The translations under genes were made by a program, and so were the position numbers. From positions 2,554 to 66,553 of the forward strand of contig DIXO01000020.1 of the NCBI GenBank assembly GCA_002428735.1: a stretch of 64,000 bases of DNA. Reading direction: 5' to 3'. This document shows positions 1-64,000 of this stretch, piece after piece. This DNA comes from Syntrophaceae bacterium UBA6078 (lineage in GTDB: Bacteria; Desulfobacterota; Syntrophia; Syntrophales; UBA2210). The notes under the pieces are model-generated. The model saw nothing but the letters and a program-made list of their open reading frames with translations, was not told the DNA's origin and ran no database searches. Numbering within the stretch: position 1 is the stretch's first letter; the number at the start of each line of letters is the position of its first letter.

Positions 1-446
1 AGAAATGCAATCTCGTCATGGTTTCAAGCATCTTTCCGCCGGGCTGTAAGGTAATATCCCGTGAAAAGGGGCTCAAAGAACTGCAGCCGGGCGATATAAC
101 CTACTGCGTGATGAGCCGTAATTGCAGCAGCGAGCCGAGGAGACTGATAGCGGCGTCCGTGGGATGCGCCATCCCGGCCGATAAAAACGCATACGGTTAT
201 ATCAGCGAGCACCACGCCTTCGGCAAGACATCGGTGGAGACGGGGGATTACGCGGAAGACCTCGCGGCGGCCATGCTTGCCTCGACGCTGGGCATCGATT
301 TCGATGTGGACGCGAGTTGGGACGAAAAGGAAGAGATCTTCAAGATCAGCGGAAAGATCGTCCGGACAAGAAACGTCACGCAATCTGCAATAGTGAAGAA
401 CGACGGGTATACCTCGGTCCTGGCGGCGGCTGTATTTGTGTTTTAG
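1..446 (+). CDS. pdaD: pyruvoyl-dependent arginine decarboxylase, 5'-truncated by the window edge
   Basis: The frame is open back to base 3. The translation ...NLVMVSSIFPPG carries the V-S-S self-cleavage (serinolysis) site typical of PvlArgDC, followed by GYISEHH. Stop TAG at 444-446. Confidence 0.75.
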   Translation, partial: KCNLVMVSSIFPPGCKVISREKGLKELQPGDITYCVMSRNCSSEPRRLIAASVGCAIPADKNAYGYISEHHAFGKTSVETGDYAEDLAAAMLASTLGIDFDVDASWDEKEEIFKISGKIVRTRNVTQSAIVKNDGYTSVLAAAVFVF

Positions 447-615
447 AAAATCCATGCAGAGGCGGAAGACAGGGTCATATCTCCCGGGGGAGCGGCATTC
501 AAAACCGGCATCAGGACGAATTCGATCATTCGTGATGAGGCAAGAACGGGAGCCGATCCACCGAACTTCTTGATATGTGAGTAGGTGCGCCAGTTGGGAG
601 AGGAGGGTGACGACC

Positions 616-2844
616 ATGTCTCTGCACCTTCTGTGGGAATTATATTCCTATCTTCTCCTCCCCATAACCGGGTTCCTGGTATTCTCCTCTCTGGCTCTCT
701 TTTCCATCTTCCGGGGGGAGAAAAAACCCACACACATCTACTTCACCTGCATGTGCCTCCTCGGCGCCCTGATCGATCTCGATATCGCCCTGGTGGCATT
801 CCTCGATGATGAGGAGCTTGCCCTCAGGCTGGACCGGCTGGCCTACCTCTTTTTTGTCTTTGTCATACCGGTGTATATCGGCTTCATCCATGCCGTTCTC
901 GGCATCACGAAGAGGCGATGGATCGAGACAGTCGCATACCTCTTCAGCGCCATCCTCCTTCCCTTTACGCAGACCCGATATTTTATCAGCGGATTGCGCG
1001 GCTTTTCCTTCGGGAAGATCGCCGAAGCGGGACCGCTCTATTACCTGTTTGCCGGGGTCGGGGCGATCGCCGCTCTCTACGGTATTGCCACCCTTGTGAT
1101 GGGGATACAGCGGGCGGGAAACAACCGTGAGAAGAACCGGATAGGGTATGTGCTGATCGGTTTCGGACTGAGCGGGTTTCTTGTCCTGCTCAACACTATT
1201 CCCATCATCGGATACGATATCTACCCCATGGGGAATTTCAATTTTATCCCCGGCATCATCCTCGCCTTCGCCGTCCTGAAGTACGACCTCCTCGACACGG
1301 GTATCCTCCTTCGGAAGGGAAGTGCCTATCTTTTTCTCACCGGCATCCTGACCGGCGTCTACGCCCTGGCCATTTATCTGTCCAATATTCTTTTCATGGG
1401 GTACGGGGAGGGCCACCCCATCGCCATTTCCCTGGTTTTCGCTGTTCTCGTCGTTGCCCTGTTCAACCCGGCGCGCATCAGGGCGCAGGCGCTTGTGGAT
1501 CGGGTATTTTTCAGGGGAAAATACGACTATCAGGAAACGCTGCGGCGAATAAGCGGGGCCATGGCATCCTTCCTCAGGGTGGAGGAGATCGTGAATTTTC
1601 TGCTTGAATCAGTCCCGTCGGCCTTGCAGACGAGCGGGATGGGCGTGGCGGTCTATCGTGAAGAGAGCGGGTCGCTGGAGGTGTATTCTGCCGGGCAGGG
1701 GCGCCCCGGACAAAGGGATTCGAGCACGGTGCAGGATGGCCGTTCCATAGCGGCTTTCTGCGAGGAATACCGCGGAACGCTGGAACGATTTTCTGTCGGC
1801 ACGATGGATATCCCCGCCAATCAGAAGGAGCCGATACGCAGCCTGTTCGATGCCACCCATGCCGCCATTGTCGTACCCATGGTCTTTCAGGGCAGGCTTA
1901 TGGGGGCTATGGCCCTGGGCGATAAACGATCAGGGGAACTGTTTGTGCACGAGGATATCGAACTCCTCGAAACCATCGCCAGCCAGGGGGCGATTGCCAT
2001 AGAAAACGCCCGTAATTACGAAAGACTGGAGGAAATGAACCTCAATCTGGAACAGAAGGTACGAGAGAGGACACAGGCGCTCACGACGGCGCTCGAAGAA
2101 AAAGAGCGGACCCAGCGGCAACTGATCCAGTCGGAGAGTCTCGCCTCCATCGGGCAACTGGTAGCCGGGACGGCGCATGAGCTCAATAATCCCCTTGCCA
2201 GTTCATCCAGCCTGATCCAGACATGCGCCGAAACAGTCGAAGGATGGAGCGGCGTGAACGATGCGGCGCGTGAGGAACTCGTGGAAGACTTGAGATTTTC
2301 CATCAGAGAACTCGACCGGGCAGCCGGGATCGTCCGGAGTCTCCTCGGCCTTTCGCGGCAGACACAGACCTATGTGGAGCGGGTGAACGTCAATACCCTT
2401 ATAGACGACGCTCTGCGGGTCCTGCGCAACCGGTACAAGAACTCAGCCATAACCATTGAAAGGGATCTGGCGGACGATCTGCCGGCGATCGAAGGGAACT
2501 TCGCCAACCTGGGGCAGGTGGCCGTCAACATCATCAATAACGCGATCCAGGCCCAGCAGGACGGGAAGGGCACCATAACGCTGATAACGCGCCATGAGGA
2601 AGAGGCGAATATGGTCCGCGTGGAATGCCGCGATACGGGAAGGGGCATGTCGCCCGAGGAGGCCGGGGATGCCTTCAAACCCTTTTTTACGACGAAGAGT
2701 CCGGGGGAAGGGACGGGGCTCGGGCTGTATATCGCCCATGAGATCATTCAAAAACATGGCGGGAGCATTACCATCCAGAGTGAGCAGGGAAGAGGAACCA
2801 CGGTGTCGGTGGCACTCCCCTGCCGGAGGAGGGAAGAGGGATGA
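616..2844 (+). CDS. sensor histidine kinase (7TM N-terminal domain, GAF, HisKA, HATPase_c)
   Basis: RBS AGGAGGG at 601-607 precedes ATG 616 (the track ORF starts at 577). About 7 hydrophobic helices lie in the first ~290 aa, followed by a GAF-like region. H-box AGTAHELNNPL and ATPase boxes DTGRGM / GEGTGLGLYI are present. The stop overlaps the next start (ATGA 2841-2844). Confidence 0.85.
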   Translation: MSLHLLWELYSYLLLPITGFLVFSSLALFSIFRGEKKPTHIYFTCMCLLGALIDLDIALVAFLDDEELALRLDRLAYLFFVFVIPVYIGFIHAVLGITKRRWIETVAYLFSAILLPFTQTRYFISGLRGFSFGKIAEAGPLYYLFAGVGAIAALYGIATLVMGIQRAGNNREKNRIGYVLIGFGLSGFLVLLNTIPIIGYDIYPMGNFNFIPGIILAFAVLKYDLLDTGILLRKGSAYLFLTGILTGVYALAIYLSNILFMGYGEGHPIAISLVFAVLVVALFNPARIRAQALVDRVFFRGKYDYQETLRRISGAMASFLRVEEIVNFLLESVPSALQTSGMGVAVYREESGSLEVYSAGQGRPGQRDSSTVQDGRSIAAFCEEYRGTLERFSVGTMDIPANQKEPIRSLFDATHAAIVVPMVFQGRLMGAMALGDKRSGELFVHEDIELLETIASQGAIAIENARNYERLEEMNLNLEQKVRERTQALTTALEEKERTQRQLIQSESLASIGQLVAGTAHELNNPLASSSSLIQTCAETVEGWSGVNDAAREELVEDLRFSIRELDRAAGIVRSLLGLSRQTQTYVERVNVNTLIDDALRVLRNRYKNSAITIERDLADDLPAIEGNFANLGQVAVNIINNAIQAQQDGKGTITLITRHEEEANMVRVECRDTGRGMSPEEAGDAFKPFFTTKSPGEGTGLGLYIAHEIIQKHGGSITIQSEQGRGTTVSVALPCRRREEG

Positions 2845-3839
2845 ACCTGTTGGTGGTTGACGATGAAGAGGGAGTGCGCCGGTCTCTGAAAAAAGCGCTC
2901 GAACGGGACGGGTACCATGTGCTTCTCGCGGAGGACGGCACCCGGGCCATCGGTATGGTCGGTGATAATCCGCACGGGATAGAGACCGTCATGTCGGACT
3001 ACAAGATGCCGGGGATCGACGGGCTGGAAACCCTGATCGAGATCGGAAAGATCAATCCTGAGATGACGCGAATCATCCTGACCGGCTACGCCACCATGGA
3101 AAGCGCCATCGAATCGGTCAACGCGGGGATCGACGGATTCATCACGAAACCCTTCTCCAATATTGAACTGAAGGCGAAGATCAGGGAATGCACCCTCAGG
3201 AAAAGGTTGAAGCAATTCGTCTCAGAACAGGTTTTTTCCGCGATGTGGAAGGAGGGGGCCTCCCTCGGGCTGCAAAAACGGAGGGCTACCATCCTCTTCA
3301 GCGATATCCGGGGTTTTACTGCCTTGTCGGAAGAGCTGAGCGTCGAAGAGCTGTGCGAGGTCCTCAACGTGCGGTATTTTTCGCCGATGGACGCGATTAT
3401 ATGCAGGCATAACGGGACACTGGACAAACATGTGGGAGACAGCATCATGGGGGTGTTCGGGGCTCCCCTGACCTTCGCGGACGACGCCCTGCGGGCGGTC
3501 ATGTGCGCCGCCGGGATGATGGAAGAGATCGAAAGGATAAACAGTACCCTTCCCGAAACGGAGCGGAGGATTGCCATCGGAATCGGGATCAGCACCGGGG
3601 AGGTCATGGCGGGGATATTCGGGTCTTCCAGAAAAAAAGAGTACACCGTCATGGGGCCCGCCGTCAACGTCGCCGCGAGGCTCGAAGGCCTGGCTCAGGC
3701 AGGACAGATACTCGTCTGCGGCGATACCTACCGCGCGGTGGAGGGACAGGTCCAGGCCGAGGATATGGGCCCCGTCGCCCTCAAGGGAATCGACAGAAAG
3801 ATAGGCGTGTACAATATCCGGGGATTAAAAGGAGAATAG
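2841..3839 (+). CDS. response regulator receiver fused to a class III adenylate/guanylate cyclase
   Basis: N-terminal REC (LLVVDDEEG, DYKMPGIDG, KPF). C-terminal cyclase motifs ILFSDIRGFTALSE, HVGDSIMGVFGAP and GPAVNVAARLEG. Confidence 0.85.
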   Translation: MNLLVVDDEEGVRRSLKKALERDGYHVLLAEDGTRAIGMVGDNPHGIETVMSDYKMPGIDGLETLIEIGKINPEMTRIILTGYATMESAIESVNAGIDGFITKPFSNIELKAKIRECTLRKRLKQFVSEQVFSAMWKEGASLGLQKRRATILFSDIRGFTALSEELSVEELCEVLNVRYFSPMDAIICRHNGTLDKHVGDSIMGVFGAPLTFADDALRAVMCAAGMMEEIERINSTLPETERRIAIGIGISTGEVMAGIFGSSRKKEYTVMGPAVNVAARLEGLAQAGQILVCGDTYRAVEGQVQAEDMGPVALKGIDRKIGVYNIRGLKGE

Positions 3840-3842
3840 CCC

Positions 3843-3871
3843 TTGACATTTCGAGCGTATTATCTTAGAAA
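3843..3871 (+). promoter_or_regulatory. possible sigma70 promoter for tRNA-fMet (TTGACA-17 nt-TAGAAA)
   Basis: Perfect -35 TTGACA at 3843-3848, but a weak -10 after a 17-nt spacer. It lies about 60 nt upstream of the tRNA. Confidence 0.3.
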
Positions 3872-3932
3872 CAGCACCACGTTTGGCGGAGCCATCAGGT
3901 ATCCGGTGAGGAAACCGCCAGAATAGACATGA

Positions 3933-4009
<77 letters not shown>

Positions 4010-4018
4010 AACAATTAT

Positions 4019-4053
4019 AAGGGGTTAGATTAAAATCTAGCCCCTTTTTCTTT
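4019..4053 (+). terminator. rho-independent terminator downstream of tRNA-fMet
   Basis: Hairpin AGGGGTTAGAT-TAAA-ATCTAGCCCCT followed by TTTTCTTT. Confidence 0.7.
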
Positions 4054-4055
4054 AT

Positions 4056-4089
4056 CCTGAAAGCTGATTTCCAACCCTATTTCCAACCC
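4056..4089 (+). repeat. TTTCCAAC-containing repeat, copy 1 (candidate integrase arm-type site)
   Basis: CCTGAAAGCTGATTTCCAACCCTATTTCCAACCC recurs at 4245-4275, and the TTCCAACCCTATTTCCAACC part recurs at 18643-18662. Confidence 0.5.
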
Positions 4090-4244
4090 ACCCATAACCA
4101 GTATCGCTCAGTGAAATGTAGTGGGAGCGTAATGTAGCGCGTCTTGATTCCCTGATGTGGTCTGCGCGAGAGGCGCGCTCAAGGTGGCATTGTCGGGAAA
4201 AAAGGTAATGAAGAATACTTCCCTTCTTTAATCCCAGACTCAAG

Positions 4245-4275
4245 CCTGAAAGCTGATTTCCAACCTTTTTCCAAC
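4245..4275 (+). repeat. TTTCCAAC-containing repeat, copy 2
   Basis: CCTGAAAGCTGATTTCCAACCTTTTTCCAAC. It is preceded by a degenerate copy of the terminator tail (CCCTTCTTTAATCC). Confidence 0.5.
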
Positions 4276-4635
4276 TGCCTTTTCAGGATTACTGAGAGCC
4301 GAACGGCCATGCCTGATCGTTGCTCCTGTGCCATCCTCGCGAGGCGTGAGCCAACATTCAGCATACCGCTGACATTGGCGGGATGATCATGCGGGGGAAG
4401 CCCAGAAACACGAAACGAGGTTGCGCAAATTACCTGAATGGATTTTCCTGAAATAATGAAAAGATTATCACCGTAGTTGCTGTTGCTTGCCAATCATTAT
4501 TTATTGAAGTCGAGGATTTGAAGAAAAGTGCTTGTGTGGCAGGTTTCTTTTGGTAATGAGCAAGAGGAATCAGGGAGAAAATGAATGAGGTTGGATATGC
4601 CCTCACCGATAATTATTGCGCAGTAAGCTCCGTGA

Positions 4636-7600
4636 TCACAAACCCATGCTTTCTGTTTTAGGCTGTTCATACGTCAGTCCAAAAACAGTATCCATCATCC
4701 AGCGCTTGAATCCCTCGTTGTCCATAAACTGTTTGAACAGCTCGGTATCGTCCTTCATCACGGCTGTCATTACGCGTTTCAAGGCCTTGTCGTGCTCGAT
4801 ACGGGCATTCTGCTTGTCGGGGTTTTGCCGGGCATTCCGGTATGCGCTGTCGCCCGCCACGCGGGCCGGAATCTCTTCGGTGATGAGCCGGAGCACCCGG
4901 TCGGCGTCATCCCAGGGAATGTTGCCGAACTGATCGTTGAATGCCTTGATGATGTTTGAAAGCCGGTCCAACTCGGGTTCGGCTTTGTGGCCTCCGCCAG
5001 CCGTCGGAATCGGTTCGATCTCGGCATCTTCATCAGACAGAAGAATATGCATCGACGATCGCTTTTCTACCCTGTAGCTTTCCATGTCAATGGCCTCGAG
5101 GATGCCTTTGGAAAGGTCCTCTTCCACCGGGGCCGGTAGCTTAGAAACCAGGAAATTCAGAAAGATTGAATGCTTCTCCCATTCGACATTGTTGTAGGGC
5201 AGCACCGATGAGAGGAACCCGTAGGTGCGGGTGAATGCCTTGGCCTTGCCCTTAAAATCCACCTGCCCGTCCTCGTCAAGTTCGGTTTTGTAAACTGCCA
5301 CGCAGAGATCCAGTATCGGGTCGAGCTGATCCCGGTCGGCGCCGCCGAGATACCGTTCCACAAAATCGTCGATCTGCTCGGGTGTGTAGACCTGGTAGCC
5401 ATCGAGTGCCGTCTGCAGGTCATGCAACTTGTCAGGGTCGGTTTCCTCGGCCAGTATCGTTGTGCGGTAGTAATCGGAGAAGGCCTCTTTAATGGTATCG
5501 GTGTCGTTCATAAAATCGAGCACGAAGACGTCATGCTTCTTCGGGTGGGCGCGGTTGAGGCGCGAGAGCGTCTGCACCGCCTTGATTCCCGAGAGGATCT
5601 TGTCGACGTACATCGTGTGCAGCAAAGGCTCGTCGTAGCCGGTTTGGAACTTATCGGCACAAATCAGAAAACGGTAAGGGTCTTCCTTAATCTTATCGGC
5701 AATGTGACCGGATGGGAAACCATTCATCGAGGCTTCGCTCACCTTTGTTCCGCCGTATTCATGCTCGCCCGAAAAGGCGATGATCGCCTTGTGCGGACTC
5801 TTGCGCTCGGCCAGGTAGTCGCTGATGGCATGGTAGTACTGGATTGCCCGCTCGATGCCGCTGGTGACCACCATCGCACGCGCCTGCCCGCCAATCATGC
5901 CTCGCGCCAGCACCTGCTCGTGGAAATGGTCCACCATGATCTCGGCCTTCAGCCGGATCGCGTGCTCGTGGCCTTCGACGTAGCGGCGCAGCTTCTTTTT
6001 CGCTTTTTTGGTATCGTATTGCGGATCGTCTTCCACCGTCTTTGCGAGTCTGTAATAGCTTTCCACCGGTGTGTAGTGCTTGAGCACATCAAGGATGAAA
6101 CCCTCTTGAATCGCCTGTTTCATCGTATAGCTGTGGAAGGGCAGGTGTTTGATCTTTCCGTCCGCCTGCGGAGCAGGCGCGCCGAAGATCTCGAGCGTTT
6201 TATTCTTCGGTGTAGCGGTGAAGGCAAAATAACTGGCGTTTGGCAACAGCTTGTGCGCATCCATGAGCCGGTTGATCTTGTCCTCGAAAGTCTCGTCCTC
6301 TACCTCCGAACCCGCCTCCGAGAGTGCCTCCGCCATGGCTGCGCTCGTTTTGCCGCCCTGGCTTGAGTGTGCCTCGTCAATGATAATAGCGAAGCTGTTG
6401 CCCCGGTGACCGCTCCCCAACTCATCGAGCACGAAGGGGAAGGTCTGCACCGTAGAGATGATGATCTTCTTCCCGGATTCAAGATACTCTTTCAGCTGTT
6501 TTCTTTTCGATTTTCCTTCGCCCTCCTTGACGGCGCCTATTGTCGCCCCCACCTGGGCGTATTGTTTGATCGTGTCGCGGATCTGCTTATCGAGTATGCG
6601 CCGGTCGGTGACCACGATGATCGAGTCGAAGACCGGTTTGCCGTCTTTCCTAAGCCCGATAAACTGATGCGCCAGCCAGGCGATGGAGTTCGACTTGCCG
6701 CTCCCCGCCGAATGCTGGATCAGGTAGCGCTGACCGGCCCCCTCTGAACCTGCGTGTGCCAGGAGCTTCCGCACCACGTCAAGCTGATGGTAGCGCGGCC
6801 AGATCTGGGTCTTCCTTTTGCGCCCCGTCTTCTCGTCTTTCGATTCGACGATCTGGGCGTAATTCTCGAGGATGTCCGTCAGGCTCTCCCGAGTGAGGAG
6901 CCGCTTCCACAGGTAATCGGTCTTGATACCGTCGGGATTCGGCGGATTGCCCGCGCTGTCGTTCCAGCCGAGGTTGAAGGGCAGAAACCACGACGCCTTC
7001 CCCTTCAAGTGCGTGCAGAATTTTACCTCGTGGTCGTCCACAGCGAAGTGGACCACGCAACGACCGAACTCGAAAAGTTTCTCACGCGGATTGCGATCCT
7101 TTTTGTACTGCCACACAGCGTCCTCGACGGTCTGCTTGGTGAGGCTGTTCTTCAACTCGAAAGTCGCCACCGGCAGGCCGTTGATGAAAAGTCCCAAATC
7201 GAGTGCCAGCTGCGTTTCATCGCGGCTGTAGCGCAATTGACGCGTGACCGAAAAGCGGTTTGCTTCGAACAGCGTTTTGGCCTTCACATTACCCACTGAC
7301 GGTGTGCCGTAAAAGAGATCGAGATCGTGCGCCCCATGCTTGAGACCGTGTCGCAGTATGTCGATCGTGCCGCGCCTGGTGACCTCGCCTTGCAATCGGG
7401 CGAGGAACTTGCGCCGCACCGGTCCGTCTTCATCGAGGGCGAGCGCCTCAGCCGCCTCTGGTTGTGTCTCATGGAGGAAGGCGGAGAGCTGTGCCAGGTC
7501 AACGCAGTACTCGCGGTCGTAGTCGTTCGGGTTGCCGCCGATCCAGCCCGTGCCCCCGTAGTTTGTAACTGTATCAGTCACCCCTCCTGTTGCGCCCGGA

Positions 7601-7674
7601 TCGCAGGAGTGGCCGGTAAGGGCCGTACAGATCAGTCGTTCCATACCTCTTTCACTGGTGTCGGTGGTCGTCAT
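4636..7674 (-). CDS. hsdR: type I restriction enzyme, R subunit
   Basis: 1012 aa. Helicase motif I SAGSGKSNS, DEAH box IIIDEAHSSQGG and a typical type I R C-terminal tail. The start overlaps the upstream gene's stop (ATGA 7671-7674). Confidence 0.9.
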   Translation of the reverse strand: MTTTDTSERGMERLICTALTGHSCDPGATGGVTDTVTNYGGTGWIGGNPNDYDREYCVDLAQLSAFLHETQPEAAEALALDEDGPVRRKFLARLQGEVTRRGTIDILRHGLKHGAHDLDLFYGTPSVGNVKAKTLFEANRFSVTRQLRYSRDETQLALDLGLFINGLPVATFELKNSLTKQTVEDAVWQYKKDRNPREKLFEFGRCVVHFAVDDHEVKFCTHLKGKASWFLPFNLGWNDSAGNPPNPDGIKTDYLWKRLLTRESLTDILENYAQIVESKDEKTGRKRKTQIWPRYHQLDVVRKLLAHAGSEGAGQRYLIQHSAGSGKSNSIAWLAHQFIGLRKDGKPVFDSIIVVTDRRILDKQIRDTIKQYAQVGATIGAVKEGEGKSKRKQLKEYLESGKKIIISTVQTFPFVLDELGSGHRGNSFAIIIDEAHSSQGGKTSAAMAEALSEAGSEVEDETFEDKINRLMDAHKLLPNASYFAFTATPKNKTLEIFGAPAPQADGKIKHLPFHSYTMKQAIQEGFILDVLKHYTPVESYYRLAKTVEDDPQYDTKKAKKKLRRYVEGHEHAIRLKAEIMVDHFHEQVLARGMIGGQARAMVVTSGIERAIQYYHAISDYLAERKSPHKAIIAFSGEHEYGGTKVSEASMNGFPSGHIADKIKEDPYRFLICADKFQTGYDEPLLHTMYVDKILSGIKAVQTLSRLNRAHPKKHDVFVLDFMNDTDTIKEAFSDYYRTTILAEETDPDKLHDLQTALDGYQVYTPEQIDDFVERYLGGADRDQLDPILDLCVAVYKTELDEDGQVDFKGKAKAFTRTYGFLSSVLPYNNVEWEKHSIFLNFLVSKLPAPVEEDLSKGILEAIDMESYRVEKRSSMHILLSDEDAEIEPIPTAGGGHKAEPELDRLSNIIKAFNDQFGNIPWDDADRVLRLITEEIPARVAGDSAYRNARQNPDKQNARIEHDKALKRVMTAVMKDDTELFKQFMDNEGFKRWMMDTVFGLTYEQPKTESMGL

Positions 7675-8675
7675 GTCGGGTTTTCTCCTTCTCGTTCACA
7701 CAGCAGGTGGGTCACGATGCGGACGATGATCTCTTTCTCCTCCGGTTTGCTCTCGGCCATGAGCAGGGTAACGGCCACGAGTGCGGCTGCGGAAATACGC
7801 GGCTCGCCCTTTCGATCCCGGAGGGCGCCGTTCTTTTCCAGAAACCAGAGGAAGACGGCGGCGCCGATGCGCTTGTTGCCGTCCACGAAGACATGATTCT
7901 TGATCAGGAAGTAGAGCAGATGTGCGGCCTTTTCCTCAAGACTGGGATAGACATCATTGCCATCGAACGTTTGCATGACGGCGCCCAGGGCGCCCTGAAG
8001 ACCTTCGTCCTTTTGCCGCCCGAAGAGGGACGAGCCGCCGAATCGCTCCCGCAATTGTCCCACGATGCGCAAGGCCTCCGGGTAGGTGAGAGGATGGACG
8101 GTCTTTCCGCCCGCCGGGGGAGCGCCCACGCGCTGGTAGTCGTAATCATCCAGAAGATCCAGGGCGAAACGATACTCGCCCACAACCCGCAACAGGGCCT
8201 TGGCTTCGTCGCCGGACAGATCCCGTCGATCGACCACACCGGCGATCAGCCGGACCGCCTGGTTAAGGTCGTGGAGGCGCTTTTCGTTGACGCTGTATCC
8301 CTTGAGCAGATGATCCCGCAGGACCCGGGTGGCCCAGATGCGGAACTGCGTCCCGCGCAGGGACTTCACTCGATAACCAACGGAGATCACCACATCAAGA
8401 TTGTAGAACCGAACTGGCCGGCGAACGGTTCGGCCGCCTTCCTTTTGAACTACCGATGAATCCTCGGTAGTTGCCGATTCTTCCAATTCGCCTTCTTTGT
8501 AGGCGTTTCGGATATGCAGTCCGATCGTATCCGTATCCTTGTCGAACAGCAGAGCCATCTGCTTCTGGCTCATCCAGATCGTCTCCCTTTCCAGTCGGAC
8601 GTCCAGTTCTACCGTGCCATCGGGGGCCTGATAGAGGACGATTTCTCCTTGAGATTTGTTTTCCCGCATCGTCAT
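7671..8675 (-). CDS. RhuM-family N-terminal domain fused to a Fic/Doc domain
   Basis: The N-terminus YNLDVVISVGYRVKSLRGTQFRIWATRVLRDHLLKGY is RhuM-like. The C-terminal HVFVDGNKRIGA matches the Fic/Doc motif HxFx(D/E)GN(G/K)R. Confidence 0.8.
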   Translation of the reverse strand: MTMRENKSQGEIVLYQAPDGTVELDVRLERETIWMSQKQMALLFDKDTDTIGLHIRNAYKEGELEESATTEDSSVVQKEGGRTVRRPVRFYNLDVVISVGYRVKSLRGTQFRIWATRVLRDHLLKGYSVNEKRLHDLNQAVRLIAGVVDRRDLSGDEAKALLRVVGEYRFALDLLDDYDYQRVGAPPAGGKTVHPLTYPEALRIVGQLRERFGGSSLFGRQKDEGLQGALGAVMQTFDGNDVYPSLEEKAAHLLYFLIKNHVFVDGNKRIGAAVFLWFLEKNGALRDRKGEPRISAAALVAVTLLMAESKPEEKEIIVRIVTHLLCEREGENPT

Positions 8676-10099
8676 GCCTCTACTTCCTCTTGCGCCGTGT
8701 CGAGGTCGTCTGCCCTTTCTTCGCCACCGTTGCCGATAGCGTCCATCTCGTCGAGCGACTCCGATTCGTTGGTTTCGTCGGGCAACTTAGCCGCCGCCTC
8801 GCGCACGTCGAGCTTCCCCGTGACCACGTCGGCGATCAGGCGGGTGCGGTATTCACGAAGGAGAGAGATTTCGCGATGGGCGCGGGTGATGGTGGTGCCG
8901 ATGCCGGCGGTGGCTTGGTCGAGGTACTCGACAATGGCAACCTGCTCCCCAAAAGGGGGAGCGGGAATATAGAACCGATTCAGATCAGAGAAGCGTAGCG
9001 ATGGTTGCATGATTAGTGATATCGAAGCTTTCTCGTATTTGAATAAGCGTCGCATCACCATCTCGTAGTATAAGCTACTCCTTCTGTTGTCACGCGGGAC
9101 GATTACCGCGCAGTTTTGGGACAGACTGAACGCGCCCGAAACCAACCTCGTCGACATGGCCCGCGCACCGACCGTCGTTACTAAGATCGCGTCGTTTTCA
9201 AAATTGAACTCATGCCAACTGATACTTCCCATTAGGCCGTTGTTTTCGGTCTGACCACTAAATACTCGGAAGGGTCCAGGATTGGCCTCGATGTATTCGT
9301 TCGTTAGCTCGGCAGCTCTACTCCCTTTTGCATACCGGAAATCAAATCTGAGCTTCCGCACCTCCCAATGTGCCGGCACATCGCCAAGCCATTCCACGCC
9401 GGAGGGCTTGAGGGGGACGTCGGGATCGAGGCCGCGGGTGACGGCGCGGTGGATGATGGCCTGCTTCTGCTCTTCCAGCAGCTTGATCAGCTTCTGCTTT
9501 GCTCGTATATATCGCCGCACCCGTCGGTCAATATGATCCAGAAACCGGACAATAGCGGTTTGTTCAGGGAGGGGTGGGAGTGGGAACGGTGCACAAAGAA
9601 ACGAATCGTCGGTCAGTTGCAGTCGCGAAGTCCAGACACCTTTTGATCGCACACGGAGTTCCCAGTGAAAGGGAATCGATCTAACGAGTTCATGTATAAA
9701 CCTAGAATTGATGCTTTTCTTCGGTCTATATACACCATATGCGGTACTGATGATGCCATAATAATTCGAGACACCCAAACCTCGTGCCCACGCCCACAGG
9801 CTATTGATTACGAGATCCCCAGGCCAACACAGTTTGTAGCCGACGTAAGACTCAGCTTTGAACATCGTTACGCTGGCAGATCGGCGTGGCACGATACCAC
9901 GTTCTGATGAGACAGTCAGTAATTCTTCCCCTCCCGTTTCCGACCGAATATCTATGCAGCGAAAAAGGTTTTTCCCCCGCCGCACCTCCCAATGCTCCGG
10001 CACCTCCCCCAGCCACTCAACGCCGGAGTCCTTCATCGCAGGATAAGGTTTAAGGTTCGTGATCATGGCCTCTGGCTCCAGGTCGGCAGTTCCTGCCAC
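8672..10099 (-). CDS. hsdS: type I restriction enzyme, specificity subunit (two TRDs)
   Basis: Duplicated conserved segments SGVEWLG(E/D)VP(E/A)HWEV and coiled central/C-terminal conserved repeats (LPEQTAIVRFLD / FGEQVAIVEYLD). The track start is GTG 10099. An alternative ATG at 10066 gives an ATGA overlap with the Abi stop. Confidence 0.85.
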   Translation of the reverse strand: MAGTADLEPEAMITNLKPYPAMKDSGVEWLGEVPEHWEVRRGKNLFRCIDIRSETGGEELLTVSSERGIVPRRSASVTMFKAESYVGYKLCWPGDLVINSLWAWARGLGVSNYYGIISTAYGVYRPKKSINSRFIHELVRSIPFHWELRVRSKGVWTSRLQLTDDSFLCAPFPLPPLPEQTAIVRFLDHIDRRVRRYIRAKQKLIKLLEEQKQAIIHRAVTRGLDPDVPLKPSGVEWLGDVPAHWEVRKLRFDFRYAKGSRAAELTNEYIEANPGPFRVFSGQTENNGLMGSISWHEFNFENDAILVTTVGARAMSTRLVSGAFSLSQNCAVIVPRDNRRSSLYYEMVMRRLFKYEKASISLIMQPSLRFSDLNRFYIPAPPFGEQVAIVEYLDQATAGIGTTITRAHREISLLREYRTRLIADVVTGKLDVREAAAKLPDETNESESLDEMDAIGNGGEERADDLDTAQEEVEA

Positions 10100-10968
10100 C
10101 TCTGTGGGAAGCCCATCATCGAGGTATCCACAAACGGATTCTCATCCATCAGATTCTTCATTCTCGCGTTCCAGGTCGTCCCGGGACTCATCAGCCGCAA
10201 CAGATAGCTCAGCATGACGAGCGTGTTGTAAATATTCCTATCCGTTTTCATATTGAAATCAGAGGTGATCGCCTGTGGGCGGAGGGGGATGGTCATGGTG
10301 ATCGTCAGGCGCCTATTCCAGAGGCGTCCGTGATGTGCCACGATATTCCGGACGTGCGTCAGGTGGTGCATGAAAGAACTCAGCACGGCCTCATCAATCT
10401 GGAATATGGAAGCGATTTCTTGGCGATCTGGTCTTTTCTTGAGATTTCTGAACCACATTGACAATTGGCCGAGGGACATGATTTCGCATGTCGCCCAGAT
10501 GGGGGGAAGATGGGGTTCACGATACCTTTCCTTGTAATGTTCGATGAACGTTTCCCGACTGCGTGTGAATTCCTCCCGGAGACTCGCCAGGCACTGGGCA
10601 TGGATACCTGCTGATTTGAACAGACCTGCTTCGAGATAAGCATGGCTGCCGTATCTGTTCCCCAAAACATAGGCAAATCGGGTACGGAAAGAGATCTCGG
10701 CGCGCTCTATCGCCTCCAGCACGAGCAGGCGAAACTTTCGGTCGAAGATATACAGCGACAAAGGCTGTTCGAAACGGGTCCCCTTTTTGAAGCCATGGAC
10801 GATTGCATTACCCGGCTCCTCATAAATCAGCCAGTATGCTCTCAGACGATAGTAATTGATATGAGTAAGGTATCGGGCGGTTCGTTGTCGGTCTGCGACA
10901 TCCATACCGCGAGAAATGAGAAGATCAATCTGCTTGTCGATGGAGAGAGGGGGCTTATCGTATCTCAT
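10063..10968 (-). CDS. Abi_2 (AbiD/AbiF-like) abortive-infection family protein
   Basis: 301 aa. MRYDKPPLSIDKQIDLLISRGM...YLTHINYYRLRAYW and ...HVRNIVAHHGRLWNR are the hallmark N- and C-terminal motifs of the Abi_2 family. Confidence 0.8.
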   Translation of the reverse strand: MRYDKPPLSIDKQIDLLISRGMDVADRQRTARYLTHINYYRLRAYWLIYEEPGNAIVHGFKKGTRFEQPLSLYIFDRKFRLLVLEAIERAEISFRTRFAYVLGNRYGSHAYLEAGLFKSAGIHAQCLASLREEFTRSRETFIEHYKERYREPHLPPIWATCEIMSLGQLSMWFRNLKKRPDRQEIASIFQIDEAVLSSFMHHLTHVRNIVAHHGRLWNRRLTITMTIPLRPQAITSDFNMKTDRNIYNTLVMLSYLLRLMSPGTTWNARMKNLMDENPFVDTSMMGFPQRWQELPTWSQRP

Positions 10969-11228
10969 AATAATGCCCCAAAAAAAGTAACCCGCCGGGT
11001 GCGCATATCCGGTCGAAACCGGCAGAGGCGAGGCGGGTGTTGTTCAATGAGAGTAAAAGTTGCCCCTCTACTAGCAAACTGCGATGGTAAAGTCAAACTT
11101 TTTATTCCCTTCGAAAGTTGGTGTTTCATCCACAACAATTGTTGCGGCAGTGTCTTGACAATCCGGATTTCTGAAAGCATCAGGATAAAACGAATCATGA
11201 GGAAAGTTTTTGCCCGTTTCCTGTTCAT
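10965..11228 (-). CDS. candidate small basic protein (orf87) bridging hsdM and abi
   Basis: An 88-codon open frame exactly fills the 256-bp gap. Its start forms ATGA with the hsdM stop (11225-11228) and its stop forms ATGA with the abi start (10965-10968). No recognisable family, and lower G+C than its neighbours. Confidence 0.3.
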   Translation of the reverse strand: MNRKRAKTFLMIRFILMLSEIRIVKTLPQQLLWMKHQLSKGIKSLTLPSQFASRGATFTLIEQHPPRLCRFRPDMRTRRVTFFGALL

Positions 11229-13207
11229 CCCCTCTCCCCACCGATTATTTCATCCAGCAGCCCTTCCGTCTCCTTCTCCAGCGCCAATATATCGGCCCGG
11301 ATCTCCTCCAGCGTGCGCATCGGCTGAGGTTTGTAAAAGTAACGGGTAAAACTGATCTCGTAACCGATCTTGACGCTCTCCGGAACGTACCACGCGTCGG
11401 AAGCGTAGGGAAGCACCTCGCGCTCCAGAAAGGCCTCGATGCCGCCTTCCTCCATCAAGGGTATCTGCTCGGTATCGCGCAGGTCGGTATCGGGTTCGTA
11501 CTCGACCACGGCGGGCTTGCCGTCGATGGTCGTCGGGAAAAGACCGCGCACCGGGTCGGGCATCGTTCCCTTTTTATGGATTTTATTGAGAATCGGGGGG
11601 GCATCTTCGGAACGCCCGGCGGTTTCTCTGAGCTGCTTGATCTCCGCGGGTTTGTATGCACGGTTCGGATCGGCGCCAACCAGCCGCAGCGGCCGCTCGA
11701 TGGTTACTTTCCAGTAGCCGAAGGCGGCGTTGTCAAAGATCTTGGACTGCTCGGTCTCCTCGAAGGCGAGGAAGGTGTCACAGATACGGGTGATGTCGGC
11801 TTCGCCCAGCTCGCAGTTCTTTTTGCCGAGGTTCTTGCGCAGGGGCCGGTACCACCCGGTGGCGTCGATCAGTTGGACCTTGCCGCGGCGGTGTGAAGGC
11901 TTGCGGTTTGAGAGCACCCATATATACGTGGCGATTCCGGTGTTGTAGAACATGTTCAGCGGCAGGGCGACGATGGCTTCCAGCCAGTCGTTCTCGATGA
12001 TCCAGCGGCGGATATTGCTCTCTCCCTGACCGGCATCGCCGGTAAAGAGCGAACTGCCATTGTGCACCTCGGCAGTACGGCTGCCAAGGGTAGTGCCCTG
12101 CTTCATTTTCGAAAGCATATTTGCCAGAAACAGCATCTGGCCGTCGCTGGAACGGGTGACGAGTGAGTACTCAGGGTCGCCTGCGTGCTCGATCATGAAG
12201 CGTGGGTCCCTCATGTCCTTCTTGCCGCCCATACGCTCCAGGTCGCCCTTCCAACTTTTACCGTATGGTGGATTAGAGAGCATGAAGTCGAACTCGCGCG
12301 CGGGGAAGGCATCATTGGAAAGCGTTGAATGGTCAGGACCACCGATGATATTATCCGCTGCGTCGCCTTCTCCTTTGAGCAGAAGGTCAGCCTTGCAGAT
12401 GGCGTAGGTCTCGGCGTTGATCTCCTGGCCATAGAGATGCGTTGCCACTTCTTTGCCGCGTTCACCGGCGAGTTGCTTAAATATCTCCTCGGCCACTGTC
12501 AGCATGCCACCGGTGCCGCAGGCACCATCATACAACAAGTAAGTTCCCGATTCGATCTCGCCGGCAACGGGGAGAAAGACCAGCTTTGCCATCAGTTTGA
12601 CAGCGTCGCGCGGCGTCCAGTGTTCTCCTGCCTCTTCGTTGTTCTCCTCATTGAAGCGGCGCACCAGTTCCTCGAAGATCGTGCCCATACCATGGTTGTC
12701 GAGGCCTGGTTGCCTGACAGTGCCATCACTGTTCAGCACCGGGTCGGGACTCAAGTTAATGTCAGGGGAGGTTAGCTTGTCGATCAGCGTACCCAACGCA
12801 TCGGCCTTGGAAAGTCGTGGAATCTGATTACGAAATTCAAAGTTTTCGAGTATGTCCTGAACGTTTGGCGAGAAGCCGTCGAGATAGGCTTCGAAATCGG
12901 CTCGAAGCTGTTTCTGGCTGGCGCGGGCCTTTAGGTCGCGCATGGTAAACTTCGACGTGTTATAGAAGGCCTGGCCTGCCGCCTGGCGAAGCGCCTGATC
13001 CTGATGAACGATCCCCGCATTGTCCAGCGATGTCTTCATGTCGAGTACGGCCTGCTTCGTCGGCTCCAGCACCGCATCGAAACGACGCAGAACGGTCATT
13101 GGCAGAATGACATCGCGATACTTGCCACGGACGTAAAGGTCACGCAGAACATCATCCGCAATGCCCCAGATGTAGCCTGCGATCCAGTTGAGTTTATTGT
13201 TTTCCAT
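11225..13207 (-). CDS. hsdM: type I restriction enzyme, N6-adenine DNA methyltransferase subunit
   Basis: Motif I DGACGTGGML and motif IV NPPYG (FMLSNPPYGKSW). Start set at ATG 13207 (MENNKLNW...), preceded by RBS GGAGGA. The track ORF extends to 13276. Confidence 0.9.
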   Translation of the reverse strand: MENNKLNWIAGYIWGIADDVLRDLYVRGKYRDVILPMTVLRRFDAVLEPTKQAVLDMKTSLDNAGIVHQDQALRQAAGQAFYNTSKFTMRDLKARASQKQLRADFEAYLDGFSPNVQDILENFEFRNQIPRLSKADALGTLIDKLTSPDINLSPDPVLNSDGTVRQPGLDNHGMGTIFEELVRRFNEENNEEAGEHWTPRDAVKLMAKLVFLPVAGEIESGTYLLYDGACGTGGMLTVAEEIFKQLAGERGKEVATHLYGQEINAETYAICKADLLLKGEGDAADNIIGGPDHSTLSNDAFPAREFDFMLSNPPYGKSWKGDLERMGGKKDMRDPRFMIEHAGDPEYSLVTRSSDGQMLFLANMLSKMKQGTTLGSRTAEVHNGSSLFTGDAGQGESNIRRWIIENDWLEAIVALPLNMFYNTGIATYIWVLSNRKPSHRRGKVQLIDATGWYRPLRKNLGKKNCELGEADITRICDTFLAFEETEQSKIFDNAAFGYWKVTIERPLRLVGADPNRAYKPAEIKQLRETAGRSEDAPPILNKIHKKGTMPDPVRGLFPTTIDGKPAVVEYEPDTDLRDTEQIPLMEEGGIEAFLEREVLPYASDAWYVPESVKIGYEISFTRYFYKPQPMRTLEEIRADILALEKETEGLLDEIIGGERG

Positions 13208-13230
13208 GAAATCCTCCAGTCCCCACACCA

Positions 13231-13265
13231 CAAAAAACCCCGCGCGCTTCTGGAGACACGGGGTT
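13231..13265 (-). terminator. terminator-like hairpin in the hsdM leader
   Basis: On the minus strand, AACCCCG-16 nt-CGGGGTT is followed by TTTTTT and ends about 25 nt upstream of the hsdM ATG. Confidence 0.45.
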
Positions 13266-13743
13266 TCATAGATCATTCCATAGTACCCTCACACATGGTT
13301 ATAGACTCGCACTTTTGAATAAACGACCGCAACACGGAGCTATGATTACCACTATTTACAGAAGAATGCCACCAGGAATGGAAAAAGGGCTGATAAATTT
13401 TCAGAGAGCAATCGGCCTCAAAATGAATGGAGAATATGCTGACGAGCGTTTGTACATTTCAAACAGCATCCAGTCATCTGGATTGATCGACTTACGTGAT
13501 TACTTGTACTTGAAAGTCTCTCCATAATAGTTTTTGACAGGTCATCGTCATGGGGTTAGTGAACAATGAAATAGATGACTTTAATGGGGAGCTATCATTG
13601 TGCCCTGTCCAAAGAAGCCAGACCGCCGGTCTCTTTGAACCCTTAACAGCCCCACTGGACCCCTTAAAAAACCTGTTAGTTACACAGGCAAAAATTAGTA
13701 AGCCTCAGCGGGAAAACGGGGCGACGATGCCCGTACTTGAAAG

Positions 13744-14109
13744 CTACCCCGGTGCAGGACCCGAAGGCGAAGCGACCGCACGATTGATAAGGATACATGT
13801 ATTGGGGTGAGACATTATCCAGTATTTATGCCTACCTAGATATAGGTAGTTGAAATATCTTTTACCACTCCACTTCTCCCGTACTGCATACTTCCTTATC
13901 ATCTCAGCCAGCCACCGGAATTCTCCTTCAAGCTCCGGTTTCCATGTAACTACCGTGTAAGTATGGGGCTGCTCCGGCATCGTCTTTGCGAACCGCCACT
14001 CTACTGCCAGGATGTAAAGTTCAGCGCGTCGTTCTTCTTCCTCAGTTGCCATCAGACCTTTGCCGCGTTTGAGATGAGAATCTCCTACCTTTGGTATATT
14101 TGATGTCAC
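13744..14109 (-). CDS. conserved-looking hypothetical protein (MPEQPHTYTV ... YWIM motifs)
   Basis: 121-aa ORF. The more likely start is MATEEE at 14052. The pattern resembles a phage/island-associated family I cannot name. Confidence 0.5.
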   Translation of the reverse strand: MTSNIPKVGDSHLKRGKGLMATEEEERRAELYILAVEWRFAKTMPEQPHTYTVVTWKPELEGEFRWLAEMIRKYAVREKWSGKRYFNYLYLGRHKYWIMSHPNTCILINRAVASPSGPAPG

Positions 14110-14123
14110 GGTATGTATCCCCT

Positions 14124-14360
14124 CTACGATTGTGTTTCCGGGTTCGCGTTTAAGATAGTTTCCCTACTGTACCTTACCTTATGTCCGCACTCCGGGCATA
14201 TCAAGGCAATGAGCTCTGAACGGTGTTGAAAGGCATCTAAGGCCCCTTCATGCCCTTCAAATGTGCCACCCACGCCCCAACCACCCAGAGGGGTATGGCC
14301 ACGCTCAACGGAACCGACCCATTCATGGGCTAGTTTACATGTGCCCTTCCCATAAGGCAT
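14124..14360 (-). CDS. small hypothetical protein with a putative 4-Cys zinc ribbon
   Basis: 78-aa ORF containing CPECGH. The frame stays open upstream of the ATG and adds another Cys (TCSLQG-MPYGKGTCK), so the start is uncertain. Confidence 0.4.
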   Translation of the reverse strand: MPYGKGTCKLAHEWVGSVERGHTPLGGWGVGGTFEGHEGALDAFQHRSELIALICPECGHKVRYSRETILNANPETQS

Positions 14361-14506
14361 GCCCTGTAGCGAGCATGTAACCGTTTCCTTGGGCTGCTTC
14401 CTGAATCCAGCTAATTTTAAAAGGGCCGCTTTCCCATTTCTTAATAGTCTCGTTTTGGGATTTTAAATCCCTCGCCTTCAGGCGACAACTTATAGTATGA
14501 AAGGGT

Positions 14507-14704
14507 ATGGAGCATTATAGAAGGACGTCGCATACCCGGTTTGATATCAAGTATCATTTGGTGTGGATCACAAAGTATCGGAAGCATTTGTTGCGAGGAG
14601 ATGTTGCAACACGCTTGCGGCAAATCGTGAGGGATACTTGTGCCGAGATAGAATCCCAAGACGTTGCCAAAGAGGATCAAGATTTCAAAGTAGAAGACCC
14701 ATAG
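14507..14704 (+). pseudogene. tnpA: truncated IS200/IS605-family tnpA (Y1 transposase) remnant
   Basis: HTRFDIKYHLVWITKYRKHLLRGDVATRLRQIVRDTCAEIE matches the N-terminal half of Y1 transposases. The ORF stops after 65 aa, before the HUH region. It is flanked by small hairpins (GGGATTT-T-AAATCCC, TCGCC-TTCA-GGCGA; CCACCGGCT-TCC-AGCCGGTGG). Confidence 0.65.
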
Positions 14705-15262
14705 TCGGGCTTTCAGCCGACTTTAGAACCCACCGGCTTCCAGCCGGTGGTCTTCAGTTACAGAATACCAAACCAAAGGTTTAATGTCGAGAACAAAACT
14801 CACTTATTCTCATTTATTCTCGGGTACTTAGGCTTAATTAACCGCTTATCTCCAGAGGGATTTGGCAACGCGTTGCGTGTTTTTTGCCCTCTTGGTTACA
14901 GCCAGCCAGCGACAAGCCCATCTTCAAGGGAAGCATCAATCGTAAGTTTTTAATGTATACCTGCCTGTGCGCTTCAATTTTTATTTGAGTCGGGTTCTTT
15001 TTTAAGACATCACCTGTAGCCGGTGTAATACGATTTTTAAATATATATTATGATATTGCGGTGTATGATCATGGTCCTATAAAATAGATATTTGATCAGT
15101 CCAAGCGATTCGCAAACCCTAAGACCTTTGTACATACTCTCATGGGGACCCCTTATGACATGGTAATACATGTATACACGGACGTTGACGACGTACACCC
15201 TCCAAAAATATAAAAACATACTGAAAAGTAGACTACAGAAGGTATCCCGGTAATGATGACGT

Positions 15263-15351
15263 TTCATAGGGTGCCCCCCGCTGACGACCGTGTGTTTTCA
15301 TGAGGTGCCCCCCGCTGACAACCGTGTGGGTGTCCTCCGTTGACGACCGCG
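15263..15351. repeat. iteron-like tandem direct repeats (34-bp period, 2 full copies plus 1 degenerate)
   Basis: TTCATAGGGTGCCCCCCGCTGACGACCGTGTG (15263-15294), TTCATGAGGTGCCCCCCGCTGACAACCGTGTG (15297-15328) and GGTGTCCTCCGTTGACGACCGCG (15329-15351). A further GTTGACGACG lies at about 15184-15193, across an AT-rich stretch. Confidence 0.7.
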
Positions 15352-15833
15352 AAGTGTATTCGCTCCCCTCCTATTTGTTGCTCCGATTTCCGACCTTGGT
15401 ATCCCCGTCTGACATCTCTCTGCCGAGTACTAATTGGCTGACACCCCCGCCGCCACATTCGGTAATCTTCAACCAGGGCATACAGCGCCTTGTCTTTCTC
15501 AAACAGTCCACCTGGATTGACGATTTTGATAAAACCTTTTGCCAATAGCTCGTCAATGCTCCGGGTTGTCCGTTTTTGACTTATCCCGCGCGCTTCCAAT
15601 TCTTTATATGTAAGAGAAATCTTGTTGCCATCCGTACGCTCAAGCACCTTTTTCCCATTCTTTTTCCGGTAGCCGAAGGTTCGTTTGCCGAGTAATAAAA
15701 TTAAAACCTGTGTGGAACAATTACTCACAACGGGCGATGAACCTCTGGAACCAAGGGACAAAAAGGCTGGAGAGAGGAACAACTTGCTCTCAAGAAAAGT
15801 GCCTTCCCCATATCTGTTTCCGCGCTGTCTCAT
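15264..15833 (-). CDS. putative replication/winged-helix DNA-binding protein of the integrative element
   Basis: 189-aa ORF. Its middle part (ISLTYKELEARGISQKRTTRSIDELLAKGFIKIV) looks like a wHTH of small Rep-like proteins. The last ~30 codons read through the iterons, so the C-terminus is uncertain. Confidence 0.55.
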   Translation of the reverse strand: MRQRGNRYGEGTFLESKLFLSPAFLSLGSRGSSPVVSNCSTQVLILLLGKRTFGYRKKNGKKVLERTDGNKISLTYKELEARGISQKRTTRSIDELLAKGFIKIVNPGGLFEKDKALYALVEDYRMWRRGCQPISTRQRDVRRGYQGRKSEQQIGGERIHFAVVNGGHPHGCQRGAPHENTRSSAGGTL

Positions 15834-16168
15834 GTTCTCCTACTTCCCCCTTCAGTAGAGCTTTTGTTTCCCGAGATTAGCCCTATATGCCATTTTCTGA
15901 CGGCTGAGCCGGTTTTCCGGTAAGGGAACAAAGGGCAGCCACCGGAAGGACACAATGCAACCTCGCCTCGTTGACCATTACAACACCAGAGGCAATAGCC
16001 TCGAATCGCCCTGTCTCGCTTTCGTCGATCCTGGCTGCCGGTGCCCATACGGAAAGGCCAGAGAGGGCAGTCTGTAAATGCACAATTCCGAATCATCCCT
16101 TTCTTGCCCCCGGAACAGTCTAGACACCGTGCACGGATGGCATTACGCCTGTTGGTTATGTTGATCAT
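15830..16168 (-). CDS. Cys-rich small protein (putative zinc-binding), mobile-element associated
   Basis: 112 aa with two CxxC-type clusters (RARCLDCSGG...IRNCAFTDCPLWPFRMG; GYCLWCCNGQ...CPSGGCPLFPYR). It overlaps the downstream gene's start by 4 nt. Confidence 0.6.
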   Translation of the reverse strand: MINITNRRNAIRARCLDCSGGKKGMIRNCAFTDCPLWPFRMGTGSQDRRKRDRAIRGYCLWCCNGQRGEVALCPSGGCPLFPYRKTGSAVRKWHIGLISGNKSSTEGGSRRT

Positions 16169-16205
16169 GACTTATCCCCCATTGCTTTCGTGCTTGCTGT
16201 GCTGT

Positions 16206-16469
16206 TTATCGTGCATCGTCGAAAGCGACACGGCGTGCTTCCATGAAGGCGAGGACATCTTCCAGCTTATAGCGGATGGACCTGCCCCCTACGCGAAGAT
16301 ATGGTAATCCGCGCCTCAGGAATCTATCGTTGCGAAGTGTGCTAAGTGCCCGACCCGTGATCGCCGCTGTTTCAACTTCGTTCAGGTAAGGTTTTTTGAG
16401 GAGCTCAGCGATATTATCAATCTTGAAGGACTCGCCCGTGCTCGTAGTTTCCATGATGTTCACCTCCAT
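16206..16469 (-). CDS. AlpA/excisionase-family HTH DNA-binding protein
   Basis: LNEVETAAITGRALSTLRNDRFLRRGLPYLRVGGRSIRYKLEDVLAFME is typical of HTH_17/AlpA/Xis proteins. It sits in the integrase operon. Confidence 0.75.
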   Translation of the reverse strand: MEVNIMETTSTGESFKIDNIAELLKKPYLNEVETAAITGRALSTLRNDRFLRRGLPYLRVGGRSIRYKLEDVLAFMEARRVAFDDAR

Positions 16470-16590
16470 TGAATTTTGACGGGAGAGTAAAATAAGAAAA
16501 CTCCCGAGCCATTGTGTGAACCGAGAGTAATTGAAGGTTATAATGATTGGAATGACACGATAAAAAAAATTCTATCGTATTGGGGAAAAG

Positions 16591-17265
16591 TTAAGATAGG
16601 GGTTTGTATTTACCGGGGAAGTTGCCTTTTTCGACGTTCTTAATTATTTTTTTTGCAATGCTTATGGACCTACTTATTTGACTTTCGGACATATAGGCTT
16701 CATCCGTAGTCCGCCCACTTTTGATCTTCTTGGAAAATATCAAGGCAACATCCTGCAATGCTTTCAGGCTTTTGCCTTGTTTCTGCCCTTTGTATAACTT
16801 AAGGTATAAGGCAAGCTCAGGTACTACCCTTGCCCCTGGCTCTGTCCAGGTTTGATAGAACTCACGTACCTGCTCGGCGTTCTTCATTTTCTCCTTAAGC
16901 CTTGTTCGCACTTCCTGCAGAACAACTTCCTGCCCGCCTCGTGGTCTAACGCCTGCGGAATGAATGAACAACAGTAAGTTTGTTTCCTCCTGCATCTTGA
17001 CATTTTGCATCAAGCGTTTTTTCACTTTCTCGAAAGAGGTGTCATCACCTTGGATTGCTTCGTTGTATGCTTGGTCAATAAGAGTTTCTAAGATTTCAGA
17101 TATTGGACAGACCGTCGGCCAAGGAGTAAGGGGTCCCGGATCTTTGGCGCTGGCTTTGATACGTGATATATATTCGAGGTATCTTGCTTCTCCGTGAATC
17201 TCCTTAAAACTCGATGCATTTAAATAATCGAGCCACAATTTAGAAATGTTCTTTCTATTAAACAT
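16591..17265 (-). CDS. hypothetical protein (224 aa), no recognisable family
   Basis: A long ORF in a low-GC segment between int and the alpA-like gene, on the same strand. The C-terminus MSESQISRSISIAKKIIKNV is possibly HTH-like. Confidence 0.6.
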   Translation of the reverse strand: MFNRKNISKLWLDYLNASSFKEIHGEARYLEYISRIKASAKDPGPLTPWPTVCPISEILETLIDQAYNEAIQGDDTSFEKVKKRLMQNVKMQEETNLLLFIHSAGVRPRGGQEVVLQEVRTRLKEKMKNAEQVREFYQTWTEPGARVVPELALYLKLYKGQKQGKSLKALQDVALIFSKKIKSGRTTDEAYMSESQISRSISIAKKIIKNVEKGNFPGKYKPLS

Positions 17266-17420
17266 CGCCTATCCTTTCGTTCGGTTTTTCTCATCGATCC
17301 GTAAACGGAGAAGGATTCTCTCGCTTGTCGATTCGGTTCATGACGTCAGTCTTATCCGCGACTTTTCCCCTTAAAATTTGCCTCCAAGCATCGACCTTTT
17401 TCAAGACATGCTTCCCATCG

Positions 17421-18590
17421 TTACGCCGAGGTGGTCTCCTTTTCGCGATTTTCAGCATTGACTACCTGATCAATGATAGATCCTGCCAAGTTTGATGCAC
17501 TCCGCAAGGTTTCATCTCGAAGATGGGCATATCGCTGTGTCATGGCAGGGCTCTTATGTGTGAGAAGCCGCTGGATCGTGTAAAGGTCTACTTGGCCGCT
17601 GCTGGCCAGGTTAGAGGCGAAAGCGTGTCTTAATCCGTGCATCGGGCGGAAATCTTTAGGGAGCCCTGCAGCATCCCGGATTGCCCGAAATGCCTTAGCG
17701 TTATTTATACCCGAAAAAACGAGACGGGACTCAGTTGAACGAGGTCGATTGGCCAAAAGCTCACGTGCTGAGTCGGACAATGGGATTGTTTGATCCGGTC
17801 CGCCCTTTGGATCTTTGATTGATATGAATCCCCGCCTGAAGTCAATATCATCCCATTGTAGTTTGGAGATTTCTCCCGCTCTCATGCCGGTGTATAGCGC
17901 CATCAACATCGCTTCCCTTGCATCACGGTTCAGTGCAGTTACCTTTCCGTTTTGATCGGTAACTGTTCCTTCTCGGAGAACCCTAAGAAGATTTTCCATT
18001 TGCTCATGGTTTAAGTCTTCGGTTTTGATATTATTCACCGTCGGCATCTCAATCCGAAATCCTGGTGTATTGCATAGCTGCTTTTTGGTGGCATAACTTA
18101 TGATTCGACGAAGTAGTTCTAAGACATTCCTGACAGTCGCTGGTTTTTGTGTCTTTAGGAGCTTAATACGGATTCGGTCTACATCCAATGGGACAAGCTC
18201 AGACGGTTCTTTGTTGCCAAGGCTCGGATCAATATGCAACCTGAACCGACACTCATCTTGAACGAGTCCCTTTAGGTTGGTGTGATTCTTTTTGTATTCA
18301 TCCCAAAGTTTCTTAATAGTCCATTTCTCGGTAATAAACCTTTCTGCCTCCCTCTTCTCAGGTCGAGTTTGCCGCTTCCCCTCAATGAGTTGTCCTCGAA
18401 TTCGTGCAGCCCGTGCCGCCGTCATATCATCAGCATACTGACGGCCAGCTTTTTCTTCATAAACCTTTCCATTTTTTTTGAAAACAACATAGAAAACTTT
18501 TTCTTTTCCCTTTCCTCCGATCCGAACTGCCTCACGATAAAAAACACCGGGATATTCTGTTTTGTGTCTTTTCATTTTCTCCCTCTCCAT
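17421..18590 (-). CDS. int: tyrosine recombinase / phage-type integrase
   Basis: Catalytic signature TGMRAGE (R), HGLRHAFAS (HxxR) and LLTHKSPAMTQRYAHL (H...Y). It lies 200 bp from the tRNA-derived repeat. Confidence 0.9.
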   Translation of the reverse strand: MEREKMKRHKTEYPGVFYREAVRIGGKGKEKVFYVVFKKNGKVYEEKAGRQYADDMTAARAARIRGQLIEGKRQTRPEKREAERFITEKWTIKKLWDEYKKNHTNLKGLVQDECRFRLHIDPSLGNKEPSELVPLDVDRIRIKLLKTQKPATVRNVLELLRRIISYATKKQLCNTPGFRIEMPTVNNIKTEDLNHEQMENLLRVLREGTVTDQNGKVTALNRDAREAMLMALYTGMRAGEISKLQWDDIDFRRGFISIKDPKGGPDQTIPLSDSARELLANRPRSTESRLVFSGINNAKAFRAIRDAAGLPKDFRPMHGLRHAFASNLASSGQVDLYTIQRLLTHKSPAMTQRYAHLRDETLRSASNLAGSIIDQVVNAENREKETTSA

Positions 18591-18642
18591 TTATTAAAAC
18601 AAGGATCAATGAGTACGCATTTCGATATGCCCAGAATTATTA

Positions 18643-18662
18643 TTCCAACCCTATTTCCAACC
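18643..18662 (+). repeat. TTCCAACC repeat, copy 3 (between the int start and attR)
   Basis: TTCCAACCCTATTTCCAACC is identical to 4070-4089. Confidence 0.5.
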
Positions 18663-18787
18663 TAAATAATAATAAAACAGGTATTTCACGGTAAGTCAAG
18701 GGAATATTTATTTATGTAAGTAGCTTATAATTCAATAAATAAATGGAGTGTTGGTAAAAATCGGGAAATGACGGTAACAGATATTAC

Positions 18788-18837
<50 letters not shown>

Positions 18838-19429
18838 AATAGATACAGGGGCTTAGATATTATTCTAGCTCCTTTTTCTTTGCCCTCGATTATTCGCTCC
18901 CAGAACTATTTCCAATATTAAGGAGGGCTGTGAAAAATCAAAATCTGAATACACCGCCCTGTGGGTGGGGATGGGAAGTTTCCCTGCCGAAGGCAGGGAA
19001 AAACATGTTCTGTATTACACATGACTGTGAAAAAGATCTCCGCATGATGTATATGAGACGAAACATGATTGTGGGGACGTACAGGAACGAATGAGGAGTA
19101 TCTTTGAGTTTGCCAATTCTATCGTCAGGTCCGTCAACCGCTGGAGCATCGCATACAACGGGTCTAACTCTCCCATAAAATGCAGTGGTAATTTCCTGAA
19201 CCTAGTGGTATCATATGTTCAAGTCATCGCACTGTTTTCGTCCCATAGTTTTTCCAAGCACCTTTTTAGGAAATATCGATGGCTTTTGACAATACCTCAA
19301 ATTACGAACTTTTTTTCACGCTACCCTAAATTTTCTTTCAAATGAGTTGTTTTTATCCCGCAAATTTAATAAAAGGGAAAGGGTAATTTTTATCAGTGAT
19401 TTGGGCATACACTTAGGAAAGGGAATGGG

Positions 19430-20359
19430 ATGCAAGTCCAGGAAAGCAAGGTACTAACTCTGGAAGAGGCGGTTTGTCGTTACGTGTATGATGGGTGCAG
19501 CATTGCTTTGGGGGCAATTGTCAGTCGTGAACCTATGGCTGTGGCATCTGAGATTGTCCGCCAGAAGAAGAAAGATCTCACATTTGTTAACGATTCATCT
19601 GTTGATCCTGCCGAGCTCTTGATTGCGGCCGGCTGCATTCGCCGGGTTGAAGATGCCTACATCTGGATGGGCGGAGTTGGCCCAGCTCACAATTATCGGA
19701 GAGCGGTGCAAGAGGGGATTCCGCATTACTTGGAGATAGAAGAGTATTCGAATTACGGTATCTCTCTTCGTTTCATGGCCGGTGCCATGGGGGTTCCGTT
19801 TTTACCCACAAAGTCCATGCTTGGCTCGGATATGGTTGCGCATAATCCACGCATCAAAGTCATTCCGGACCCTTATGGGGGTAAGCCGGTTGCCCTTGTT
19901 CCGGCATCGAGGCCTGACGTTGCCTTTATTCATGCCCAGCGCGCTGATGCCGAAGGCAATGCGCAGATATGGGGGATGGTTGGGAATGATGATAACATTG
20001 CCCGTGCGGCCAAAGCAGTTGTCATCACGTGCGAAGAAATAGTTCCAACAAGCGAGATCAGGAAGATACCGAATATGACGGCCATTCCATCTTATTGTGT
20101 TTCTGCGGTTGTTAAAGTTCCCTTTTGCTGTCATCCTCTATCCGTTTCAGGATATTACTGGCTGGATCAGCCGTTCCGAAGGTCATTCTCGAAAGCATCG
20201 AAAACCCGTGAAGGAGTGGTGGCTTGGATTGATGAATGGGTTTATGATCTCAAGAACCATGAAGAATATATGAACAAGGTTGGCATGGATCGCCTTTCAA
20301 AATTGCGTCAAATGGAATTGGATAACTATCATATCCCCACTATTGAAACGACAGGTTAA
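19430..20359 (+). CDS. CoA-transferase subunit A (glutaconate-CoA-transferase-like)
   Basis: 309 aa with a family-typical N-terminus (KVLTLEEAV...DGCSIALGA) and ...AFIHAQRADAEGNAQIWG. It is followed directly by a subunit B gene. Confidence 0.75.
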   Translation: MQVQESKVLTLEEAVCRYVYDGCSIALGAIVSREPMAVASEIVRQKKKDLTFVNDSSVDPAELLIAAGCIRRVEDAYIWMGGVGPAHNYRRAVQEGIPHYLEIEEYSNYGISLRFMAGAMGVPFLPTKSMLGSDMVAHNPRIKVIPDPYGGKPVALVPASRPDVAFIHAQRADAEGNAQIWGMVGNDDNIARAAKAVVITCEEIVPTSEIRKIPNMTAIPSYCVSAVVKVPFCCHPLSVSGYYWLDQPFRRSFSKASKTREGVVAWIDEWVYDLKNHEEYMNKVGMDRLSKLRQMELDNYHIPTIETTG

Positions 20360-20363
20360 GAAC

Positions 20364-21239
20364 ATGAGTTACGCGGAAAAATATTCGACTTCAGAATTAA
20401 TGGCAGCCTTTGTCTCGCGCCAGATACGTAACGATGACGTGGTATTTATTGGAATTGGTCTCCCGCTTGTTGCCGGAGTGGTCGCGGTTGCGACCCATGC
20501 GCCGAAAGCCATACTGATCTATGAAGGCGGGGGAATTGGGGCACGTACGAGGAGGGTCCCGTGGTCGATTTCAGATAATCCTACGACTGACAATGCCATC
20601 GCCGCAGTTCCCATGTGGCGTGTCTTCTCCGATATGCAGGCCGGCTATGTGACACTGGGTGTAGTAGGCGGTGCCGAGATCGATCGATTTGGAAATCTCA
20701 ATACAACAGCGATTTACGGCCGGGGGGGTAGCTATCGACATCCGAAGGTGAGGCTTGCGGGAAGTGGCGGCGCGAATGATATCGCCTCTTCTGCTGGCCG
20801 ATTGATAATAATGATGCACCTTGGAAAGGGAAAATTTGTCGACCGTGTACAATTTTTAACGACACCGGGGTATATATCAGGTCCTGGTGCACGTGAGGAG
20901 GCCGGGTTAAAGGGAAAGGGACCGGAATATGTGGTGACTGAGAAATGCATATTTGCCTTTGATGAGAAAACCAAAGAAATGTACTTGAAGTTGCTGTATC
21001 CCGGTGTCACTGTTGAGGAGGTTAAGCAGCTTGTAGGCTGGGACCTGAAAGTTGCTGCCAATATGGAAAAACCAGAGCCCCCGACAGAACAGCAGATCCG
21101 TTTGATGAAAGCCTTTGATCCTGATGGCAGCATCATGAAAACGCCCAAGATTGCACCTGATAAGTGGGAAGACTTTGATGCCTTTTATGAACTGATAAAA
21201 GCTGCGTACGAATCAAACCACATCTATAATTCTTACTGA
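20364..21239 (+). CDS. CoA-transferase subunit B
   Basis: Start set at ATG 20364 (MSYAEKYSTSELMAAFVSRQI...), 2 nt after the subunit A stop. GIGLPLVAG and LAGSGGANDIASSA are typical. Confidence 0.75.
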   Translation: MSYAEKYSTSELMAAFVSRQIRNDDVVFIGIGLPLVAGVVAVATHAPKAILIYEGGGIGARTRRVPWSISDNPTTDNAIAAVPMWRVFSDMQAGYVTLGVVGGAEIDRFGNLNTTAIYGRGGSYRHPKVRLAGSGGANDIASSAGRLIIMMHLGKGKFVDRVQFLTTPGYISGPGAREEAGLKGKGPEYVVTEKCIFAFDEKTKEMYLKLLYPGVTVEEVKQLVGWDLKVAANMEKPEPPTEQQIRLMKAFDPDGSIMKTPKIAPDKWEDFDAFYELIKAAYESNHIYNSY

Positions 21240-21350
21240 CAGATTCCTCCGGGTAAACTCCAAGGGATCGGTCGATATTTTAAGTATTGTTCTGTGAGCA
21301 GGTGTGTTGTGTGTTAACCTTAACTATCTAAAGCATTAAAGGAGAGAACC

Positions 21351-22418
21351 ATGCGTAGACAACTTTTTTGTAAAAACGTGATGTTAGTAGCGGCAGCTAT
21401 CATAGTTTTTTTGATAGCAGGTCAATCACTCACCTTGGCTGCTTCACCTAATTTTGAGAAAAGGACCCTTACCTTGGCCGGTTATTACTCGCCTGGGAAT
21501 CTTGAGGACCCCATGTACAGGGCCTGTCAGCACTTTGCAAAACTCGTTAATGACTACACTAATGGAAAGGTAACCGTCGAAATATCGGGTGAAGGTCAGA
21601 TTTATTCGAGTGGCGCTGAGATGGTAAAGGCAGCTATGATGGGCTCTCTCGATGTCGTATGGGTCCCTCAGTCGCGACATACCGCATGCGGTTTGAAGAA
21701 TTGGAAAATTTTTTCTGTTCCTGGTCTTTTGACAGCAGGGGGAGGAGGTGAATCGTATTACGGCAAGCGACTGTACGCATTCTTTAATGATCCCAAGGTC
21801 CATGCACTATTCAGTAAAGAAGCTCAGTCTAAGGGATTAAAGCTTTTTACCGTTGTGGCGGATCAGCCTTTACAACTCATTGCAAGAGAACCATATCAAC
21901 CTGATGATTTAAAGGGACTCCAGTTAGGGTGCCCGGGGGCGCTGGGATATCGTTTGATTGCCGAGCGATATCAGTTCTCCGCAGTTCCTTTGGTAGCCAC
22001 GGGTGAGCGATATTCGGCGATTAAACAAGGCATGATTTATGGCATATTGGGAACGAGTAAACACCTATCCCTTACGTATAAATGGGTGGATTTGATTCCC
22101 TATGCCATGTCTGAACCGTGGTCGACGATTATTCACACTCTCGAAGTCAGTTCTATGAAATGGGAATCATATGGCGGTGATTTAAAGAAGTTATTAGAGG
22201 AAAAGGTTATTCCTGAAGCGACGGAATTTGCACGAAAAGCCTATGCTGAAAGCGTCGAGAATATCGATCAGAAGTACTTGGCAGCGGGAGGCAAAAATTA
22301 TTCATGGAGCGAGAAGGATGTCATGGCACTTCGAGCGTGGTATCCAACAGCCGCTGAAAAGTTCCGTGATGAATTGAAGGATGCCCAGTTACTTGATCTT
22401 GCGTTGTCTTATCAATAG
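21351..22418 (+). CDS. dctP: TRAP transporter substrate-binding protein (DctP family)
   Basis: Signal peptide (VMLVAAAIIVFLIAGQSLTLA), about 355 aa, followed by dctQ- and dctM-type genes. Confidence 0.7.
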   Translation: MRRQLFCKNVMLVAAAIIVFLIAGQSLTLAASPNFEKRTLTLAGYYSPGNLEDPMYRACQHFAKLVNDYTNGKVTVEISGEGQIYSSGAEMVKAAMMGSLDVVWVPQSRHTACGLKNWKIFSVPGLLTAGGGGESYYGKRLYAFFNDPKVHALFSKEAQSKGLKLFTVVADQPLQLIAREPYQPDDLKGLQLGCPGALGYRLIAERYQFSAVPLVATGERYSAIKQGMIYGILGTSKHLSLTYKWVDLIPYAMSEPWSTIIHTLEVSSMKWESYGGDLKKLLEEKVIPEATEFARKAYAESVENIDQKYLAAGGKNYSWSEKDVMALRAWYPTAAEKFRDELKDAQLLDLALSYQ

Positions 22419-22637
22419 ATAATTCTTTGTTCGGCGATTGCTATTATTTTTTTGAAGGGATGGGAGTTTTCTAATCAGAGGGGTGAGTTCTTGTCCACGA
22501 TCGTTGAAATGGAGTAACTGTTAGTGAAAATAACGACTTCAAGGGTTCGATTTAACACGCTGGTTATTTCATCTCAGATTGCGGACAGGAACACCTGATA
22601 ATAAGCAGTACCTGGAAACGAAGGTGAAGGAATCAAT

Positions 22638-23150
22638 ATGAATTTACAAACATCGGTGCAGAAAATCGGGTTACTTGAAAAAATATTTGATCTGCTGACA
22701 TCAATCTTTTCTTATTTACTGCTTGTAAGTGTATTGTATGTGACATTTGAAGTGTTTAGCAGGTATCTCTTTTCGAAGCCACATGATTACTCAGAGATTC
22801 TGGCCAAGTATATGGTTTTAATGGTGGTGTTAGGTGGAGCCGGAATAGCTTATTATCGTAATGTTCATATCAAGATGGACCTTGCAGTGTCAAAAATTCG
22901 GGGCAGGGCGCTGGTATTTATCAAAATTATCGAAGCCCTTTTTACCTTCGTAGCTTGTGGCATATTAACCCTTTTTACTGGCAAGTATTGTGCGTTTCTC
23001 TTTAGTATCGGCTCAGAATCAGAAACATCAATTCCCATTCCCCAATGGCTCGAACCTCTTTCTCTGTTAATAGGAGTTTTTTTTGTAAGTGTGGTGGCTT
23101 TTGTTCGTATGGGGGTTTTCTTCCGAGAATTTATGAAATTTCATCAATAA
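22638..23150 (+). CDS. dctQ: TRAP transporter small permease (DctQ family)
   Basis: 170 aa with 4 hydrophobic helices and the RYLF...HIKMDL pattern. Confidence 0.7.
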   Translation: MNLQTSVQKIGLLEKIFDLLTSIFSYLLLVSVLYVTFEVFSRYLFSKPHDYSEILAKYMVLMVVLGGAGIAYYRNVHIKMDLAVSKIRGRALVFIKIIEALFTFVACGILTLFTGKYCAFLFSIGSESETSIPIPQWLEPLSLLIGVFFVSVVAFVRMGVFFREFMKFHQ

Positions 23151-23261
23151 TTGGCATTCAACACTGCCCCGGATCGCCCTAGTTATCAGAAAATCTGGCA
23201 GAGGAGTTGAGAGTGCATAATTTGCTCAATGTCGTATCTTGGGCTTTAAGAATTTCGCTGT

Positions 23262-23305
23262 GATTTCCTTTACAGATGCGGATTACCGGTAAAGGAATCT
23301 TTTTT
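23262..23305 (+). terminator. terminator-like hairpin between dctQ and dctM
   Basis: GATT(T)CCTTTAC-15 nt-GTAAAGGAATC followed by TTTTTT. Confidence 0.45.
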
Positions 23306-23496
23306 CTGCGGTGCTGACATTGCAAACGGGTTGTGTGCGAAGGGAAGATTCCGATTCATGGCATTAGCAAGAGCATGGAATTTGCTGATTGTCTCAATGG
23401 GGAGAAGGATCATCATAGGGAGATAGGACGGTAAAAATCTCTTAATTCATTTTGATATAACATATTAATATTGAAGAATAATGGAGGGTTCGTTTA

Positions 23497-24783
23497 ATGA
23501 CCTTTTCGATATTGTGGGCAATCTTTCTCTTTGTTATTCCATTCTTTCTGTCAAGTCCTATATTTGTCTGCTTTGTGCTTTCGAGTTTTGTCATTCTGAT
23601 TTTTACGGCGAATATGCCGGGAATGACAATCGCGTTGCAGGCCGTAAGCGCGATCCACAGCTTTTCACTTGTTGCAATTCCTTTCTTTATCTTGCTGGGC
23701 TATATTATGGTTGAATCGAAGGCCGTGACCTCCCTTTTTGACTTGGTGAGGGTTTTCATTGGGTCCTTCAAGGCGGGTCTTGGTATGGCTGTTATCATGG
23801 GCTCTGCTCTGTTTGGAACGATGTGTGGTTCCGGGGTAGCAACCGCCGTTGCCATGAGTTCAGCCGGTGGTCCTGAATTGATAAAATCAGGTTATTCAAA
23901 GGATAGGGCGGCTGCTATAGCGGGAGCTGCCGGTTGTTTGGGTTTTATGATTCCCCCCAGCGTGGTGGGTGTCATTCTGGCCGAGGTGACGCAGACATCG
24001 GTTGCAGACTTGTTTGCAGCAATAGTGATACCGGGTTTTGTCATAGCTTTGATTGAGTGTGTTACATGCTACCTCACCTGCCGGAATGTTCCAACCATTA
24101 AGAGGGAACCTAAAAGTAACTGGAGCGAGAAGAGAAAGGCTATGTATAGGGCATTGCCGGCGTTTATTATCCCCGCTACATTGTTTGTCGTGATTTATGG
24201 CGGAATCGCAACACCAACTGAGGCATCGGCAATAGCGTGTTTTGCTGCATTTCTCGTTGGAGTTTTCTTTTATCGCCAATTAACATGGGGGGGTGTGAAG
24301 CGAGCACTGAAGGATACTATCATCTCCTCAAGTACAATATTCTGCATTATATTCGGTGCCGTATTATTTGGTCGTTCTCTCGCCGTCCTGGGATTGCCCC
24401 AGGCGATAGCCTCATGGGCAACTGGCTCATCACTTCACCCAGTTATGTTCTTGTTTGCCTTCTCAATAATCTTCCTGATCCTTGGGACTTTTTTAGATAT
24501 ATTCGCACTGTTGTATATATGTTTACCTCCGGTTTTGCCAGCGGTAACAGCTCTCGGCATAGATCCTATCCATTTTGGTGTCGTTTTCCTTGTTGCAGCA
24601 TTCGTGGGACAAATTACGCCTCCGGTTTGTATAACTCTGTACGCCGCAACAACGCCTCTTGATGCGGATGTTACCAAAACAATCAGGTTTGCAATGCCGT
24701 ATTTAGGAGCTGTAGTTTTGAGTCTCATATTAGTCATCCTGTTCCCCGTTTTATCCCTGTTCATGGTCGGACTTACAAGCTGA
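23497..24783 (+). CDS. dctM: TRAP transporter large permease (DctM family)
   Basis: A 428-aa polytopic membrane protein with a typical DctM N-terminus and length. Confidence 0.85.
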   Translation: MTFSILWAIFLFVIPFFLSSPIFVCFVLSSFVILIFTANMPGMTIALQAVSAIHSFSLVAIPFFILLGYIMVESKAVTSLFDLVRVFIGSFKAGLGMAVIMGSALFGTMCGSGVATAVAMSSAGGPELIKSGYSKDRAAAIAGAAGCLGFMIPPSVVGVILAEVTQTSVADLFAAIVIPGFVIALIECVTCYLTCRNVPTIKREPKSNWSEKRKAMYRALPAFIIPATLFVVIYGGIATPTEASAIACFAAFLVGVFFYRQLTWGGVKRALKDTIISSSTIFCIIFGAVLFGRSLAVLGLPQAIASWATGSSLHPVMFLFAFSIIFLILGTFLDIFALLYICLPPVLPAVTALGIDPIHFGVVFLVAAFVGQITPPVCITLYAATTPLDADVTKTIRFAMPYLGAVVLSLILVILFPVLSLFMVGLTS

Positions 24784-24900
24784 CAAAATCTAATGAATAC
24801 CCAGCTGCTATGCTCAGCAACTCTACGCGAGAATTCTTCATTTTTGCGGACATAGAATCAAAAGTGACAGAGTTTTGGTCATTTGAAGCGTGAGCATCGC

Positions 24901-25035
24901 ATGGATCGTGATCGTCTGAAGGGGGTCTATGTCGATCGGATCAATGTGATGCTCAGTGCCGGTAGTATGCTGACCTTCCTCAAGAAATGGATTTTTGAGG
25001 ATCCACTAAAGGAGGAATTAAATCGATTGAGATAG
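24901..25035 (+). pseudogene. possible transposase C-terminal remnant
   Basis: The 44-aa ORF MDRDRLKGVYVDRINVMLSAGSMLTFLKKW... resembles the R-GL-KV...L-A-A-NLKK tail of IS5/IS1182-type transposases. This is weak pattern evidence only. Confidence 0.25.
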
Positions 25036-25237
25036 TAGCAGGTGAGCGTGCCTGTTAACGATTCCTGTTCTTCATATCTTTAACGATCGAATTACATTAG
25101 AGATCGCACCCTGTAAGGAAAGCGAATAACAACCAGCCATTTTTCAAAGGATCGGCCTATAAGACATTTACGCATAAAAGATGACAGTGTTGCTGGAAAA
25201 GTCGAACTATAAACAAATGGAGAAAGGAGTTGAAGTG

Positions 25238-25633
25238 ATGAGTGGTCAATACGAAAAGTATATTGTAAGGGAACCGAAGATTGTTGATTCATTTGAAAAA
25301 CATGCGAGTGGAAAATATCAAATATTGATGGATGATGATCTGGTGCCGGGCGCTGAGTTTTTTATAGTTGGAGGTATAAGCAAACGAATTTATCAGGATA
25401 ACCCTTTAACAAAACATACACATGATGTAAATGAGACTTATTTGTTTCTCAGCCGGAAAGGGGATTCAGAAATAGAGGTGGAACTGGGCGACGAGACCTA
25501 TAATGTGCTGCCACCGGCTTCGATATATATTCCAAAGGGTGTACCTCATATTTTTCGATACAAGCGAATCGATAGTCCTTTAACAGTCGTGGCGATTGTA
25601 CAAGGGGGGACTTATAAGACCTTTGATGTATAA
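25238..25633 (+). CDS. cupin-fold protein
   Basis: RBS AAAGGAG at 25222-25228 precedes ATG 25238. About 130 aa, with HTHDVNETYLF ... IYIPKGVPHIF giving a cupin-like two-His-motif spacing. Confidence 0.55.
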   Translation: MSGQYEKYIVREPKIVDSFEKHASGKYQILMDDDLVPGAEFFIVGGISKRIYQDNPLTKHTHDVNETYLFLSRKGDSEIEVELGDETYNVLPPASIYIPKGVPHIFRYKRIDSPLTVVAIVQGGTYKTFDV

Positions 25634-25840
25634 ACTTTCGGAAAACCGAACGTCTTTTGAAGTTTTTCGGGAATTATAAAATCGGTCAAAAATTCTCTTC
25701 TGAGCGGATGGATGTTGTGCCGAGACAGTCGGAAAAGTCGATGAAGCGGTTGGTAAACGATATATAAGAAACCAATCTCGCCTGTAGAGTCTCACCATGC
25801 CAGGAGTCCTGAGACCCGGGGCTTTTGTCCGGGGAGTGGT

Positions 25841-27544
25841 TCATTGGTTGTTTTCCCATGAGATGAATTTTCTTTCTCCCTCGTAGCTGCCGATCAGGAT
25901 CAGTTCCGAATTCTCCTTGATCGGCATGTGCGGATCAGGATTGATCATCTTGATGCCGTCCATGTCTATGGCAACGACGGAGCAGTTTGTCAGCTCCCGG
26001 ATCCTTGACTCGGCCAGGGTCTTGCCGATGAGGTGCCGCGGCGCTTTGCGGCGGAAGATATTCAAGCCCTCGGCCAGCATGAGGGTATGCTCGTTCTTGT
26101 AGAAATTGTAGATGGTGTTGGCCCCCAGGGATGCGTAGGACATGACGAAGTCAGCGCCGGCACGGTGCAGGGTTGACACGTTCCGGTCCAGATTCGACCG
26201 GCTGAGGATCTGCATGTCCGGCCGCAGGCTTCTCAGATATTTCGTCAGGTAGATGTTCGTGGCGTCGTCGTGGGTGGTCACCACCGCCGCCAACGCCTTT
26301 TCGATCCAGGCCGTCTGCAGGGTCTGGATATCCGCCGCGTCCCCGATGACATAATTCTCCTCTCCGTCCTGCGCTCTGCGGGGCCGTTTCTCAATAATCA
26401 GATAGGGGGTTTCCTTCTCCTTGAAGCGCTCGGCGACGGTATGACCCACGCGCCCGCCTCCGATGATCAGAACCAGATTCGCCGACAGCTGATATATATG
26501 GTAGAAGGAATAGACCTCGTCGAAAGCGGCAAGATTTTCTTCTCCCCCCGCCAGGACCAGAACGCTGGTCCTGGTAATCACGTTGTTCGCTGTGGGGATT
26601 TCAAATATGCCCCTGTTCCAGATTCCCACCACCGTTACCCCGAATTTCCGCCTCAAGTCGCTCTCAGCAAGGGTTTTATCGATCAGGGGGGTCCCGAAGA
26701 CGGGAAACTCGGCGATGACAAGATTGTCAAACCGGCTGATTATGTTGGATCCGCCTTCGCCGCCGATGGTCCACGCGGAAAGGGATCGTCCCAGGATATC
26801 ATAGATCTGCAGAACCCGTGTGCTGCCGGCCATCTCCAGAATATCCACGGAATGGGGAGAATCTGCTGTGGAAATGATGGGAACGCTTTCGCAGAGCTCG
26901 CGGACCGTGAAGGCGATATTCGTATTGATCTCGTCGGTGCTGGCGGCCACGACAAGGGCCGCCTGCCCGATCCGCATTTTTCGATAGGTTTCCGGATCGT
27001 CCACATTCCCGACTGCGACACGCACATCGGCATCATACAGTTCCAGCGCGCGCCGGAAGTCTTCCTCGATGAGGATATAGGATTCCTGGTGGTTTTTCAG
27101 CTTTTCAATCAGCGCAGCGGTGACGGGGTTGTAGCTGGTAATGATCACATGATCTTTTGTTTCCGGAGGCAATTCGCGGGGAGCCCGGTTTCTGGCTTCG
27201 GCCTCCATCCAGGGAGCGTAGAAAAACTTGATGAAGGTGAAGGGGAGCAGTGTGAGAAAGAAGACGACCCCGGAAAGAAGCACCAGGATCGAAAAGGCGC
27301 GACCCCCATCCGAATTGAAGGTGATGTCTCCGAATCCCAGGGTGGTCATCACCGTGAGGGTCCAGTAGAAACCGGTCACCCAGGAGTAACTTCTCCCTTC
27401 AAAAGCCATCAGGACATGAAAGATCATGCTGTAACCGGTTACCATGACGACCATGACGAGAAGGAATTTGAGAAGAAGTCTTACGTTCCGTCTGGTATTG
27501 TGACTTTGTAAGATGGTGGTCAGAACAGCAGGGGTATATTTCAC
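25841..27544 (-). CDS. K+ channel with two RCK/TrkA-N domains
   Basis: Selectivity filter TVMTTLGFGDITF lies between two TM helices, followed by two Rossmann-like RCK domains (IIGGGRVG). GTG start. Confidence 0.85.
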   Translation of the reverse strand: MKYTPAVLTTILQSHNTRRNVRLLLKFLLVMVVMVTGYSMIFHVLMAFEGRSYSWVTGFYWTLTVMTTLGFGDITFNSDGGRAFSILVLLSGVVFFLTLLPFTFIKFFYAPWMEAEARNRAPRELPPETKDHVIITSYNPVTAALIEKLKNHQESYILIEEDFRRALELYDADVRVAVGNVDDPETYRKMRIGQAALVVAASTDEINTNIAFTVRELCESVPIISTADSPHSVDILEMAGSTRVLQIYDILGRSLSAWTIGGEGGSNIISRFDNLVIAEFPVFGTPLIDKTLAESDLRRKFGVTVVGIWNRGIFEIPTANNVITRTSVLVLAGGEENLAAFDEVYSFYHIYQLSANLVLIIGGGRVGHTVAERFKEKETPYLIIEKRPRRAQDGEENYVIGDAADIQTLQTAWIEKALAAVVTTHDDATNIYLTKYLRSLRPDMQILSRSNLDRNVSTLHRAGADFVMSYASLGANTIYNFYKNEHTLMLAEGLNIFRRKAPRHLIGKTLAESRIRELTNCSVVAIDMDGIKMINPDPHMPIKENSELILIGSYEGERKFISWENNQ

Positions 27545-27817
27545 AACACAACTCCGGGAAATATCCGTATCAATGAGGGATCAAAGGGTCGGCCCACGAC
27601 TGTGTTTTGGATTGACGCCTCCCTCATATCATCCGCACGTTCAGGGTATCGGAGCCCGGCGCGAAGATGTCCCTCTTTCAAGACTGCGGCGTACTATGGC
27701 CGTCTTCGGTGGCCTAGTGATACCATAACGGTACGGTCTGTTCAATAAGCAATGCACGCCGCTTATTGCCTCACAATAAAATATTACCGAAGGAGAAGGG
27801 ATAGGAGGTTTCGCTCG

Positions 27818-27846
27818 TTGACACGGGGAAGAAACCCCTCTATACT
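27818..27846 (+). promoter_or_regulatory. consensus sigma70 promoter (TTGACA-17 nt-TATACT)
   Basis: TTGACA at 27818-27823, a 17-nt spacer that is itself a GGGG-AAGAAA-CCCC hairpin, and TATACT at 27841-27846. It lies about 255 nt upstream of the HDOD gene. Confidence 0.6.
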
Positions 27847-28104
27847 CTCTCGGGCAGAAAGGATTATTCGGGATCCGGCGCGTGGGCATCAGGACGGCAC
27901 GGCGCCACGGACCCATGCGACGGTAAGCGTCGCTCTATACGGTTTCAAAATCATTGCAGAGAGGGCTGACGAAGTTCAAACACGCTTAAGTTTATCAACA
28001 CGATTACCGATAGAAACTGCGGACGTTGTCCATTGCGGAATGGGTGAAGAGAAGGAGTGGTGACGTATCAGACGGGGTAACGCGCATGGGGGTTCGGTAA
28101 TATC

Positions 28105-29370
28105 ATGGGTCTCGTTAAGATTAACCAGATAAGTCCGGGGATGGAACTGGCCGAGGATTTGAGAGATTCCAGGGGCCGGTTTCTCCTGCCCTCGGGAGTG
28201 GGGCTGACGGCACGGGATATCAGGGTTCTCAAGATGTGGGGGGTGGTTGAGGCCGACATCCAGGGTATCGGCACGGATGGGGTGGAAGATGCCGCCACGC
28301 GCGAGATCGCTCCTGCGGTGATGGAAATGGCCGAACGGACGGTTTCCATGCGCTTCCGTCACTCAGGCACTGATCATCCGGCCCTTCAGGAGCTCTTGCG
28401 CCTCTGTATCCTCCGAAAGGCGGAGGAGATGCAGAGGCGGAAAGACGAAGGCGTCGAGAGTAGCGACAAACTCGAGGGGGAGAGGGATTCGGACGAAATC
28501 CCGAGAATGAACATCGACACAATCGATTTTCAGAGATTGATCCAGAGCCATATCCTGGAACTTCCCACCCTGCCGATGATATCCCTGAAGATGAATGAAA
28601 CCATCGCCAGGCCCAACAGCTCGGCAAACGATATTGCCCGGGTGATCAGCAGGGATACCACCCTCTCGGCGCGGCTTCTCAAAATCGTCAACAGCGCCTT
28701 CTACCGGTTTCCATCACGGATTGACAGCGTGTCCCGGGCGGTCGCCATCATCGGAACGAAACAATTGACTAGTCTGGCCTCCGGTGTGGCCATCATCAAC
28801 ATGTTCAAGAATATCCCGTCCAGCATTATCGATATGAAATCATTCTGGAAGCACAGTGTCCGCTGCGGCGTTCACGCAAGGATTATCGCGAGTTATCACG
28901 GGGTACAGAATACGGAGCGCCTCTTTCTTTCAGGTCTCCTGCACGACATCGGCCGTCTCATCCTGTACAATTACGCGCCGGATCAGGCCGTGTACGCCCT
29001 GACGAAAGCGAGACGGACCCAGAACCTGCTCCGCGGCATAGAATGTGAGGATCTGGAATTTGATCATGCCGAGACAGGCGGACAGCTTTTGAAACGCTGG
29101 AAATTGCCTGTTCTGGTTGAGGATGCCGTCCGCTATCATCATAACCCCTGGGAATCCCAGAATTCTCTTGAGCCTTCCATCGTGCATCTTGCCGATATCA
29201 TGGCGAATGCCGTGGGAGTCGGTTCGAGCGGCGAGCGGTTTGTCCCGCCGCTGGACGCGGGCGCCTGGGAAGTGATCGGCCTGTCGGCAAATGTTCTGGA
29301 AGTGATCATGAAACAGGCTGACCGCCACACCGAAGAAATATTTACATTTTTCTATTCAGATGAAGACTAA
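28105..29370 (+). CDS. HDOD domain protein with a DUF3391-like N-terminal domain
   Basis: LPTLPMISLKMNETIARPNSSANDIARVISRDTTLSARLLKIVNSAFY is the HDOD signature. The N-terminus INQISPGMELAEDL... resembles the N-domain of HD-GYP proteins. Confidence 0.8.
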   Translation: MGLVKINQISPGMELAEDLRDSRGRFLLPSGVGLTARDIRVLKMWGVVEADIQGIGTDGVEDAATREIAPAVMEMAERTVSMRFRHSGTDHPALQELLRLCILRKAEEMQRRKDEGVESSDKLEGERDSDEIPRMNIDTIDFQRLIQSHILELPTLPMISLKMNETIARPNSSANDIARVISRDTTLSARLLKIVNSAFYRFPSRIDSVSRAVAIIGTKQLTSLASGVAIINMFKNIPSSIIDMKSFWKHSVRCGVHARIIASYHGVQNTERLFLSGLLHDIGRLILYNYAPDQAVYALTKARRTQNLLRGIECEDLEFDHAETGGQLLKRWKLPVLVEDAVRYHHNPWESQNSLEPSIVHLADIMANAVGVGSSGERFVPPLDAGAWEVIGLSANVLEVIMKQADRHTEEIFTFFYSDED

Positions 29371-31498
29371 AACCAAAACCAAGGCACAGCAGGAGACCTC
29401 GTCTCCCGACGAGAGAATCAGCTATCTGGAAGAGCGGATCCAGTATCTGGAGGAGGTCACGCGCTTTACGCTCGACTCCCTCGAAATGGCGGCCTCTCTC
29501 GGAGATTTTCAGCCGAGCGTCAACAAGCTGCAGAATCCCTCCCTTATCCTGGATGAAACGGCATCGAGAATACGCACCCTCATACCCGTCAAGGCCATGG
29601 CCTTCTATCTCGTTGATGAAGACACCAAGGAATTCGTCATATCCAAGATAGATCCCGTGGATTATCAGTCATATATCGAGAAAGAGGTGGGCTTCTTTAT
29701 CGATGACGGGATATTCGCCTGGGCCCTGCGGGAGAAGCGGCCCGTCATTGTTTCGTCAAAGCAGTGCGAACGACGTTTTATCCTCCACGTGATCACTACC
29801 AGTTCCCGGATACGGGGAATGTTCGTCGGGCTCTTGGGGGGGATGGATGAAAGCATCCCCGATGTATCCCTGGCGATGCTCTCCATTATTCTTCTGAACA
29901 GCTCGAACGCCCTGGAAAGCCGCGAACTGTACACCATGATCCGGGAAATCAACGAAAACATTCAGAAGAAGGAAAATTACAAGATGCTCTTCGAGGCGGC
30001 TCCCGACGGTGTGGAGGTCCTTGATGCGCGCGGCAATATTGTTGACTGCAACCGGACTCAGGGGATACTGCTCGGATGCGGCCAGGATGAGCTGATCGGA
30101 AACCACACGAGGCGGTTTTTCCGGGACCAGAGCGAGGCTCAATTTGAGGCGAGACTCCGTAGTCTGAAAGAAAAGGGTTCCTTCGAGTGCGAGTTGGATC
30201 TTGTCCGTCAGGACGGGGGCATCATCCCCGTGTCGCGGAAGGGGAGCGCGATCTACGATGAAGGGGGCAAGTTTGTCGGGTATGTCGTCTACAATCGAGA
30301 TCTTTCCAGACGGAAGAGGGAAGAGGAGGAAAAGAAAAAACTTGAAGCGGAGCTCCGGCGGGCCCAGAAGATGGAGGCCATCGGAACCCTCGCGGGGGGA
30401 GTGGCCCATGACTTGAACAATGTTCTCGGAGGTCTTGTCAGTTATCCCGATCTTCTGCTGACGCAGGTCCCGGAGGACAGCCCCCTGAGGGGTCCCATGC
30501 TGACCATCCAGAAATCGGGGAAGAAGGCCGCGGCCATTGTCCAGGATCTGCTCACGCTGGCCAGAAGGGGTGTCTCCGTCGCGGAGGCCGTCAACCTGAA
30601 CGATATCGTCTCCGATCACTTCAAGACCCCCGAACAGGAAAAGATTCAGGCGATCCATCCCCATGTGCGCTTCGAGATCCGGCTTGAGAAAAATCTCCCG
30701 GATATGGTGGGGTCACCGGTCCACCTGTCCAAGACGGTCATGAATCTGCTGTCAAACGCCTCAGAGGCCATGTCCGACAATGGCACCGTTACCGTATCCA
30801 CGGAAAGCTGCTATGTGGATCGGCCCATAGCCGGGTACGATAGGGTCAAGGTGGGGGAATACGTGACCCTCATCGTTTCCGACGAAGGGACCGGCATGTC
30901 GGAAGAGGAAAAGAGGCGGATCTTCGAGCCCTTCTATACCAAAAAGGTTATGGGGAGGAGCGGAACGGGTCTGGGCATGGCGGTGGTGTGGGGGACCGTG
31001 AAGGATCACAACGGGTATATCGACATTCAAAGCGCCCAGGGAAAGGGAACGACAATTACCATCTATTTCCCCGCCGCCGGTCAAAGGGAGAAAAGGAGCG
31101 AAGCCCCGATACCCATCGAAACCTACCGGGGGAAGGGAGAGACGGTCCTTATCGTTGATGATATGCAGGAGCAGCGGGAGATCGTCTCCAGCATGCTTGG
31201 CAGCCTCGGATACGCCGTTTCGGCTGTTTCAAGCGGAGAGGAGGCGGTCAAATACCTGAAAAAAACCTCGGTGGATATCCTTCTCCTTGACATGATCATG
31301 GACCCCGGTATTGACGGGCTGGAGACGTACAAAAGAATACTCAAGCTGCATCCTGGTCAGAAGGCCCTCATTGCCAGCGGATTTTCCGAAACGGAACGGG
31401 TCCGGGAAGCCATGAGCCTCGGCGTGGGGGGGTATATCAGGAAGCCTTTTGCGCTGGAGCAGATCGGCAGCGCCGTCAGGCATGAATTGGACCGGTAG
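29360..31498 (+). CDS. hybrid sensor histidine kinase (GAF-like, PAS, HisKA, HATPase_c, REC)
   Basis: H-box GGVAHDLNNVL, ATPase boxes DEGTGM / GTGLGMAVV, and a C-terminal receiver (LIVDDMQ...LLLDMIMDPGIDG). It overlaps the HDOD gene by 11 nt. Confidence 0.85.
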   Translation: MKTKTKTKAQQETSSPDERISYLEERIQYLEEVTRFTLDSLEMAASLGDFQPSVNKLQNPSLILDETASRIRTLIPVKAMAFYLVDEDTKEFVISKIDPVDYQSYIEKEVGFFIDDGIFAWALREKRPVIVSSKQCERRFILHVITTSSRIRGMFVGLLGGMDESIPDVSLAMLSIILLNSSNALESRELYTMIREINENIQKKENYKMLFEAAPDGVEVLDARGNIVDCNRTQGILLGCGQDELIGNHTRRFFRDQSEAQFEARLRSLKEKGSFECELDLVRQDGGIIPVSRKGSAIYDEGGKFVGYVVYNRDLSRRKREEEEKKKLEAELRRAQKMEAIGTLAGGVAHDLNNVLGGLVSYPDLLLTQVPEDSPLRGPMLTIQKSGKKAAAIVQDLLTLARRGVSVAEAVNLNDIVSDHFKTPEQEKIQAIHPHVRFEIRLEKNLPDMVGSPVHLSKTVMNLLSNASEAMSDNGTVTVSTESCYVDRPIAGYDRVKVGEYVTLIVSDEGTGMSEEEKRRIFEPFYTKKVMGRSGTGLGMAVVWGTVKDHNGYIDIQSAQGKGTTITIYFPAAGQREKRSEAPIPIETYRGKGETVLIVDDMQEQREIVSSMLGSLGYAVSAVSSGEEAVKYLKKTSVDILLLDMIMDPGIDGLETYKRILKLHPGQKALIASGFSETERVREAMSLGVGGYIRKPFALEQIGSAVRHELDR

Positions 31499-31592
31499 AC
31501 GCCATTCATGCAATGCCCGCCGATCAGCCGTTCCCCGAGACGCGCATGCCGCGCGTCCCTCCGGGAAGAGCGCCCGGCGGAGACACCGAATC

Positions 31593-34214
31593 CTATTGCT
31601 GTAGAATCTCTCGTATCTTCTTCGACAGCTGTTCTATGCTGAACGGCTTCTGAATAAACCCGTCACATCCCTGTTCCAGTATTTCCCGCGCCTGGCCGTT
31701 GATGCTGTATCCGCTCGAGAGCAGAACCTTTATACCGGGGTTGATCTTCTTGAGGATATCGTATGTCTCTCCCCCTCCCATATCGGGCATGATCATATCC
31801 AGGATCACCAGATCGATCGCGGTCTGGTGATCCTGATAGATTTCGAGGGCCTCTTTCCCGCTTCGCGCGAGGAATACCGTGTAACCCAGGAACTTCAGTA
31901 TGTCTCCCCCCACATCGATGATCAGCTCTTCGTCATCCACCAGGAGGATTGTCTCATGCCCCATCACCGCCTCTTCTTCCATGATCGCCGGCTCCTGATC
32001 TTCGACCACCGCATCCAGAACGGGGAGAAAAATATTAAAGGTGGTTCCGATCCCCTCTTCGCTGTATACGGTTATCATGCCGTTGTGGTTCTTGATAATC
32101 CCGTAGGCCGAGGCGAGCCCCAGCCCGGTGCCCCTTCCCATCTCCTTGGTGGTGAAAAACGGATCGAATACCCGTTTCACCGTTTCCGCGTCCATTCCCT
32201 TGCCCGTGTCTGTAATGGATATCCTCACGTATTTCCCGGGCTCGAGGTCATAGGGGGCCACAGAGTCACTGTCGAGGACAACATTCTCCGTCTCGAAATA
32301 GATCTCGCCGCCATCGGGCATGGCCTGCCAGGCATTGACAAAGATGTTGAGGAGCGTCTGTTCGATCTGGCCCTGGTCCGCGGCCACCATCCAGATGTCT
32401 TCCTGGAATTTTCGGTACAGCTTGATCTCTTTTCTGGTGCGGCCGAACATGTCGGCGCTCTTCTGGCCAAGCTTGTTCAGATCGGTCGGTTTCACCTCAT
32501 ACTTCCCCCCCCTGGCGAAACCAAGGAGCTGTTTTGTGATCTCCCCCCCGTCCCGGACATACTGTTCGATATTTCTCAGTTTCTCATAGTGGGGATGGTC
32601 GGGCTCCATATCCAGCAGGACAAGAGACGCGTTCCCCTGAATCCCCATGAGAAGGTTGTTGAAATCATGGGCCAGGCCGCCGGCCAGGGTGCCGATGGCC
32701 TCCATCTTCTGGGCGTGCTGGAGCTGGGTTTCGAGATTTTTCCGATGCGATTCGGCCCGTTTGCGGCTCGTGGCGTCTACGGTTGTTATGATAGCCCCCT
32801 CGGAGAAGGGCGCTATCTTGATGTCAAGAAATCGATCTTCATATTCCTGTTCGAGAAACTCCTTCGATATCCCCGACCTGATGCATTCCTTCAATTCTCC
32901 GTACATGTCGATTTTGTGTCTGGAGGCGTAATCCCGGTACATGATATCCGTGGTGATAACGGGGAGTCGGCTTCCCGACAGCTTCTTCGCAAGATTGTAA
33001 CCCGTCACCCGCGCCTCGCGATCCACGATGATGGTTTCCACCGGATTGTTATCGAAGAGGGCGCGGTACCGCTCTTCGCTTTCCCGCAGGGCCGTCCCGG
33101 CACGTTTGCTCTCGGTGATATCCATGAGGGAACAGACGCTCCGTTTCGTCCCGGGAATAACGCCGACCGTTAAAAGGATCTCCCTGACATCCCCCCCCTT
33201 ATTGATGATGGAAGCATCATATTCCCGCGGAGCGCCCCGTTTTCCCAGCATCCTCTTTTCGTGATACCCCTTCATTCGGTCCATATCCTGGGGGTTCACG
33301 AAATCCATCCAGCTCATCCGGCCTTCCACTTCCTTCTTCGAATACCCGCTTAACTCCTCGAAGGCGGTGTTCACCATGGAGATGATGTCGTTCTCTTCAA
33401 CAATCAGGGTGGCTGTGTTGGTTCCCTCGAAGACGCTCCGGTAGCGGGCTTCGCTTTCGCGCAGCGCCGCTTCCACCCGCTTCTGGGCGGTGACATTCTT
33501 TGAGACCGTGGTGACGGCCCGGGTCTTTCCGTTGTGATCCGTGACGGGACTCAGGGTCTTGAGGAAGAATTCGCCGTCTCCGGCGGTGCTTTCGTACTGA
33601 ATCGGCACCCCTGTCTCGAATACGGTCGCCACCTTCAGGGCGAATGTCTCTGTTTGTTCCTTCGGGTGAAACTCGCCGTATGTTCTTCCGATAATCTTTT
33701 CCAGGGCCGCGCCGCGCCGCGCCCGGTAGCCCTCGTTCATAAAGAGATACCGGCATTCCCTGTCCACGAGGTACATGGAGTCGGAGGTTGACGCCAGGGA
33801 ACGGTATTGTTCCTCCGATTCGCGGAGCGCAAGTTCGGCGCTCCGCTTGTCGCAGGCCCGGCGGATGGTCAGCAGCATGGACTCCATCTCGTTCGATTTC
33901 TGCACATAGCTGTAGGCGCCCAGGTCCATCGCCTCGATGACCGTTTCCTGCGACGCGTGGCCGGTGAGTATGATGCATTCCGTATGAGGTGAGACATCCT
34001 TGATCTCTTTCATGACATCGAGACCGAAGACGTCTTCGAGCCGGAGGTCGATCAAGGCCACGGAGATATCGGCCGTTTCTCCCCGCACAGCGGCAATGGC
34101 TTCGGCTGCGGTAGCCGCCATGATGGGTTCATAGCTGTTTTCCGTGAGCATGTCGGAGAGGATCTGCCTGAATGTGTGATCATCATCCAAGATGAGAATT
34201 CTGTTTTTTTTCAT
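31593..34214 (-). CDS. hybrid histidine kinase (REC, 3x PAS, HisKA, HATPase_c, REC)
   Basis: N-terminal receiver (ILILDDDH...), three PAS-like repeats each introduced by LRESE(E/A)RYR, H-box GGLAHDFNNLL, ATPase box DTGKGM / GTGLGLASAYG, and a C-terminal REC. Confidence 0.85.
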   Translation of the reverse strand: MKKNRILILDDDHTFRQILSDMLTENSYEPIMAATAAEAIAAVRGETADISVALIDLRLEDVFGLDVMKEIKDVSPHTECIILTGHASQETVIEAMDLGAYSYVQKSNEMESMLLTIRRACDKRSAELALRESEEQYRSLASTSDSMYLVDRECRYLFMNEGYRARRGAALEKIIGRTYGEFHPKEQTETFALKVATVFETGVPIQYESTAGDGEFFLKTLSPVTDHNGKTRAVTTVSKNVTAQKRVEAALRESEARYRSVFEGTNTATLIVEENDIISMVNTAFEELSGYSKKEVEGRMSWMDFVNPQDMDRMKGYHEKRMLGKRGAPREYDASIINKGGDVREILLTVGVIPGTKRSVCSLMDITESKRAGTALRESEERYRALFDNNPVETIIVDREARVTGYNLAKKLSGSRLPVITTDIMYRDYASRHKIDMYGELKECIRSGISKEFLEQEYEDRFLDIKIAPFSEGAIITTVDATSRKRAESHRKNLETQLQHAQKMEAIGTLAGGLAHDFNNLLMGIQGNASLVLLDMEPDHPHYEKLRNIEQYVRDGGEITKQLLGFARGGKYEVKPTDLNKLGQKSADMFGRTRKEIKLYRKFQEDIWMVAADQGQIEQTLLNIFVNAWQAMPDGGEIYFETENVVLDSDSVAPYDLEPGKYVRISITDTGKGMDAETVKRVFDPFFTTKEMGRGTGLGLASAYGIIKNHNGMITVYSEEGIGTTFNIFLPVLDAVVEDQEPAIMEEEAVMGHETILLVDDEELIIDVGGDILKFLGYTVFLARSGKEALEIYQDHQTAIDLVILDMIMPDMGGGETYDILKKINPGIKVLLSSGYSINGQAREILEQGCDGFIQKPFSIEQLSKKIREILQQ

Positions 34215-34481
34215 CGCACATCCTGTTTTTTGTTCGGGGTGACCGGAATCCTGTTCGAAATCGCGGCAATCGCCCGTCCCGGGCGGCTCTTCCGGCCCGG
34301 GATCGCCTCGGACTGTTGCCTGACCATTTCCGCCATCCTCACCCTTATGTAAACATATATGAGAGAAGGGGAGCAGTCAACAGGGATGGGGACCCTTTTC
34401 AGGAGATTTTCAGCGGTCTCTCCGCGGTCGGGTACTGTATCGGCTGGCTTCACGCGAGGAGGGTGAAAACGGAGCCTCCCG

Positions 34482-35219
34482 TTACACCGCCGCTTCATCG
34501 CGGTATCGCGTGATCCGGGTGATGTAAGTCTTGGTTTCCTCGGGCAGCCGGCCGGGGTTTCTCTCCACGTTTCCCATTCCCCAGTTATAGGCGGCCAGCG
34601 CCGTATTCGTGTCGCCGTTGTATCGGTGGAGAAGCGTCTTCAGGTACTCGGTCCCGGCCATCACATTCTGGACGGGGTCATAGGGATCATCGACGCCGAG
34701 ATCCCGCGCCGTTTCAGGCATGAGCTGCATCAGTCCCATCGCCCCCTTGGAAGAGGTGGCCCGGGGATCGAAGCCGCTCTCGGCCCGGATAACCGCCCGT
34801 ATAAGCCCTGCGTCCACGCCGTGTTTCTGTGAGGAATAATCGATAAGGCGATTGAACCGGTCCGCATATGCCGTCCCATGCCCTGCTTCGTCTTCCGTGC
34901 GTCGATTTATTGACGGCGACACGTCACACACATGTCGCAGAGCAGCCCCCCATAATCCTGCGCCAGGCCATCCCCCGGAACGCCCCCGGAGAGAGTGGAT
35001 ACGGTGGTCGCGAACCTGCTCCTCGATCATCCGGACCATGGCTTCAAGAACGTCCTTCGCAAGGGTGGCCTCATTCTCTTGACGCCCGGTACGCTCCATA
35101 TCGTTCAGTATCCCGGCGAAACTCAGGGCGCGTCCCGGCTCACTGCCCGTATACCGTCCGCCGACGGCAGTGAGATCGTGGCGCAGCAGTCGAACGCCGT
35201 CCCCGGAGGGAATTTTCAT
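34482..35219 (-). CDS. lytic transglycosylase (SLT domain), probably flagellum-associated
   Basis: AESGFDPRATSSKGAMGLMQLMPETARDLGV and AAYNWGMGNV are SLT motifs. The gene borders the flagellar glycosylation block. Confidence 0.75.
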   Translation of the reverse strand: MKIPSGDGVRLLRHDLTAVGGRYTGSEPGRALSFAGILNDMERTGRQENEATLAKDVLEAMVRMIEEQVRDHRIHSLRGRSGGWPGAGLWGAALRHVCDVSPSINRRTEDEAGHGTAYADRFNRLIDYSSQKHGVDAGLIRAVIRAESGFDPRATSSKGAMGLMQLMPETARDLGVDDPYDPVQNVMAGTEYLKTLLHRYNGDTNTALAAYNWGMGNVERNPGRLPEETKTYITRITRYRDEAAV

Positions 35220-35322
35220 AACCGCCTCCCGTGAGAATGATACTCATACTCTTTCTTGACCCTATCAAATAGTGTGCCACCGCGGCGATACTTTTTTGAG
35301 CGGGGTGACCGTCAGCGGATCA

Positions 35323-35338
35323 TGGCACATTCTGTGCT
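35323..35338 (+). promoter_or_regulatory. sigma54-type promoter (TGGCAC-N5-GTGCT)
   Basis: TGGCACATTCTGTGCT has the GG-N10-GC spacing. It lies about 310 nt upstream of the 35647 ORF. Confidence 0.4.
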
Positions 35339-35646
35339 TTTCATACCACGAAACCGTACGGCGGCGGAGAGCCGGGAAGCCGGTCTCACGCCCGGCGGCT
35401 CATCCGGTACAGACGGGCGGGTGAAAGAAGGTACGATATAATGCAATATTATCAATGGAATAAGAGATCCCTCCGGCGGGTATAGCCGCTGGATGACTCG
35501 AAAAGCAGCCGGGAAAGAGGCGGAAGAAGGATGCGTGATAACCCTCGGAAAGATGCAATCTTTGCCGACAGGCCTGTAAAGTTTTCCCGCCGTCACTGGT
35601 GGAACAGGGGTAAAACCACAATCACAAAGAGAAAGGATGGAGTGAC

Positions 35647-36099
35647 ATGAAGATATTGCCGCACATTATTTCAGCGGGAACCGAACAGCAGAAGACCGGC
35701 GCGGGCCGGGGACCCGCGGGGAGTGAATTCCGCGACATCCTCGAACAGGCTGTTTCGACATCATCCAAGTCGGAGGAAGGCGTCATGAGACTGCCCCCGG
35801 TACAGAGCATACCGACCATATCCTTTGATCCCATTCAGACTATGGATCCGAAAGAGGACGTGAAGCGGGTGGAGGAATTTCTCGATCTCCTTGAAGTGTA
35901 TAACAACAGGTTGGGCGATGGAGGATCGAACCTGAAGGATTTTTCTTCTCTCGTGTCCACCATGGAGAAGGAAACGGCCAGGATTACGCCTCTTCTGGAT
36001 TCGCTCCCGGACGGTGGCAGATTGAAGGATATCCTGAACAGGGCTGTTGTCACCGCGACGGTTGAGACGATCAAATTCAACAGGGGTGACTATATCTAG
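35647..36099 (+). CDS. hypothetical protein, possibly DUF327/YaaR-like
   Basis: 150 aa, with RBS AAAGGATGGAG upstream. The MKI...F(R)DILEQ start and helical C-terminal half resemble my recollection of the YaaR family. The assignment is tentative. Confidence 0.5.
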   Translation: MKILPHIISAGTEQQKTGAGRGPAGSEFRDILEQAVSTSSKSEEGVMRLPPVQSIPTISFDPIQTMDPKEDVKRVEEFLDLLEVYNNRLGDGGSNLKDFSSLVSTMEKETARITPLLDSLPDGGRLKDILNRAVVTATVETIKFNRGDYI

Positions 36100-36201
36100 C
36101 CGGCTGTTTCCGGGCGGCAGGGCTCAACGTGAAAGGCAATCGTCCCCTTTCAAGCCGGCCGTTCACTGGAAAAGGGGAGCAACGAACGTGGCTATGGTGT
36201 T

Positions 36202-37443
36202 ATGAACCTGACAATTCCCGGCATATCTTTTCTTACGGCATCCATCCCGTTGAACTTCAACACGGACGGATACACGACACGCTTTGAACCGTCAAACTCA
36301 CGCCGGGTCGATGCCGATCATATCCTGGTCCTTCCCCATATCCAGGCACAGCAGAACCGCATGGCGGAAGTTTCCGCCATCTCCCTTTTCGATACGATCC
36401 CCATACCCGACGGCATGCCCCTCCCGGAGATCTATGACGGGACGCAGGACCTGCGCGGCGCACAGGTCCTGATCCTGATGCTGAACGGCTGGGGGGATAT
36501 GATCCTCATCCAGCCCGCCATACGCGCTCTTTACCGGATAGCGGCGTCCGCGGGGGCCCCGCCCAGGATCACGCTGGGGTGCAACTGGATCAGGAATTTT
36601 CCCTATCCCGGCGCGGCCTCTGTGGAACGGGTCATCCCCAATATTCTGACACTGGCGCAACTCTGTTCCTTTGATGTCATGGTCAATCTGCTGCCGATCA
36701 ATCACCAGAGGACTGCCACGCGCTCCATGTGCGATCTGTGCCTCGAAATCCTCCGTCTGGATCCGGAAGATGAGCACATCGATCCCCCCTCCATGCAACC
36801 CGATTCCCTGCGCGTATCGAAGATCCGTCCGGTCTTTGAGCGAATCCGTCGGACAACGGGGAAAAAACTTCTTTATGTCAACTGGCGGTCCCGGTTTCCT
36901 CATAAGAATGCTTCGGCAGCCCTGTTCGCCCGGGTCGCGGACCGATTGGGGGACACCCATCAGGCCCTTGTGCTGAAGGATGAGGCCGCAGCCGAAATCA
37001 TGGCGGGAGAGATCGACGCCCTGGGCGCGCCGATCATGAACCTCTCCCATCTGATCCATGATTACCACGACACGGTGGCGGCTCTGTCCCTGGTGGACGC
37101 TTTCATTTCGGTCGATACGGGGATCGTGCATGCCGCCGGAGCCATGGGGGTTCCCGGAGTGGCCCTCTTCGGGCCGTTCCCGCCGGAAACTCACGTCGCC
37201 GTCTATCCTTCCATTGTCCCGGTGAGGGCGAATTTCCGGGGAAAGAAGTGCCATGGCCCGTGTCTGGAGACGCACCGCGGGTGCGCCGAGGCAGGATATG
37301 CCCCCCACAGGGTAAGCCCCTGTTTCGAGGCGATTGATGCCGCTGATGTGATAGCTGCTTTCCGCACGGCCACGGGCCGCTCGGCGGGCGAACCCGAGAT
37401 TATGAGGCGAGGAAACGAGCGACGGCTCGCCATGCTGCCATAA
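36202..37443 (+). CDS. glycosyltransferase family 9 (heptosyltransferase-like), paralog 1
   Basis: LILMLNGWGDMILIQPAIRAL (GT9 N-terminal motif), ...SVDTGIVHAAGAMGVPGVALFGP and the C-x-PC-type Cys cluster (KKCHGPC...C). Confidence 0.75.
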   Translation: MNLTIPGISFLTASIPLNFNTDGYTTRFEPSNSRRVDADHILVLPHIQAQQNRMAEVSAISLFDTIPIPDGMPLPEIYDGTQDLRGAQVLILMLNGWGDMILIQPAIRALYRIAASAGAPPRITLGCNWIRNFPYPGAASVERVIPNILTLAQLCSFDVMVNLLPINHQRTATRSMCDLCLEILRLDPEDEHIDPPSMQPDSLRVSKIRPVFERIRRTTGKKLLYVNWRSRFPHKNASAALFARVADRLGDTHQALVLKDEAAAEIMAGEIDALGAPIMNLSHLIHDYHDTVAALSLVDAFISVDTGIVHAAGAMGVPGVALFGPFPPETHVAVYPSIVPVRANFRGKKCHGPCLETHRGCAEAGYAPHRVSPCFEAIDAADVIAAFRTATGRSAGEPEIMRRGNERRLAMLP

Positions 37444-37506
37444 GAAAGAATCGCAAACCGGTTGTTCCCTGCGAGGAGTGGCCGGAGCTTAAAGGATAGT
37501 GTCACG

Positions 37507-38748
37507 ATGGATCGTATCAGGAACAAAAAGATATTTCCTGCGGGCGCCGTGAATCGGGGGAGGATAGTCCGCGCCTTTCCGTTGAACAGCGAGGCCGAAC
37601 TGCAGCGGGGCGCAGCGTTGCACCAGGCAGGCCGGTTGCAGGAGGCCGAAGCCATCTATACGAGGATGCTGGAAATGAACCCGAATCACGCGGGCGGCCT
37701 GCACCTCCTGGGCGTGCTTTCCCTCCAGAGGGGGGAGTATGGACGCGCGGAGGATCTCATACAGCGGGCCATCCAGAGCGATCCCGACTGTCCCGTTTAT
37801 TTCAACAATCTCGGGGCCGCATTCAAGGCGCAGGGGAAATTCGGTGAAGCCATTTCCTGTTATCAACGGGCTGTTCAACTCGATCCCGCGTACGCCGAGG
37901 CGTATTACAACATGAGCAGCGTTTTCCACGATCAGGGGGCGTATGAAGAGGCTGTTTCATGCTGCCGGAAGGCCCTCCAAATTAACCCGGCGTATTTTCA
38001 GGCCCACTATAATATGGGGAATGCCCTCCAGGCTCAGGGGAGCTTCGATAAGGCAATTGCGTGTTATCAACGGGCCATTCGAATCGAGCCGTCACTGTTT
38101 CAGGCATACTACCATATGGGGAACGCCCACCGGGCACAGGGCAGGCTTGATGAGGCGGCCGCCTGCTACCGGAAGAGCGTCCGTTTGAATCCAGGCCTGT
38201 TCGAGGGGTACACCGATCTGGGCGCTGTGCTGAGAGAGAGGGGGCGGCTGGATGAGGCCCTCTCGTGCTACCGGAAGGCGGTGGATATGAAGCCGTATCA
38301 TGTCGAAGCGCTCTGCGGTATGGGGATGATTTACAGTGAGCACGGGGACGTCGAAGCTGCCCTTTCCTGTTATGAGAAGGCCCTGAAGATCGAGCCGGAA
38401 AACGCCGGGACGCACAACCTGATGGGGATCGCCTATGGGAAGGGGGGGGAATTTGATAAGGCCTTTTCCTGCTTCGAGAAAGCCCTCGATCTGCGGCCGG
38501 GGTATGCCGAGGCTGCCTGCAACATGGGAAACGCGTGCAGGGAGCGGGGCGACTTCGACGGGGCCCTGTTGTGTTACCGGCAGGCCCTGGACATACAGCC
38601 TGATTATTCAGAGGCGTACCGGAACTTGGAGATGGCGAATCAGCGTCGGGGGGAAGAGGAGGAGGAGGCGGCTTCCTGCCACCGGGAGGCCCGGGAGTTG
38701 ATGGTGGATATCCCCAATGGACACAAAAGGATAGGGAATATCTGTTGA
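37507..38748 (+). CDS. TPR repeat protein (about 10 tandem TPRs)
   Basis: A regular 34-aa repeat (A..Y.(R/K)A(L/V)...P....A..N(L/M)G.A....G....A). ATG 37507 is preferred over the track's TTG 37462. Confidence 0.8.
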   Translation: MDRIRNKKIFPAGAVNRGRIVRAFPLNSEAELQRGAALHQAGRLQEAEAIYTRMLEMNPNHAGGLHLLGVLSLQRGEYGRAEDLIQRAIQSDPDCPVYFNNLGAAFKAQGKFGEAISCYQRAVQLDPAYAEAYYNMSSVFHDQGAYEEAVSCCRKALQINPAYFQAHYNMGNALQAQGSFDKAIACYQRAIRIEPSLFQAYYHMGNAHRAQGRLDEAAACYRKSVRLNPGLFEGYTDLGAVLRERGRLDEALSCYRKAVDMKPYHVEALCGMGMIYSEHGDVEAALSCYEKALKIEPENAGTHNLMGIAYGKGGEFDKAFSCFEKALDLRPGYAEAACNMGNACRERGDFDGALLCYRQALDIQPDYSEAYRNLEMANQRRGEEEEEAASCHREARELMVDIPNGHKRIGNIC

Positions 38749-38869
38749 GAGCAGGGGAGGGTGAAGGGATACTTCCCGTCTCCTCGCTGAGAGCTGAGAG
38801 GTATTCGTTGCCCCTGAAAGGTTCATATATTTCGTCCGGGCGGCGGAGGAAAACGGAAAGAGGAATGAT

Positions 38870-39922
38870 ATGCGCATTCTGGTGGTGGGGGCCGTGCTGG
38901 GAGGAACCGTCCCGATCGGCGGTTCGATCTACAGGGCCTTTCAAGAGATAGGAATCGAGAGTGATTTTCTCGATTTTTCGGTGCTGGAAGGAGAGTTTCG
39001 GGATCTGTGGACGGCTCAGGACGAGGAACGGTCCTACCGGTTTCACATACAGAAGAAGATACTGCTTCTTGAGCGAATCACCTCCTTTCTTCCCGATGTA
39101 ATCCTCGGGATCGCTCAATCTCCGCTTGGTGATACCGCCATCCTCCCGGAGCTGAAGAAAGCGGGGATCACTCTGTGCTACTGGTTCACGGAGGATTACC
39201 GGATCTTTGAGTACTGGAAGACAATCGCGCCCTGGTTCGACCATTTTTTTACCATCCAGCAGGAGCCCTTCTGGCAGGAACTGAAGAGGGCAGGGTGTGA
39301 CAGCTACCACTATCTCCCCATGGCCTTCGATCCCGGACGGGACTGTCCGGGGGAATCGATCGGACCGGAGATCGCGGTCTCTTTTGTGGGAGCCCCCTAT
39401 CCAAACCGTGTCCACTTTCTGAGCCGCTTTCCCGGCAAACTGGAGATCTATGGCGAGGAATGGAACCGGTATCCCAATCCCTTTGTGGTGGTCGGCGATC
39501 GCAGGATTACCGAAGATGAAGCACGGCGTATATATCGTCGCTCACGGATCAACATCAATCTTCACTCCTCTCCGCTCCCCCGGGAGCTGGGAAAGGGGGA
39601 TTTCGTCAATCCACGGACCTTTGAACTGGCGGGGATGGGGTGTTTTCAACTGACTGATATGCGAAGGTTATTGACTCTTCATTTCGACCCGGCCCGGGAG
39701 GTGCTGGCCCTGTCCGGTTGGGAGGAGATGACGGAGGCCGCGGAGTATTTCCTTGGCCATGACAGGGAACGCGCCGAGATGGCCGAGAAGGCCCGGGCCC
39801 GTGTCTTTCGAGAACACACCTATCGGCACCGGGCGCAGGAGCTTGTCGCTCTCCTGCAAGAGGGGCGAAGGGGAAATTCATTCATACATACCGGTATGGC
39901 GGGAGGGATGCGTGAAAGGTAA
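38870..39922 (+). CDS. CgeB-family / DUF3880-type glycosyltransferase-like protein
   Basis: MRILVVG..., ...INLHSS...GDFVNPRTFELAGMGCFQLTD... is typical of CgeB-like spore-maturation/glycosyltransferase proteins. Confidence 0.6.
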   Translation: MRILVVGAVLGGTVPIGGSIYRAFQEIGIESDFLDFSVLEGEFRDLWTAQDEERSYRFHIQKKILLLERITSFLPDVILGIAQSPLGDTAILPELKKAGITLCYWFTEDYRIFEYWKTIAPWFDHFFTIQQEPFWQELKRAGCDSYHYLPMAFDPGRDCPGESIGPEIAVSFVGAPYPNRVHFLSRFPGKLEIYGEEWNRYPNPFVVVGDRRITEDEARRIYRRSRININLHSSPLPRELGKGDFVNPRTFELAGMGCFQLTDMRRLLTLHFDPAREVLALSGWEEMTEAAEYFLGHDRERAEMAEKARARVFREHTYRHRAQELVALLQEGRRGNSFIHTGMAGGMRER

Positions 39923-41564
39923 ATCCATCCTGATCATACACTTGAGCCGTCTTGGGGACACCATTCAAAGTCTCCCCGCCGTCAAACTGCTCAAAGAAGA
40001 CAATCTCGGATGCTCTATTACCTACGTCGGAATCAGGGATTTCTGCGTCCTCATCGAAGGAATTCCCTGGATCGACCGCCTGGTCACCATTCCCTGGCAG
40101 GAGGCCAGGGAGATCATGGGTGAAAAAAAGGAGGGACATACGGAGGTCCTTGACCGGTTCATTAAAAAGGTTCCCGAACTGGGCGAGGGGTATGACCTCT
40201 TGATCAATCTGACCCATGACTGGAGCAGCAGCTATCTTTCAGGAAAGATTGACGCGGCCGAAAAGAGGGGGAGGATTTTTTCGGAGCATAACGAGATCGT
40301 CGTATCGGGAAACTGGGGGAAGTATCTTTTTGCCGTCGCGAGAAACCGCCGGGACAACCTCCTCAATCTTGTCGATCTGTACATGGGGATGGCGGGCGTC
40401 CGGCACCGGCCGGTCATCGATTTCCTTCCCACCGATCCGCAGCGGGATCTGCTCTGCCGATCGCGGCTGAAAGAACTGGGTGCCGACACGGGCCGACTGA
40501 TCATCGGTTTCCACCTGGGGGCAAATATGGCTGCGAGAAGGTGGCCCATAGAGAACTTTGCGAAACTGGGGAAGGACCTTGTGGACAGACTCGATGCACG
40601 GATTGTTCTCTTCGGCTCCCCAGGCGAGCGGGGGCTGGCCGAGGCCTTCGGCCGGGTCGCGACTTTCCCCTTTATTGATCTTGCCGGCAGGACAACCCTT
40701 GCCGAGTTGCCCTCTTTCTTCAGGGGGATCGATCTTCTGGTCAGCAATGATACGGGTCCCATGCATATTGCGGCGGCGGTGGGCACGAAGGTGGCGGGGA
40801 TCTTCATGAGTGTGGCTTTTTTCGGTATCACGGGACCCTACGGTGACGGTCATATCGTCATCCAGTCCGCCTATCCCTGTTGTCCCTGTATTGATACGAC
40901 CGTGTGCGCCAACCCGCTCTGCAGGGAAGGGGTTACCCCCGAGACGGTCTTTCAGGGGGTGCGGGTTGGGGTATATCCGGACGGTACTGATGCTGTCTGC
41001 GATGCGGGAACTGTCCTGTATCGTTCCTCCTTCCGGGACGACGGAACCATGCGGTTTGAACCCATTGGCGGCGGGGGCGACCGCTTTCCACCGTGGCTGG
41101 CTTCATTCACCCACGCGAAGGCGACAATCGGCCAGACCCTCTGGAACCGGTGGCTGGATATGGGCGACTGCGCCACCCCTGTCGGGTGTACGGACGATAA
41201 AGAACAACAAGCCGACATCATTGCTGATTTTTGGAATGCCTGCCACTCCTATAAAGCGATATATGCCCGGGGAATCCATGCGTGCCGGAAGATCCTGACG
41301 GAATTCTCCAAAAGAAATCCGGACGGGGGATCGATACGAAAGCTTGCGGATCAACTGTCCCGGGGTGAAGAGGAGATCCGGGATCTTGAGGGCCCGCTCC
41401 CCATCCTGAAAGAGATTCATGAATTGTGCATGTCCGAGGCCGAGCTCTGCAATTTTCCGAAACTCGCCCGGGAGTTTCTGAAAACGTACGAAACCATGGC
41501 CGGCACCATCCGTTCCTTTGAAGAGACACTCCGGGAAATTACTCCCGCCCCTGCCCGTTCCTGA
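39912..41564 (+). CDS. glycosyltransferase family 9 (heptosyltransferase-like), paralog 2, with a ~200-aa C-terminal extension
   Basis: RBS GGGAGGG at 39901-39907 precedes an in-frame GTG at 39912 (VKGKSILIIHLSRLGDTIQSLPAVKLLKE). SNDTGPMHIAAAVGTKVAGIF and the C-PC Cys cluster are present. The track ORF start (39753) overlaps the upstream gene. Confidence 0.75.
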   Translation: MKGKSILIIHLSRLGDTIQSLPAVKLLKEDNLGCSITYVGIRDFCVLIEGIPWIDRLVTIPWQEAREIMGEKKEGHTEVLDRFIKKVPELGEGYDLLINLTHDWSSSYLSGKIDAAEKRGRIFSEHNEIVVSGNWGKYLFAVARNRRDNLLNLVDLYMGMAGVRHRPVIDFLPTDPQRDLLCRSRLKELGADTGRLIIGFHLGANMAARRWPIENFAKLGKDLVDRLDARIVLFGSPGERGLAEAFGRVATFPFIDLAGRTTLAELPSFFRGIDLLVSNDTGPMHIAAAVGTKVAGIFMSVAFFGITGPYGDGHIVIQSAYPCCPCIDTTVCANPLCREGVTPETVFQGVRVGVYPDGTDAVCDAGTVLYRSSFRDDGTMRFEPIGGGGDRFPPWLASFTHAKATIGQTLWNRWLDMGDCATPVGCTDDKEQQADIIADFWNACHSYKAIYARGIHACRKILTEFSKRNPDGGSIRKLADQLSRGEEEIRDLEGPLPILKEIHELCMSEAELCNFPKLAREFLKTYETMAGTIRSFEETLREITPAPARS

Positions 41565-41653
41565 CTGGAAAGAATTTCCCTCCAGCCATTTTCGATGGCG
41601 GGTGTATCCGGTTATCAGCTTGATTTCAATAAAAAATCAAGGGCCACGACTGA

Positions 41654-41669
41654 TGGCATGCTTGTTGCT
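41654..41669 (+). promoter_or_regulatory. sigma54 promoter (TGGCAT-N5-TTGCT) upstream of the pse operon
   Basis: TGGCATGCTTGTTGCT has exact GG-N10-GC spacing. It is followed by the inverted repeat TTAATCT-N7-AGATTAA (41680-41700). Confidence 0.6.
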
Positions 41670-41754
41670 AATTTTAAAGTTAATCTGAAAGTTAGATTAA
41701 AGTTTTCCCTGCTCAAAGCCGAAGAGAAGGCTGTCATGAAATAGATCGCAAAGG

Positions 41755-43122
41755 ATGAGGAACGATATGGAGACAACAAGGGAATACAAGATACAGGATG
41801 TGAGCGAGCGGTTGCACCTTCCGGCTTCCACCATTCGCTATTGGGAGGGGGAGTTCGGCGGATTTATAACAACAAAAAAAACCCGTGGAAAACAGAGGCG
41901 ATATACCGAACGCGCCATCGAACAACTCAGGCAGATCAGGGATCTGCTCCACGTGAAAAAGAAGAGCATTGCGGAGGCCCGGAAGCTTCTCAGGATCGGG
42001 AACGAGGATACGGGAAAAATCAACTGGGCAAAGCAAACCATTCTGTTGACCGGGGGGACCGGTTCCTTCGGCAAGCATTTCTGCACGGTCATGCTGGAGA
42101 AGTATCATCCGGAAGTCATTCGGGTTTACAGCCGCGATGAATTGAAACAGCATGAGATGCGCCAGGAATTTGGCGAGGACAGGATACGCTATTTTATCGG
42201 TGATGTGCGCGACGGCGACCGCCTGAAACGGGCCATGGAAGGGGTTGATATCGTGATTCACGCCGCGGCCCTCAAACAGGTGCCGGCATGCGAGTACAAT
42301 CCCCTTGAGGCGGTAAAGACAAATATCCTCGGCGCGAAGAATGTCATCGATGCGGCCATCAACACGGGGGCCAAGAAGGTCGTGGCCCTGAGCACCGACA
42401 AGGCGGCCAACCCCGCGAATCTGTACGGAGCCACCAAGCTGTGCGCCGAGAAAATCTTCGTTCACGGCAATTCCTATTCAGGTCCCCGGGGAACCCGGTT
42501 CAGTTGCGTGCGGTATGGGAATGTCATCGGAAGCCGCGGCAGTGTCATCCCCGTCTTCAGAGAACAGATGAAATCCGGCAAAATTACCATCACCGACGAA
42601 AAAATGACGCGCTTCTGGATCACCCTGGACCAGGCTGTCGATCTGGTTGTCTCGGCCCTCTGTCACATGCAGGGGGGGGAAATATTCGTTCCCAATATCC
42701 CCAGCATGAAGATAACCGATCTTGCCACGGCGATTGCCCCGGAATGCGAGGTACAAACGATCGGCATCAGACCGGGCGAAAAGCTGCACGAAACCCTCAT
42801 CACGGCGGAGGAAGGGAGAAACACGATTGCCTACAAAGGGATGTATGTCATCATGCCGGATCATTCATGGTGGAAGAGGCACAACTATGAAACGGGCCGG
42901 AAGGTTCCTGAAGGTTTTGTGTATTCAAGCAATCGGAACGATCACTGGCTCGATATCGAGGCCCTGAGAAAGATAACGCGGCCTTTGTCTTCGGGCAACG
43001 ATGAGGCCATTGCCAATTTTGCTTCCACCATTCACCGCTTAAGTGAGAACGTCATTCTGGATATGATCGGCGCGGAAGAGAACCTGCCTTCTCCGGAGAA
43101 GGCTTTCGAGGCTCGGATCTAA
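41755..43122 (+). CDS. pseB: MerR/excisionase-type HTH domain fused to UDP-GlcNAc 4,6-dehydratase (inverting) PseB
   Basis: Residues ~10-85, YKIQDVSERLHLPASTIRYWEGEFG...RYTERAIEQLRQIRDLL, form a MerR-type HTH. From QTILLTGGTGSFGKHF the protein is colinear with PseB/FlaA1 (SRDELKQ, YGATKLCAEK, RFWITL, GEIFVP). A ~45-aa C-terminal tail follows. Confidence 0.8.
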   Translation: MRNDMETTREYKIQDVSERLHLPASTIRYWEGEFGGFITTKKTRGKQRRYTERAIEQLRQIRDLLHVKKKSIAEARKLLRIGNEDTGKINWAKQTILLTGGTGSFGKHFCTVMLEKYHPEVIRVYSRDELKQHEMRQEFGEDRIRYFIGDVRDGDRLKRAMEGVDIVIHAAALKQVPACEYNPLEAVKTNILGAKNVIDAAINTGAKKVVALSTDKAANPANLYGATKLCAEKIFVHGNSYSGPRGTRFSCVRYGNVIGSRGSVIPVFREQMKSGKITITDEKMTRFWITLDQAVDLVVSALCHMQGGEIFVPNIPSMKITDLATAIAPECEVQTIGIRPGEKLHETLITAEEGRNTIAYKGMYVIMPDHSWWKRHNYETGRKVPEGFVYSSNRNDHWLDIEALRKITRPLSSGNDEAIANFASTIHRLSENVILDMIGAEENLPSPEKAFEARI

Positions 43123-43150
43123 GGGCGCGGCGGTGGAGAGAGGAGGTTTC

Positions 43151-44422
43151 ATGAGAATGTCGGCCCATAGGAAAATGATGCCTTACGGGCATCAATGTAT
43201 CGAGGAAGATGATATCGCCGCCGTTGTCGAGGTATTGAAATCAGACTGGCTGACGACGGGACCGCGGGTCAGAGAATTCGAGGAACAATTCGCGAGGCAT
43301 GTCGGTTCCGGTGAGGCGGTGGCCGTCTCCAGCGGAACAGCGGCGCTTCATGCGGCGATGCACGCTATCGGCATTGGTCCCGGCGATGAGGTCATTCTTC
43401 CGCCCATGACCTTCGCCGCGACAGCCAATGCCGTCGTATTCCAGGGGGGAACCCCCGTTTTCGTCGATGTGCGGCCGGACACGCTCCTCATTGATCCGGA
43501 AAAAATCACGGCACAGATTACGGACCGTACGAAGGCCATTCTATGCGTCGATTACGCCGGACAACCCTGCGATTACGACGCGCTGAGATCCATTGCAAAG
43601 AGAAAGGGATTGATCCTCGTGGCGGATTCCTGTCACGCCCTGGGAGCCCGGTACAAGGGGCGTCCGGTCGGCTCCCTTGCCGACTTGACGGTCTTCAGCT
43701 TTCATCCGGTAAAACATATCACCACAGGTGAAGGGGGCATGGTCACGACGGATATGCCCGTGGCTGCGGAGCGCATGCGCGCCTTTCGCAACCATGGGAT
43801 CACCACCGACCACAGCCAGCGGGAGAAACAGGGCTCCTGGTTCTACGAGATGGTGGACCTCGGCTATAACTACCGCCTCACCGAGCTTCAGTGCGCGCTG
43901 GGAATGAGCCAGTTGGGCAAGTCTTCCGCATGGCTGGAAAGACGGAGAGAGATTGCCGCGCGGTATGACGAGGCCTTCGCGCGCACTCCATCCGTCAAGC
44001 CCCTGCGGGTCAGTCAGGACGTATCGCACGCCTACCACCTCTATGTGGTCAGATTCGATCCCCGTGAATTGACGGCGGGGAGGGAAGAACTATTTACCGC
44101 CCTGCGCTCGGCGGGAATAGGCGTCAACGTCCATTACGTTCCGGTTCACCTGCATCCCTTCTACCGGGACCGGTTCGGAACGGGTCCCGGGCTGTGTCCC
44201 GTCGCCGAGGAGGCGTACGAAGAGATTATTTCACTGCCCATCTTCCCGGGGATGAGCGGACGGGATGTGGATAGTGTCGTCGAAGCGGTGCGGAACACGG
44301 TTGATACGTATGATCGCTTCCGCGTCAACAGGCGCAAAGGTCGCCGTTTTCATGAAACCGTGAATCCCGCATCGACTTCAACCTTCTCCTGCTGCAGGCA
44401 TACGGTGGGAAATGGGTACTGA
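43151..44422 (+). CDS. pseC: UDP-4-amino-4,6-dideoxy-N-acetyl-beta-L-altrosamine transaminase (DegT family)
   Basis: RBS AGGAGG at 43141-43146 precedes ATG 43151. MPYGHQCIEEDDI start and FSFHPVKHITTGEGG (PLP lysine). Confidence 0.8.
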   Translation: MRMSAHRKMMPYGHQCIEEDDIAAVVEVLKSDWLTTGPRVREFEEQFARHVGSGEAVAVSSGTAALHAAMHAIGIGPGDEVILPPMTFAATANAVVFQGGTPVFVDVRPDTLLIDPEKITAQITDRTKAILCVDYAGQPCDYDALRSIAKRKGLILVADSCHALGARYKGRPVGSLADLTVFSFHPVKHITTGEGGMVTTDMPVAAERMRAFRNHGITTDHSQREKQGSWFYEMVDLGYNYRLTELQCALGMSQLGKSSAWLERRREIAARYDEAFARTPSVKPLRVSQDVSHAYHLYVVRFDPRELTAGREELFTALRSAGIGVNVHYVPVHLHPFYRDRFGTGPGLCPVAEEAYEEIISLPIFPGMSGRDVDSVVEAVRNTVDTYDRFRVNRRKGRRFHETVNPASTSTFSCCRHTVGNGY

Positions 44423-44445
44423 CGTGGTCAGTAGTTTGGAAAAAG

Positions 44446-45579
44446 GTGAAAGGGTGTGTTTTTAAAGTGGGCGCTGTGATGGCGGGAAGACGGTTGGAAG
44501 ATAAAACGCTCGTAATCAGGGCGGACGCGAACCCGCTGATCGGGACGGGGCATGTCATGCGGTGTCTGGCGCTGGCCCAGACCTGGAAGGATGCGGGCGG
44601 GCGCGTGGTCTTCGGGACGGCGCCGGACTCTCGACCGCTGGAAGCACGGCTTCGCCGCAATGCGGTTGATGTCACATATCTTTCCGAGACACCCGGGAGC
44701 GTTGACGATGCATCGCGGACGGTTGCCCTTGCCATGCGCGAGCGGGCGGCATGGATTGTGGTGGATGGGTATCAGTTCGGCGATGAATATCAGAAGCTCA
44801 TCAAAGACGCGAGGCTGAAGATCCTTTTGATGGACGATTATGGCCATGCCGATCATTACTGGGCCGATCTGGTCTTGAATCAGAACATATACGCCCGGAG
44901 GGATCTGTATCCGAACAAAGAGGCATATACGCGCCTCCTCCTGGGGTCGCAATACGTGCTGTTGCGGCGGGAATTTTTGCGATGGTCCGGCTGGAAGCGG
45001 GAGATCAAGGAAAGGGCGTGTAATATATTGATCACCCTGGGCGGCTCCGATCCCGGCAATGGAACCCTGTCGGTTGTGAAGGCGCTGGACACGCTGGACA
45101 GCTTCGGCTGTGAAGTGAGAATCGTGACAGGACCGGCAAATCCCCATGCAGGAACGGTAGAAAAGGCAATTTCCCCGCGGAACATGCGTATCATGCAAAA
45201 CGTCGATGATATGCCTGCTTTGATGGCGTGGGCCGATATGGCTGTTTCGGCGGGCGGGAGCACCTGCTGGGAGATGTGCTTTATGGGGCTTCCTTTTTTA
45301 ACCGTCGTTCTCGCGGACAATCAGAAGGATATAGCGCGCGGCCTCGATGAGGAGGAACTCGCTGAAAATCTCGGGTGGCTCTCCGACCTGTCGGAAGACC
45401 GGATGGTGGAGCGGATATCCGATATGATCACCAACCGGGAAAAAAGGGAGAGATTCAGCGCCAGTGGGAGATTGCTGGTAGACGGACGGGGGGCTCTTCG
45501 AATCGTCCGGCATATTCTGGAGGGGCAGCCTTCGTTTCCCGTAAACGCGCGCCCTGCGGTGAGGGAGTGCATGCTCTAA
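44446..45579 (+). CDS. pseG: UDP-2,4-diacetamido-2,4,6-trideoxy-beta-L-altropyranose hydrolase
   Basis: LVIRADANPLIGTGHVMRCLALAQ is the PseG N-terminal signature, and ...ITLGGSDPGN... is also present. The start is GTG 44446 or ATG 44479. Confidence 0.75.
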   Translation: MKGCVFKVGAVMAGRRLEDKTLVIRADANPLIGTGHVMRCLALAQTWKDAGGRVVFGTAPDSRPLEARLRRNAVDVTYLSETPGSVDDASRTVALAMRERAAWIVVDGYQFGDEYQKLIKDARLKILLMDDYGHADHYWADLVLNQNIYARRDLYPNKEAYTRLLLGSQYVLLRREFLRWSGWKREIKERACNILITLGGSDPGNGTLSVVKALDTLDSFGCEVRIVTGPANPHAGTVEKAISPRNMRIMQNVDDMPALMAWADMAVSAGGSTCWEMCFMGLPFLTVVLADNQKDIARGLDEEELAENLGWLSDLSEDRMVERISDMITNREKRERFSASGRLLVDGRGALRIVRHILEGQPSFPVNARPAVRECML

Positions 45580-45600
45580 AAAATAGGATAAGAGGAAATT

Positions 45601-46908
45601 ATGTCGCATCTTGCCATCAATGGAGGAGAAAAAGTCAGGACACGACCCTTCCCCGCTTACAACATGATCGGGAAGGAAGAGGAAGAAGCGGTTGTGAAGG
45701 TCATGCGCTCCGGAATCCTCTCTCGATTTCTGGGGTCCTGGCATAGGGATTTTTACGGAGGACCCGCGGTGCAGGCCCTCGAAAGAGAATGGGCTGCATA
45801 CTATAACGTCAAACATGCCATCGCGGTCAATTCGGCCACCTCCGGGCTCTATTGTGCCGTCGGAGCCACGGGCGCCGGGCCGGGGGATGAGATCATCGTC
45901 TCTCCCTATACCATGAGCGCTTCGGCCACCGCCGCCCTGGTCTATAACGCGATTCCCGTTTTTGCGGATATTGAAGAGGATTATTTCTGTCTGGATCCTG
46001 ATTCCGTCGAGGAGAGAATCACGCCCCGGACGAAGGCCATCGTGGTGGTGGATATTTTCGGCCTTCCCTATGACGCCGAACGTATCAACTCGATTGCGGA
46101 AGACCACAACCTGACGGTTATTGAAGATGCCGCGCAGGCGCCGGGGGTGAAATCAAAAGGCAGATATGCGGGCACTCTTGGCCATATCGGGGTCTATTCC
46201 TTGAATTATCATAAACATATCCATTCAGGAGAGGGGGGAATCATCGTCACGGACGATGATGAACTGGCTGAGCGGATGCGCCTCATTCGGAACCATGCCG
46301 AAGCGGTTGTCGAACAGATGGGGCGGACCCATCTGGTGAATATGCTGGGTTTCAATTTCCGCATGACTGAAATTGAAGCCGCCATTGCCCGGGAACAGTT
46401 AAAAAAACTGGAGGGCATCATGGAAAACTGGCTGAACAATGTAACGTATCTGGAAGAAAAGCTGGCGGATATCCCCTGCCTCGTCATGCCCCGGGTCCGG
46501 CCGGGCTGTGAACATGCCTATTATGTGCACCCCGTCAAATTCCGAAGCGATGTGGCCGGCATATCCCGGGAGCGTTTTGTCGATGCCGTCAGGGCGGAGT
46601 TGCCACATTACGTGAACAGAGAAGGGGAGGGCGTCAAGATCGGCTGCGGGTATGTGCAGCCATTGTATCTCCAGCCCCTCTATCAGCAGAAAACAGTGTA
46701 CGGTGACAAGGGATTCCCCTTTGTCGCTCCTTTTTACCATGAAGAGGTGAGGTATGAGAAAGGAATCTGCCCGGTCTGTGAAAAGATGTATGACACACAG
46801 CTCATCACCCATGAATTGATGCGCCCCTCCCTGAGCGGCGATGATCTGGACGACGTGGCGTCGGCCTTTGCGAAGGTCTGGAAATACCGGGGAGAATTGA
46901 AAGGGTGA
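45601..46908 (+). CDS. second DegT/DnrJ/EryC1-family sugar aminotransferase
   Basis: 435 aa with AIAVNSATSGL, DEIIVSPYT and YSLNYHKHIHSGEGG (PLP lysine). Confidence 0.75.
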   Translation: MSHLAINGGEKVRTRPFPAYNMIGKEEEEAVVKVMRSGILSRFLGSWHRDFYGGPAVQALEREWAAYYNVKHAIAVNSATSGLYCAVGATGAGPGDEIIVSPYTMSASATAALVYNAIPVFADIEEDYFCLDPDSVEERITPRTKAIVVVDIFGLPYDAERINSIAEDHNLTVIEDAAQAPGVKSKGRYAGTLGHIGVYSLNYHKHIHSGEGGIIVTDDDELAERMRLIRNHAEAVVEQMGRTHLVNMLGFNFRMTEIEAAIAREQLKKLEGIMENWLNNVTYLEEKLADIPCLVMPRVRPGCEHAYYVHPVKFRSDVAGISRERFVDAVRAELPHYVNREGEGVKIGCGYVQPLYLQPLYQQKTVYGDKGFPFVAPFYHEEVRYEKGICPVCEKMYDTQLITHELMRPSLSGDDLDDVASAFAKVWKYRGELKG

Positions 46909-46911
46909 ATC

Positions 46912-47643
46912 ATGACGGCAATGGGGAGAAGGCGGATCGGAACAGGCAAGCACGGCGGTACATCTTCTGATAGGGAGGACGGTGGCGGCGCCCGGCCACC
47001 TTGCCTATCGATCACCGTTCTCTCCGATAAAGAAAGCTGGATCAATGCGTACCTGCCGGACCTCGTGTCATCCCTGACACGAATGGGGCATGCCGTTGTC
47101 TGGAGACACAACCTTTCCCATGTCAGGAAGGGCGACATCGCCTTCTATCTGGGATGCGGACAGATCATTGCTCCCCCTGTCCTGGCGAGAAACAGGCACA
47201 ATCTTGTTGTCCATGAGAGCGACCTGCCTCACGGGAAAGGGTGGTCCCCCCTGACATGGCAGATTCTCGATGGAAAGAACGAAATTCCCGTAACCCTGTT
47301 TGAGGCGGAAGAACGGGTGGACAGCGGAAGAATCTATCTCAGGGATGTGATGCGTTTTGACGGCACGGAACTGGTAGAAGACCTGAGAAAGAAACAGGCT
47401 GCATACACCATCAGGATGTGCCTCTCCTTTGTTCGAGGGTACCCGGGGATTGTCTCAAAGGGAAGGGATCAGTCGGGAAGAGCGTCGTATTACAGGAAGC
47501 GCGCACCGGAGGATTCGAGACTTGATCCGGACAAGACGATCCGGGAACAGTTCAATCTGTTGCGTGTGGTGGATAATGAACGCTATCCGGCCTATTTCGA
47601 ACTGGATGGTCTGCGGTACACGCTTACCATACAGAGAGGGTAA
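46912..47643 (+). CDS. formyltransferase-family protein
   Basis: NLVVHESDLPHGKGWSPLTWQILDG matches the H-x-S-L-L-P-x-x-(R/K)-G formyl_trans_N core. The first ~30 residues are low-complexity, so the start is uncertain. Confidence 0.6.
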   Translation: MTAMGRRRIGTGKHGGTSSDREDGGGARPPCLSITVLSDKESWINAYLPDLVSSLTRMGHAVVWRHNLSHVRKGDIAFYLGCGQIIAPPVLARNRHNLVVHESDLPHGKGWSPLTWQILDGKNEIPVTLFEAEERVDSGRIYLRDVMRFDGTELVEDLRKKQAAYTIRMCLSFVRGYPGIVSKGRDQSGRASYYRKRAPEDSRLDPDKTIREQFNLLRVVDNERYPAYFELDGLRYTLTIQRG

Positions 47644-47647
47644 GGAA

Positions 47648-48712
47648 ATGGACCCGTTTATTGAAATGAACGGTCGTCGAATCGGGGTGGGCTGCCCCGC
47701 CTACATCGTTGCGGAAATGTCGGCCAACCATCATCAGGATTTTGATGAGGCGGTGAAAATCATTGAAGCCGCCAAGAGGGCCGGCGCGGATGCCGTGAAA
47801 CTGCAAACCTTCACCCCGGACACCCATACCATTCAGTCGGACAAGGAATATTTCCGCGTCGGCGGGGGAACGCTGTGGGATGGGAAGACGCTGTATGATC
47901 TGTATCGCGGGGCATACATGCCCTGGGAATGGCAGCCCAGGCTGAAAGAGATTGCCAATGGCCGGGGATTGGATCTTTTTTCCGCCGCCGTGGACGGTAC
48001 GGGGGTGGATTTTCTGGAGGAAATGGGTGTCCCCGTTCACAAGGTCACATCCTTTGAAATAACGGACCTGCCCCTCATTGAAAAAATGGGAAGGACCGGG
48101 AAACCGGTCATTATTTCAACCGGCATGGCTGAACTTTCGGAAATTGACGAAGCGGTCCGGGCGGCCCGCACGGCGGGTGCCCGTCAGATCGCCCTTCTCA
48201 AATGCAACAGCGCCTACCCTGCCCCGCCGGAAGAGATGAACCTGCGTACCATCCCGCACCTGGCGGAGGCCTTCGGAGTGCCGGTCGGGATCTCCGATCA
48301 CACCATGGATATCGCCGTGCCGGTAGCCGCCGTGTCACTCGGAGCCTGCATCGTGGAAAAGCACTTTACCCTGTCCCGGAATATCCCGGGCCCGGACAGC
48401 ACCTTCTCTCTTGAGCCTCACGAATTCAAGGCCATGGTCGAGGCGGTACGCACGGCCGAGAAGGCCCTGGGGACGGTGCATTACGGGGTCAGTGAGATTG
48501 AGGCACGGAGCCGCATCTTTCGCAGATCGTTGTTCGCGGTAAGGGATATAAAGGCCGGAGAGCGCTTTACGGACGGAAACATCCGGTCCATACGGCCGGG
48601 TCACGGATTGCCGGTTCGTCATGTCGGGGAGATCATCGGGCGCTATGCCAGCCGCGATATCGAGAGAGGGACGCCTCTCGCATGGGACCTCATAGGCGGG
48701 GGGGGTACATAG
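47648..48712 (+). CDS. pseI: pseudaminic acid synthase
   Basis: Start at ATG 47648. GCPAYIVAEMSANHHQDFDEAVKIIEAAKRAGADAVKLQTF and a C-terminal SAF domain (RSLFAVRDIKAGERFT). Confidence 0.85.
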   Translation: MDPFIEMNGRRIGVGCPAYIVAEMSANHHQDFDEAVKIIEAAKRAGADAVKLQTFTPDTHTIQSDKEYFRVGGGTLWDGKTLYDLYRGAYMPWEWQPRLKEIANGRGLDLFSAAVDGTGVDFLEEMGVPVHKVTSFEITDLPLIEKMGRTGKPVIISTGMAELSEIDEAVRAARTAGARQIALLKCNSAYPAPPEEMNLRTIPHLAEAFGVPVGISDHTMDIAVPVAAVSLGACIVEKHFTLSRNIPGPDSTFSLEPHEFKAMVEAVRTAEKALGTVHYGVSEIEARSRIFRRSLFAVRDIKAGERFTDGNIRSIRPGHGLPVRHVGEIIGRYASRDIERGTPLAWDLIGGGGT

Positions 48713-48715
48713 ACT

Positions 48716-49711
48716 ATGACGACTGTACTGATAACCGGGGCCGGCGGAGCGGCAATTCCCGGACTTATCAACCGGTTGCGAAGCGATGGGTACCGGGTTC
48801 TGGCCGCGGATATGGATCGACATGCCGTCGGGCTTTTTCTCGCGGACGCCGGGTTAATCATACCCCCCGGAGGGGCGCCCGGCTTTGTGCCGGCCCTTCG
48901 TCGGATCTGTCATGAGGAGAACGTTGAAGTCGTCGTACCCCTTGTGGATGAAGAATTGGCGCCTGTCTGGGAGCTTGCCGGTGACGGCGTGCACATCATG
49001 TTGCCCAGACGAGAATTTATCTCCCTTTGCCTGGATAAATACGCACTCGCGAAGCGATTAGCCGTATGCGATATCAGGGCACCCCACACCAGACTTGCGA
49101 GCGAAGGTGTTGGCGCCGCGATGCGGTTTCCCCTGGTGGTGAAACCGCGGACGGGCAGAGGCAGCCGCGGGGTAGAACTGCTGGACTCGAACGAGGCATT
49201 ACGGTCGTATCTCGGCGGCAGTCCCTATGGGGAGGATAAACTGATTCTCCAGGAATATATCAGTGGCCCCGAGTTTACGGTCTCCGTTGTCGCCTGGCGG
49301 GACGGGGAGGTGCAGGCGGTTGTTCCCAAAGAGGTCATCAGCAAACGGGGGATAACCCGCCTGGCCGTTACCAGGCGGAACGACAGGATCGATCGGCTGT
49401 GCAGAGACATACAGTCCCGTCTGCGCGCGGACGGTCCCTTTAATGTGCAGTTGCGAATCGATGAGAAGAGCGGAGAGCCGGTTCCTTTTGAGATCAATCC
49501 GCGATTCTCGACGACCGTTTCGCTGACCATTGCGGCGGGCATCGATGAACTGGGAGGGCTTATCAGGCAGGCGGTGAGCGGAAGCAATTCCTGTCGCTTT
49601 GATCAATGGCGCGAAGGTGTTGTTCTGATCCGTCAGACCCTTGATGAATTTGTCGCCGAATCTGATTTTAACGCCCGCAACGATCACATACGGGGAGTGC
49701 AACGGCAATGA
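48716..49711 (+). CDS. ATP-grasp domain enzyme
   Basis: VLITGAGGAA... pre-ATP-grasp, ...FPLVVKPRTGRGSRGV..., LILQEYISGPEFTV and FEINPRFS. Confidence 0.7.
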   Translation: MTTVLITGAGGAAIPGLINRLRSDGYRVLAADMDRHAVGLFLADAGLIIPPGGAPGFVPALRRICHEENVEVVVPLVDEELAPVWELAGDGVHIMLPRREFISLCLDKYALAKRLAVCDIRAPHTRLASEGVGAAMRFPLVVKPRTGRGSRGVELLDSNEALRSYLGGSPYGEDKLILQEYISGPEFTVSVVAWRDGEVQAVVPKEVISKRGITRLAVTRRNDRIDRLCRDIQSRLRADGPFNVQLRIDEKSGEPVPFEINPRFSTTVSLTIAAGIDELGGLIRQAVSGSNSCRFDQWREGVVLIRQTLDEFVAESDFNARNDHIRGVQRQ

Positions 49712-50661
49712 TTCTTGTCACGGGTGCGGGCGGTTTTCTGGGACGTCATCTTGTTGCCCATTCGCTGGCTGCGGGGGCGGATGTGGTGCCGCTGTATCGA
49801 AGCGTGAAAATGAAGATCGAGAAACAGAGATGGGAAGCCGACCTGACAAATCCACAGCACATGCAGGGACTGAAAGAATATGTCCAGACCCCGCATACGA
49901 TTGTTCATCTTGCCGGTCGTATCGAGATTTCTCTCGTGCCGAATCCCCTGTCTGTCTCCCTGCCCCCTGTGGCCGGGTCGGAAGATATTTCATCCATCTA
50001 TTCGGCGAACGTCACTTCGACGGCACATCTCCTCCAGTATTGTCTTCAGAAGGGAGTGAAGCATCTTATATTCGCCTCTTCGCAGACGGTTTACGGCATG
50101 CCGGCCTGTGAGGTGATTACCGAAGAGACACGCTGTGAACCGCTCGAACATTATGCGGCCAGCAAACTGTGCGCAGAGCACCTGCTGGAAATCGGCGCGC
50201 GTCAGGGCCTCACCGTCACGGTGCTCCGGTTCCCCGGTCTGTACGGGGGAGATCGAAGGGAAGGGGTTGTGTATGGATTTTGCAGATCCGCTTTGGAGCG
50301 GAGGAGCATCGAGGTGAAAACGGACATTCCTCTGCCCATTGATGTCATCCATGTCAGTGATGTGGTGGACGCCATTGAAAAGGCGATATCTCTTAAGGGG
50401 CATGAGTGGCATTGCCTGAATATTGCCACCGGTGAAGCATGCAGCCTGCATATACTCGCGGATTCCATTGCGGGGCTTGTTCCGGGATGCACGGCGCATG
50501 TGTCCGGCGTACCGCAGCCGATAGTGAGGATGGATTCTTCAAAGGCGCGTTCCGTCCTGGGGTGGCGGGCTGTGTCTCGTCGCGAAAGGCTCTCAGCAAT
50601 GATAAAAAATGTAGAAAACGAGTTCAGAGCACCTGAACACAAGGAGGCATGGCATGCCTGA
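49708..50661 (+). CDS. NAD-dependent epimerase/dehydratase (extended SDR)
   Basis: ILVTGAGGFLGRHL (GxxGxxG) and YAASKLCAE (YxxxK). Confidence 0.75.
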   Translation: MILVTGAGGFLGRHLVAHSLAAGADVVPLYRSVKMKIEKQRWEADLTNPQHMQGLKEYVQTPHTIVHLAGRIEISLVPNPLSVSLPPVAGSEDISSIYSANVTSTAHLLQYCLQKGVKHLIFASSQTVYGMPACEVITEETRCEPLEHYAASKLCAEHLLEIGARQGLTVTVLRFPGLYGGDRREGVVYGFCRSALERRSIEVKTDIPLPIDVIHVSDVVDAIEKAISLKGHEWHCLNIATGEACSLHILADSIAGLVPGCTAHVSGVPQPIVRMDSSKARSVLGWRAVSRRERLSAMIKNVENEFRAPEHKEAWHA

Positions 50662-51385
50662 AAAAATAATAGAAAAGTTTCAACGCAGTGACAAGATGTA
50701 CTTATCAAAACGCCGTGATCTGGCGGAGAAACTGGAAATTCCCGAGCTCTGGAAAATTATCGACCACTTCGGCCTTTACACGGGGGTACAGACCCTCGGC
50801 CACAGCCTTGCCGTCTTTGAAATAATGAAGCGGTGCATCACCATTCCCGGGCATCTGGTCGAGTTCGGCTGCTGGAACGGGGCCAACCTGATGTTTATGG
50901 CAAAGGTGCTCCAACTGCTTCAACCCAATACCTATAAACATGTTTATGGATTCGACAGTTTTGAAGGGCTCCAGACATTTGCGGCAGAGGATGGAAATAG
51001 TCGGGGCTCTTCCGGCAAATACAGAGGCAACGAGGCGGTTCTGAGAGCCATCATTGATTTTTTTGATATGGATGAATGGGTCCATATCGTTAAAGGAAAC
51101 GCACTGGAAACCATCCCGCAGTTTGAAAAAGACAATCCCCATATCCTGTTTTCTCTCGCGTATATAGACTTTGATCTCTACGAGCCGTGCAGGGTCGCGC
51201 TCGAATACGCGGCGCAGCGGATGGCCCCCGGTGGAATCATCGTTTTTGACGAGGCGCTGACGCATTTATGGCCCGGAGAGGGGCAGGTCCTTGTGGAGTT
51301 TCTTGCTGAAAAGGGGGCCGGTGAATATGCCATGCATACTGTTCCCTTTGCGCGTCAGCCGACGGCATATCTCGTAAAGAAATGA
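50654..51385 (+). CDS. TylF/MycF-like class I SAM-dependent methyltransferase
   Basis: HLVEFGCWNGANLMFM, YGFDSFEGL and LAYIDFDLYEPCRVAL...GGIIVFDE. Confidence 0.65.
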   Translation: MPEKIIEKFQRSDKMYLSKRRDLAEKLEIPELWKIIDHFGLYTGVQTLGHSLAVFEIMKRCITIPGHLVEFGCWNGANLMFMAKVLQLLQPNTYKHVYGFDSFEGLQTFAAEDGNSRGSSGKYRGNEAVLRAIIDFFDMDEWVHIVKGNALETIPQFEKDNPHILFSLAYIDFDLYEPCRVALEYAAQRMAPGGIIVFDEALTHLWPGEGQVLVEFLAEKGAGEYAMHTVPFARQPTAYLVKK

Positions 51386-52197
51386 TTCAAGAACTTGCTG
51401 AGATTGTTTGTGATATCGGAATACTGCTCTTGAAATGGCGCGATGCCGGGATATGCGAAGGACGATGGCAAGGCACCCAGTTCAAGGCCCGCGCGGACCG
51501 CATGGCCCATCGCGCCCTCTCGGAAGAACTGATGAAGATTGCCCCCGCGATCCCCATAGTCAGTGAGGAGGATGAAGCGTCCATACAGGGGAAGCGGCCC
51601 GACTGCTACTGGCTTATTGATCCCATCGACGGTACGGCCAGCTTCGTCGGCGGTTTCCCGGGCTTTGTTACACAGGCGGCGCTGATGAAAGACGGATGCC
51701 CCTCCGTGGCCGCCATCTACGCCCCGGTCTCCGACTCGCTCTATCTAGCAGAAAGAAGAGGCGGCGCTACCCTGAACGGTCGGCCCCTTTCTCTTACCGG
51801 AGACGGGAAACCGGCAATACTGATCGACAACTACCCCGAACCACGGGGAGTGACGCGGGCCGTCTATGAAGATCTGAACTTTCGCCGATACATCGAGTGC
51901 GGGAGCATCTCTCTGAAGATATGCAGAATCGCTGATGGAACGGCTGATCTGTTCTTCAAGGACGTCATCGTGCGGGACTGGGATGTGGCCGCCCCGCAAC
52001 TGGTCCTCGAAGAAGCGGGCGGCATTCTGCGGGATTGCCGCGGCAGGAAGATACGGTTTGACGGTAATAACACGCAGTACGAGGGTCTCGTAGCGGCTTC
52101 GACCCACAGTGGGTGCCGCTCCGTCGTGTCCTGGTATGAAACCTTTCAAAGAAAGGAGCTGTGTCATGGATGTGCTGATAGTTGCCGCTCATCCTGA
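51382..52197 (+). CDS. inositol-monophosphatase/CysQ-family phosphatase
   Basis: IVSEEDE... and WLIDPIDGTASF (WxxDPxDGT metal-binding motif). Confidence 0.7.
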   Translation: MIQELAEIVCDIGILLLKWRDAGICEGRWQGTQFKARADRMAHRALSEELMKIAPAIPIVSEEDEASIQGKRPDCYWLIDPIDGTASFVGGFPGFVTQAALMKDGCPSVAAIYAPVSDSLYLAERRGGATLNGRPLSLTGDGKPAILIDNYPEPRGVTRAVYEDLNFRRYIECGSISLKICRIADGTADLFFKDVIVRDWDVAAPQLVLEEAGGILRDCRGRKIRFDGNNTQYEGLVAASTHSGCRSVVSWYETFQRKELCHGCADSCRSS

Positions 52198-52846
52198 CGA
52201 TGAAGTCCTCGGCTGCGGGGGCACTGTTGCCAGGATGGTTCGGGAAGAAAACTCGGTCTATATCGCTATCCTGGGCGAGGGGATTACCTCCCGTTATGAC
52301 GAGAGGGAACGGGCCGATCGTGGACTGGTCGACGCGCTTCACGCCCGCAGCCGGCAGGCGGCTGGACTCCTGGGCGCCTCCGAACTCTTCACACACAATC
52401 TGCCGGACAACCGCTTTGATACCGTGCCGCTGCTGGATGTCGTAAAAATTGTCGAAGGGCTGATAGAGTCGCTGAAGCCGGAGGTTATTTATACCCATCA
52501 TGGGGGTGACCTGAACATAGACCATCAGGTGGTGCACCGGGCCGTCCTGACCGCTTCGCGCCCCCTGGCCGACTGCCCCGTGAAACGGCTGTATGCCTTT
52601 GAGGTGCCTTCTTCAACGGAGTGGTCTTTCGGTCAGTTGCAGCCGGTTTTCAGACCGAACGTATTGACGGATATCAGCGCCACACTGGAAACGAAGATCG
52701 AGGCGATGGGACTGTACGGAGACGAGGCGCGCCCGTTTCCTCATCCGCGCTCGCCTGAGGCGCTGAGGGCAATCGCGCGAAAATGGGGGAGTGTTGCGGG
52801 GATGGAGGCCGCGGAGGCCTTTGAACTGATCAGGGAGGTTCGTTGA
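52166..52846 (+). CDS. PIG-L/LmbE-family N-deacetylase
   Basis: RBS AAAGGAG precedes ATG 52166. MDVLIVAAHPDDEVLGCGGT and ...HHGGDLNIDH. Confidence 0.8.
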   Translation: MDVLIVAAHPDDEVLGCGGTVARMVREENSVYIAILGEGITSRYDERERADRGLVDALHARSRQAAGLLGASELFTHNLPDNRFDTVPLLDVVKIVEGLIESLKPEVIYTHHGGDLNIDHQVVHRAVLTASRPLADCPVKRLYAFEVPSSTEWSFGQLQPVFRPNVLTDISATLETKIEAMGLYGDEARPFPHPRSPEALRAIARKWGSVAGMEAAEAFELIREVR

Positions 52847-53835
52847 TGGCGGCGAAGACGTACCGGGCGGCTCTTGTGGGTCTGGGAAACATCGCGTGGC
52901 GCTTTGATCGACAGGTGACCTGTGGATACAGTCTCACCCATGCCTCCGCTTACGAACACAACCCCGGGACCGTTCTTGCGGGTGGGTGTTCCCCCGACAG
53001 GGAGGATCGCGCCGCCTTCGAAAAAACCTGCGGGATACGGGCGGTGGACACCCTGGAGTCTTTGCTTGAGACGGCGAAGCCGGAAATCGTCAGCATCTGT
53101 TCTCCGTCGGCATTGCACTTCGAACAGGTTGCCTATTGCCTTGATCGGAAGGTTCCCATGATCTGGCTCGAAAAGCCGCCGGCATCATCAGCCGGAGAGA
53201 TTGATCGTCTCATTGAAAAGATGATGGAGAGGGGCAAAGCCAGCACGGTCCTGGTCAATTATCACAGACGGTATGATCCCCATTTCCGGCAGATGAGAGA
53301 ACTCTATCTGAAAGAGACACTGGGGACATGCCGGCTCATTCAGATAACCTACTCGAGAGGCCTGGAACTGAACGGCTCGCACATCCTGGACATGCTCTTC
53401 TTTATCGTTGGGGAAGGCGCGGGATACGAAATACAGTGGGTTTCTTCCGCCGGTGGTCTGGAGAATCCGAGTTTTGGTCTGGCTCTCGAATCCGGCGTTC
53501 AGGTCGTTGTCTCCGGAGTCACCCTGCCGTATCACTGCGTTGATATCTCGCTCACCTGCGAAGAGGGGAGGGTTTCGATCCTCCACGGGGGGATGACTCC
53601 ACTGGTGGAAGAACGGGTTGAGCATGAACTGTTTCCCGGTTTTTACCGGCTCAGAAAGAGTGAGAAGGAATATTTTGTGTCCTGCGGTCAGGCCAACGGC
53701 ATGGAGGGTGTTCTGGAAGATTTAATCCGTTCTTACGAACAGGGGGTCGCCACACAGAGCAGTCTCCAGTCCGCGAGGAAAACGCAGGAATTGATCGACA
53801 GGATCAGATCAAGCCAGAGGAAGCAGGTTTCGTGA
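52843..53835 (+). CDS. Gfo/Idh/MocA-family oxidoreductase
   Basis: N-terminal Rossmann AALVGLGNIAWRF and ...EKPPASS..., about 330 aa. Confidence 0.7.
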   Translation: MMAAKTYRAALVGLGNIAWRFDRQVTCGYSLTHASAYEHNPGTVLAGGCSPDREDRAAFEKTCGIRAVDTLESLLETAKPEIVSICSPSALHFEQVAYCLDRKVPMIWLEKPPASSAGEIDRLIEKMMERGKASTVLVNYHRRYDPHFRQMRELYLKETLGTCRLIQITYSRGLELNGSHILDMLFFIVGEGAGYEIQWVSSAGGLENPSFGLALESGVQVVVSGVTLPYHCVDISLTCEEGRVSILHGGMTPLVEERVEHELFPGFYRLRKSEKEYFVSCGQANGMEGVLEDLIRSYEQGVATQSSLQSARKTQELIDRIRSSQRKQVS

Positions 53836-54947
53836 AAGCCTTGTTTGTATCAGGAGATGTGGGGGGAGCGCGGGCATTGCTCCCCGTGATGGGTGCCTGT
53901 GAAAGACACTCCTTCCCCTTTGCCGTGTGCAGACACGGGCACATTGTAACAGAAGCGCCGGAGCGCTGGGAATGGATTCATCCGGACGGCACGGCCGATA
54001 TGAGGAATTTCTTCGCAGAAAACGGTGTCGGCGTACTGGTATTTGCAACCAGCTCGAAGGACACGACTGCTTTGACGCTGGCGCGGCGCGCCGGTGAATG
54101 TCTCATCCCCACCATCCACGTGCTCGACAACTGGACAAGCTACGCCCTCCGCATGCGAATGGACGGTCTCCCGCCCTTTGTGCCCGATGTCTATACGGTC
54201 ATCGACGATCTTTCACGGAGAGAAGCCGAAGAAGACGGCGTGGACGGGTCCGTACTGTATGTAACGGGCCAGCCGGCGCTGGCATCCCTGGCGGAGGAAT
54301 ACCGCGTGTGGCTAAACAGTGGAGTCGGGAACGTATCCCACCGGGCCGCGTCCCGTTCGGGCAAACGGGTGATGGCCTTCATATCCGAGCCCGTGACGCA
54401 CGATCAGGGGGCCACGTCCGCATCCTCCCGGTACCGGGGGTATACGGAAAAAGAGGTCCTCTCCCTCTTTTGTCAAACCATGCAGCCCTCTGCCGATAGC
54501 GTACAGATCATGGTGCTTCCCCATCCGCGGGAGGACCGGGAAGAGCTCTCCCGGCACTGGGAGTCCTCGCGGGGTGTGCTGGAGGGGGAAATCGCGTCGG
54601 TTGACCGGGGGCGGAAAGCGATCTTTGGGGCGGACGCAGTGGTCGGCATGGCCTCCCTTCTTCTGTACGAGGCATGGCTTCTTGGAAAACCGGTCATGAG
54701 CCTCCAGCCCGGGCTGCGGGTCAAACCGCTCCGGATGCTCGCACGCAGGGAAGGGGTCTTGTTCATAGATACCTATGAAAACACGGCCGACAGGGTAAAG
54801 AAATGGATTTCATCGATACGGTTCGGCGCGCGCCATTCCCCGTTGCCGGAATTGCGGTTGCATGAAAAAGCGCCTGAGGACGTGTTCAGACTGATTGAAC
54901 GATATGCAAAACAAAAGAAAACCCACAGAATGAGGAGCCAATCATGA
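53832..54947 (+). CDS. hypothetical protein, possibly GT-B fold (glycosyltransferase/epimerase-like)
   Basis: 371 aa with alternating beta-alpha character in two halves (MKALFVSGDVGG..., VMAFISEP...). There is no definitive motif. It overlaps both neighbouring genes by 4 nt. Confidence 0.5.
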   Translation: MKALFVSGDVGGARALLPVMGACERHSFPFAVCRHGHIVTEAPERWEWIHPDGTADMRNFFAENGVGVLVFATSSKDTTALTLARRAGECLIPTIHVLDNWTSYALRMRMDGLPPFVPDVYTVIDDLSRREAEEDGVDGSVLYVTGQPALASLAEEYRVWLNSGVGNVSHRAASRSGKRVMAFISEPVTHDQGATSASSRYRGYTEKEVLSLFCQTMQPSADSVQIMVLPHPREDREELSRHWESSRGVLEGEIASVDRGRKAIFGADAVVGMASLLLYEAWLLGKPVMSLQPGLRVKPLRMLARREGVLFIDTYENTADRVKKWISSIRFGARHSPLPELRLHEKAPEDVFRLIERYAKQKKTHRMRSQS

Positions 54948-55660
54948 ATGTAGCTGTTATCCCCGCCAGGGGCGGATCCAAGCGGGTGCCGAACAAGAAC
55001 ATGAAATTGTTCGCGGGAAAGCCCATCATCGCCTATTCCATTGAGGCGGCACATGAGTCCGGGGTGTTTGACAGGATTATCGTCTCCACCGATTCCGGGG
55101 AGATCGCCCGCGTGGCCCGCGAATGCGGGGCTGAAACGCCGTTCCTGCGCCCGGCGGAGCTGTCGGGCGATTTTACCCCCACCGCGCCGGTGCTGCTGCA
55201 CGCCCTGGAATGGCTTCGCGAAAACGGGTTCAATCCGGCATACCTTTGCTGTATCTACGCCACCGCGCCCTTCATCCGGCCGGAATATATCAGGCAGGGT
55301 CTTGAGCTGGTCATGGGGGATGGGGTGACATCCGCCTTTTCCGTCACCACCTTTCCCTTTCCCATCTTCAGGGCGCTCCGGATCACGGAAAGCGGCGCCG
55401 TCACGATGTACTGGCCGGAGTATGAGATGGCGCGATCCAATGATCTGGAGGAAGCGTACCATGACGCGGGTCAGTTCTACTGGCTCGACTGTCCCCTGTT
55501 CCAAAAGGAACAGAAGTTGTACGGCAGTCATTCCATGCCGGTTATTCTCCCCCGCTATCTCGTCCAGGATATCGACACGCCCGAGGACTGGGAAACCGCG
55601 GAGAGGATGTTCGCGGCAATGAATGGAAACGGCCAACCATGCGACGGGAGAAGCGCATAA
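54944..55660 (+). CDS. pseF: pseudaminic acid cytidylyltransferase (CMP-Pse synthetase)
   Basis: VAVIPARGGSKRVPNKNMKLFAGKPIIAYSIEAA is the CMP-NeuAc-synthase-family N-terminus. Confidence 0.8.
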   Translation: MNVAVIPARGGSKRVPNKNMKLFAGKPIIAYSIEAAHESGVFDRIIVSTDSGEIARVARECGAETPFLRPAELSGDFTPTAPVLLHALEWLRENGFNPAYLCCIYATAPFIRPEYIRQGLELVMGDGVTSAFSVTTFPFPIFRALRITESGAVTMYWPEYEMARSNDLEEAYHDAGQFYWLDCPLFQKEQKLYGSHSMPVILPRYLVQDIDTPEDWETAERMFAAMNGNGQPCDGRSA

Positions 55661-56220
55661 TGGCGACATCGCCCGATATACGGACGCCCCGTCTGCTGAT
55701 CACGGCCTTCAGCGAACGGTATCTGAGCCCGCGCTACGTCGGGTGGCTCAATAATCCCGATGTGACGCGCTTCAGCGAACAACGCCACAGAACGCATACC
55801 ATGGAATCATGCAGGGCCTACCTCGAATCGTTTGCGCATACGCCGAACTATTTCTGGGCCCTCCTGGAGACCGGCCGCGATTTTCTGCATATCGGCAACG
55901 TCAATGCCTATGTCGATTCCGCAAACGGGACTGCCGATGCAGGTATTCTCATAGGCGAGATGAGCGTGTGGGGGAAAGGCTACGCGGTGGAGGCCTTCGA
56001 GGCTGTGATCGGTTACCTGATTGAAGAGCGGGGGATTCGAAAGGTCACGGCCGGGACGCTCCTGGCGAACGCCCGGATGGTGAAGGTGATGGAGAAAGCG
56101 GGAATGATCGAAGACGGGATCAGAAAACGCCAGTACCTGTGGAACGGCACGGAAGCGGACGCGATCCACATGGCTGTCTTCAGGAATCAATGGGCCGGAA
56201 AAAGTAACAAATTAAAATAG
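55660..56220 (+). CDS. pseH: GNAT N-acetyltransferase (PseH-like)
   Basis: ATG 55660 overlaps the pseF stop by 1 nt. TPRLLITAFSERYLSPRYVGWLNNPDV and ...WGKGYAVEAF... (RimL/PseH-type GNAT). Confidence 0.65.
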   Translation: MATSPDIRTPRLLITAFSERYLSPRYVGWLNNPDVTRFSEQRHRTHTMESCRAYLESFAHTPNYFWALLETGRDFLHIGNVNAYVDSANGTADAGILIGEMSVWGKGYAVEAFEAVIGYLIEERGIRKVTAGTLLANARMVKVMEKAGMIEDGIRKRQYLWNGTEADAIHMAVFRNQWAGKSNKLK

Positions 56221-56222
56221 AT

Positions 56223-56238
56223 TGGCACGTATATTGCG
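56223..56238 (+). promoter_or_regulatory. sigma54 promoter (TGGCAC-N5-TTGCG)
   Basis: TGGCACGTATATTGCG is a near-perfect consensus, about 65 nt upstream of ATG 56304. Confidence 0.6.
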
Positions 56239-56303
56239 TACGTATCGGAGGCAGTGGGCGGATGCCGACCACCGGACGCGCGATTTCATAAAGGATCGTA
56301 GGA

Positions 56304-58748
56304 ATGAATAAACCTCTTCAGGAAATGCTTTCCATCTGTATCGTTGGAGATGTCGCTTCCCCCGGTATGGCGGAGTGCGTTGCGGGGGCTCAGGCACTAA
56401 CGGACAGGATTTTCTTTTTAAATCCTGACGGAAGCACGGGTAATGAACCGGGCGGATCGGAAGACGGCCCCATTCCCGTAGACAGAAAGTCTCTCCCCTC
56501 CGCCATAGAAACCGAATGGGTACTGTTTCTCACGGGAGACGACGTCATAGGGGTTTCATCCCCTGAAGAACTCCGCCGGACCCTGAGCGATACCGGGCCC
56601 CGGGGATATCTTGTCTGCGTGAAAGACGGAACGGTCACGGATTCTCTCCGGGAATTCCCGTTTATCGGCAATCTCGGTCAATTTGAAACAATGGGCAATC
56701 AGGCCTTCGTGACACGGCTTGAATGGAGACTGGCCGGAAAGGACAGGGCCGGCGATTGCCTGGATACGCTCCTTGGTGACGCCGGGGAGGAACGTTTCCC
56801 TATCACTATCACTCATATAGCCGGCGGGTTTCACCTGTTCAGAGGGATGCGGGAAATACCGCCAGTTCGGGAAGAGGATGGCGATCATGACATGCGCCAC
56901 CTCAAGGGTGAGATCTATTACGGACCGTTTCCCGGTGAAGGTCTGGACGAGTTGAGCAGCGCGTACATAGGATTCAGGGTATTGCACGAGCGGTATCTCG
57001 AGAGCTTCCTGGAAAGCGCCGACCATGGATTCGGCATAGACGGCATGTATCTGCCCATGATCGATCACCTCTGCAGGAAAGGGAATTTTGATGGTGCGCG
57101 ATCCCTTTTCGAGAGGTGGCTGAAAAATCGCACGGGCGATGAAACGGTGGGGCTGTGCAGGGTCGGGGGCTTTGTGTACAGCCATCTCCTCATGCTGGAC
57201 GAGGCGATCGCCTGGTACGGGAAATCGAACGATCTGTCCGCCGATCCCTCCATTACGGCGCTCCTGGGGGAACTGTACCTCATCAAAGGCGACCGGGAAC
57301 AATCGAGACAGCTTCTCAGGCAATCGATTGCGGTAAAGCCGAGCGAGTTTCATGAGCGGTTGCTTGCCACTATCGCCTCCGAAGAATGGAAACCATCCAC
57401 CCTGAGCCTCTGCATGATAGCGCGGGACGAGGAAAAAACGATCGGCACGGCCCTCGATTCCGTATCAGGTATTGTTGATGAAATCGTTGTCCTGGATACA
57501 GGGTCATCGGACCGGACAGGGGAGATTGCCGGCGCCTACGGCGCGCGGGTGATCGAATCACACTGGCAGGATGATTTTTCAGCCGCGAGAAACGAGGCCC
57601 TGCGCGAAGCGAGGGGAGATTACATCCTGTTTCTCGACGCCGATGAATACATCGATCCCGGCGACCGGCTGGGGCTGGCTCTGTTGAAACAGCTTCTTCC
57701 GCAGGACCGCGATACCGTTTACCGGGTCACGGTGAAAGCGGACGAGAAGCTGCAGGAATTGTCGGTGTCGCTCCTGAATAATCTCATGAAGGAGCAGTAT
57801 GTGTCACACCAGGTAAGAGTGTTTCCGCGGACGGACAGGCTCTTCTTTGCAGGCCCCGCCTTTGAGTCTCTGGATTCTTCCCTGGGGAACACAGGCATGA
57901 AGGTGAAAGACGCGTCGTTGTTTCACATCATTCATGGAAGAGAAAACGGGGCATTCAGAGACGAAAGGATGGTCCCCGCCGTCAGAAAAAGCCTCGGTTC
58001 CGCTGTGGCTTCCCCGGCCTTTCTGAAAGGAGGGCTGTTTTTTCTGAAACGGGGCGATCTCGACCAGGCCTATCCGTGGTTTCAAAACGCCAGGCACATG
58101 GAACCCCATTTCGCGGTCAAAATCGCGAAGCTCTACACAAGCCAGCACCGGTATGAATATGCCGAATCAATCATACAAAAAGCCCTGAATCAATTTCCTG
58201 ATTCCCTTGAGCTTGTTGTGGCGCTGGCGGAGGTATACTTCAAGGATGAACGGTATGCCGATGTCAACGCCCTCCTGCGAGAGAGAATCGATCCGGATGA
58301 TACGAATGCAGTGAATCTCGAATCAATTGCAGACGCCTTCTACCACAACGGCATCTCGCTCCTGGAGACGGGGGAGATTGCCGAAGGAATCCCCTGTATC
58401 GCCGCTGCGCTGGAAAAAGACCCTCTGGATGCGCGATACCGGATCGCCGGCCTCTACGCCCTTGCCAGATCGGAACAATGGGATCAGTTCCTCGATGCGG
58501 CCGAACAGATCGTGGGCCAGGAAGGTATAGAGATAGATTTTGAAATCAGAGACTTTGCCGATATCGGCCGCCTTGTTTTCAAGGTGCTCCAGCGTCTTGC
58601 CGGAGACAAAAGGGAGGATGCGGTATGGATCTGCAGGAAGATGCTCACCTATCTGATTCGGACAAAGATCGCTGAAAAAGGGGAAATCGACAGGATGCAA
58701 CGGATCATGGAAGAAACGGATCGGATGATTTCCTGTATGGGGACATAA
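56304..58748 (+). CDS. large TPR- and GT2-domain glycosyltransferase
   Basis: A central GT2 domain (LSLCMIARDEEKTIGTALDSV...VVLDTGSSDRT...ILFLDADEYI) is flanked by TPR-like helical repeats. The N-terminal ~100 aa (LSICIVGD...) look like a degenerate second GT2 start. Confidence 0.75.
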   Translation: MNKPLQEMLSICIVGDVASPGMAECVAGAQALTDRIFFLNPDGSTGNEPGGSEDGPIPVDRKSLPSAIETEWVLFLTGDDVIGVSSPEELRRTLSDTGPRGYLVCVKDGTVTDSLREFPFIGNLGQFETMGNQAFVTRLEWRLAGKDRAGDCLDTLLGDAGEERFPITITHIAGGFHLFRGMREIPPVREEDGDHDMRHLKGEIYYGPFPGEGLDELSSAYIGFRVLHERYLESFLESADHGFGIDGMYLPMIDHLCRKGNFDGARSLFERWLKNRTGDETVGLCRVGGFVYSHLLMLDEAIAWYGKSNDLSADPSITALLGELYLIKGDREQSRQLLRQSIAVKPSEFHERLLATIASEEWKPSTLSLCMIARDEEKTIGTALDSVSGIVDEIVVLDTGSSDRTGEIAGAYGARVIESHWQDDFSAARNEALREARGDYILFLDADEYIDPGDRLGLALLKQLLPQDRDTVYRVTVKADEKLQELSVSLLNNLMKEQYVSHQVRVFPRTDRLFFAGPAFESLDSSLGNTGMKVKDASLFHIIHGRENGAFRDERMVPAVRKSLGSAVASPAFLKGGLFFLKRGDLDQAYPWFQNARHMEPHFAVKIAKLYTSQHRYEYAESIIQKALNQFPDSLELVVALAEVYFKDERYADVNALLRERIDPDDTNAVNLESIADAFYHNGISLLETGEIAEGIPCIAAALEKDPLDARYRIAGLYALARSEQWDQFLDAAEQIVGQEGIEIDFEIRDFADIGRLVFKVLQRLAGDKREDAVWICRKMLTYLIRTKIAEKGEIDRMQRIMEETDRMISCMGT

Positions 58749-58752
58749 CGCG

Positions 58753-60666
58753 ATGAACAGAAAAGATATCTTCGAAAAGAATCTCTCGGCCCTCGCTGAG
58801 AGAAACCCGCGACTGGCCGGAAAAGTCCGGGACGCGCGAGGAAACGGCCATGGTCATCTGCTCGAGGGGAAGGAGGGGTGCCCGCCCAATCTGCTCGTGG
58901 AACATGACGGTGCGCGTATTCTTTTTTATGACGCGGAGGATCCTCTTCGATATTCCCGCGAGTATCTGGAAGGATTGAACGTCAAATACGCCCCCTTTGT
59001 TTTCTTCATGGGGTTCGGACTCGGGTACCATCTGGAGCAGTTCGCGACGCGGTTCAGCAATGAATGGGGGACGAAGGAGATCGTCATTTACGAAAAGGAG
59101 ATCGAGTTGTTCCGGCTTGCTCTGCACGTGGGCGACTATGGAACCGTTCTCAGGCATCCCCATATCCATTTCTTTGTGGGGGATGATCCGGAAGACAGCC
59201 ATGTCCTGCTCTCTTCCGATATCCTGATACGGGACCGTTACGCCCTTCGCTCCATCAAGGTCATTCCCCTGCCCCCAAGCGTCAGCCTCCATAGATCGTA
59301 CTATCTCAAGGCCGCCCGGACCATAAAAAAGGCGGCCGTTACTGTCATGGTAAACGTGGGCAATGATTCCTTTGACTCCCTGGTCGGGTTGGAACATACC
59401 TTTGCAAATATACAACATATCTTTTCCAATCCCGGCATCAACAGCCTGTACGGAAAATTCAAAGGGAAACCGGGCGTCCTGGTGGCTGCCGGCCCCTCTC
59501 TCAAGAAAAACGTGCATCTCCTGAAAGGACTGGAAGACAGGGCCCTCATCATGAGTTGCGACGCGACACTCCTGCCCCTGATGAAAAAAGGGATTCAGCC
59601 CCACCTGGTGACCTCTCTTGAGCGGTCGCCCGAGGTTCTTCTCCACTACGCGAAAATTCACGATTTCAAGAATACCTATGCGGTCACCCTCCCCATCCAG
59701 ACGCCTGAATCGGTGGAGGCCTTCACGGGAAGGAAGTTCATTGCCTACCGGAAATATTCTTATTTCGACTGGTTCGAGAAGGATAAGGGCTCCCTGGTGG
59801 TCGGGCATTCCGTGGCCAATCTTGCCTTCAAGATACTGATGCACCTTGCATGCGATCCGATCATACTGATCGGACAGGATCTGGCCTATGCCCGTGAGGG
59901 GGATTCCCACATCGGCGGGGTTGTGGGCAGAAACCGTGACAATATCTTTGAATATGAGTCCGTCGAACTGGAGGGCAATGACGGCAGGCCCGTCAAGTCA
60001 ATGAAATACTGGGAGCTCTTCAAGCTGGAGTATGAGGAGGATATCCATTCCTACGACGGAACCTGCGTCAATGCCACCGAGGGGGGCGCAAAGATAAGAG
60101 GCGCCAAAATAATGACATTCGCGGACGCCATTGGTACCTATTGCCGGCAGTCATACAACCCTCAGGCAATACTTGATGAAACCTACCATCAGTTTGCGAT
60201 CGAGTCCGATATACAGAAAGAGATGGATGAAATCCTTGTCAAGGCCGTCGATACCCGGGAAACCGTTGAACGGGCAATCCGTGATTTCGAGACGGCGCTG
60301 AAAGAGGCGCGGCTGGTGGAAGAGGAGGTTATCCGCCCGTCCCTGGAGGGAGCGCCCTGTTCCGATGAAGGGAAGGAACGTCTCCTGTCCATTGAGAAAA
60401 AATGGCTTACCCTGGGCGCATCCCTTCAAGGTCACAAAAATCTGTACGCGATTACGGCGCAGACCCTTCAGGCCTATGATCTGTGGCTGGCCAGCGAGCT
60501 GTCCTTCCTCAAGGACATCTACACAAACAGCACCTTCTTATCCATGGCGCGGGTCAGAAAGATGACGGACTGGTTCGCCGTTATCGGGAGTCTCCTTGTC
60601 TTCACCAGGAACGTCCTCGGCGATGCCGCGATAACGCTGAAGAGAGGGACGGAGGCGGTTCAATAG
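58753..60666 (+). CDS. maf: motility-associated factor (Maf) flagellin glycosyltransferase (DUF115/MptE-like)
   Basis: PGVLVAAGPSLKKNV...IMSCDATLLPLMKKGIQPHLVTSLER... and GHSVANLAF...LIGQDLAY match the MAF_flag10 core. Confidence 0.8.
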   Translation: MNRKDIFEKNLSALAERNPRLAGKVRDARGNGHGHLLEGKEGCPPNLLVEHDGARILFYDAEDPLRYSREYLEGLNVKYAPFVFFMGFGLGYHLEQFATRFSNEWGTKEIVIYEKEIELFRLALHVGDYGTVLRHPHIHFFVGDDPEDSHVLLSSDILIRDRYALRSIKVIPLPPSVSLHRSYYLKAARTIKKAAVTVMVNVGNDSFDSLVGLEHTFANIQHIFSNPGINSLYGKFKGKPGVLVAAGPSLKKNVHLLKGLEDRALIMSCDATLLPLMKKGIQPHLVTSLERSPEVLLHYAKIHDFKNTYAVTLPIQTPESVEAFTGRKFIAYRKYSYFDWFEKDKGSLVVGHSVANLAFKILMHLACDPIILIGQDLAYAREGDSHIGGVVGRNRDNIFEYESVELEGNDGRPVKSMKYWELFKLEYEEDIHSYDGTCVNATEGGAKIRGAKIMTFADAIGTYCRQSYNPQAILDETYHQFAIESDIQKEMDEILVKAVDTRETVERAIRDFETALKEARLVEEEVIRPSLEGAPCSDEGKERLLSIEKKWLTLGASLQGHKNLYAITAQTLQAYDLWLASELSFLKDIYTNSTFLSMARVRKMTDWFAVIGSLLVFTRNVLGDAAITLKRGTEAVQ

Positions 60667-60717
60667 GGGGAAGGCATCCTGCCTCGTCGCTTCTGAAACG
60701 CGTATCCGGGGAAACAG

Positions 60718-61344
60718 ATGAATGAAGCGGACCACATCTATGAGGAAAATATGCAGGTTCTTACGGCGAGGTGGCCTCTCCTTGCGGACAGAGTCCGAGG
60801 GCACAGGGCTGAATTGTCGTGGGAAATGTTTCCCGCCCGCAACGGACAGGTAACGGCGCGGAAGGTCCTGGAAGAAGGCCTCGTCAGACACATCCACAGC
60901 CGGTATGATCCGGAAAAGGCGGCCCTTCGATGGGCCGGTCTCGCTCCTCGAGACGCTGATACACTGGCGGTTCTCGGATTCGGCCTCGGGTATCACGCCG
61001 TGGCCGTAAGAAGAATGCATCATGACGGTCCCCTCGTTATCATCGAAGCGGACCGGGGGCTGTTTCACCTCGCCCTGCGATCGGTTCCCCTGACATCCCT
61101 CCTGAACGATCCGCGCACCCATCTCTTCGTTCAAGAGAGCAGCGACAGCATCGAGGAATTTCTGGATGATCTGAATCCCGGTTCGCTCGGGTATCTCCCC
61201 TATTTCCCCGTAACCGATCTCTATCCGGAATACTACGGGCCTGTCCGGGACCTCCTGGAAAAGCGGATCTTCGAATGCCGCCTGCGGGACGAACCGGCTC
61301 TCGGCCGGGAGATCGGAGAACTGCTCCAGGAGACCATAGGGTGA
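60718..61344 (+). CDS. stand-alone Maf N-terminal-domain paralog
   Basis: Colinear with residues 1-~190 of the Maf at 58753 (I(F/Y)E(K/E)N..L..R.P.LA..VR; GFGLGYH; (V/I)I(Y/I)E....LF.LAL; P..H(F/L)FV). It lacks the DUF115 catalytic part. Confidence 0.7.
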   Translation: MNEADHIYEENMQVLTARWPLLADRVRGHRAELSWEMFPARNGQVTARKVLEEGLVRHIHSRYDPEKAALRWAGLAPRDADTLAVLGFGLGYHAVAVRRMHHDGPLVIIEADRGLFHLALRSVPLTSLLNDPRTHLFVQESSDSIEEFLDDLNPGSLGYLPYFPVTDLYPEYYGPVRDLLEKRIFECRLRDEPALGREIGELLQETIG

Positions 61345-61357
61345 GGCTCAAGAGGAC

Positions 61358-62893
61358 ATGAACATACTGGTCATACGCACCCACCGGTTAGGGGATATCC
61401 TGCAACTCACCCCCATGATCGGGGGGCTGAAAAGGAGCTATCCCGACAGTACGATCTACTTTCTGACCGGGAAGGATTATGCGCCGCTGCTCGAAGGAAA
61501 TCCAGCCGTCGACGCCATCATCCCCTTCCCCGAGAAGGAGTATCGATACGCGCTGAAGAACGAACCGGACGGGTATCCCTCCCTGTTCAACGCATGCCAT
61601 GACCTGATCGGTGAACTGAGGCGGATACGATTCGATCTGATCGTCAACCGTCAGTACGAATGGGGGGCGCGTTTCGCTTCCCTTGCGGGCGCTTCTCGCA
61701 TAGCAGGCGGCGCATATTCCCCGGAAAGAGGGTTCTATTTCGACGATCAGCCGTCGCAGGATCTTGTTGATGCGATCAAGGGTGATCGGAAAAAAAACAG
61801 ACGGAACCTCGTTGACTGGGCCTGCCGGATAGCCGGACTGCCTCCGGAAGGTCACACACGGATGTATCTGCCTCTTGGTCCTTTGGACCGCAGGGAAGCC
61901 CAGCGGCTTATCAACGACTCTCGCTCCGACAGCACACGCCCCATCGTCGCTGTTCAGGCGGGCGCGGCCAGAACCTTCCGTCAATGGGGGGCGGATAATT
62001 TTGCGGAAGTGATCGACCGGCTGATCCATGAGAAAGGGAGGAGGGTGGTTCTCATGGGAAGCGAGGACGAACGGGATCTGTTCACCGGCCGGGGGATCGG
62101 TATCGGCGGGGAGGAACGGAATCTCATCAATCTCATGGGGGAAACCTCCCTGAAGACGACGGGGGCCGTCCTCGAGCGGTGCGAGGTCCTCATCACCGGG
62201 GACACGGGCCCCATGCACATGGCGGCCGCCGTGGGCACCCCCGTTCTCTCCCTCTTTTTCGGGACCGCCTATCCCTGGGAGACCGGTCCCTACGGATACG
62301 GCCATTTCATCCTCTATGCCGATCTTCCCTGCGCCCCCTGTTTCGATCCCTCCCGGTGCGAACGGGGCCATCTCTGCAAGGGTATGATCACTCCTTCGGT
62401 TGTCATGGCGGCCTTCGAGACATTCGACGCCTTCCGGCGTGGCGACCCCGTCGGCTGGGAATGCCCCGATCCGTCCGTGAGACTCTTTGTGACGTCCCGC
62501 GACACCGGGGGGGAGCAGGTTCTTGTCCCCCCGGAACAGCTCGCGGGCGGCATGCCGGAGCGCGGGCTGTGTATTGATGATGGCCCTGACGGAGAATATC
62601 TTCCGGCGATTCTCCGCGCCCGGGGGGAGGAGATCATCCGCTCTTTTATGGAGGGGGAGAGCGAAAGGGGCTTCACGGACTTTGCCGCATACCTGGAAGA
62701 GTGGCTTGCCCTGAGAAAAACCGCCCCGTCCCTCGGGGACGAAGGACTCAAATCGACGGGGGAACTCATCAACGCCTGTCTGGAGGCGCTGCGAAGCAGG
62801 GACACGGTGGCCCTCATAGACGCCATCGAGTACGGATTCAACCCGCGGCTCGAACAATCTTCCCACAAATCTTTTAACGCAAATCACCTCTAA
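61358..62893 (+). CDS. glycosyltransferase family 9 (heptosyltransferase-like), paralog 3, with a ~150-aa C-terminal extension
   Basis: MNILVIRTHRLGDILQLTPMIGGLK, VAVQAGAARTFRQW, ITGDTGPMHMAAAVGTPVLSLFFGT and LPCAPC....C. Confidence 0.8.
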   Translation: MNILVIRTHRLGDILQLTPMIGGLKRSYPDSTIYFLTGKDYAPLLEGNPAVDAIIPFPEKEYRYALKNEPDGYPSLFNACHDLIGELRRIRFDLIVNRQYEWGARFASLAGASRIAGGAYSPERGFYFDDQPSQDLVDAIKGDRKKNRRNLVDWACRIAGLPPEGHTRMYLPLGPLDRREAQRLINDSRSDSTRPIVAVQAGAARTFRQWGADNFAEVIDRLIHEKGRRVVLMGSEDERDLFTGRGIGIGGEERNLINLMGETSLKTTGAVLERCEVLITGDTGPMHMAAAVGTPVLSLFFGTAYPWETGPYGYGHFILYADLPCAPCFDPSRCERGHLCKGMITPSVVMAAFETFDAFRRGDPVGWECPDPSVRLFVTSRDTGGEQVLVPPEQLAGGMPERGLCIDDGPDGEYLPAILRARGEEIIRSFMEGESERGFTDFAAYLEEWLALRKTAPSLGDEGLKSTGELINACLEALRSRDTVALIDAIEYGFNPRLEQSSHKSFNANHL

Positions 62894-62918
62894 AGTTTCT
62901 TTCCTCTTTGTCCGATAA
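62891..62918 (+). promoter_or_regulatory. sigma28 (FliA) promoter for the flagellin gene
   Basis: TAAAGTTT-12 nt-CCGATAA, against the consensus TAAAGTTT-N11-GCCGATAA. It lies about 170 nt upstream of the flagellin ATG. Confidence 0.7.
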
Positions 62919-63085
62919 CCCAACCAGAAGTCAGAAAAAAACTCATCAATCTTGAAAGAAAGGAGGGATGACAGAAGAGGCACACGGACGGCCCCTCGCG
63001 GGGTGTCCGGACTTCGATGAGACGGCACGGATGCCACAGCGGGCCACGAGCCCACAAAAAACAAACAATCAAGGAGGATTGAATC

Positions 63086-64000
63086 ATGGGTTTCAGAATT
63101 CAGAATAACGTAGCGGCAATGAACGCGCATCGCTGGCTTTCCACCAATGACGCGTCGATGAACAAATCATTGGAACGACTTTCATCCGGTTACCGGATCA
63201 ACAGGGCGGCTGATGATGCCGCCGGTCTTGCTATTTCATCCAACTTCAGGGCGAATATAGCCAGTTTCAAGGTCGCTTCCCGGAATACCTCGGAGGCGGG
63301 CGCCCTTCTGCAGGTTGCTGAAGGCGGTATGGAACAGATCGAAAACATGCTCGTCCGGCTCAAAGAGCTGGCAACCCAGGCCGCGTCGGCCAACGTGGGT
63401 TCCACCGAGCGGGCGAAGATCAATTCGGAGGGGAACGCGCTCATCTCGGAAATCGACCGGATCGCCAACTCCACCAAGTATGGAAGCACGACACTGCTTG
63501 ACGGGACCTTTGGTTCCTCGAAAGCGGGCACCGTGGGAGTCGGAAGCGAAGACGGGATGATCGGCAGCACGAATAACGCCTACACGGTTGCAGGCGGTAC
63601 GGATGTGATGTCCGCGGCGACCGTTGTTGCCATCGGCAGCGGCATGGCGGAAGCGACCACATGGTACTTCGGCGTCAATTCGGAGGGCGATACCCTCTAT
63701 CTCGCGAACGCCGCGACCTATTCACAGTCGACGCTGATAGAGAGCTACACGGGGACGATCAATGCCGCCAACAGCGCGGTGGCCTTCGAAAACCTCGGTA
63801 TGACCATCGCGATTACCGGCACTGTAACGGGGATTGCCAATACCAACTCGGACAACGAGTGCACATTCGACAGTTCCGTGACCCTGAAGCGGACGGGCCT
63901 CACCTCTCTTGTCGTTGAAGGCGCCGCCACGGGTACGTACACCTTCTCCGTTGGTGCTGCGAACACGCTGACCCTGAGCGACGGCACCACGACGGAGACT
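63086..64000 (+). CDS. fliC: flagellin, 3'-truncated by the window edge
   Basis: RBS AAGGAGG at 63071-63077 and ATG 63086. MGFRIQNNVAAMNAHRWL...LERLSSGYRINRAADDAAGLAIS...LQVAEGG...LVRLKELATQAA is the canonical flagellin N-domain. 305 codons are open to the window end (not in the ORF track because there is no stop). Confidence 0.9.
   Translation, partial: MGFRIQNNVAAMNAHRWLSTNDASMNKSLERLSSGYRINRAADDAAGLAISSNFRANIASFKVASRNTSEAGALLQVAEGGMEQIENMLVRLKELATQAASANVGSTERAKINSEGNALISEIDRIANSTKYGSTTLLDGTFGSSKAGTVGVGSEDGMIGSTNNAYTVAGGTDVMSAATVVAIGSGMAEATTWYFGVNSEGDTLYLANAATYSQSTLIESYTGTINAANSAVAFENLGMTIAITGTVTGIANTNSDNECTFDSSVTLKRTGLTSLVVEGAATGTYTFSVGAANTLTLSDGTTTET

Follow-up and report, generated by a model that had tools for sequence, protein, structure and literature searches.

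A type I restriction-modification operon with an AbiF-type toxin-antitoxin cassette between hsdM and hsdS, and an open frame that may relay ribosomes through the cassette's RNA gene

The 64-kb stretch of DNA analyzed here, referred to below as the window, carries a type I restriction-modification (R-M) operon on its minus strand. The operon and its surroundings comprise the following features.

3933-4009, plus strand: tRNA-Met (ARAGORN)
3960-4058, plus strand: left-hand copy of the 99-nt direct repeat bounding the island, 85% identical to 18788-18886
4636..7674, minus strand: hsdR, restriction subunit, 1012 aa (Pfam HSDR_N, SWI2_SNF2, ResIII, DEAD, T1R_D3-like)
7671..8675, minus strand: RhuM-Doc, 334 aa, a fusion of an N-terminal RhuM region with a Doc-type Fic domain, predicted toxin/effector
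8672..10066, minus strand: hsdS, specificity subunit, 464 aa (Pfam Methylase_S, two stretches)
10057..11240, minus strand: AbiF cassette (RNA and Abi_2), a 1.18-kb indel in a blastn comparison of the window with locus L088
10063..10968, minus strand: abi_2 (abiF-like), predicted HEPN RNase toxin, 301 aa (Pfam Abi_2, 1.8e-55)
10965..11228, minus strand: orf87, open frame of 87 codons, starting on the hsdM stop (ATGA) and ending on the Abi_2 start (ATGA)
10979..11047, minus strand: abiF-motif RNA, predicted AbiF antitoxin (Rfam RF03085 type), in the 3' third of orf87
11050..11096, minus strand: putative promoter-like boxes inside orf87, from an alignment anchored on the hairpin
11225..13207, minus strand: hsdM, type I R-M methyltransferase, 660 aa (Pfam N6_Mtase, 3.7e-50, and HsdM_N, 5.8e-21)
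17421-18575, minus strand: tyrosine integrase (Pfam Phage_integrase, 9.2e-27)
18788-18886: right-hand repeat copy, corresponding to a partial tRNA 3' half

The direct repeats and the integrase bound an island of ~14.8 kb that contains the operon. G+C content is lower from 13.2 to 19.4 kb, and the island layout is repeated in loci L081 and L082.

In transcription order, the list of open reading frames for the window gives hsdM, orf87, Abi_2, hsdS, RhuM-Fic, and hsdR on the minus strand. Read on the plus strand, TCAT occurs at all five junctions (11225-11228, 10965-10968, 10063-10066, 8672-8675, and 7671-7674), and each junction is therefore an ATGA stop/start overlap. The six ORFs and five overlaps described in the initial annotation are thus present, and the identities that it assigned to HsdM, Abi_2, HsdS, RhuM-Fic, and HsdR agree with Pfam and PADLOC matches, the genes appearing intact. 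HsdM matches PADLOC MTase_I (2.3e-239) and contains NPPY and DGACGTGG motifs; its start is the ATG at 13207, which lies downstream of GGAGGA and agrees in position with the starts of relatives. HsdS (PADLOC Specificity_I, 1.8e-97) has two target-recognition domains, its gene contains an internal conserved 54-nt repeat (9356-9409 and 9980-10033), and its ATG at 10066 overlaps the Abi_2 stop codon (ATGA). HsdR (PADLOC REase_I, 2e-44) has a Walker A motif (AGSGKS), a DEAH motif (IIDEAH), and a D...ELK nuclease motif.

The two remaining proteins with family assignments are toxin-like. Abi_2 matches PADLOC AbiD (1.1e-73) and, over its full length, PbAbiF, whose structure was solved with its ncRNA (PDB 8VZ6, E = 5.3e-45). 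Its R-N-x3-H-H motif is intact (RNIVAHH), and residues R207, N208, H212, and H213 are invariant among 30 homologs. RhuM-Doc matches Pfam Virulence_RhuM (1.3e-23, profile positions 1-95 only) and Fic (3.3e-13), PADLOC PDC-S23 (1.8e-128) and also PDC-S05, and the 'death-on-curing family protein' of PDB 9VZC (5e-4). Its Fic motif reads HVFVDGNKR. The H-x-F-x-D-G-N-K-R motif marks kinase-type Doc proteins. No antitoxin for the Doc-type domain is evident at the operon, which has no Phd-like antitoxin gene.

In a compact operon, one 4-nt overlap by itself is unremarkable. Three of the operon's junction types are kept in relatives: NTGA marks the Abi_2/hsdS junction in 16 of 17 loci, the RhuM-Doc/hsdR junction is ATGA in 4 of 5, and hsdM is linked to Abi_2 by the bridging frame described below. 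The hsdS/RhuM-Doc junction is ATGA in only 2 of 6. SD-like strings lie upstream of every operon start in the window, including that of orf87, which is immediately preceded by GGAGAGGGG. The initial annotation is supported in part: the chain from hsdM through the bridging frame to Abi_2 and hsdS is evolutionarily conserved, which is consistent with translational coupling.

The 3' third of the orf87 region is a structured abiF-motif RNA gene. It consists of a 5' UUGAACAACA, a hairpin at 10991-11037, and then a terminator-like U-run, UUACUUUUUUU, located 22 nt upstream of the Abi_2 AUG. The hairpin is built from stems P1 (CCCGCC/GGCGGG) and P2 (CGC/GCG) and an extra terminal hairpin (CCGG/CCGG). 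RF03085 is the best Rfam match in the hsdM-Abi_2 gap, on the correct strand and over the full model; its 21 bits fall below the gathering score of 37 because of the extra hairpin in the terminal loop, and homologous elements in L005, L006, L025, L040, L069, and L070 exceed that score. Such an element lies upstream of Abi_2 in all 80 of the relatives' loci examined, and the family RNA model has a single match in the whole window. Across the family, 99.1% of stem cells are paired, 8 of 9 pairs show compensatory changes, and 105 cells carry double changes; this pairing was reached by none of 500 shuffles, and slid controls gave 22-54%. Upstream of the RNA, a hairpin-anchored alignment of 79 distinct relatives yields the consensus TTga...TaAaAT, and the best -10-like hexamer ends 13-14 nt before stem P1 in 55 of the 79. 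The corresponding boxes in the window, TTGCTA (11072-11077) and TACTCT (11050-11055) separated by 16 nt, are spaced from the RNA as is typical of the family. A second candidate pair is TTGACT (11091-11096) and TAGTAG (11068-11073), 17 nt apart. These boxes are weak, matching 7-8 of 12 positions; where the -35 is the stronger one, its partner -10 is missing the final T. A generic promoter and terminator scan flagged neither element at the site of the window's RNA. Given that the cassette has its own promoter-like boxes, hairpin, and U-run, co-transcription of the six ORFs need not be obligatory, as the initial annotation had held it to be.

The same segment is spanned by orf87, and its openness, judged by comparison among loci, is conserved whereas the encoded peptide is not. 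Wherever this hsdM family precedes the cassette, an open frame runs from the hsdM stop to the Abi_2 start or close to it (22 of 22 loci, not fully independent since L050 and L051 are near-identical). The expected number is 5.7 from mononucleotide shuffles, which may overstate stop frequency, or 8.1 from loci in other contexts, and only 11 of 41 other co-directional contexts have such a frame. All 22 have a start codon that overlaps the hsdM stop (ATG in 18). About 16 of the frames terminate on the Abi_2 NTGA, the others within -14 to +13 nt. ORF listings independently confirm the frame in L050, L063, and L016, and a truncated ORF bridges the equivalent slot in L092. Some gene callers predict a frame of the orf87 type.

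We consider it probable that this is a type I R-M operon on a tRNA-Met island, with an AbiF toxin-antitoxin cassette placed in the hsdM/hsdS junction and orf87 acting as a translated relay. The chief competitor, which we regard as rather unlikely, takes the hsdM-Abi_2 gap to be purely non-coding, comprising the cassette promoter and antitoxin RNA; the 87-codon frame would never be translated and would be a relic of an ancestral hsdM/hsdS ATGA in stop-poor sequence. hsdS and the genes after it would then be expressed by read-through of the cassette's own promoter or attenuator, and the cassette would thus be transcriptionally autonomous. This fits the conservation of the RNA and promoter-like boxes in all contexts (box scores are alike in hsdM-linked and other loci), the lack of peptide conservation, a second frame that is also stop-free over the first 132 nt in both the window and L087, and the ATG that lies on the hsdM stop even where hsdS follows directly, in L088. 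NTGA is also common at Abi_2 starts family-wide (34 of 60 other-context loci), so the frame's 3' end is partly a by-product of Lys or Arg at position 2. The excess of open frames over expectation argues against a non-coding gap, however, as does the start codon overlapping the hsdM stop in every hsdM-linked locus. The frames also stay open in spacers of 57-282 nt that are mostly 76% identical or less, and they shift inside the RNA motif but remain open: the motif is not read in the same frame in the window, L001, L016, and L087, its translation being EQHPPRLCRFRP... in the window and NTRPASAGFG... in L001 and L016. Such shifts among close relatives also speak against orf87 encoding a genuine small protein that evolves rapidly, perhaps a regulator or second antitoxin, and overlaps the RNA gene by chance. 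The maintained openness, the SD-like sequence, the overlapped start and stop, and the gene-caller predictions would suit that reading, which we nonetheless judge the least credible of those considered. No Pfam family matches orf87, a search of 1.84 billion representatives returned one match only, a syntenic ORF at 49%, and the frame varies from 45 to 115 codons among loci. Differences from L087 have no codon-position bias (16, 9, and 13 by position; 5 synonymous, 22 non-synonymous). Thus, orf87 does not qualify as the third embedded protein gene of the initial annotation: it overlies promoter-like boxes and the abiF RNA and lacks protein-level conservation.

The central proposal of the initial annotation, that the six protein genes form one obligatorily co-transcribed and co-evolved system with the accessory proteins as integral subunits, is improbable in our estimation. 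The five ATGA overlaps and the conservation of several junctions favor it, and EcoprrI offers a precedent in PrrC, an embedded HEPN nuclease functionally integrated with a type I enzyme (PMC3710099). Against it, orf87 has no protein family and shares its segment with an RNA gene, and L088, a sediment contig, carries hsdM, RhuM-Doc, and hsdR at 97-98% protein identity and lacks exactly the RNA and Abi_2 cassette. In blastn, the operon is otherwise 92-95% identical, with identity stopping at 11241 and resuming at 10056; hsdM and hsdS of L088 overlap directly by ATGA. The two operons have HsdS recognition domains of 45% identity, against 89-91% DNA identity in the conserved regions. HsdMs of 83-84% identity sit beside different AbiF lineages (44-79% identity), and sister operons with 84% identical HsdM and 44-45% identical AbiF contain additional genes, among them GmrSD, Macro, Schlafen, DarT, and DUF1016. 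Furthermore, no hsd gene adjoins 53 of the 80 Abi_2 cassettes, and the majority of RhuM-Fic relatives lie outside the present operon type. Comparison of homologous loci, the check proposed with the initial annotation, therefore finds the accessory genes to be sporadic and independently inserted, and indicates that they are modular.

Much of this arrangement has known counterparts. AbiF is a type III toxin-antitoxin system with a cis-encoded ncRNA, a terminator, and read-through (PMC12373285, PMC12737573, PMC13064643). The window resembles PbAbiF-AbiFr (PDB 8VZ6) and AbiFCd-RCd22 of C. difficile in its upstream RF03085-type RNA, U-run, and promoter-like boxes, and its Abi_2 is a full-length PbAbiF homolog with an intact HEPN motif. 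However, RCd22 has two motif copies and the window RNA has one. The 3' strand of the window hairpin itself abuts the U-run with no separate terminator, and the cassette lies between hsdM and hsdS, under an open frame, with its stop overlapping hsdS. Abi2/HEPN and RhuM-Doc genes embedded in R-M operons, and a three-level defense reading of them, were described in 2013 by Anantharaman et al. (PMC3710099), whose operons the window resembles in having an HEPN RNase and a RhuM-Doc fusion within hsdMSR; 'guilt by embedding' has been described for type I R-M, BREX, and DISARM (bioRxiv 10.1101/2024.01.29.577857). The multi-layer concept of the initial annotation thus has prior art. PrrC of EcoprrI is an ABC-ATPase-HEPN anticodon nuclease restrained by the R-M enzyme, whereas the window HEPN protein is of the Abi2 type with a predicted RNA antitoxin. 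PDC-S23 and PDC-S05 (RhuM-Fic) are PADLOC phage-defense candidates only, identified by such embedding; the window RhuM-Doc protein, encoded between hsdS and hsdR, is a near full-length match to PDC-S23. This protein shares the Fic fold and Doc-type motif of Doc toxins and differs in its fused RhuM region and in lacking a Phd-like antitoxin gene. The stop/start overlaps and the ORF crossing a terminator-like hairpin recall attenuation and leader-ORF control, so translation could prevent the hairpin from folding; here, in contrast, the segment proposed to be translated coincides with the gene for a trans-acting antitoxin RNA and with that gene's promoter, an arrangement of which we found no description in the searched literature. 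The AbiF RNA-toxin pair and RhuM-Doc are therefore known modules, and the ribosome-relay arrangement is possibly new.

In the interpretation that we favor, the operon is carried by the ~14.8-kb integrase island at tRNA-Met, and its backbone, hsdM-hsdS-(RhuM-Doc)-hsdR, is a type I R-M system that encloses a Doc-type toxin-like gene. The AbiF type III cassette is self-contained, with promoter-like boxes, one antitoxin RNA, and the Abi_2 HEPN RNase gene. As comparative data suggest, a terminator-like RNA gene in mid-operon would be polar on hsdS and hsdR, and on the long operon transcript, ribosomes translating the relay frame would therefore traverse the RNA gene. Translation of the relay would keep the hairpin melted, guard against termination, and hand ribosomes to Abi_2 and then to hsdS by way of the ATGA chain. 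Transcripts from the internal promoter, without the relay start codon, would instead adopt the antitoxin fold, most of them ending at the U-run. The relay would also raise toxin synthesis, and excess antitoxin would be needed. If the pair behaves like PbAbiF/AbiFr and RCd22/AbiFCd, the short RNA would bind and block the AbiF RNase, and phage infection would upset this balance, upon which AbiF may cleave RNA and arrest the cell as a backup to DNA restriction. RhuM-Doc would add a third, protein-targeting layer.

The initial annotation described six consecutive minus-strand open reading frames joined by five ATGA overlaps, and both the sequence and the ORF list agree with this description. The genes are as follows:

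11225-13207, minus strand: hsdM, with ATG at 13207 and GGAGGA upstream; Pfam N6_Mtase (3.7e-50) and HsdM_N
10965-11228, minus strand: orf87, an open frame with no Pfam or PADLOC family
10063-10968, minus strand: Abi_2 (AbiD); Pfam 1.8e-55, PADLOC AbiD 1.1e-73
8672-10066, minus strand: hsdS, with ATG at 10066; Methylase_S in two stretches, PADLOC Specificity_I 1.8e-97
7671-8675, minus strand: RhuM + Fic fusion; PADLOC candidate PDC-S23 (1.8e-128, profile positions 4-324 of 327)
4636-7674, minus strand: hsdR; Pfam HSDR_N, SWI2_SNF2, ResIII and DEAD

The identities first assigned to HsdM, Abi_2, HsdS, RhuM-Fic and HsdR are borne out by Pfam and PADLOC. The HsdM translation contains DGACGTGG (AdoMet binding) and SNPPYG (NPPY), as expected of an N6-adenine methyltransferase, and that of HsdR contains D...ELK (PD-(D/E)xK nuclease) together with a Walker A sequence (AGSGKS) and DEAH (SF2 translocase). 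The hsdS gene has two target-recognition domains and conserved repeats, with an internal 54-nt repeat at 9356-9409 and 9980-10033. Together, the three proteins have the sequence features of a type I restriction-modification system, and activity is predicted. Since TCAT is read on the plus strand at all five junctions (11225-11228, 10965-10968, 10063-10066, 8672-8675 and 7671-7674), every junction is an ATGA stop/start overlap. A Shine-Dalgarno-like purine run precedes each start in the operon, that of orf87 included. Among relatives, the Abi_2/hsdS overlap is present as NTGA in 16 of the 17 loci with hsdS downstream, the RhuM-Doc/hsdR ATGA is retained in four of five, and the hsdS/RhuM-Doc ATGA in two of six.

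The region annotated as orf87 overlies an abiF RNA, the predicted antitoxin. A narrow 401-nt Rfam scan of the hsdM-Abi_2 gap gave abiF RNA (RF03085) as its best match, at 10990-11037 on the coding strand and over the full model, 22 nt upstream of the Abi_2 AUG (family range, 19-80 nt). This match scores 21 bits (E = 0.26); a 19-nt insertion in the terminal loop lowers the score and keeps it short of the gathering score, 37 bits. A wide Rfam scan of 4000-14500 at E <= 1 returned no match, and the complete 276-nt gap showed no energy signal on folding (z = -0.56); the hairpin that forms the element is small and local. We compared 80 genomic loci from many phyla whose Abi_2 relatives are 38-79% identical, and the RNA element lies upstream of the Abi_2 start in all 80. 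Its layout, 5' to 3', is AACAACA, a 6-bp P1, a 3-bp P2, a variable terminal loop or hairpin, a conserved internal loop and UUACUUUUUU. Covariation was tested across P1 and P2 in an alignment of 81 sequences (A2): 99.1% of cells pair, both sides change in eight of the nine pairs, and double changes occur in 105 cells. None of 500 shuffles reached the observed pairing, and slid controls pair in 22-54% of cells. The window RNA aligns column for column with elements that exceed the Rfam gathering score at exactly aligned coordinates (loci L005, L006, L025, L040, L069 and L070). Given that only six of 20 tested loci pass the Rfam threshold, RF03085 under-detects this family. A model built from A2 has a single match in the 64-kb window (10979-11047), which shows uniqueness only, since the model included the window sequence. 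At least three RNA subtypes, tracking Abi_2 clade, can be distinguished across A2 (L001-L080): ACGCCUCU...GCGCACC, AAGGCUAUGC...CCUCAAACC and AAGCCUCU...GCUCAAAYC. The window and most relatives carry one copy of the motif; locus L070 (4631-4732), like C. difficile RCd22, carries two in tandem, and both L070 copies exceed the gathering score.

The Abi_2 protein is a full-length homolog (5.3e-45, residues 3-297) of the PbAbiF chain that was solved with its RNA (PDB 8VZ6), and its HEPN catalytic R-x4-H motif is intact as RNIVAHH, invariant in 30 homologs. AbiF and AbiD are the HEPN RNase toxins of type III toxin-antitoxin systems, in which a cis-encoded RNA neutralises the toxin; a terminator lies between antitoxin and toxin, and read-through yields the toxin mRNA (PMC12373285, PMC12737573, PMC13064643). 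In these reports, RNA binding and neutralisation and a growth-inhibitory toxin are demonstrated for PbAbiF and AbiFCd only. By homology, the window RNA would neutralise the AbiF RNase and infection would release it. The PrrC and RloC anticodon nucleases combine an N-terminal ABC-ATPase with a C-terminal HEPN domain, whereas by Pfam the window protein has the Abi_2 domain only, and so lacks the architecture of a restriction-linked anticodon nuclease of this type.

The initial annotation treated orf87 as an embedded protein gene, a view that does not hold: the frame overlies the abiF RNA and belongs to no peptide family. A tblastn search with orf87 against the 80 loci gave no match, and a HMMER search of 1.84 billion representatives returned orf87 itself, a 49%-identical 90-residue ORF, one spurious match and no others. 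The 90-residue ORF comes from the syntenic gap in L087, a related contig. Over the 132 nt before the promoter-like boxes, the window and L087 differ at codon positions 1, 2 and 3 in 16, 9 and 13 places, with 5 synonymous and 22 non-synonymous codon changes, which is no better than the out-of-frame control. Within the RNA loop, a 1-nt indel between the two sequences shifts the orf87 frame, and in loci L001 and L016 the RNA motif is read in a frame other than that of the window. Gene callers disagree over orf87. By these comparisons, orf87 does not represent a protein family. The spacer of approximately 130 nt that runs from the hsdM stop to the promoter-like boxes (11097-11224) shares about 71% identity with L087; L001, the locus of the closest Abi_2 relative among the collected genomes, lacks it. 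A 12-nt palindrome within this spacer, CAACAATTGTTG, is not kept in L087. We do not claim it as a relic of the hsdM 3' end, as the alignment is weak.

Dismissal of orf87 as simply spurious was abandoned once the open frame proved to be conserved across hsdM-linked loci. In 22 loci, the window included, the AbiF cassette, which comprises the promoter-like boxes, the RNA and the Abi_2 gene, immediately follows a gene of this hsdM family. Every one of the 22 has a start codon that overlaps the hsdM stop (ATGA, GTGA, TTGA or TGATG-type; ATG in 18), and the frame stays open across a gap of 130-343 nt. In about 16 loci its stop falls on the NTGA at which Abi_2 starts, and in the remainder it lies within -14 to +13 nt of that point. 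When the spacer before the RNA is shuffled, 5.7 bridges in 22 are expected (per-locus P, 0.018-0.72; window, 0.018), and the same measure taken from 59 loci in other contexts gives an expectation of 8.1 in 22. Cassettes behind other co-directional genes bridge in 11 of 41 cases; several of these 11 follow other restriction-modification or helicase genes, and cassettes behind gyrB or ribonucleotide reductase do not bridge. A separate ORF listing shows bridging ORFs in L050 (1243-1404), L063 (9825-9986) and L016 (4593-4796). By semi-global identity of the spacers, L050 and L051 form the sole near-identical pair, and a 65% cut-off is not discriminating. The same layout is found in the cultured strains Sphaerotilus hippei DSM 566 (L048), Polaromonas glacialis R3-9 (L053), Rhodocyclus purpureus DSM 168 (L055) and Acinetobacter tjernbergiae DSM 14971 (L046). 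The overlap chain that was first proposed is present and conserved, but its links are not six protein genes. The searched literature yielded no description of a conserved frame across an antitoxin RNA gene or of a conserved Abi_2/hsdS overlap.

We propose tentatively, with confidence somewhat short of even, that selection keeps an open frame of arbitrary peptide sequence from the upstream stop, across the promoter and the antitoxin-RNA gene, to the toxin start, such that the same DNA serves as antitoxin in a short transcript and as translated spacer in the operon mRNA. On the operon transcript, the comparative data suggest, ribosomes finishing hsdM would start again at its stop codon, continue translating across the RNA gene, and re-initiate twice more, first at Abi_2 and next at hsdS. 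Translation through the RNA gene would block termination by the hairpin and U-run, or by Rho. Transcripts that start at the internal boxes would be short and untranslated; they would fold into the antitoxin and terminate. The peptide itself would be arbitrary, and the cassette would place a structured, terminator-like antitoxin RNA within a defence operon. Such a relay would suppress polarity, chain translation from hsdM through AbiF to hsdS, and link synthesis of the specificity subunit to that of the toxin.

In the main rival explanation, no translation of the frame takes place and hsdS relies on the cassette's own promoter and on read-through. Upstream sequences anchored on P1 share a position-fixed TTga...TaAaAT consensus, and in 55 of 79 distinct sequences the -10-like hexamer that scores best ends 13-14 nt ahead of P1. 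By pattern match, the window has a weak promoter-like candidate at the family-typical position (TTGCTA-16-TACTCT) and another further upstream (TTGACT-17-TAGTAG); the internal boxes and the hairpin with its U-run all went unflagged in a generic promoter and terminator scan. An untranslated frame must be set against the number of bridges in the hsdM-linked loci, which exceeds both control expectations.

The cassette is separable from the operon that carries it. A metagenome scan with the RhuM-Fic protein recovered a sediment contig, L088, whose proteins are 97% (HsdM), 98% (RhuM-Fic) and 97% (HsdR) identical to those of the window and which lacks Abi_2. DNA identity of 92-95% stops at window position 11241 and resumes at 10056, indicating that the 1.18-kb block of RNA and Abi_2 is a clean indel, placed between the stop codon of hsdM and the start codon of hsdS; in L088 these two genes are joined directly through an ATGA overlap. 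The conserved regions of hsdS (L088 6581-7277) are 89-91% identical in DNA, and both target-recognition domains differ (45% protein identity). By this alignment, near-identical operons show a specificity swap that coincides with whether they carry the AbiF cassette. The RNA, Abi_2 and the hsdS 5' end may move together as a single exchangeable unit, with conserved segments of hsdM and hsdS on either side. In two sister operons (L038 and L039), HsdM is 84% identical, AbiF is only 44-45% identical and the RNA is of another subtype. Embedded cargo in L016, L038, L039 and L068 comprises DarT + Macro (DarTG-like), GmrSD_N, Macro, Schlafen/AlbA_2 + HATPase_c_4 and YhcG/DUF1016 (L016 8816-10517; L039 6242-8038, 12815-13939 and 15680-17353; L038 13249-15030; L068 10935-12278). 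L038 and L039 are high in G+C and their naive ORF calls include many spurious long ORFs, so cargo was taken from Pfam on selected ORFs. In Acinetobacter, the cassette is placed between hsdS and hsdR. A further contig, L092, carries a truncated 99-residue ORF (6253-6552) in the hsdM|hsdS slot that bridges both genes, starting on the hsdM stop and overlapping the hsdS start by 11 nt. It presumably resembles the N-terminal part of DUF1016/YhcG proteins, and may be what is left of an earlier insert, degraded yet retained as an open bridge. The proposal of a single, indivisible six-gene unit is contradicted by the near-identical operon without the cassette, by the varying cargo, and by the 53 of 80 cassettes that have no hsd neighbour. 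The initial observation is confirmed and its interpretation partly supported.

The RhuM-Fic protein matches PF13310 (RhuM) at 84 bits (cut-off, 33.7), over profile positions 1-95 of 252 only, and contains a Pfam Fic domain (3.3e-13). The canonical AMPylation motif HxFx(D/E)GNGRxxR is not matched; the motif here is HVFVDGNKRIGA, in which K replaces the second G. We take HVFVDGNKR to be the Doc-type variant rather than an AMPylation motif. The sole solved relative is a 'death-on-curing family protein' (9VZC, E = 5e-4), and the alignment spans NHVFVDGNKR. No Phd-type antitoxin gene adjoins RhuM-Doc, as judged from the ORF list and the sequence of the hsdS/RhuM-Doc junction, where the ATGA overlap leaves no small ORF between the two genes. 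The N-terminal RhuM region stands in place of such an antitoxin gene. The PADLOC candidates that match RhuM-Fic were identified by screening for genes that lie inside BREX, DISARM and type I restriction-modification systems (bioRxiv 10.1101/2024.01.29.577857).

The hsd operon is, by the layout of its surroundings, cargo of a tRNA-targeting integrative island of approximately 14.8 kb, which encodes an integrase and is bounded by a tRNA gene on one side and, on the other, by a direct-repeat copy of the tRNA 3' portion:

3933-4009: tRNA-Met
3960-4058 and 18788-18886: 99-nt direct repeat, 85% identical, including the tRNA 3' half
16206-16454: HTH_17 protein (Pfam)
17421-18575: tyrosine integrase (Pfam)

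G+C content is lower between 13.2 and 19.4 kb. The nearest named relatives are Smithellaceae/Syntrophales MAGs. Short repeats (TTCCAACCCTATTTCCAACC and CCTGAAAGCTGATTTCCAACC...) adjoin both island ends, at 4056-4088, 4245-4276 and 18643-18662, with one copy per end 100% identical; they may be recombinase arm sites. A tandem 33-nt repeat (15262-15328, 91% identical) lies at the junction of two island ORFs, 15037-15267 and 15264-15833, neither of which has a Pfam family. In the island flank (2841-3839 and upstream), a response regulator-nucleotide cyclase fusion lies beside a 7TM-GAF histidine kinase (Pfam marks from L081); this pair has no connection with the overlap chain.

Anantharaman et al. 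2013 (PMC3710099) listed Abi2/AbiF/AbiD as 'embedded in R-M operons', noted that RhuM is often fused to Doc, and proposed defence at three levels: DNA by restriction-modification, RNA by HEPN and protein by Doc. Given this proposal and the PADLOC embedding screen, the components and the general idea were already known, and the multi-layer defence concept put forward in the initial annotation is not new. The present analysis corrects an annotation trap, in that short ORFs between hsdM and Abi_2 conceal an AbiF antitoxin RNA of a divergent subtype missed by the Rfam threshold. The near-isogenic pair formed by the window and L088 shows that the AbiF cassette sits at the hsdM|hsdS junction as a discrete insert that can be swapped, and gives direct evidence of the way in which embedded modules enter defence operons. 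If the conserved frame is indeed a translational relay, it would explain how an attenuator-bearing cassette can reside in an operon and yet not silence the specificity and restriction genes that follow it, and it would be an example of DNA serving as an RNA gene and a translated spacer at once.

Follow-up and report, generated by a model that had tools for sequence, protein, structure and literature searches.

Organization of the locus

The window analyzed here is a stretch of 64,000 nucleotides from contig DIXO01000020.1 of Syntrophaceae bacterium UBA6078 and carries a pse operon followed by genes for Maf-type flagellin glycosyltransferases and flagellin (Table 1). PseB is the enzyme of the first committed step in the synthesis of pseudaminic acid, a flagellin sugar. 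The first gene of the operon, merR-pseB, encodes, in this order, a MerR-type winged helix-turn-helix (HTH), a linker of about seven residues, a PseB domain and a conserved 45-aa C-terminal helix. The region in front of it is more complex than the initial annotation had noted, containing, besides the sigma54 box, a palindrome further upstream and an overlapping promoter of the sigma28 type. At the other fetched loci the fused gene is likewise the first gene of a pse operon beside flagellar or chemotaxis genes, the exception being L011, in which it is not the first gene and the available sequence, ending with the contig 1.8 kb upstream, contains no such promoter. This gene order and the conservation of the sigma54 box at orthologous positions both bear out the earlier placement of the gene at the head of the operon behind a sigma54 promoter at 41654-41669.

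Table 1. Features of the merR-pseB locus and of the downstream flagellin glycosylation region (positions within the window)
Feature	Position	Strand	Remarks
Palindrome GGAAAGAATTTCC, candidate enhancer (UAS) for a sigma54 activator	41567..41579		87 nt upstream of the sigma54 box
Sigma54 -24/-12 box TGGCATgcttgTTGCT	41654..41669	+	GG-N10-GC, 9/11 consensus positions
Three tandem AAAGTT repeats, candidate operator of the MerR-type domain	41676..41704	+	41676-41681, 41688-41693, 41699-41704
Inverted repeat TTAATCT-N7-AGATTAA	41680..41700		Perfect in the window; by-product of the direct repeats
Sigma28 (FliA)-type promoter TAAAGTTT-N12-GCCGAAGA	41698..41725	+	-35 element = repeat 3
Ribosome binding site GAGGA of merR-pseB	41757-41761		5-nt spacing to ATG 41767
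merR-pseB fusion gene	41767..43122	+	451 aa from the preferred start
MerR-type winged HTH	41785..41994	+	Pfam PF13411, E 6.6e-16
PseB domain	42028..42975	+	TIGR03589
Conserved C-terminal tail, helix motif STIHRLNEKVILNMLNSEE.IPE	42976..43119	+	
Rest of the operon	43133..55660	+	PseC through PseF
PseC	43133-44422	+	468 bits vs 423
PseG	44446-45579	+	227 bits vs 154
Second DegT aminotransferase, formyltransferase	within 43133..55660	+	Follow PseG
PseI/NeuB	47429-48712	+	
ATP-grasp, epimerase, methyltransferase, further genes	within 43133..55660	+	
PseF	54944-55660	+	CTP_transf_3
Maf-type flagellin glycosyltransferase genes	58753..61344	+	Pfam MptE-like plus Maf_flag10_N
Flagellin gene including its promoter	62891..64000	+	Start 63087, runs off the window
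Flagellin sigma28 promoter TAAAGTTT-N12-TCCGATAA	62891-62918	+	Canonical, no extra AAAGTT repeats

Start and continuity of the fused gene

The reading frame 41755-43122 on the forward strand is open throughout and comprises 455 codons for amino acids from an alternative ATG at 41755. The ATG at 41767 is preferred because it is preceded by a ribosome binding site, because the ATG at 41755 is missing in L012, the closest homologue, and because the database protein P0001 is 451 aa long. As had been claimed, the HTH and the dehydratase lie in one frame with no intervening stop, and no in-frame ATG occurs between the start and the Rossmann motif. Both domain models score above their cutoffs. The initial annotation had named translation initiating only at an internal non-ATG codon as one observation that would speak against its reading. 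The sole GTG in this interval encodes the Val of HVKKK, and since its position is variable in the alignment of 30 homologues, a conserved internal start is absent; the junction GN.D.GKI.W..Q is kept at the protein level in the same alignment. An internal start yielding a separate PseB was discarded on these two grounds. The MerR-type HTH and PseB thus form a genuine single-polypeptide fusion.

The MerR-type N-terminal domain

Pfam MerR_1 (PF13411) matches residues 11-80 with 58.6 bits against a cutoff of 21.6, in agreement with the earlier call of an N-terminal MerR-type HTH; the related model PF00376 reaches 27.7 bits (cutoff 28.2). Over the 30 aligned homologues the domain as a whole is only about 40-60% identical, while neither the residues of the HTH that contact DNA nor the short linker vary. 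The invariant HTH positions are S13, P19, S21, T22, R24, W26, E27, F30, G41, R44, R45 and Y46, among them the canonical recognition-helix and wing residues R24, R44, R45 and Y46. In the AlphaFold2 model (pLDDT 80-89 in this domain), helices 9-16 and 20-29, a strand at 44-46 and helices 48-63 and 68-77 follow the order alpha1-alpha2-wing-alpha3-alpha4 of the MerR fold, matching the family models. The long alpha5 coiled coil and effector region of MerR proteins is absent, alpha4 being followed by GN.D.GK only and then by strand beta1 of PseB.

The nearest solved relatives in a profile search were GlnR/TnrA, MerR and CarH (7tea, GlnR/TnrA, at 2e-8; CarH 5c8d at E 2.4e-6; also 4r4e and 4r22). The HspR model NF047375 scored 32 bits against a cutoff of 105, the NCBIfam CarH model 26 bits against 400 and over the HTH portion only, and no B12-binding domain was matched by Pfam in the fusion protein. 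When representative sequences were searched with the N-domain, the nearest short matches were truncated fusions, and the true stand-alone relatives were small HspR/CarH-like MerR proteins; as these score below every curated cutoff, no orthologous characterized regulator was found for the domain.

The PseB domain and the C-terminal tail

The NCBIfam PseB model TIGR03589 covers residues 92-407 with 500.3 bits (cutoff 407.75; model positions 3-323 of 324). FlaA1 of Helicobacter pylori (2gn4) matches the domain with E 2.6e-112 and 55% identity, and the Foldseek comparison of the predicted domain with this structure yielded a TM-score of 0.85. The Rossmann motif TGGTGSFG and the catalytic D-K ... 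Y-x-x-x-K residues are present, the motif STDKAANP.NLYGATK is identical to that of FlaA1, and D211, K212, Y220 and K224 are invariant in the 30 fused homologues. From its residues the PseB domain of the window is predicted to be catalytically intact, the reaction of PseB being the conversion of UDP-GlcNAc to the 4-keto-6-deoxy-L-arabino product.

The C-terminal tail extends past the ends of FlaA1 and of the PseB model and is conserved in 30 of 30 aligned fusions. It is absent in the unfused proteins P0288 and P0289 and present in the unfused P0280. Its pLDDT is low (about 46-51) within a monomer model of moderate quality, which has an overall pLDDT of 72.8, values below 55 for linker and tail, and is silent on the oligomer. 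In summary of the family comparison, the enzyme domain shares with PseB its TIGR03589 score above the cutoff, the catalytic D-K...Y...K residues and the pse operon context, but described PseB proteins are about 330 aa long and have neither an HTH nor a C-terminal helix, whereas the fusion has both.

Spread of the fusion

The fusion is not rare. All of the 120 best database clusters carry both the MerR and the PseB domain (66-94% identity); the hosts are metagenome-assembled genomes (MAGs) of Syntrophales, Desulfatiglandales and Desulfobacterales, and the sequences stem from independent NCBI, JGI, ENA and Logan assemblies. The survey of homologues proposed at the outset thus gave the same HTH-PseB architecture in at least 120 clusters from many lineages. 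No cultured strain was found among the fused clusters, the look-ups returning only MAG-derived members. When genome contigs were scanned with one N-terminal protein as query, the sole match was an irrelevant locus of a gammaproteobacterium, and a word-index search with a 105-aa N-terminal piece returned only seven short fragments, so that this type of search is unsuitable for counting fusions. Literature searches combining MerR with PseB or with pseudaminic acid gave nothing relevant, so that the fusion, a putative enzyme-regulator, is not yet described in the literature searched; the earlier remark, too, was that no described PseB with such a fusion was known.

Promoter region

Of ten fused loci that were fetched by protein, nine have the sigma54 box, and so do the three unfused lineages. 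With its TGGCAC/TTGCW context, the box is present in the window, in L002, L003, L005, L007-L010 and L012, and in the unfused loci L120, L121 and L124. A GGMAA-N3/4-TTKCC motif, to which the upstream palindrome belongs, occupies a fixed position in most fused loci, roughly -85 to -90 relative to the -24 element. The unfused L120 has a near-copy, TGAAAGATTTCC, 85 nt ahead of its sigma54 box, and loci with a broken sigma54 box lack the motif. The palindrome is therefore independent of the HTH and tracks sigma54; it is a candidate enhancer. As a binding site of the HTH it was set aside, since the unfused L120 keeps it.

The sigma28-type promoter has the geometry of the flgM promoters of L005, L009 and L010 and of the flagellin promoter of the window (TAAAGTTT-N12-KCCGATA). 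Compared with these references (L005:3090, L009:380, L010:7088 and window:62891, of the TAAAGTTT-N12-GCCGATA type), its -10 element differs at two positions; its CCGAA box keeps one and the same distance throughout the aligned promoters of fused genes. No sigma70-like promoter was found in 41450-41850, nor a sigma70 promoter with the long spacer needed for classical MerR activation. An Rfam search of the sigma54 leader gave no match.

Downstream of the sigma54 box lie three AAAGTT repeats spaced by 12 and 11 bp, the first beginning at the sigma54 start site. The arrangement AAAGTT-N6-AAAGTT-N5-AAAGTT, within which the inverted repeat lies, is significant, with one match in the window and 0.01 expected. 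The repeats are the highest-information positions of 26 non-identical aligned promoters, about two thirds of which were themselves retrieved via the repeat pattern; the conservation of repeat 3 is already explained by its role as sigma28 -35 element. They persist in L042 and L055 despite a broken sigma54 box, and repeats 1 and 2 persist in L009, which lacks the sigma28 part. A function of the repeats as sigma54 enhancer is unlikely, because the separate palindrome occupies the enhancer distance upstream.

The initial annotation had placed an operator at the inverted repeat 41680-41700. The inverted repeat is there, but it is not beyond chance by itself, as perfect inverted repeats of the 7-N7-7 type occur 14 times in the window (126 times if spacers of 0-15 are allowed), and its pairing is complete in the window only: at the orthologous positions of the 26 promoters, 1-7 of the 7 pairs are kept (median 5), without compensatory changes. 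As a conserved operator or a leader RNA hairpin it was rejected for lack of conservation and of any compensatory change.

Co-occurrence of the repeats with the HTH

The repeats stand upstream of the fused gene in nine of nine independently fetched loci and in about 20 metagenome loci. When all metagenome contigs were scanned, about 20 complete elements were found; the fused gene follows wherever the sequence reaches far enough (three loci are cut off after the HTH and one before the gene), and no complete element lies ahead of an unfused PseB. A profile HMM of the element gave one match per fused locus, at this promoter only, and zero in unfused loci (207 kb in total). A second significant element, indicative of a wider regulon, was not found in the window or in 12 loci (207 kb), L008:452 being just a weak candidate. 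In L008 a second sigma54 box and then AAAGTTAACGCCAAAGTC stand upstream of the glycosyltransferase genes. Extra repeats are also absent from the canonical flgM and flagellin sigma28 promoters of the same loci.

With the PseB domain of the window the three unfused PseB lineages share 76-78% identity, a value within the range of most fused homologues. All three keep the sigma54 box and the flagellar context and lack the repeats; P0280 has lost HTH and repeats and has kept the C-terminal tail and the upstream palindrome. In this set, which was not selected by the element, the repeats are present in 9/9 fused and 0/3 unfused loci (Fisher p = 1/220), a comparison that comprises three unfused lineages only and is partly confounded by phylogeny, the neighbor-joining tree being without support values.

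A divergent fused clade (P0122, L068 and L032) is the only one in which the catalytic motif is degenerate. Its members score below the PseB cutoff and carry changes of K133 to M or of K145 to A (FlaA1 numbering); in CapE, mutants of the corresponding Lys residues have no activity (PMC3699295). All three keep the HTH and the full repeat element, and in L032 the fused gene heads an operon of LegB plus PtmE-like genes instead of a pse operon.

Proposed function and alternatives

A regulatory role for the fusion, which is probably an autoregulating trigger enzyme, is favored by three comparative findings: the DNA-contact residues of the HTH do not vary, the repeats precede the fused genes but are absent from the three unfused lineages, and the divergent clade with altered catalytic residues has kept both HTH and repeats. 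The initial annotation had proposed an enzyme-regulator that autoregulates the operon; of this proposal the regulatory role gains from the comparisons, and the inverted repeat as operator does not stand. That an active PseB with an N-terminal HTH acts as a trigger enzyme regulating its own flagellin-glycosylation operon is an explanation to which we give moderate credence. From the observed architecture, its conservation, the cis-element and its co-occurrence with the HTH we infer DNA binding, a sign of regulation and a ligand, as follows in order of decreasing support. The HTH would mediate binding of the fusion protein to DNA. Its operator would consist of two to three of the tandem AAAGTT repeats, one helical turn apart, at 41676-41704. 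Several HTHs of one PseB oligomer might sit on the repeats along one DNA face, as in CarH, occluding both RNA polymerase holoenzymes and resulting in negative autoregulation. The occupancy could finally be tuned by a ligand that the enzyme domain binds, the end product CMP-pseudaminic acid acting as co-repressor or else UDP-GlcNAc acting as inducer, so that glycan-donor synthesis would be matched to flagellin production. The response to UDP-sugar occupancy suggested earlier is pure conjecture, and CMP-pseudaminic acid, a known natural inhibitor of PseB, is no worse a candidate for the signal.

FlaA1 and CapE form hexamers. Several points speak against the geometry of the model: classical MerR proteins occupy palindromes as coiled-coil dimers, it is not evident how a PseB hexamer with its two-fold and three-fold symmetry would line up HTHs in a tandem row, and the linker is only about seven residues long.

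In the best-surviving alternative the fusion binds DNA, but the AAAGTT repeats serve another factor, such as a nucleoid protein, a regulator of flagellar genes or sigma28 itself (using other registers of the -35), and the site of the HTH lies elsewhere, for example at distant flagellar promoters or at the palindrome GGAAA-N3-TTTCC, 87 nt ahead of the sigma54 box. Repeat 3 is indeed identical to the sigma28 -35 element of the lineage, MerR-family proteins usually bind palindromes and one is conserved at a fixed upstream position, and the second sigma54 box of L008 with its following sequence would offer a site before glycosyltransferase genes. However, the flgM and flagellin sigma28 promoters lack extra repeats, L009 keeps repeats 1 and 2 where the sigma28 part is gone, the repeats have disappeared from all three unfused lineages while the palindrome follows sigma54 and not the HTH, and no second significant element was found in the 207 kb. 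We regard this alternative as rather improbable. A further point against the model is that the repeats could be bound by some other factor gained together with the fusion.

It is unlikely that the N-domain has no DNA-binding role and serves oligomer assembly, contact with a flagellar or glycosylation partner, or localization, with the repeats as unrelated promoter architecture. Some small MerR-like proteins do work via protein contacts, among the closest solved relatives it is contact with glutamine synthetase that controls GlnR and TnrA, and the conservation of the C-terminal helix is a hint of contacts within the molecule or with a partner. These points are opposed by the invariance of exactly the canonical recognition-helix and wing residues, by the pseudoenzyme clade, which loses catalysis and keeps the HTH, and by the covariation of the repeats with the presence of the HTH.

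Binding of a MerR-type dimer to TTAATCT-N7-AGATTAA, a 7-N7-7 site resembling the HAIR element of HspR at the sigma54 start, appears very unlikely: although the pairing is perfect in the window and 6/7 in the nearest relatives (L012, L058, L083 and L026) and the N-domain weakly matches HspR models, it falls to 1-3 of 7 in 10 of the 26 promoters, uncompensated, while the AAAGTT cores are invariant, equally good inverted repeats arise 14 times by chance in the window, and the HspR score is far under its cutoff. An artefact, be it a merger of neighboring genes by sequencing or assembly error or an internal start giving plain PseB only, has just the prior that single-sequence fusions can be artefacts in its favor and is practically negligible in view of the in-frame architecture in at least 120 clusters from independent assemblies, the junction conserved as protein and the absence of a conserved internal start codon.

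Relation to known systems

Judged by likeness, the closest working analogue of the proposed autoregulating fusion is CarH, whose MerR-type domain lacks a coiled coil and is oligomerized by another domain (PMC9304148). CarH binds direct repeats of 11 bp, three or four in tandem along the same side of the DNA, and the -35 element lies within one of them (PMC9304148). With CarH/LitR, which are B12-dependent photoreceptor repressors, the fusion shares the N-terminal MerR-type winged HTH without coiled coil and a C-terminal module of another kind, which in the fusion would likewise serve oligomerization and signal sensing; the candidate operator of the window has a matching pattern, with spacings of 12 and 11 bp and the sigma28 -35 element as third repeat. 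The differences are a B12-binding sensor there versus a complete nucleotide-sugar dehydratase (SDR fold) here, TnnACA versus AAAGTT repeats, and sigma70 versus sigma54 plus sigma28. Classical MerR proteins are coiled-coil dimers on palindromes, their operator lying in a sigma70 promoter with a 19-20 bp spacer, and they activate by DNA distortion.

GlnR and TnrA of Bacillus are minimal MerR-type HTHs, as the N-domain is, and their DNA binding is governed by glutamine synthetase, which reports its feedback inhibition by pathway products; there, however, enzyme and HTH are separate proteins and the operators are palindromic, whereas here one polypeptide is combined with direct repeats. BirA, PutA and NadR are pathway enzymes that also repress the genes of their own pathway, with the ligand state controlling DNA binding, but they differ from the fusion in fold, DNA-binding domain and pathway. 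None of the three is known to be a nucleotide-sugar or flagellin-glycosylation enzyme or to have a MerR-type HTH. Rex combines an N-terminal winged helix with a C-terminal Rossmann-fold NADH sensor that gates DNA binding; its Rossmann domain is not an enzyme, its HTH is not MerR-type, and no sequence similarity of the fusion to Rex was found in any search run.

For the matching of the activated sugar donor to flagellin synthesis in bacteria, the only control described is the allosteric inhibition of PseB by CMP-Pse at the protein level; transcriptional regulation by a PseB enzyme is not known. If the proposed autoregulation holds true, it would directly link glycan metabolism to the sigma54/sigma28 flagellar cascade, extend the few known trigger enzymes by one that acts on nucleotide sugars and, next to CarH, be the second architecture of the MerR type to read direct repeats in tandem. 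A wider and more doubtful conjecture is that MerR-PseB constitutes a new family of nonulosonic-acid-sensing transcription factors, in which a hexamer would read the AAAGTT repeats in the manner of CarH, its own ligands (CMP-pseudaminic acid or UDP-GlcNAc) would gate the dual sigma54/sigma28 promoter and so couple the supply of flagellin glycan to the hierarchy of flagellar transcription, and catalytically dead descendants would be dedicated regulators of legionaminic-acid-type operons. The series from enzyme alone via enzyme plus HTH to dead enzyme plus HTH would be a compact natural example of enzymes evolving into ligand-sensing regulators. Regarding annotation, at least 120 fused clusters in public data are named plain PseB despite their predicted DNA-binding domain.

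Domain organization and conservation

The initial annotation described the merR-pseB gene as a single open reading frame joining a MerR-type helix-turn-helix (HTH) to PseB, and both domain models do score above their cutoffs (see table). The preferred start is the ATG at 41767, which is preceded by a ribosome binding site (GAGGA, 41757-41761); the earlier ATG is missing in L012, the locus of the closest homologue. The database copy of the protein (P0001) has 451 aa. The PseB part can be aligned over its full length with H. pylori FlaA1 (2gn4; E 2.6e-112), carries identical catalytic motifs (STDK...YGATK) and, in an AF2 monomer model of only moderate quality (pLDDT 72.8), matches the 2gn4 structure at a TM-score of 0.85. 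Solved structures covering both domains were not found. Only about 7 residues (GNEDTGK) lie between HTH alpha4 and Rossmann beta1, and a MerR coiled coil or effector domain is absent between HTH and PseB in both the alignment and the AF2 model. The nearest solved relatives of the N-domain are GlnR/TnrA, MerR and CarH; its scores against all curated subfamily models (HspR, CarH) are far under their cutoffs. Approximately 45 residues extend beyond the classical PseB end and hold a conserved helix motif. This C-terminal helix, which might pack on the HTH or make oligomer contacts, is missing in classical PseB and in the unfused proteins P0288 and P0289. It is kept in P0280, which lost its fusion recently, and is shortened or missing in the putative pseudoenzyme clade.

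Features of the window and of the divergent fused loci
Feature	Location	Strand	Remarks
Upstream palindrome	41567-41579
Sigma54 box	41654-41669	+
Tandem AAAGTT repeats	41676-41704
Sigma28-type promoter	41698-41725	+
merR-pseB ORF	41755-43122	+
MerR_1 winged HTH	residues 11-80		Pfam, 58.6 bits (cutoff 21.6)
PseB (TIGR03589)	residues 92-407		NCBIfam, 500 bits (cutoff 408)
C-terminal helix STIHRLNEKVILNMLNSEE.IPE	42976-43119		3' of PseB domain; in all main-clade fusions
Divergent clade gene, L032	3765-2536	-
Divergent clade locus, second span, L032	2199-1201	-
Divergent clade gene, L068	2734-3999	+
Divergent clade gene, P0122
Flagellin gene	62891-64000 (start 63087)		runs off window; textbook-type sigma28 promoter TAAAGTTT-N12-TCCGATAA
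HDOD-HD protein	28105-29370		signalling cluster
PAS/GAF hybrid histidine kinase	29360-31498	+	with receiver domain
PAS/GAF hybrid histidine kinase	31593-34214	-	with receiver domain
HsdR	4636-7674		type I restriction-modification system
RhuM/Fic-domain gene	7671-8675		inserted between hsdR and hsdS
HsdS	8672-10099		type I restriction-modification system
HsdM	11225-13276		type I restriction-modification system
Phage-type integrase	17421-18590		within probable mobile island

The survey for N-terminal HTH extensions proposed in the initial annotation was run against a collection of 5.8 billion proteins, and all of the best 120 clusters carry PF13411 together with PF02719. These clusters (identity 66-94%, mostly 435-484 aa) come from NCBI, JGI, ENA and Logan assemblies, the named sources being Deltaproteobacteria/Thermodesulfobacteriota MAGs (Syntrophales, Syntrophaceae, Desulfatiglandales, Desulfobacterales), and the fused proteins are named in databases plainly as UDP-N-acetylglucosamine 4,6-dehydratase. 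Aligning 30 members shows no variation at the canonical DNA-contact positions, neither in the recognition helix (S21, T22, R24, W26, E27) nor in the wing (G41, R44, R45, Y46). Also unchanged throughout are G78, I85, W87 and Q90 of the junction and the catalytic D211, K212, Y220 and K224. The same 30 members share no start codon within the junction. Judged from sequence, MerR-PseB is a conserved family and not an accident. Full-text literature searches found no paper on this architecture, consistent with the initial annotation, which knew of no described PseB with such a fusion. There are precedents both for bifunctional enzyme-repressors (BirA, PutA, NadR) and for MerR-type HTHs joined to non-canonical sensor modules (CarH), so MerR-PseB represents no new category; it is a widespread, uncharacterised family in a pathway with poorly understood transcriptional control. 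Its candidate operator is sharply delimited, and the family contains its own evolutionary series.

Promoter architecture

The box of the predicted sigma54 promoter ahead of the fusion is kept in 9 of 10 fused loci fetched by protein. Directly after the -12 element follows a conserved module, tAAAGTTaAtCTgAAAGTTaAATTaAAGTTT, with three AAAGTT cores at 12- and 11-bp spacing; in the aligned fused promoters, CCGAA lies exactly 12 nt past the third core. Core 3 plus CCGAA fits the lineage sigma28 consensus TAAAGTTT-N12-GCCGATA, as found at flgM (L005, L009, L010) and at flagellin in the window, and the operon is therefore predicted to have tandem sigma54 and sigma28-type promoters. Extra AAAGTT repeats are absent from the flgM and flagellin promoters. 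The conservation of repeat 3 is already accounted for by sigma28. Repeats 1 and 2 remain in L009 though repeat 3 and the sigma28 -10 are missing, and the repeats remain in L042 and L055 though the sigma54 box is broken; across these promoters, repeats 1 and 2 act as an independent module.

A palindrome, GGMAA-N3/4-TTKCC, is found about 87 nt 5' of the sigma54 box. Most fused loci and the unfused locus L120 have it at the corresponding place, and it was not found at other sigma54-like boxes of the same loci. It is likely an enhancer for a sigma54 activator, the spacing being as expected. The promoter region contains neither a sigma70-like promoter nor an Rfam family.

The inverted repeat described in the initial annotation, TTAATCT-N7-AGATTAA (41680-41700), is perfect in the window only. 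In 26 non-identical orthologous promoters it retains 1-7 of 7 pairs, with no compensatory changes, and the window holds 14 equally good 7-N7-7 dyads. The observation of the initial annotation is confirmed. Its idea of an autoregulating enzyme-regulator was right in spirit, but its operator was wrong and its promoter incomplete, lacking the repeats, the sigma28-type promoter and the palindrome.

Other sigma54-like boxes were noted. In L008 (435-470), a second box, TGGCATACAAGTTGCT, is directly followed by AAAGTTAACGCCAAAGTC, 5' of a glycosyltransferase/DegT cluster preceding pseB; it could be a second, weaker candidate operator and was not significant in the profile search. In the window, TGGCACgtataTTGCG (56223-56238) lies just 5' of a GT2-TPR gene (56304-58748) inside the glycosylation island, and TGGCACattctGTGCT (35323-35338) lies 5' of the 35647 ORF and a GT9 cluster; neither has AAAGTT repeats.

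Association of the repeats with the HTH

A repeat-pattern scan over all metagenome contigs yielded 107 matches, and 80 loci were examined. About 20 of them have sigma54 and/or CCGAA context and, wherever the sequence reaches, a fused gene 140-380 nt downstream (PseB identity 57-96%); the others are AT-rich chance matches. The pattern was not seen 5' of an unfused PseB among the 80 loci. (Note that two-thirds of the aligned promoters came from this search itself.) A profile HMM of the element matched once per fused locus, at the pse promoter only, with no other significant match in 207 kb. The fused gene of L011, which is not first in its operon, has no element in 1.8 kb of upstream sequence.

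As a control set, unfused PseB were sought with the enzyme domain alone. Three lineages were obtained, P0280 (364 aa), P0288 (333 aa) and P0289 (338 aa), with 76-78% identity to the window PseB domain, which falls inside the range of most fused homologues; other apparent HTH-less matches proved to be N-terminally truncated fusions. The unfused loci (L120, L121-123, L124-126) are pse operons adjoining FlgM, flagellin or FlaG, and all three lineages have a good sigma54 box, whereas neither inspection nor the profile HMM found AAAGTT repeats. In this sample, which was not ascertained through the element and whose unfused side is three lineages only, repeats occur in 9/9 fused promoters versus 0/3 unfused lineages (Fisher exact p = 1/220). 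Especially telling in this comparison is P0280: HTH and repeats are both lost there, but the C-terminal tail is kept, as is a near-copy of the palindrome 5' of the sigma54 box. In a neighbour-joining tree (without support values), the unfused proteins nest within the fused clade, which suggests secondary losses of the HTH. Binding of the AAAGTT repeats by a factor other than MerR-PseB appears improbable.

A probable pseudoenzyme branch

The HTH signature and the full promoter element are also present in a divergent clade of fusions (P0122, L068, L032; 57-59% identity). STDK has become SSDM in P0122 and L068 (K133 to M, FlaA1 numbering) and YGATK has become YGATA in L032 (K145 to A); erosion extends to other conserved blocks, and the PseB cutoff is no longer reached. 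In the homologue CapE, exchanging the equivalent Lys for Ala or Glu abolishes activity entirely (PMC3699295). In L068 the divergent gene is followed by a TPR-GT2 gene. In L032 it is followed by LegB (TIGR04180, 496 bits versus cutoff 475), with a CBS-nucleotidyltransferase (PtmE-like), and by annotation this neighbourhood is a legionaminic-acid-type operon, not a PseC-type one. Because its catalytic residues are mutated, sigma54 box and repeats are kept, and it heads the LegB operon, the L032 gene probably encodes a pseudoenzyme regulator of a legionaminic-acid-type pathway. The survival of HTH and repeats past the presumed loss of catalysis speaks for putative DNA binding as the selected function in this branch and, by extension, as a real function of the active fusions.

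Proposed mechanism

From the observed architecture, conservation, element and element-HTH co-occurrence we infer binding, repression rather than activation, a ligand and a stoichiometry. The best mechanistic precedent is CarH: its MerR-type DNA-binding domain does without a coiled coil, the sensor domain provides oligomerisation, and the sites are 11-bp direct repeats, three or four in tandem along one face of the DNA, with the -35 element inside one of them (PMC9304148). Since PseB-type enzymes are stable hexamers (trimers of dimers; PMC3699295), several HTHs of one oligomer are proposed to sit on the AAAGTT repeats, although hexamer symmetry does not obviously present HTHs in tandem and the linker is short. 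With the sigma54 start site (~41679) and the sigma28 -35 both covered by the repeats, a bound protein would keep out either holoenzyme, which would result in negative autoregulation. Occupancy would probably be tuned by a ligand of the enzyme domain: either CMP-pseudaminic acid as end-product co-repressor, this compound being a documented natural PseB inhibitor (McNally et al. 2008, as cited in PMC5378307), or alternatively UDP-GlcNAc as inducer.

Genomic context

PseC and other Pse genes lie 3' of the fused gene in every locus recovered by protein, and the fused gene is first in the pse operon in all of these except L011. It adjoins flagellar (FlgM, FlgN, FlgK, FlgL, CsrA, FliW), chemotaxis or glycosylation-island glycosyltransferase genes. 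The window operon continues with PseC, PseG, PseI and PseF, on to Maf glycosyltransferases. The window flagellin has a long 5' leader (~160 nt), and CsrA and FliW genes adjoin flagellin-type genes in L005 and L009.

The pse operon flanks (36202-41564, 61358-62893) encode several GT9 (heptosyltransferase-family) proteins, a Glyco_trans_1_2/DUF3880 protein and a large TPR protein, a set also found 5' of the fused gene in L008 and L012; such neighbours are unusual where, as here, a flagellin-glycosylation island carries Maf genes as well. A TRAP transporter (DctP, DctQ, DctM; 21351-24783) is followed by a signalling cluster (28105-34214), and in L002, L003, L007 and L009 HDOD proteins are likewise encoded beside the fused gene. 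The region 4636-18590 is a probable mobile island.

What the first reader, a model, noticed from the sequence alone, without database searches (positions are those of the whole stretch)
60718..62893. Possible split or recombined flagellin glycosyltransferase: stand-alone Maf N-domain followed by a GT9 enzyme
The 208-aa ORF is colinear with the N-terminal ~190 residues of the neighbouring full-length Maf (shared blocks include GFGLGYH and (V/I)I(Y/I)E....LF.LAL) but stops before the DUF115 catalytic domain. A GT9 heptosyltransferase-like gene with a ~150-aa C-terminal extension starts 13 nt downstream, and the flagellin gene follows immediately. If the Maf N-domain mediates flagellin or substrate recognition, this pair would be a Maf-like system whose catalytic module has been replaced by a GT-B/GT9 enzyme. 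I am not aware of this arrangement being described for flagellin glycosylation.
Basis: inference. Interest (0 to 1): 0.65.

Follow-up and report, generated by a model that had tools for sequence, protein, structure and literature searches.

The report
Stand-alone Maf N-domain paired with GT9
A small protein that is only the N-terminal domain of the flagellin-glycosylating enzyme Maf is a conserved, selected gene joined to an unusual GT9 glycosyltransferase in flagellar sugar-modification loci, which suggests an undescribed two-protein flagellin glycosylation module and offers a way to study this domain of unknown function alone.

Summary
ORF 60718-61344 (208 aa) is colinear with residues 1-184 of the neighbouring Maf (29% identity, E 5e-12) and ends before the catalytic MptE-like/DUF115 domain. 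Its model best matches the Maf crystal structure 5mu5. A 511-aa GT9 enzyme starts 13 nt downstream. Flagellin follows after 193 nt, not immediately.

The ORF is not a pseudogene. About 35 clusters of 200-225-aa stand-alone homologues exist, and dN/dS is 0.21-0.46. In 20 of 22 related loci (Syntrophales, one Nitrospirota) it lies directly upstream of the GT9 orthologue, with a 13-nt gap or an ATGA overlap.

In Binatia, Bdellovibrionota, Myxococcales and Desulfarculia, a sister GT9 subfamily lies after fliS. In 57 of 67 loci it follows a fusion of the Maf N-domain to a different GT-B enzyme (DUF3880/Glyco_trans_1_2).

The Maf N-domain is therefore a portable module of flagellar glycosyltransferases, here probably supplied in trans to the GT9.

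The "recent split or recombination" reading fails: the ORF is about 20% identical to both fused classes. Published work places flagellin binding in C-terminal TPR domains or the adaptor GlfM, not this domain. No Maf-N/GT9 fusion was found. All functional claims are inference from sequence and gene context.

The parts
60718..61344 (+). Stand-alone Maf N-domain protein (MafN-only), 208 aa. It has a Rossmann-like alpha/beta fold with a conserved G87-x-G89-x-G91-Y-H motif and E110.
   Evidence: ORF. 29% identity to Maf residues 1-184. PF20157 at 22.8 bits. Model pLDDT 90.6 with best PDB match 5mu5. Homologues of 200-225 aa. dN/dS 0.21-0.46.
61345..61357 (+). 13-nt junction between the MafN-only stop codon (TGA) and the GT9c ATG. 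It holds a purine-rich AGAGGA that could be a ribosome-binding site.
   Evidence: Sequence. The same 13-nt spacing occurs in L001-L006. Spacing is -4 (ATGA overlap) in L010, L011, L013, L014, L016, L017 and L018, with a near-identical overlap in L087. No promoter- or terminator-like site lies between the genes beyond chance.
61358..62437 (+). GT9c catalytic GT-B core (residues 1-360). It keeps the GD13 motif, R208/W210, E238 and D282-T-G.
   Evidence: PF01075, E 1.7e-27. PDB profile hits to 3tov, WaaF and WaaC. Foldseek hits to 3tov (E 5e-20), WaaF, WaaC and TibC. Invariant columns in alignment A1.
62330..62377 (+). Cys4 cluster C325-x2-C328-x5-C334-x5-C340, a probable metal site.
   Evidence: Invariant in 29 homologues. 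Also present in 15 of 23 short GT9 hits, so it is not diagnostic of a protein substrate.
62438..62893 (+). GT9c C-terminal extension (residues 361-511): a beta-hairpin at 374-390 and four helices at 411-508. D482 and D488 are invariant.
   Evidence: Model. Alignment A1. Precomputed PF26154/DUF8042 hits on many homologues. No significant hhalign match to the Maf C-domain or to DUF8042-like ORFs.
58753..60666 (+). Full-length Maf (Maf_flag10_N + MptE-like/DUF115 + C-terminal domain), 637 aa.
   Evidence: Pfam. Conserved upstream of MafN-only in most close loci.
56304..58748 (+). TPR-GT2-TPR glycosyltransferase, 814 aa.
   Evidence: Pfam. Conserved upstream of Maf.
63087..64000 (+). Flagellin gene (5' part; it runs off the window).
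   Evidence: Sequence and translation. Flagellin, fliD and fliS lie downstream of GT9c in related loci.
38870..39922 (+). Stand-alone DUF3880 + Glyco_trans_1_2 GT-B enzyme, 350 aa. This is the catalytic module that is fused to Maf-N in other phyla.
   Evidence: Pfam. phmmer matches to the C-terminal part of the Maf-N/GT-B fusions, E 1e-50 to 1e-64.
39912..41564 (+). GT9b, a paralogue of GT9c with a Cys4 cluster and a long C-terminal extension. It overlaps the preceding GT-B gene by 11 nt.
   Evidence: Pfam. BLASTP 29% identity to GT9c and 52% to L014 3153-4832. GTG start after GGGAGGG.
41755..56220 (+). Pseudaminic-acid-type nonulosonic acid biosynthesis and tailoring genes. They include PseB-like, two aminotransferases, PseG-like, a formyltransferase, PseI, an ATP-grasp enzyme, a CMP-sugar synthetase and a GNAT.
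   Evidence: NCBIfam and Pfam.

Best explanation
The 208-aa ORF and the 511-aa GT9 enzyme form one conserved functional module of a flagellin glycosylation island in a Syntrophales-type bacterium.

GT9c is the catalytic subunit. It is a GT-B enzyme that keeps the heptosyltransferase-type catalytic residues, and it carries its own C-terminal beta-hairpin plus four-helix extension.

MafN-only is a non-catalytic accessory subunit. It supplies in trans the Rossmann-like Maf N-domain that other flagellar glycosyltransferases carry in cis at their N-terminus (Maf, Maf-N/GT-B fusions, Maf-N/GT2 fusions).

Together they most likely add a sugar to flagellin, or to the pseudaminic-acid-type glycan already placed on it by Maf. 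This would happen in the cytoplasm before export. The donor is unknown; ADP-heptose is the default for GT9.

What is shown: gene structure, fold, conservation, purifying selection, junction geometry and co-occurrence.

What is inferred: physical association of the two proteins, flagellin or its glycan as acceptor, and what the Maf N-domain contributes. Two candidates for that contribution are docking or oligomerisation, and binding of a small nucleotide-like ligand through the conserved GxGxG-Y-H plus Glu site.
For: - Conservation: 14 clusters at 52-100% identity, nearly all 208 aa. Further stand-alone homologues reach down to about 30% identity. The top ~35 of 6840 relatives are 200-225 aa.
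- Selection: dN/dS is 0.21-0.46 with dS up to 1.6.
- Synteny: MafN-only lies directly upstream of the GT9c orthologue in 18 of 20 loci, plus L088 and L089. The gap is a fixed 13 nt or an ATGA overlap.
- MafN-only follows GT9c rather than Maf. L015, L018, L019 and L089 have the pair with no Maf detected in the DNA held for the locus, and L007 has none adjacent.
- Flagellar context: flagellin, fliD and fliS lie 1-3 kb downstream in most long loci.
- Sister GT9 subfamily: it lies directly downstream of a Maf-N + DUF3880 + Glyco_trans_1_2 fusion in 57 of 67 loci. In the two Binatia loci whose called genes were listed, the order is fliC-flaG-fliD-fliS-hyp-[fusion]-[GT9].
- The Maf N-domain is fused to at least three unrelated catalytic folds.
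- GT9c keeps the GD motif, the DTGPMH motif, and R208 and E238 aligned to 3tov and WaaF. It folds as GT9.
- Precedent for accessory or adaptor architecture in flagellin glycosyltransferases: GlfM with Maf-2, and the TPR domains of FlmG and Maf-1 (PMC7591256; bioRxiv 10.1101/2023.12.03.569772).
Against: - There is no direct evidence of a complex, and no multimer prediction was possible.
- No Maf-N/GT9 fusion appears among the 10 long proteins (of the best 150 relatives) whose domains were scanned.
- L008 has the GT9c orthologue with a sulfotransferase-like ORF where MafN-only should be. L009 has a 274-aa ORF inserted between the two genes.
- Published data give no flagellin-binding role to the Maf N-region.
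- Tandem MafN-MafN-Maf proteins such as P0174 suggest that extra Maf-N copies may serve Maf rather than GT9.
- Adjacency and coupling are also expected for enzymes that simply act in sequence.
- The donor and acceptor of GT9c are unknown.
Confidence: 0.5

Rival explanations
1. MafN-only serves the classical Maf rather than GT9c. It would act as an extra N-domain in trans that pairs with or regulates Maf, for example by hetero-oligomerising through the N-domains. Its position next to GT9c would then reflect operon order only.
For: Maf is directly upstream in the window and in most close loci. Natural Maf proteins with tandem MafN-MafN exist (P0174; also P0188, P0189 and P0195).
Against: The MafN-only/GT9c pair occurs without an adjacent Maf in L007, L015, L018, L019 and L089. 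In L087 it is separated from Maf by four genes. The start-stop coupling is with GT9c, not Maf. The sister GT9 subfamily is also always next to a Maf-N-bearing gene, in loci where no MptE-like Maf was detected apart from L061.
Confidence: 0.15
2. The two genes encode independent enzymes or factors that act one after the other on the flagellin glycan, without forming a complex. MafN-only would be a small ligand-binding or residual methyltransferase-like protein in its own right.
For: The MafN-only model resembles spermidine synthases and class I methyltransferases after 5mu5. GxGxG-Y-H and the acidic residue at the end of beta-2 are nearly invariant across about 96 Maf-N domains of three classes. 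Bdellovibrionota fusions carry a true SAM-methyltransferase domain next to Maf-N.
Against: The fold has only four parallel strands and lacks the catalytic half of methyltransferases (PMC11339370). The tight, phylum-spanning linkage of Maf-N with GT9-ext genes is more than a shared pathway would require.
Confidence: 0.15
3. GT9c is an LPS-core heptosyltransferase that happens to lie in the island and has no effect on flagellin. This is the refuting case the first reader named.
For: The best sequence and structure matches are LPS heptosyltransferases. The Cys4 motif is shared with short LPS-type GT9 proteins.
Against: GT9c and its sister subfamilies carry a 150-200-aa extension that WaaC and WaaF lack. 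Flagellar genes or a Maf-N-bearing partner lie beside them in most loci across several phyla, and no LPS-core genes were noticed there.
Confidence: 0.05
4. The 208-aa ORF is a decaying fragment of a duplicated maf gene, that is, a pseudogene.
For: It covers only the N-terminal third of Maf and sits next to a maf gene.
Against: Length is conserved at about 200-225 aa in homologues down to roughly 30% identity. dN/dS is 0.21-0.46. The model is confident and compact. Identity to Maf N-domains is only about 20%, so it is not a recent copy. No DUF115 remnant is possible in a 13-nt gap.
Confidence: 0.02

Closest known systems
Maf (motility-associated factor) flagellin nonulosonic-acid glycosyltransferases, e.g. 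M. magneticum Maf (PDB 5mu5)
   Same: The 208-aa protein has the same N-terminal degenerate Rossmann-like domain (PF20157), the GFGLGYH and IIE motifs, and a place in a pseudaminic-acid flagellin glycosylation island.
   Different: It has no MAF_flag10/DUF115 catalytic domain and no C-terminal helical domain. It is a separate lineage, about 20% identical to Maf N-domains, and is coupled to a GT9 gene.
GlfM with Maf-2, a three-part flagellin glycosylation system (Shewanella oneidensis; bioRxiv 10.1101/2023.12.03.569772)
   Same: A small accessory protein encoded next to a flagellin glycosyltransferase, in both cases conserved as a gene pair.
   Different: GlfM is an 89-residue four-helix bundle with FliS/FliT-like features. 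MafN-only is a 208-residue alpha/beta Rossmann-like protein, and its partner is a GT-B/GT9 enzyme rather than a Maf. If anything resembles GlfM here, it is the four-helix C-terminal extension of GT9c, and no sequence homology was detected for that.
FlmG (Caulobacter crescentus; PMC7591256)
   Same: Modular logic: a non-catalytic N-terminal module joined to a GT-B catalytic domain acting on flagellin. The Maf-N + DUF3880/Glyco_trans_1_2 fusions found next to the sister GT9 genes have the same two-part layout.
   Different: The FlmG module is a TPR domain shown to bind flagellin. Here the module is Maf-N, whose function is unknown, and in the window it is a separate polypeptide.
GT9 LPS heptosyltransferases WaaC and WaaF, and the V. 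parvula GT9 structure 3tov
   Same: GT-B fold, PF01075, conserved N-terminal GD and C-lobe D(T/S)G..MH motifs, and a Cys4 cluster shared with many short GT9 proteins.
   Different: GT9c has an extra ~150-aa beta-hairpin plus four-helix C-terminal extension, a flagellar gene context, and an obligate Maf-N-bearing neighbour.
TibC/AAH bacterial autotransporter heptosyltransferases (BAHT; PMC4358343)
   Same: A heptosyltransferase-like GT-B fold acting on a protein, which shows that GT9-like enzymes can O-glycosylate Ser residues. Cys4 metal finger. Foldseek E about 4e-9.
   Different: GT9c has no N-terminal beta-barrel and no autotransporter neighbour. No TibC match appeared in the profile search even at E 10. 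The Cys4 cluster is not specific to protein-directed enzymes.

Membership tests
Maf flagellin glycosyltransferase | Central MAF_flag10 / DUF115 (PF01973, MptE-like) catalytic domain | tested here: not met
   The 208-aa ORF hits only PF20157. It ends at the position matching Maf residue ~184, before the MptE-like domain (Maf residues 215-381). The next gene starts 13 nt later.
Maf flagellin glycosylation | N-terminal Maf_flag10_N domain (degenerate Rossmann-like fold) | tested here: met
   PF20157 at E 7e-5 (22.8 bits, just below the 23.5-bit gathering score). The family profile hits Maf N-termini at E 1e-19 to 1e-25. The model's best PDB match is 5mu5.
Maf flagellin glycosyltransferase | Encoded in a flagellar or nonulosonic-acid glycosylation island | tested here: met
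   PseB/C/G/I/F/H-like genes lie upstream and flagellin lies downstream. The same holds in related loci.
Glycosyltransferase family 9 (heptosyltransferase-like) | GT-B fold matching PF01075 and solved GT9 structures | tested here: met
   PF01075, E 1.7e-27. Profile against PDB: 3tov E 6e-30, WaaF E 1.5e-21. Foldseek: 3tov E 5e-20, TMt 0.79.
Glycosyltransferase family 9 (heptosyltransferase-like) | Conserved catalytic and donor-binding motifs (N-terminal GD; K/R-W after beta-1 of the C-lobe; acidic residue; D-(T/S)-G-x-M-H) | tested here: met
   G12-D13, R208-W210, E238 and D282-T283-G284-H287 are invariant or nearly so in 29 homologues. They align with the matching motifs of 3tov and WaaF. The residue roles come from prior knowledge of WaaC and WaaF.
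Glycosyltransferase family 9 (heptosyltransferase-like) | ADP-heptose donor and LPS inner-core acceptor | not testable with these tools
   No heptose pathway genes were recognised among the operon proteins scanned. The flagellar context argues against an LPS acceptor.
BAHT (TibC/AAH) protein heptosyltransferases | N-terminal beta-barrel, beta-hairpin thumb and iron-finger insertions; autotransporter substrate encoded nearby | tested here: not met
   The model starts directly with the Rossmann beta-1 and has no barrel. No autotransporter gene was seen among the neighbouring genes examined. TibC was found only by fold, at E ~4e-9, not by sequence even at E 10. The Cys4 cluster is also present in short LPS-type GT9 proteins.
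GlfM-type flagellin glycosylation adaptor | Four-helix bundle of about 90 residues that bridges the glycosyltransferase and flagellin | tested here: not met
   MafN-only is a 208-residue alpha/beta protein with four parallel strands. Its bridging function could not be tested.

The most novel reading that the evidence does not exclude
The Maf N-domain is a portable module that commits glycosyltransferases of unrelated folds to the flagellin pathway. Known partners are the GT-A-like Maf, the CgeB-like GT-B, GT2 and, in trans, GT9. It may do this through a conserved nucleotide-like ligand site (GxGxG-Y-H plus Glu). On this reading, the long GT9 enzymes found after fliS or before fliC in at least six phyla are a new, widespread class of cytoplasmic flagellin or flagellin-glycan glycosyltransferases. 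MafN-only/GT9c would be their naturally split three-part form.
Probability: 0.3. Interest if true: 0.8.

Novelty: new variant of a known kind. Interest (0 to 1): 0.6.

Why it matters
The function of the Maf N-terminal domain is an acknowledged unknown (PMC11339370). How cytoplasmic flagellin glycosyltransferases pick their acceptor is only now being worked out (FlmG TPR, Maf-1 TPR, GlfM).

A naturally stand-alone, selected Maf N-domain allows direct tests that cannot be done inside a full Maf. These include binding partners, ligand binding by the GxGxG/Glu site, and its requirement for a defined glycan step.

The survey also points to GT9-type enzymes with a C-terminal helical extension as a candidate third class of flagellar glycosyltransferases. 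They are widespread in uncultivated Syntrophales, Binatia, Bdellovibrionota and others. None of the full-text searches run here returned a paper on them.

Tried and rejected
1. The Cys4 cluster as evidence for a protein substrate, by analogy with the TibC iron finger. Rejected: the same CxxC...C...C motif is present in 15 of 23 short GT9 hits, including an annotated LPS heptosyltransferase.
2. Homology of the GT9c C-terminal extension to the Maf C-domain, to the DUF8042-like ORF downstream of the sister GT9 genes, or to the extensions of GT9b and the sister subfamily. hhalign probabilities were 0.3-13%, which is not significant.
3. A Maf-N/GT9 fusion protein as evidence for a physical link. 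None was found among the 10 long proteins (of the best 150 profile hits) whose domains were scanned. Those long hits are Maf with tandem Maf-N, Maf-N + GT-B, or Maf-N + methyltransferase + GT2.
4. A recent duplication of the neighbouring maf gene. Rejected on identity: 22-27% to Maf N-domains, with the three classes equidistant.
5. Promoter and terminator scan between the genes. Nothing above the shuffled expectation.
6. A sequence-level link to TibC. None at E up to 10.
7. Literature searches for DUF3880 + flagell*, GT9 + flagellin, and Maf + heptosyltransferase. No relevant paper.
8. Whether the FlmG GT-B domain belongs to PF13524.
9. Multimer structure prediction. Not available with these tools.
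Full report
**1. Observation**

A full-length Maf lies at 58753-60666 (637 aa). It carries Maf_flag10_N at residues 78-149 and MptE-like/DUF115 at residues 215-381. A 208-aa ORF follows at 60718-61344. After exactly 13 nt comes a 511-aa GT9 gene at 61358-62893.

BLASTP aligns the 208-aa protein from its first residue to Maf residues 1-184, at 29% identity and E 5e-12. The blocks LGFGLGYH and (V/I)I(I/Y)E....LF.LAL are included. Its only Pfam hit is Maf_flag10_N, at 22.8 bits against a 23.5-bit gathering score.

A model built on 26 homologues is confident (pLDDT 90.6). It shows a helical hairpin, a small beta-meander, four parallel beta-alpha units and two long C-terminal helices. The best PDB match is the Maf crystal structure 5mu5 (E 3e-6), followed by spermidine synthases and class I methyltransferases. 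This agrees with the published description of the Maf N-domain as a degenerate Rossmann-like fold with weak methyltransferase-like motifs and unknown function (PMC11339370).

The flagellin gene begins at 63087, 193 nt after the GT9 stop codon, and runs off the window. So it does not follow immediately.

**2. The 208-aa ORF is a gene, not a fragment**

- The first protein search found 14 clusters at 52-100% identity, almost all 208 aa.
- A profile search added stand-alone homologues of 204-221 aa down to about 30% identity.
- A profile scan of 1.84 billion representatives gave 6840 relatives. The best ~35 are nearly all 200-225 aa.
- Pairwise dN/dS among seven orthologues is 0.21-0.46, with dS up to 1.6.
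- The stand-alone proteins, Maf N-domains and the N-domains of Maf-N/GT-B fusions are about equidistant, at roughly 20% identity between classes. The ORF is therefore an old lineage, not a recent piece of the neighbouring maf gene.

**3. The pair is conserved**

Contigs that carry homologues all show TPR-GT2 / Maf / MafN-only / GT9 with the same 13-nt gap. A scan of one genome per species with the GT9 profile returned 80 loci.

In 18 of the 20 loci holding a close GT9c orthologue, a ~200-aa Maf-N ORF lies directly upstream. These loci come from Syntrophales or "Deltaproteobacteria" MAGs and one Nitrospirota. The gap is 13 nt, 7-16 nt, or a 4-nt ATGA overlap. Two very divergent MafN-only proteins (P0148 and P0151, about 30% identity) also precede a ~510-aa GT9.

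There are two exceptions. In L008 a sulfotransferase-like ORF takes the place of MafN-only. In L009 a 274-aa ORF is inserted between the two genes.

The pair occurs without an adjacent Maf in L007, L015, L018, L019 and L089, and four genes away from Maf in L087. MafN-only therefore follows GT9c, not Maf. Flagellin, fliD and fliS lie 1-3 kb downstream in most long loci. No promoter- or terminator-like signal above chance separates the genes in the window.

**4. The wider pattern**

A sister GT9 subfamily is 31-35% identical over residues 2-349, about 550 aa long, and also carries a long C-terminal extension. It occurs in Binatia, Bdellovibrionota, Myxococcales, Desulfarculia, Dadabacteria and KSB1.

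In 57 of 67 such loci the gene directly upstream is a fusion of Maf_flag10_N + DUF3880 + Glyco_trans_1_2, a GT-B enzyme. In many of the Bdellovibrionota loci this fusion has an extra N-terminal SAM-methyltransferase domain. The gene order in Binatia is fliC-flaG-fliD-fliS-hyp-[MafN-GT-B]-[GT9]-[DUF8042-like].

Other relatives fuse Maf-N to GT2 plus methyltransferases, or carry two Maf-N copies ahead of a Maf.

Across about 96 Maf-N domains of all three classes, these residues are nearly invariant: N11, L15, G43, P65, G87-x-G89-x-G91-Y92-H93, E110 and A119. They correspond to methyltransferase motif I and the acidic residue at the end of beta-2, which suggests a conserved ligand site. That is an inference.

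The window itself holds a second coupled pair at the head of the same 27-kb operon. It consists of a stand-alone DUF3880/Glyco_trans_1_2 gene (38870-39922) overlapping by 11 nt a paralogous long GT9 (GT9b, 39912-41564). A TPR protein and a third GT9 precede it.

**5. The GT9 enzyme**

The profile of 29 homologues matches solved GT9 structures over residues 1-318: 3tov at E 6e-30, then WaaF and WaaC. The model (pLDDT 82.8) matches 3tov, WaaF and WaaC, and then the protein heptosyltransferase TibC at E ~4e-9.

The motifs G12-D13, R208-W210, E238 and D282-T-G-x-x-H287 are invariant and align with the GT9 catalytic and donor-binding motifs. The enzyme therefore looks active.

The invariant Cys4 cluster (C325, C328, C334, C340) recalled the TibC iron finger (PMC4358343). 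However, the same motif is in 15 of 23 short GT9 hits, including an annotated LPS heptosyltransferase. It says nothing about the acceptor.

The C-terminal extension (beta-hairpin 374-390, four helices 411-508, invariant D482 and D488) has no significant profile match to the Maf C-domain or to DUF8042-like ORFs. Precomputed Pfam assigns DUF8042 to many homologues. Helical modules bind flagellin in Maf-1 and FlmG, and the four-helix GlfM bridges Maf-2 to flagellin. The extension is therefore a reasonable candidate for acceptor recognition, but this is inference only.

**6. Interpretation**

The best-supported reading (confidence 0.5) is a two-protein module. GT9c is the catalyst. MafN-only supplies in trans the N-terminal module that other flagellar glycosyltransferases carry in cis. 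The module acts on flagellin, or on the pseudaminic-acid-type glycan that Maf installs.

The rivals are:
- MafN-only serves Maf (0.15).
- The two act independently in sequence, with MafN-only as a ligand-binding protein (0.15).
- GT9c acts on LPS (0.05).
- The ORF is a pseudogene (0.02).

Modularity of Maf-N and its linkage to GT9 are real. The following are not supported:
- A recent split or recombination.
- Replacement of a catalytic module, since Maf is still present.
- A flagellin-binding role for Maf-N.

**7. Novelty**

Full-text searches found nothing on GT9 or DUF3880 enzymes in flagellin glycosylation, nor on a stand-alone Maf N-domain. The system fits the known logic of modular or adaptor-assisted flagellin glycosyltransferases, but with new parts. 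I rate it a new variant of a known kind, with interest 0.6.

All functional statements are computational inference. Section "decisive next steps" lists the experiments that would settle them.

Noticed in passing
window 36202-41564 (+): A second coupled glycosyltransferase set lies at the head of the operon. It runs GT9a (36202-37443), a TPR protein (37462-38748), a stand-alone DUF3880 + Glyco_trans_1_2 GT-B (38870-39922), and GT9b (GTG at 39912, to 41564). GT9b has a Cys4 cluster and a long C-terminal extension and overlaps the GT-B gene by 11 nt. The same GT-B/GT9b pair is in L014 at 2164-4832. A TPR protein next to a GT-B enzyme resembles a split FlmG, but this was not tested.
   Followed up: partly
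L020-L086, e.g. L086 8169-12176 and L085 8019-12173: A module of [Maf-N + DUF3880 + Glyco_trans_1_2 fusion] - [~550-aa GT9] lies close downstream of fliS in Binatia, Bdellovibrionota and other loci. It is absent from the papers the searches returned. A ~190-aa DUF8042-like ORF follows the GT9 in the Binatia and a few other loci. In many of the Bdellovibrionota loci the fusion has an extra N-terminal SAM-methyltransferase domain (~930 aa).
   Followed up: partly
window 60976-60996 and 61045-61047 (MafN-only G87-H93 and E110); same columns in Maf 58753-60666: G-x-G-x-G-Y-H plus a Glu at the end of the next strand is nearly invariant across about 96 Maf N-domains of three architectures that share only about 20% identity. 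This suggests a conserved nucleotide- or SAM-like ligand site in a domain usually called degenerate.
   Followed up: partly
window 41755-43122 (+): The PseB-like dehydratase (Polysacc_synt_2, residues 96-366) carries an N-terminal MerR-type HTH domain (PF13411, residues 11-80). This is an unusual fusion of a DNA-binding domain to a sugar-nucleotide enzyme.
   Followed up: no
window 62330-62377; P0109-P0133: The CxxC...C...C cluster after the D(T/S)G motif is common in GT9 proteins. It occurs in short LPS-type heptosyltransferases such as the Geotalea daltonii protein P0114. It is therefore a general feature of this GT9 branch, not a mark of the flagellar enzymes.
   Followed up: yes
L008 8231-9631; L009 9091-9915: L008 has a 466-aa sulfotransferase-like ORF exactly where MafN-only lies in the other loci. 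L009 has a 274-aa ORF of unknown function inserted between MafN-only and GT9.
   Followed up: partly
P0174 (L090 237-2615); also P0188, P0189, P0195: These are Maf proteins with two tandem Maf N-domains ahead of the MptE-like domain, each about 27% identical to the window's MafN-only. This hints that Maf N-domains may work in pairs.
   Followed up: partly
window 4636-13276 (-) and 17421-18590 (-): A type I restriction-modification system (HsdR, HsdS and HsdM) and a phage-type integrase lie upstream of the flagellar glycosylation island.
   Followed up: no
window 47429-48712 (+): The PseI ORF as listed is 427 aa, but the PseI model matches only residues 91-417, and the ORF overlaps the preceding formyltransferase gene. 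The real start is probably about 90 codons downstream.
   Followed up: no
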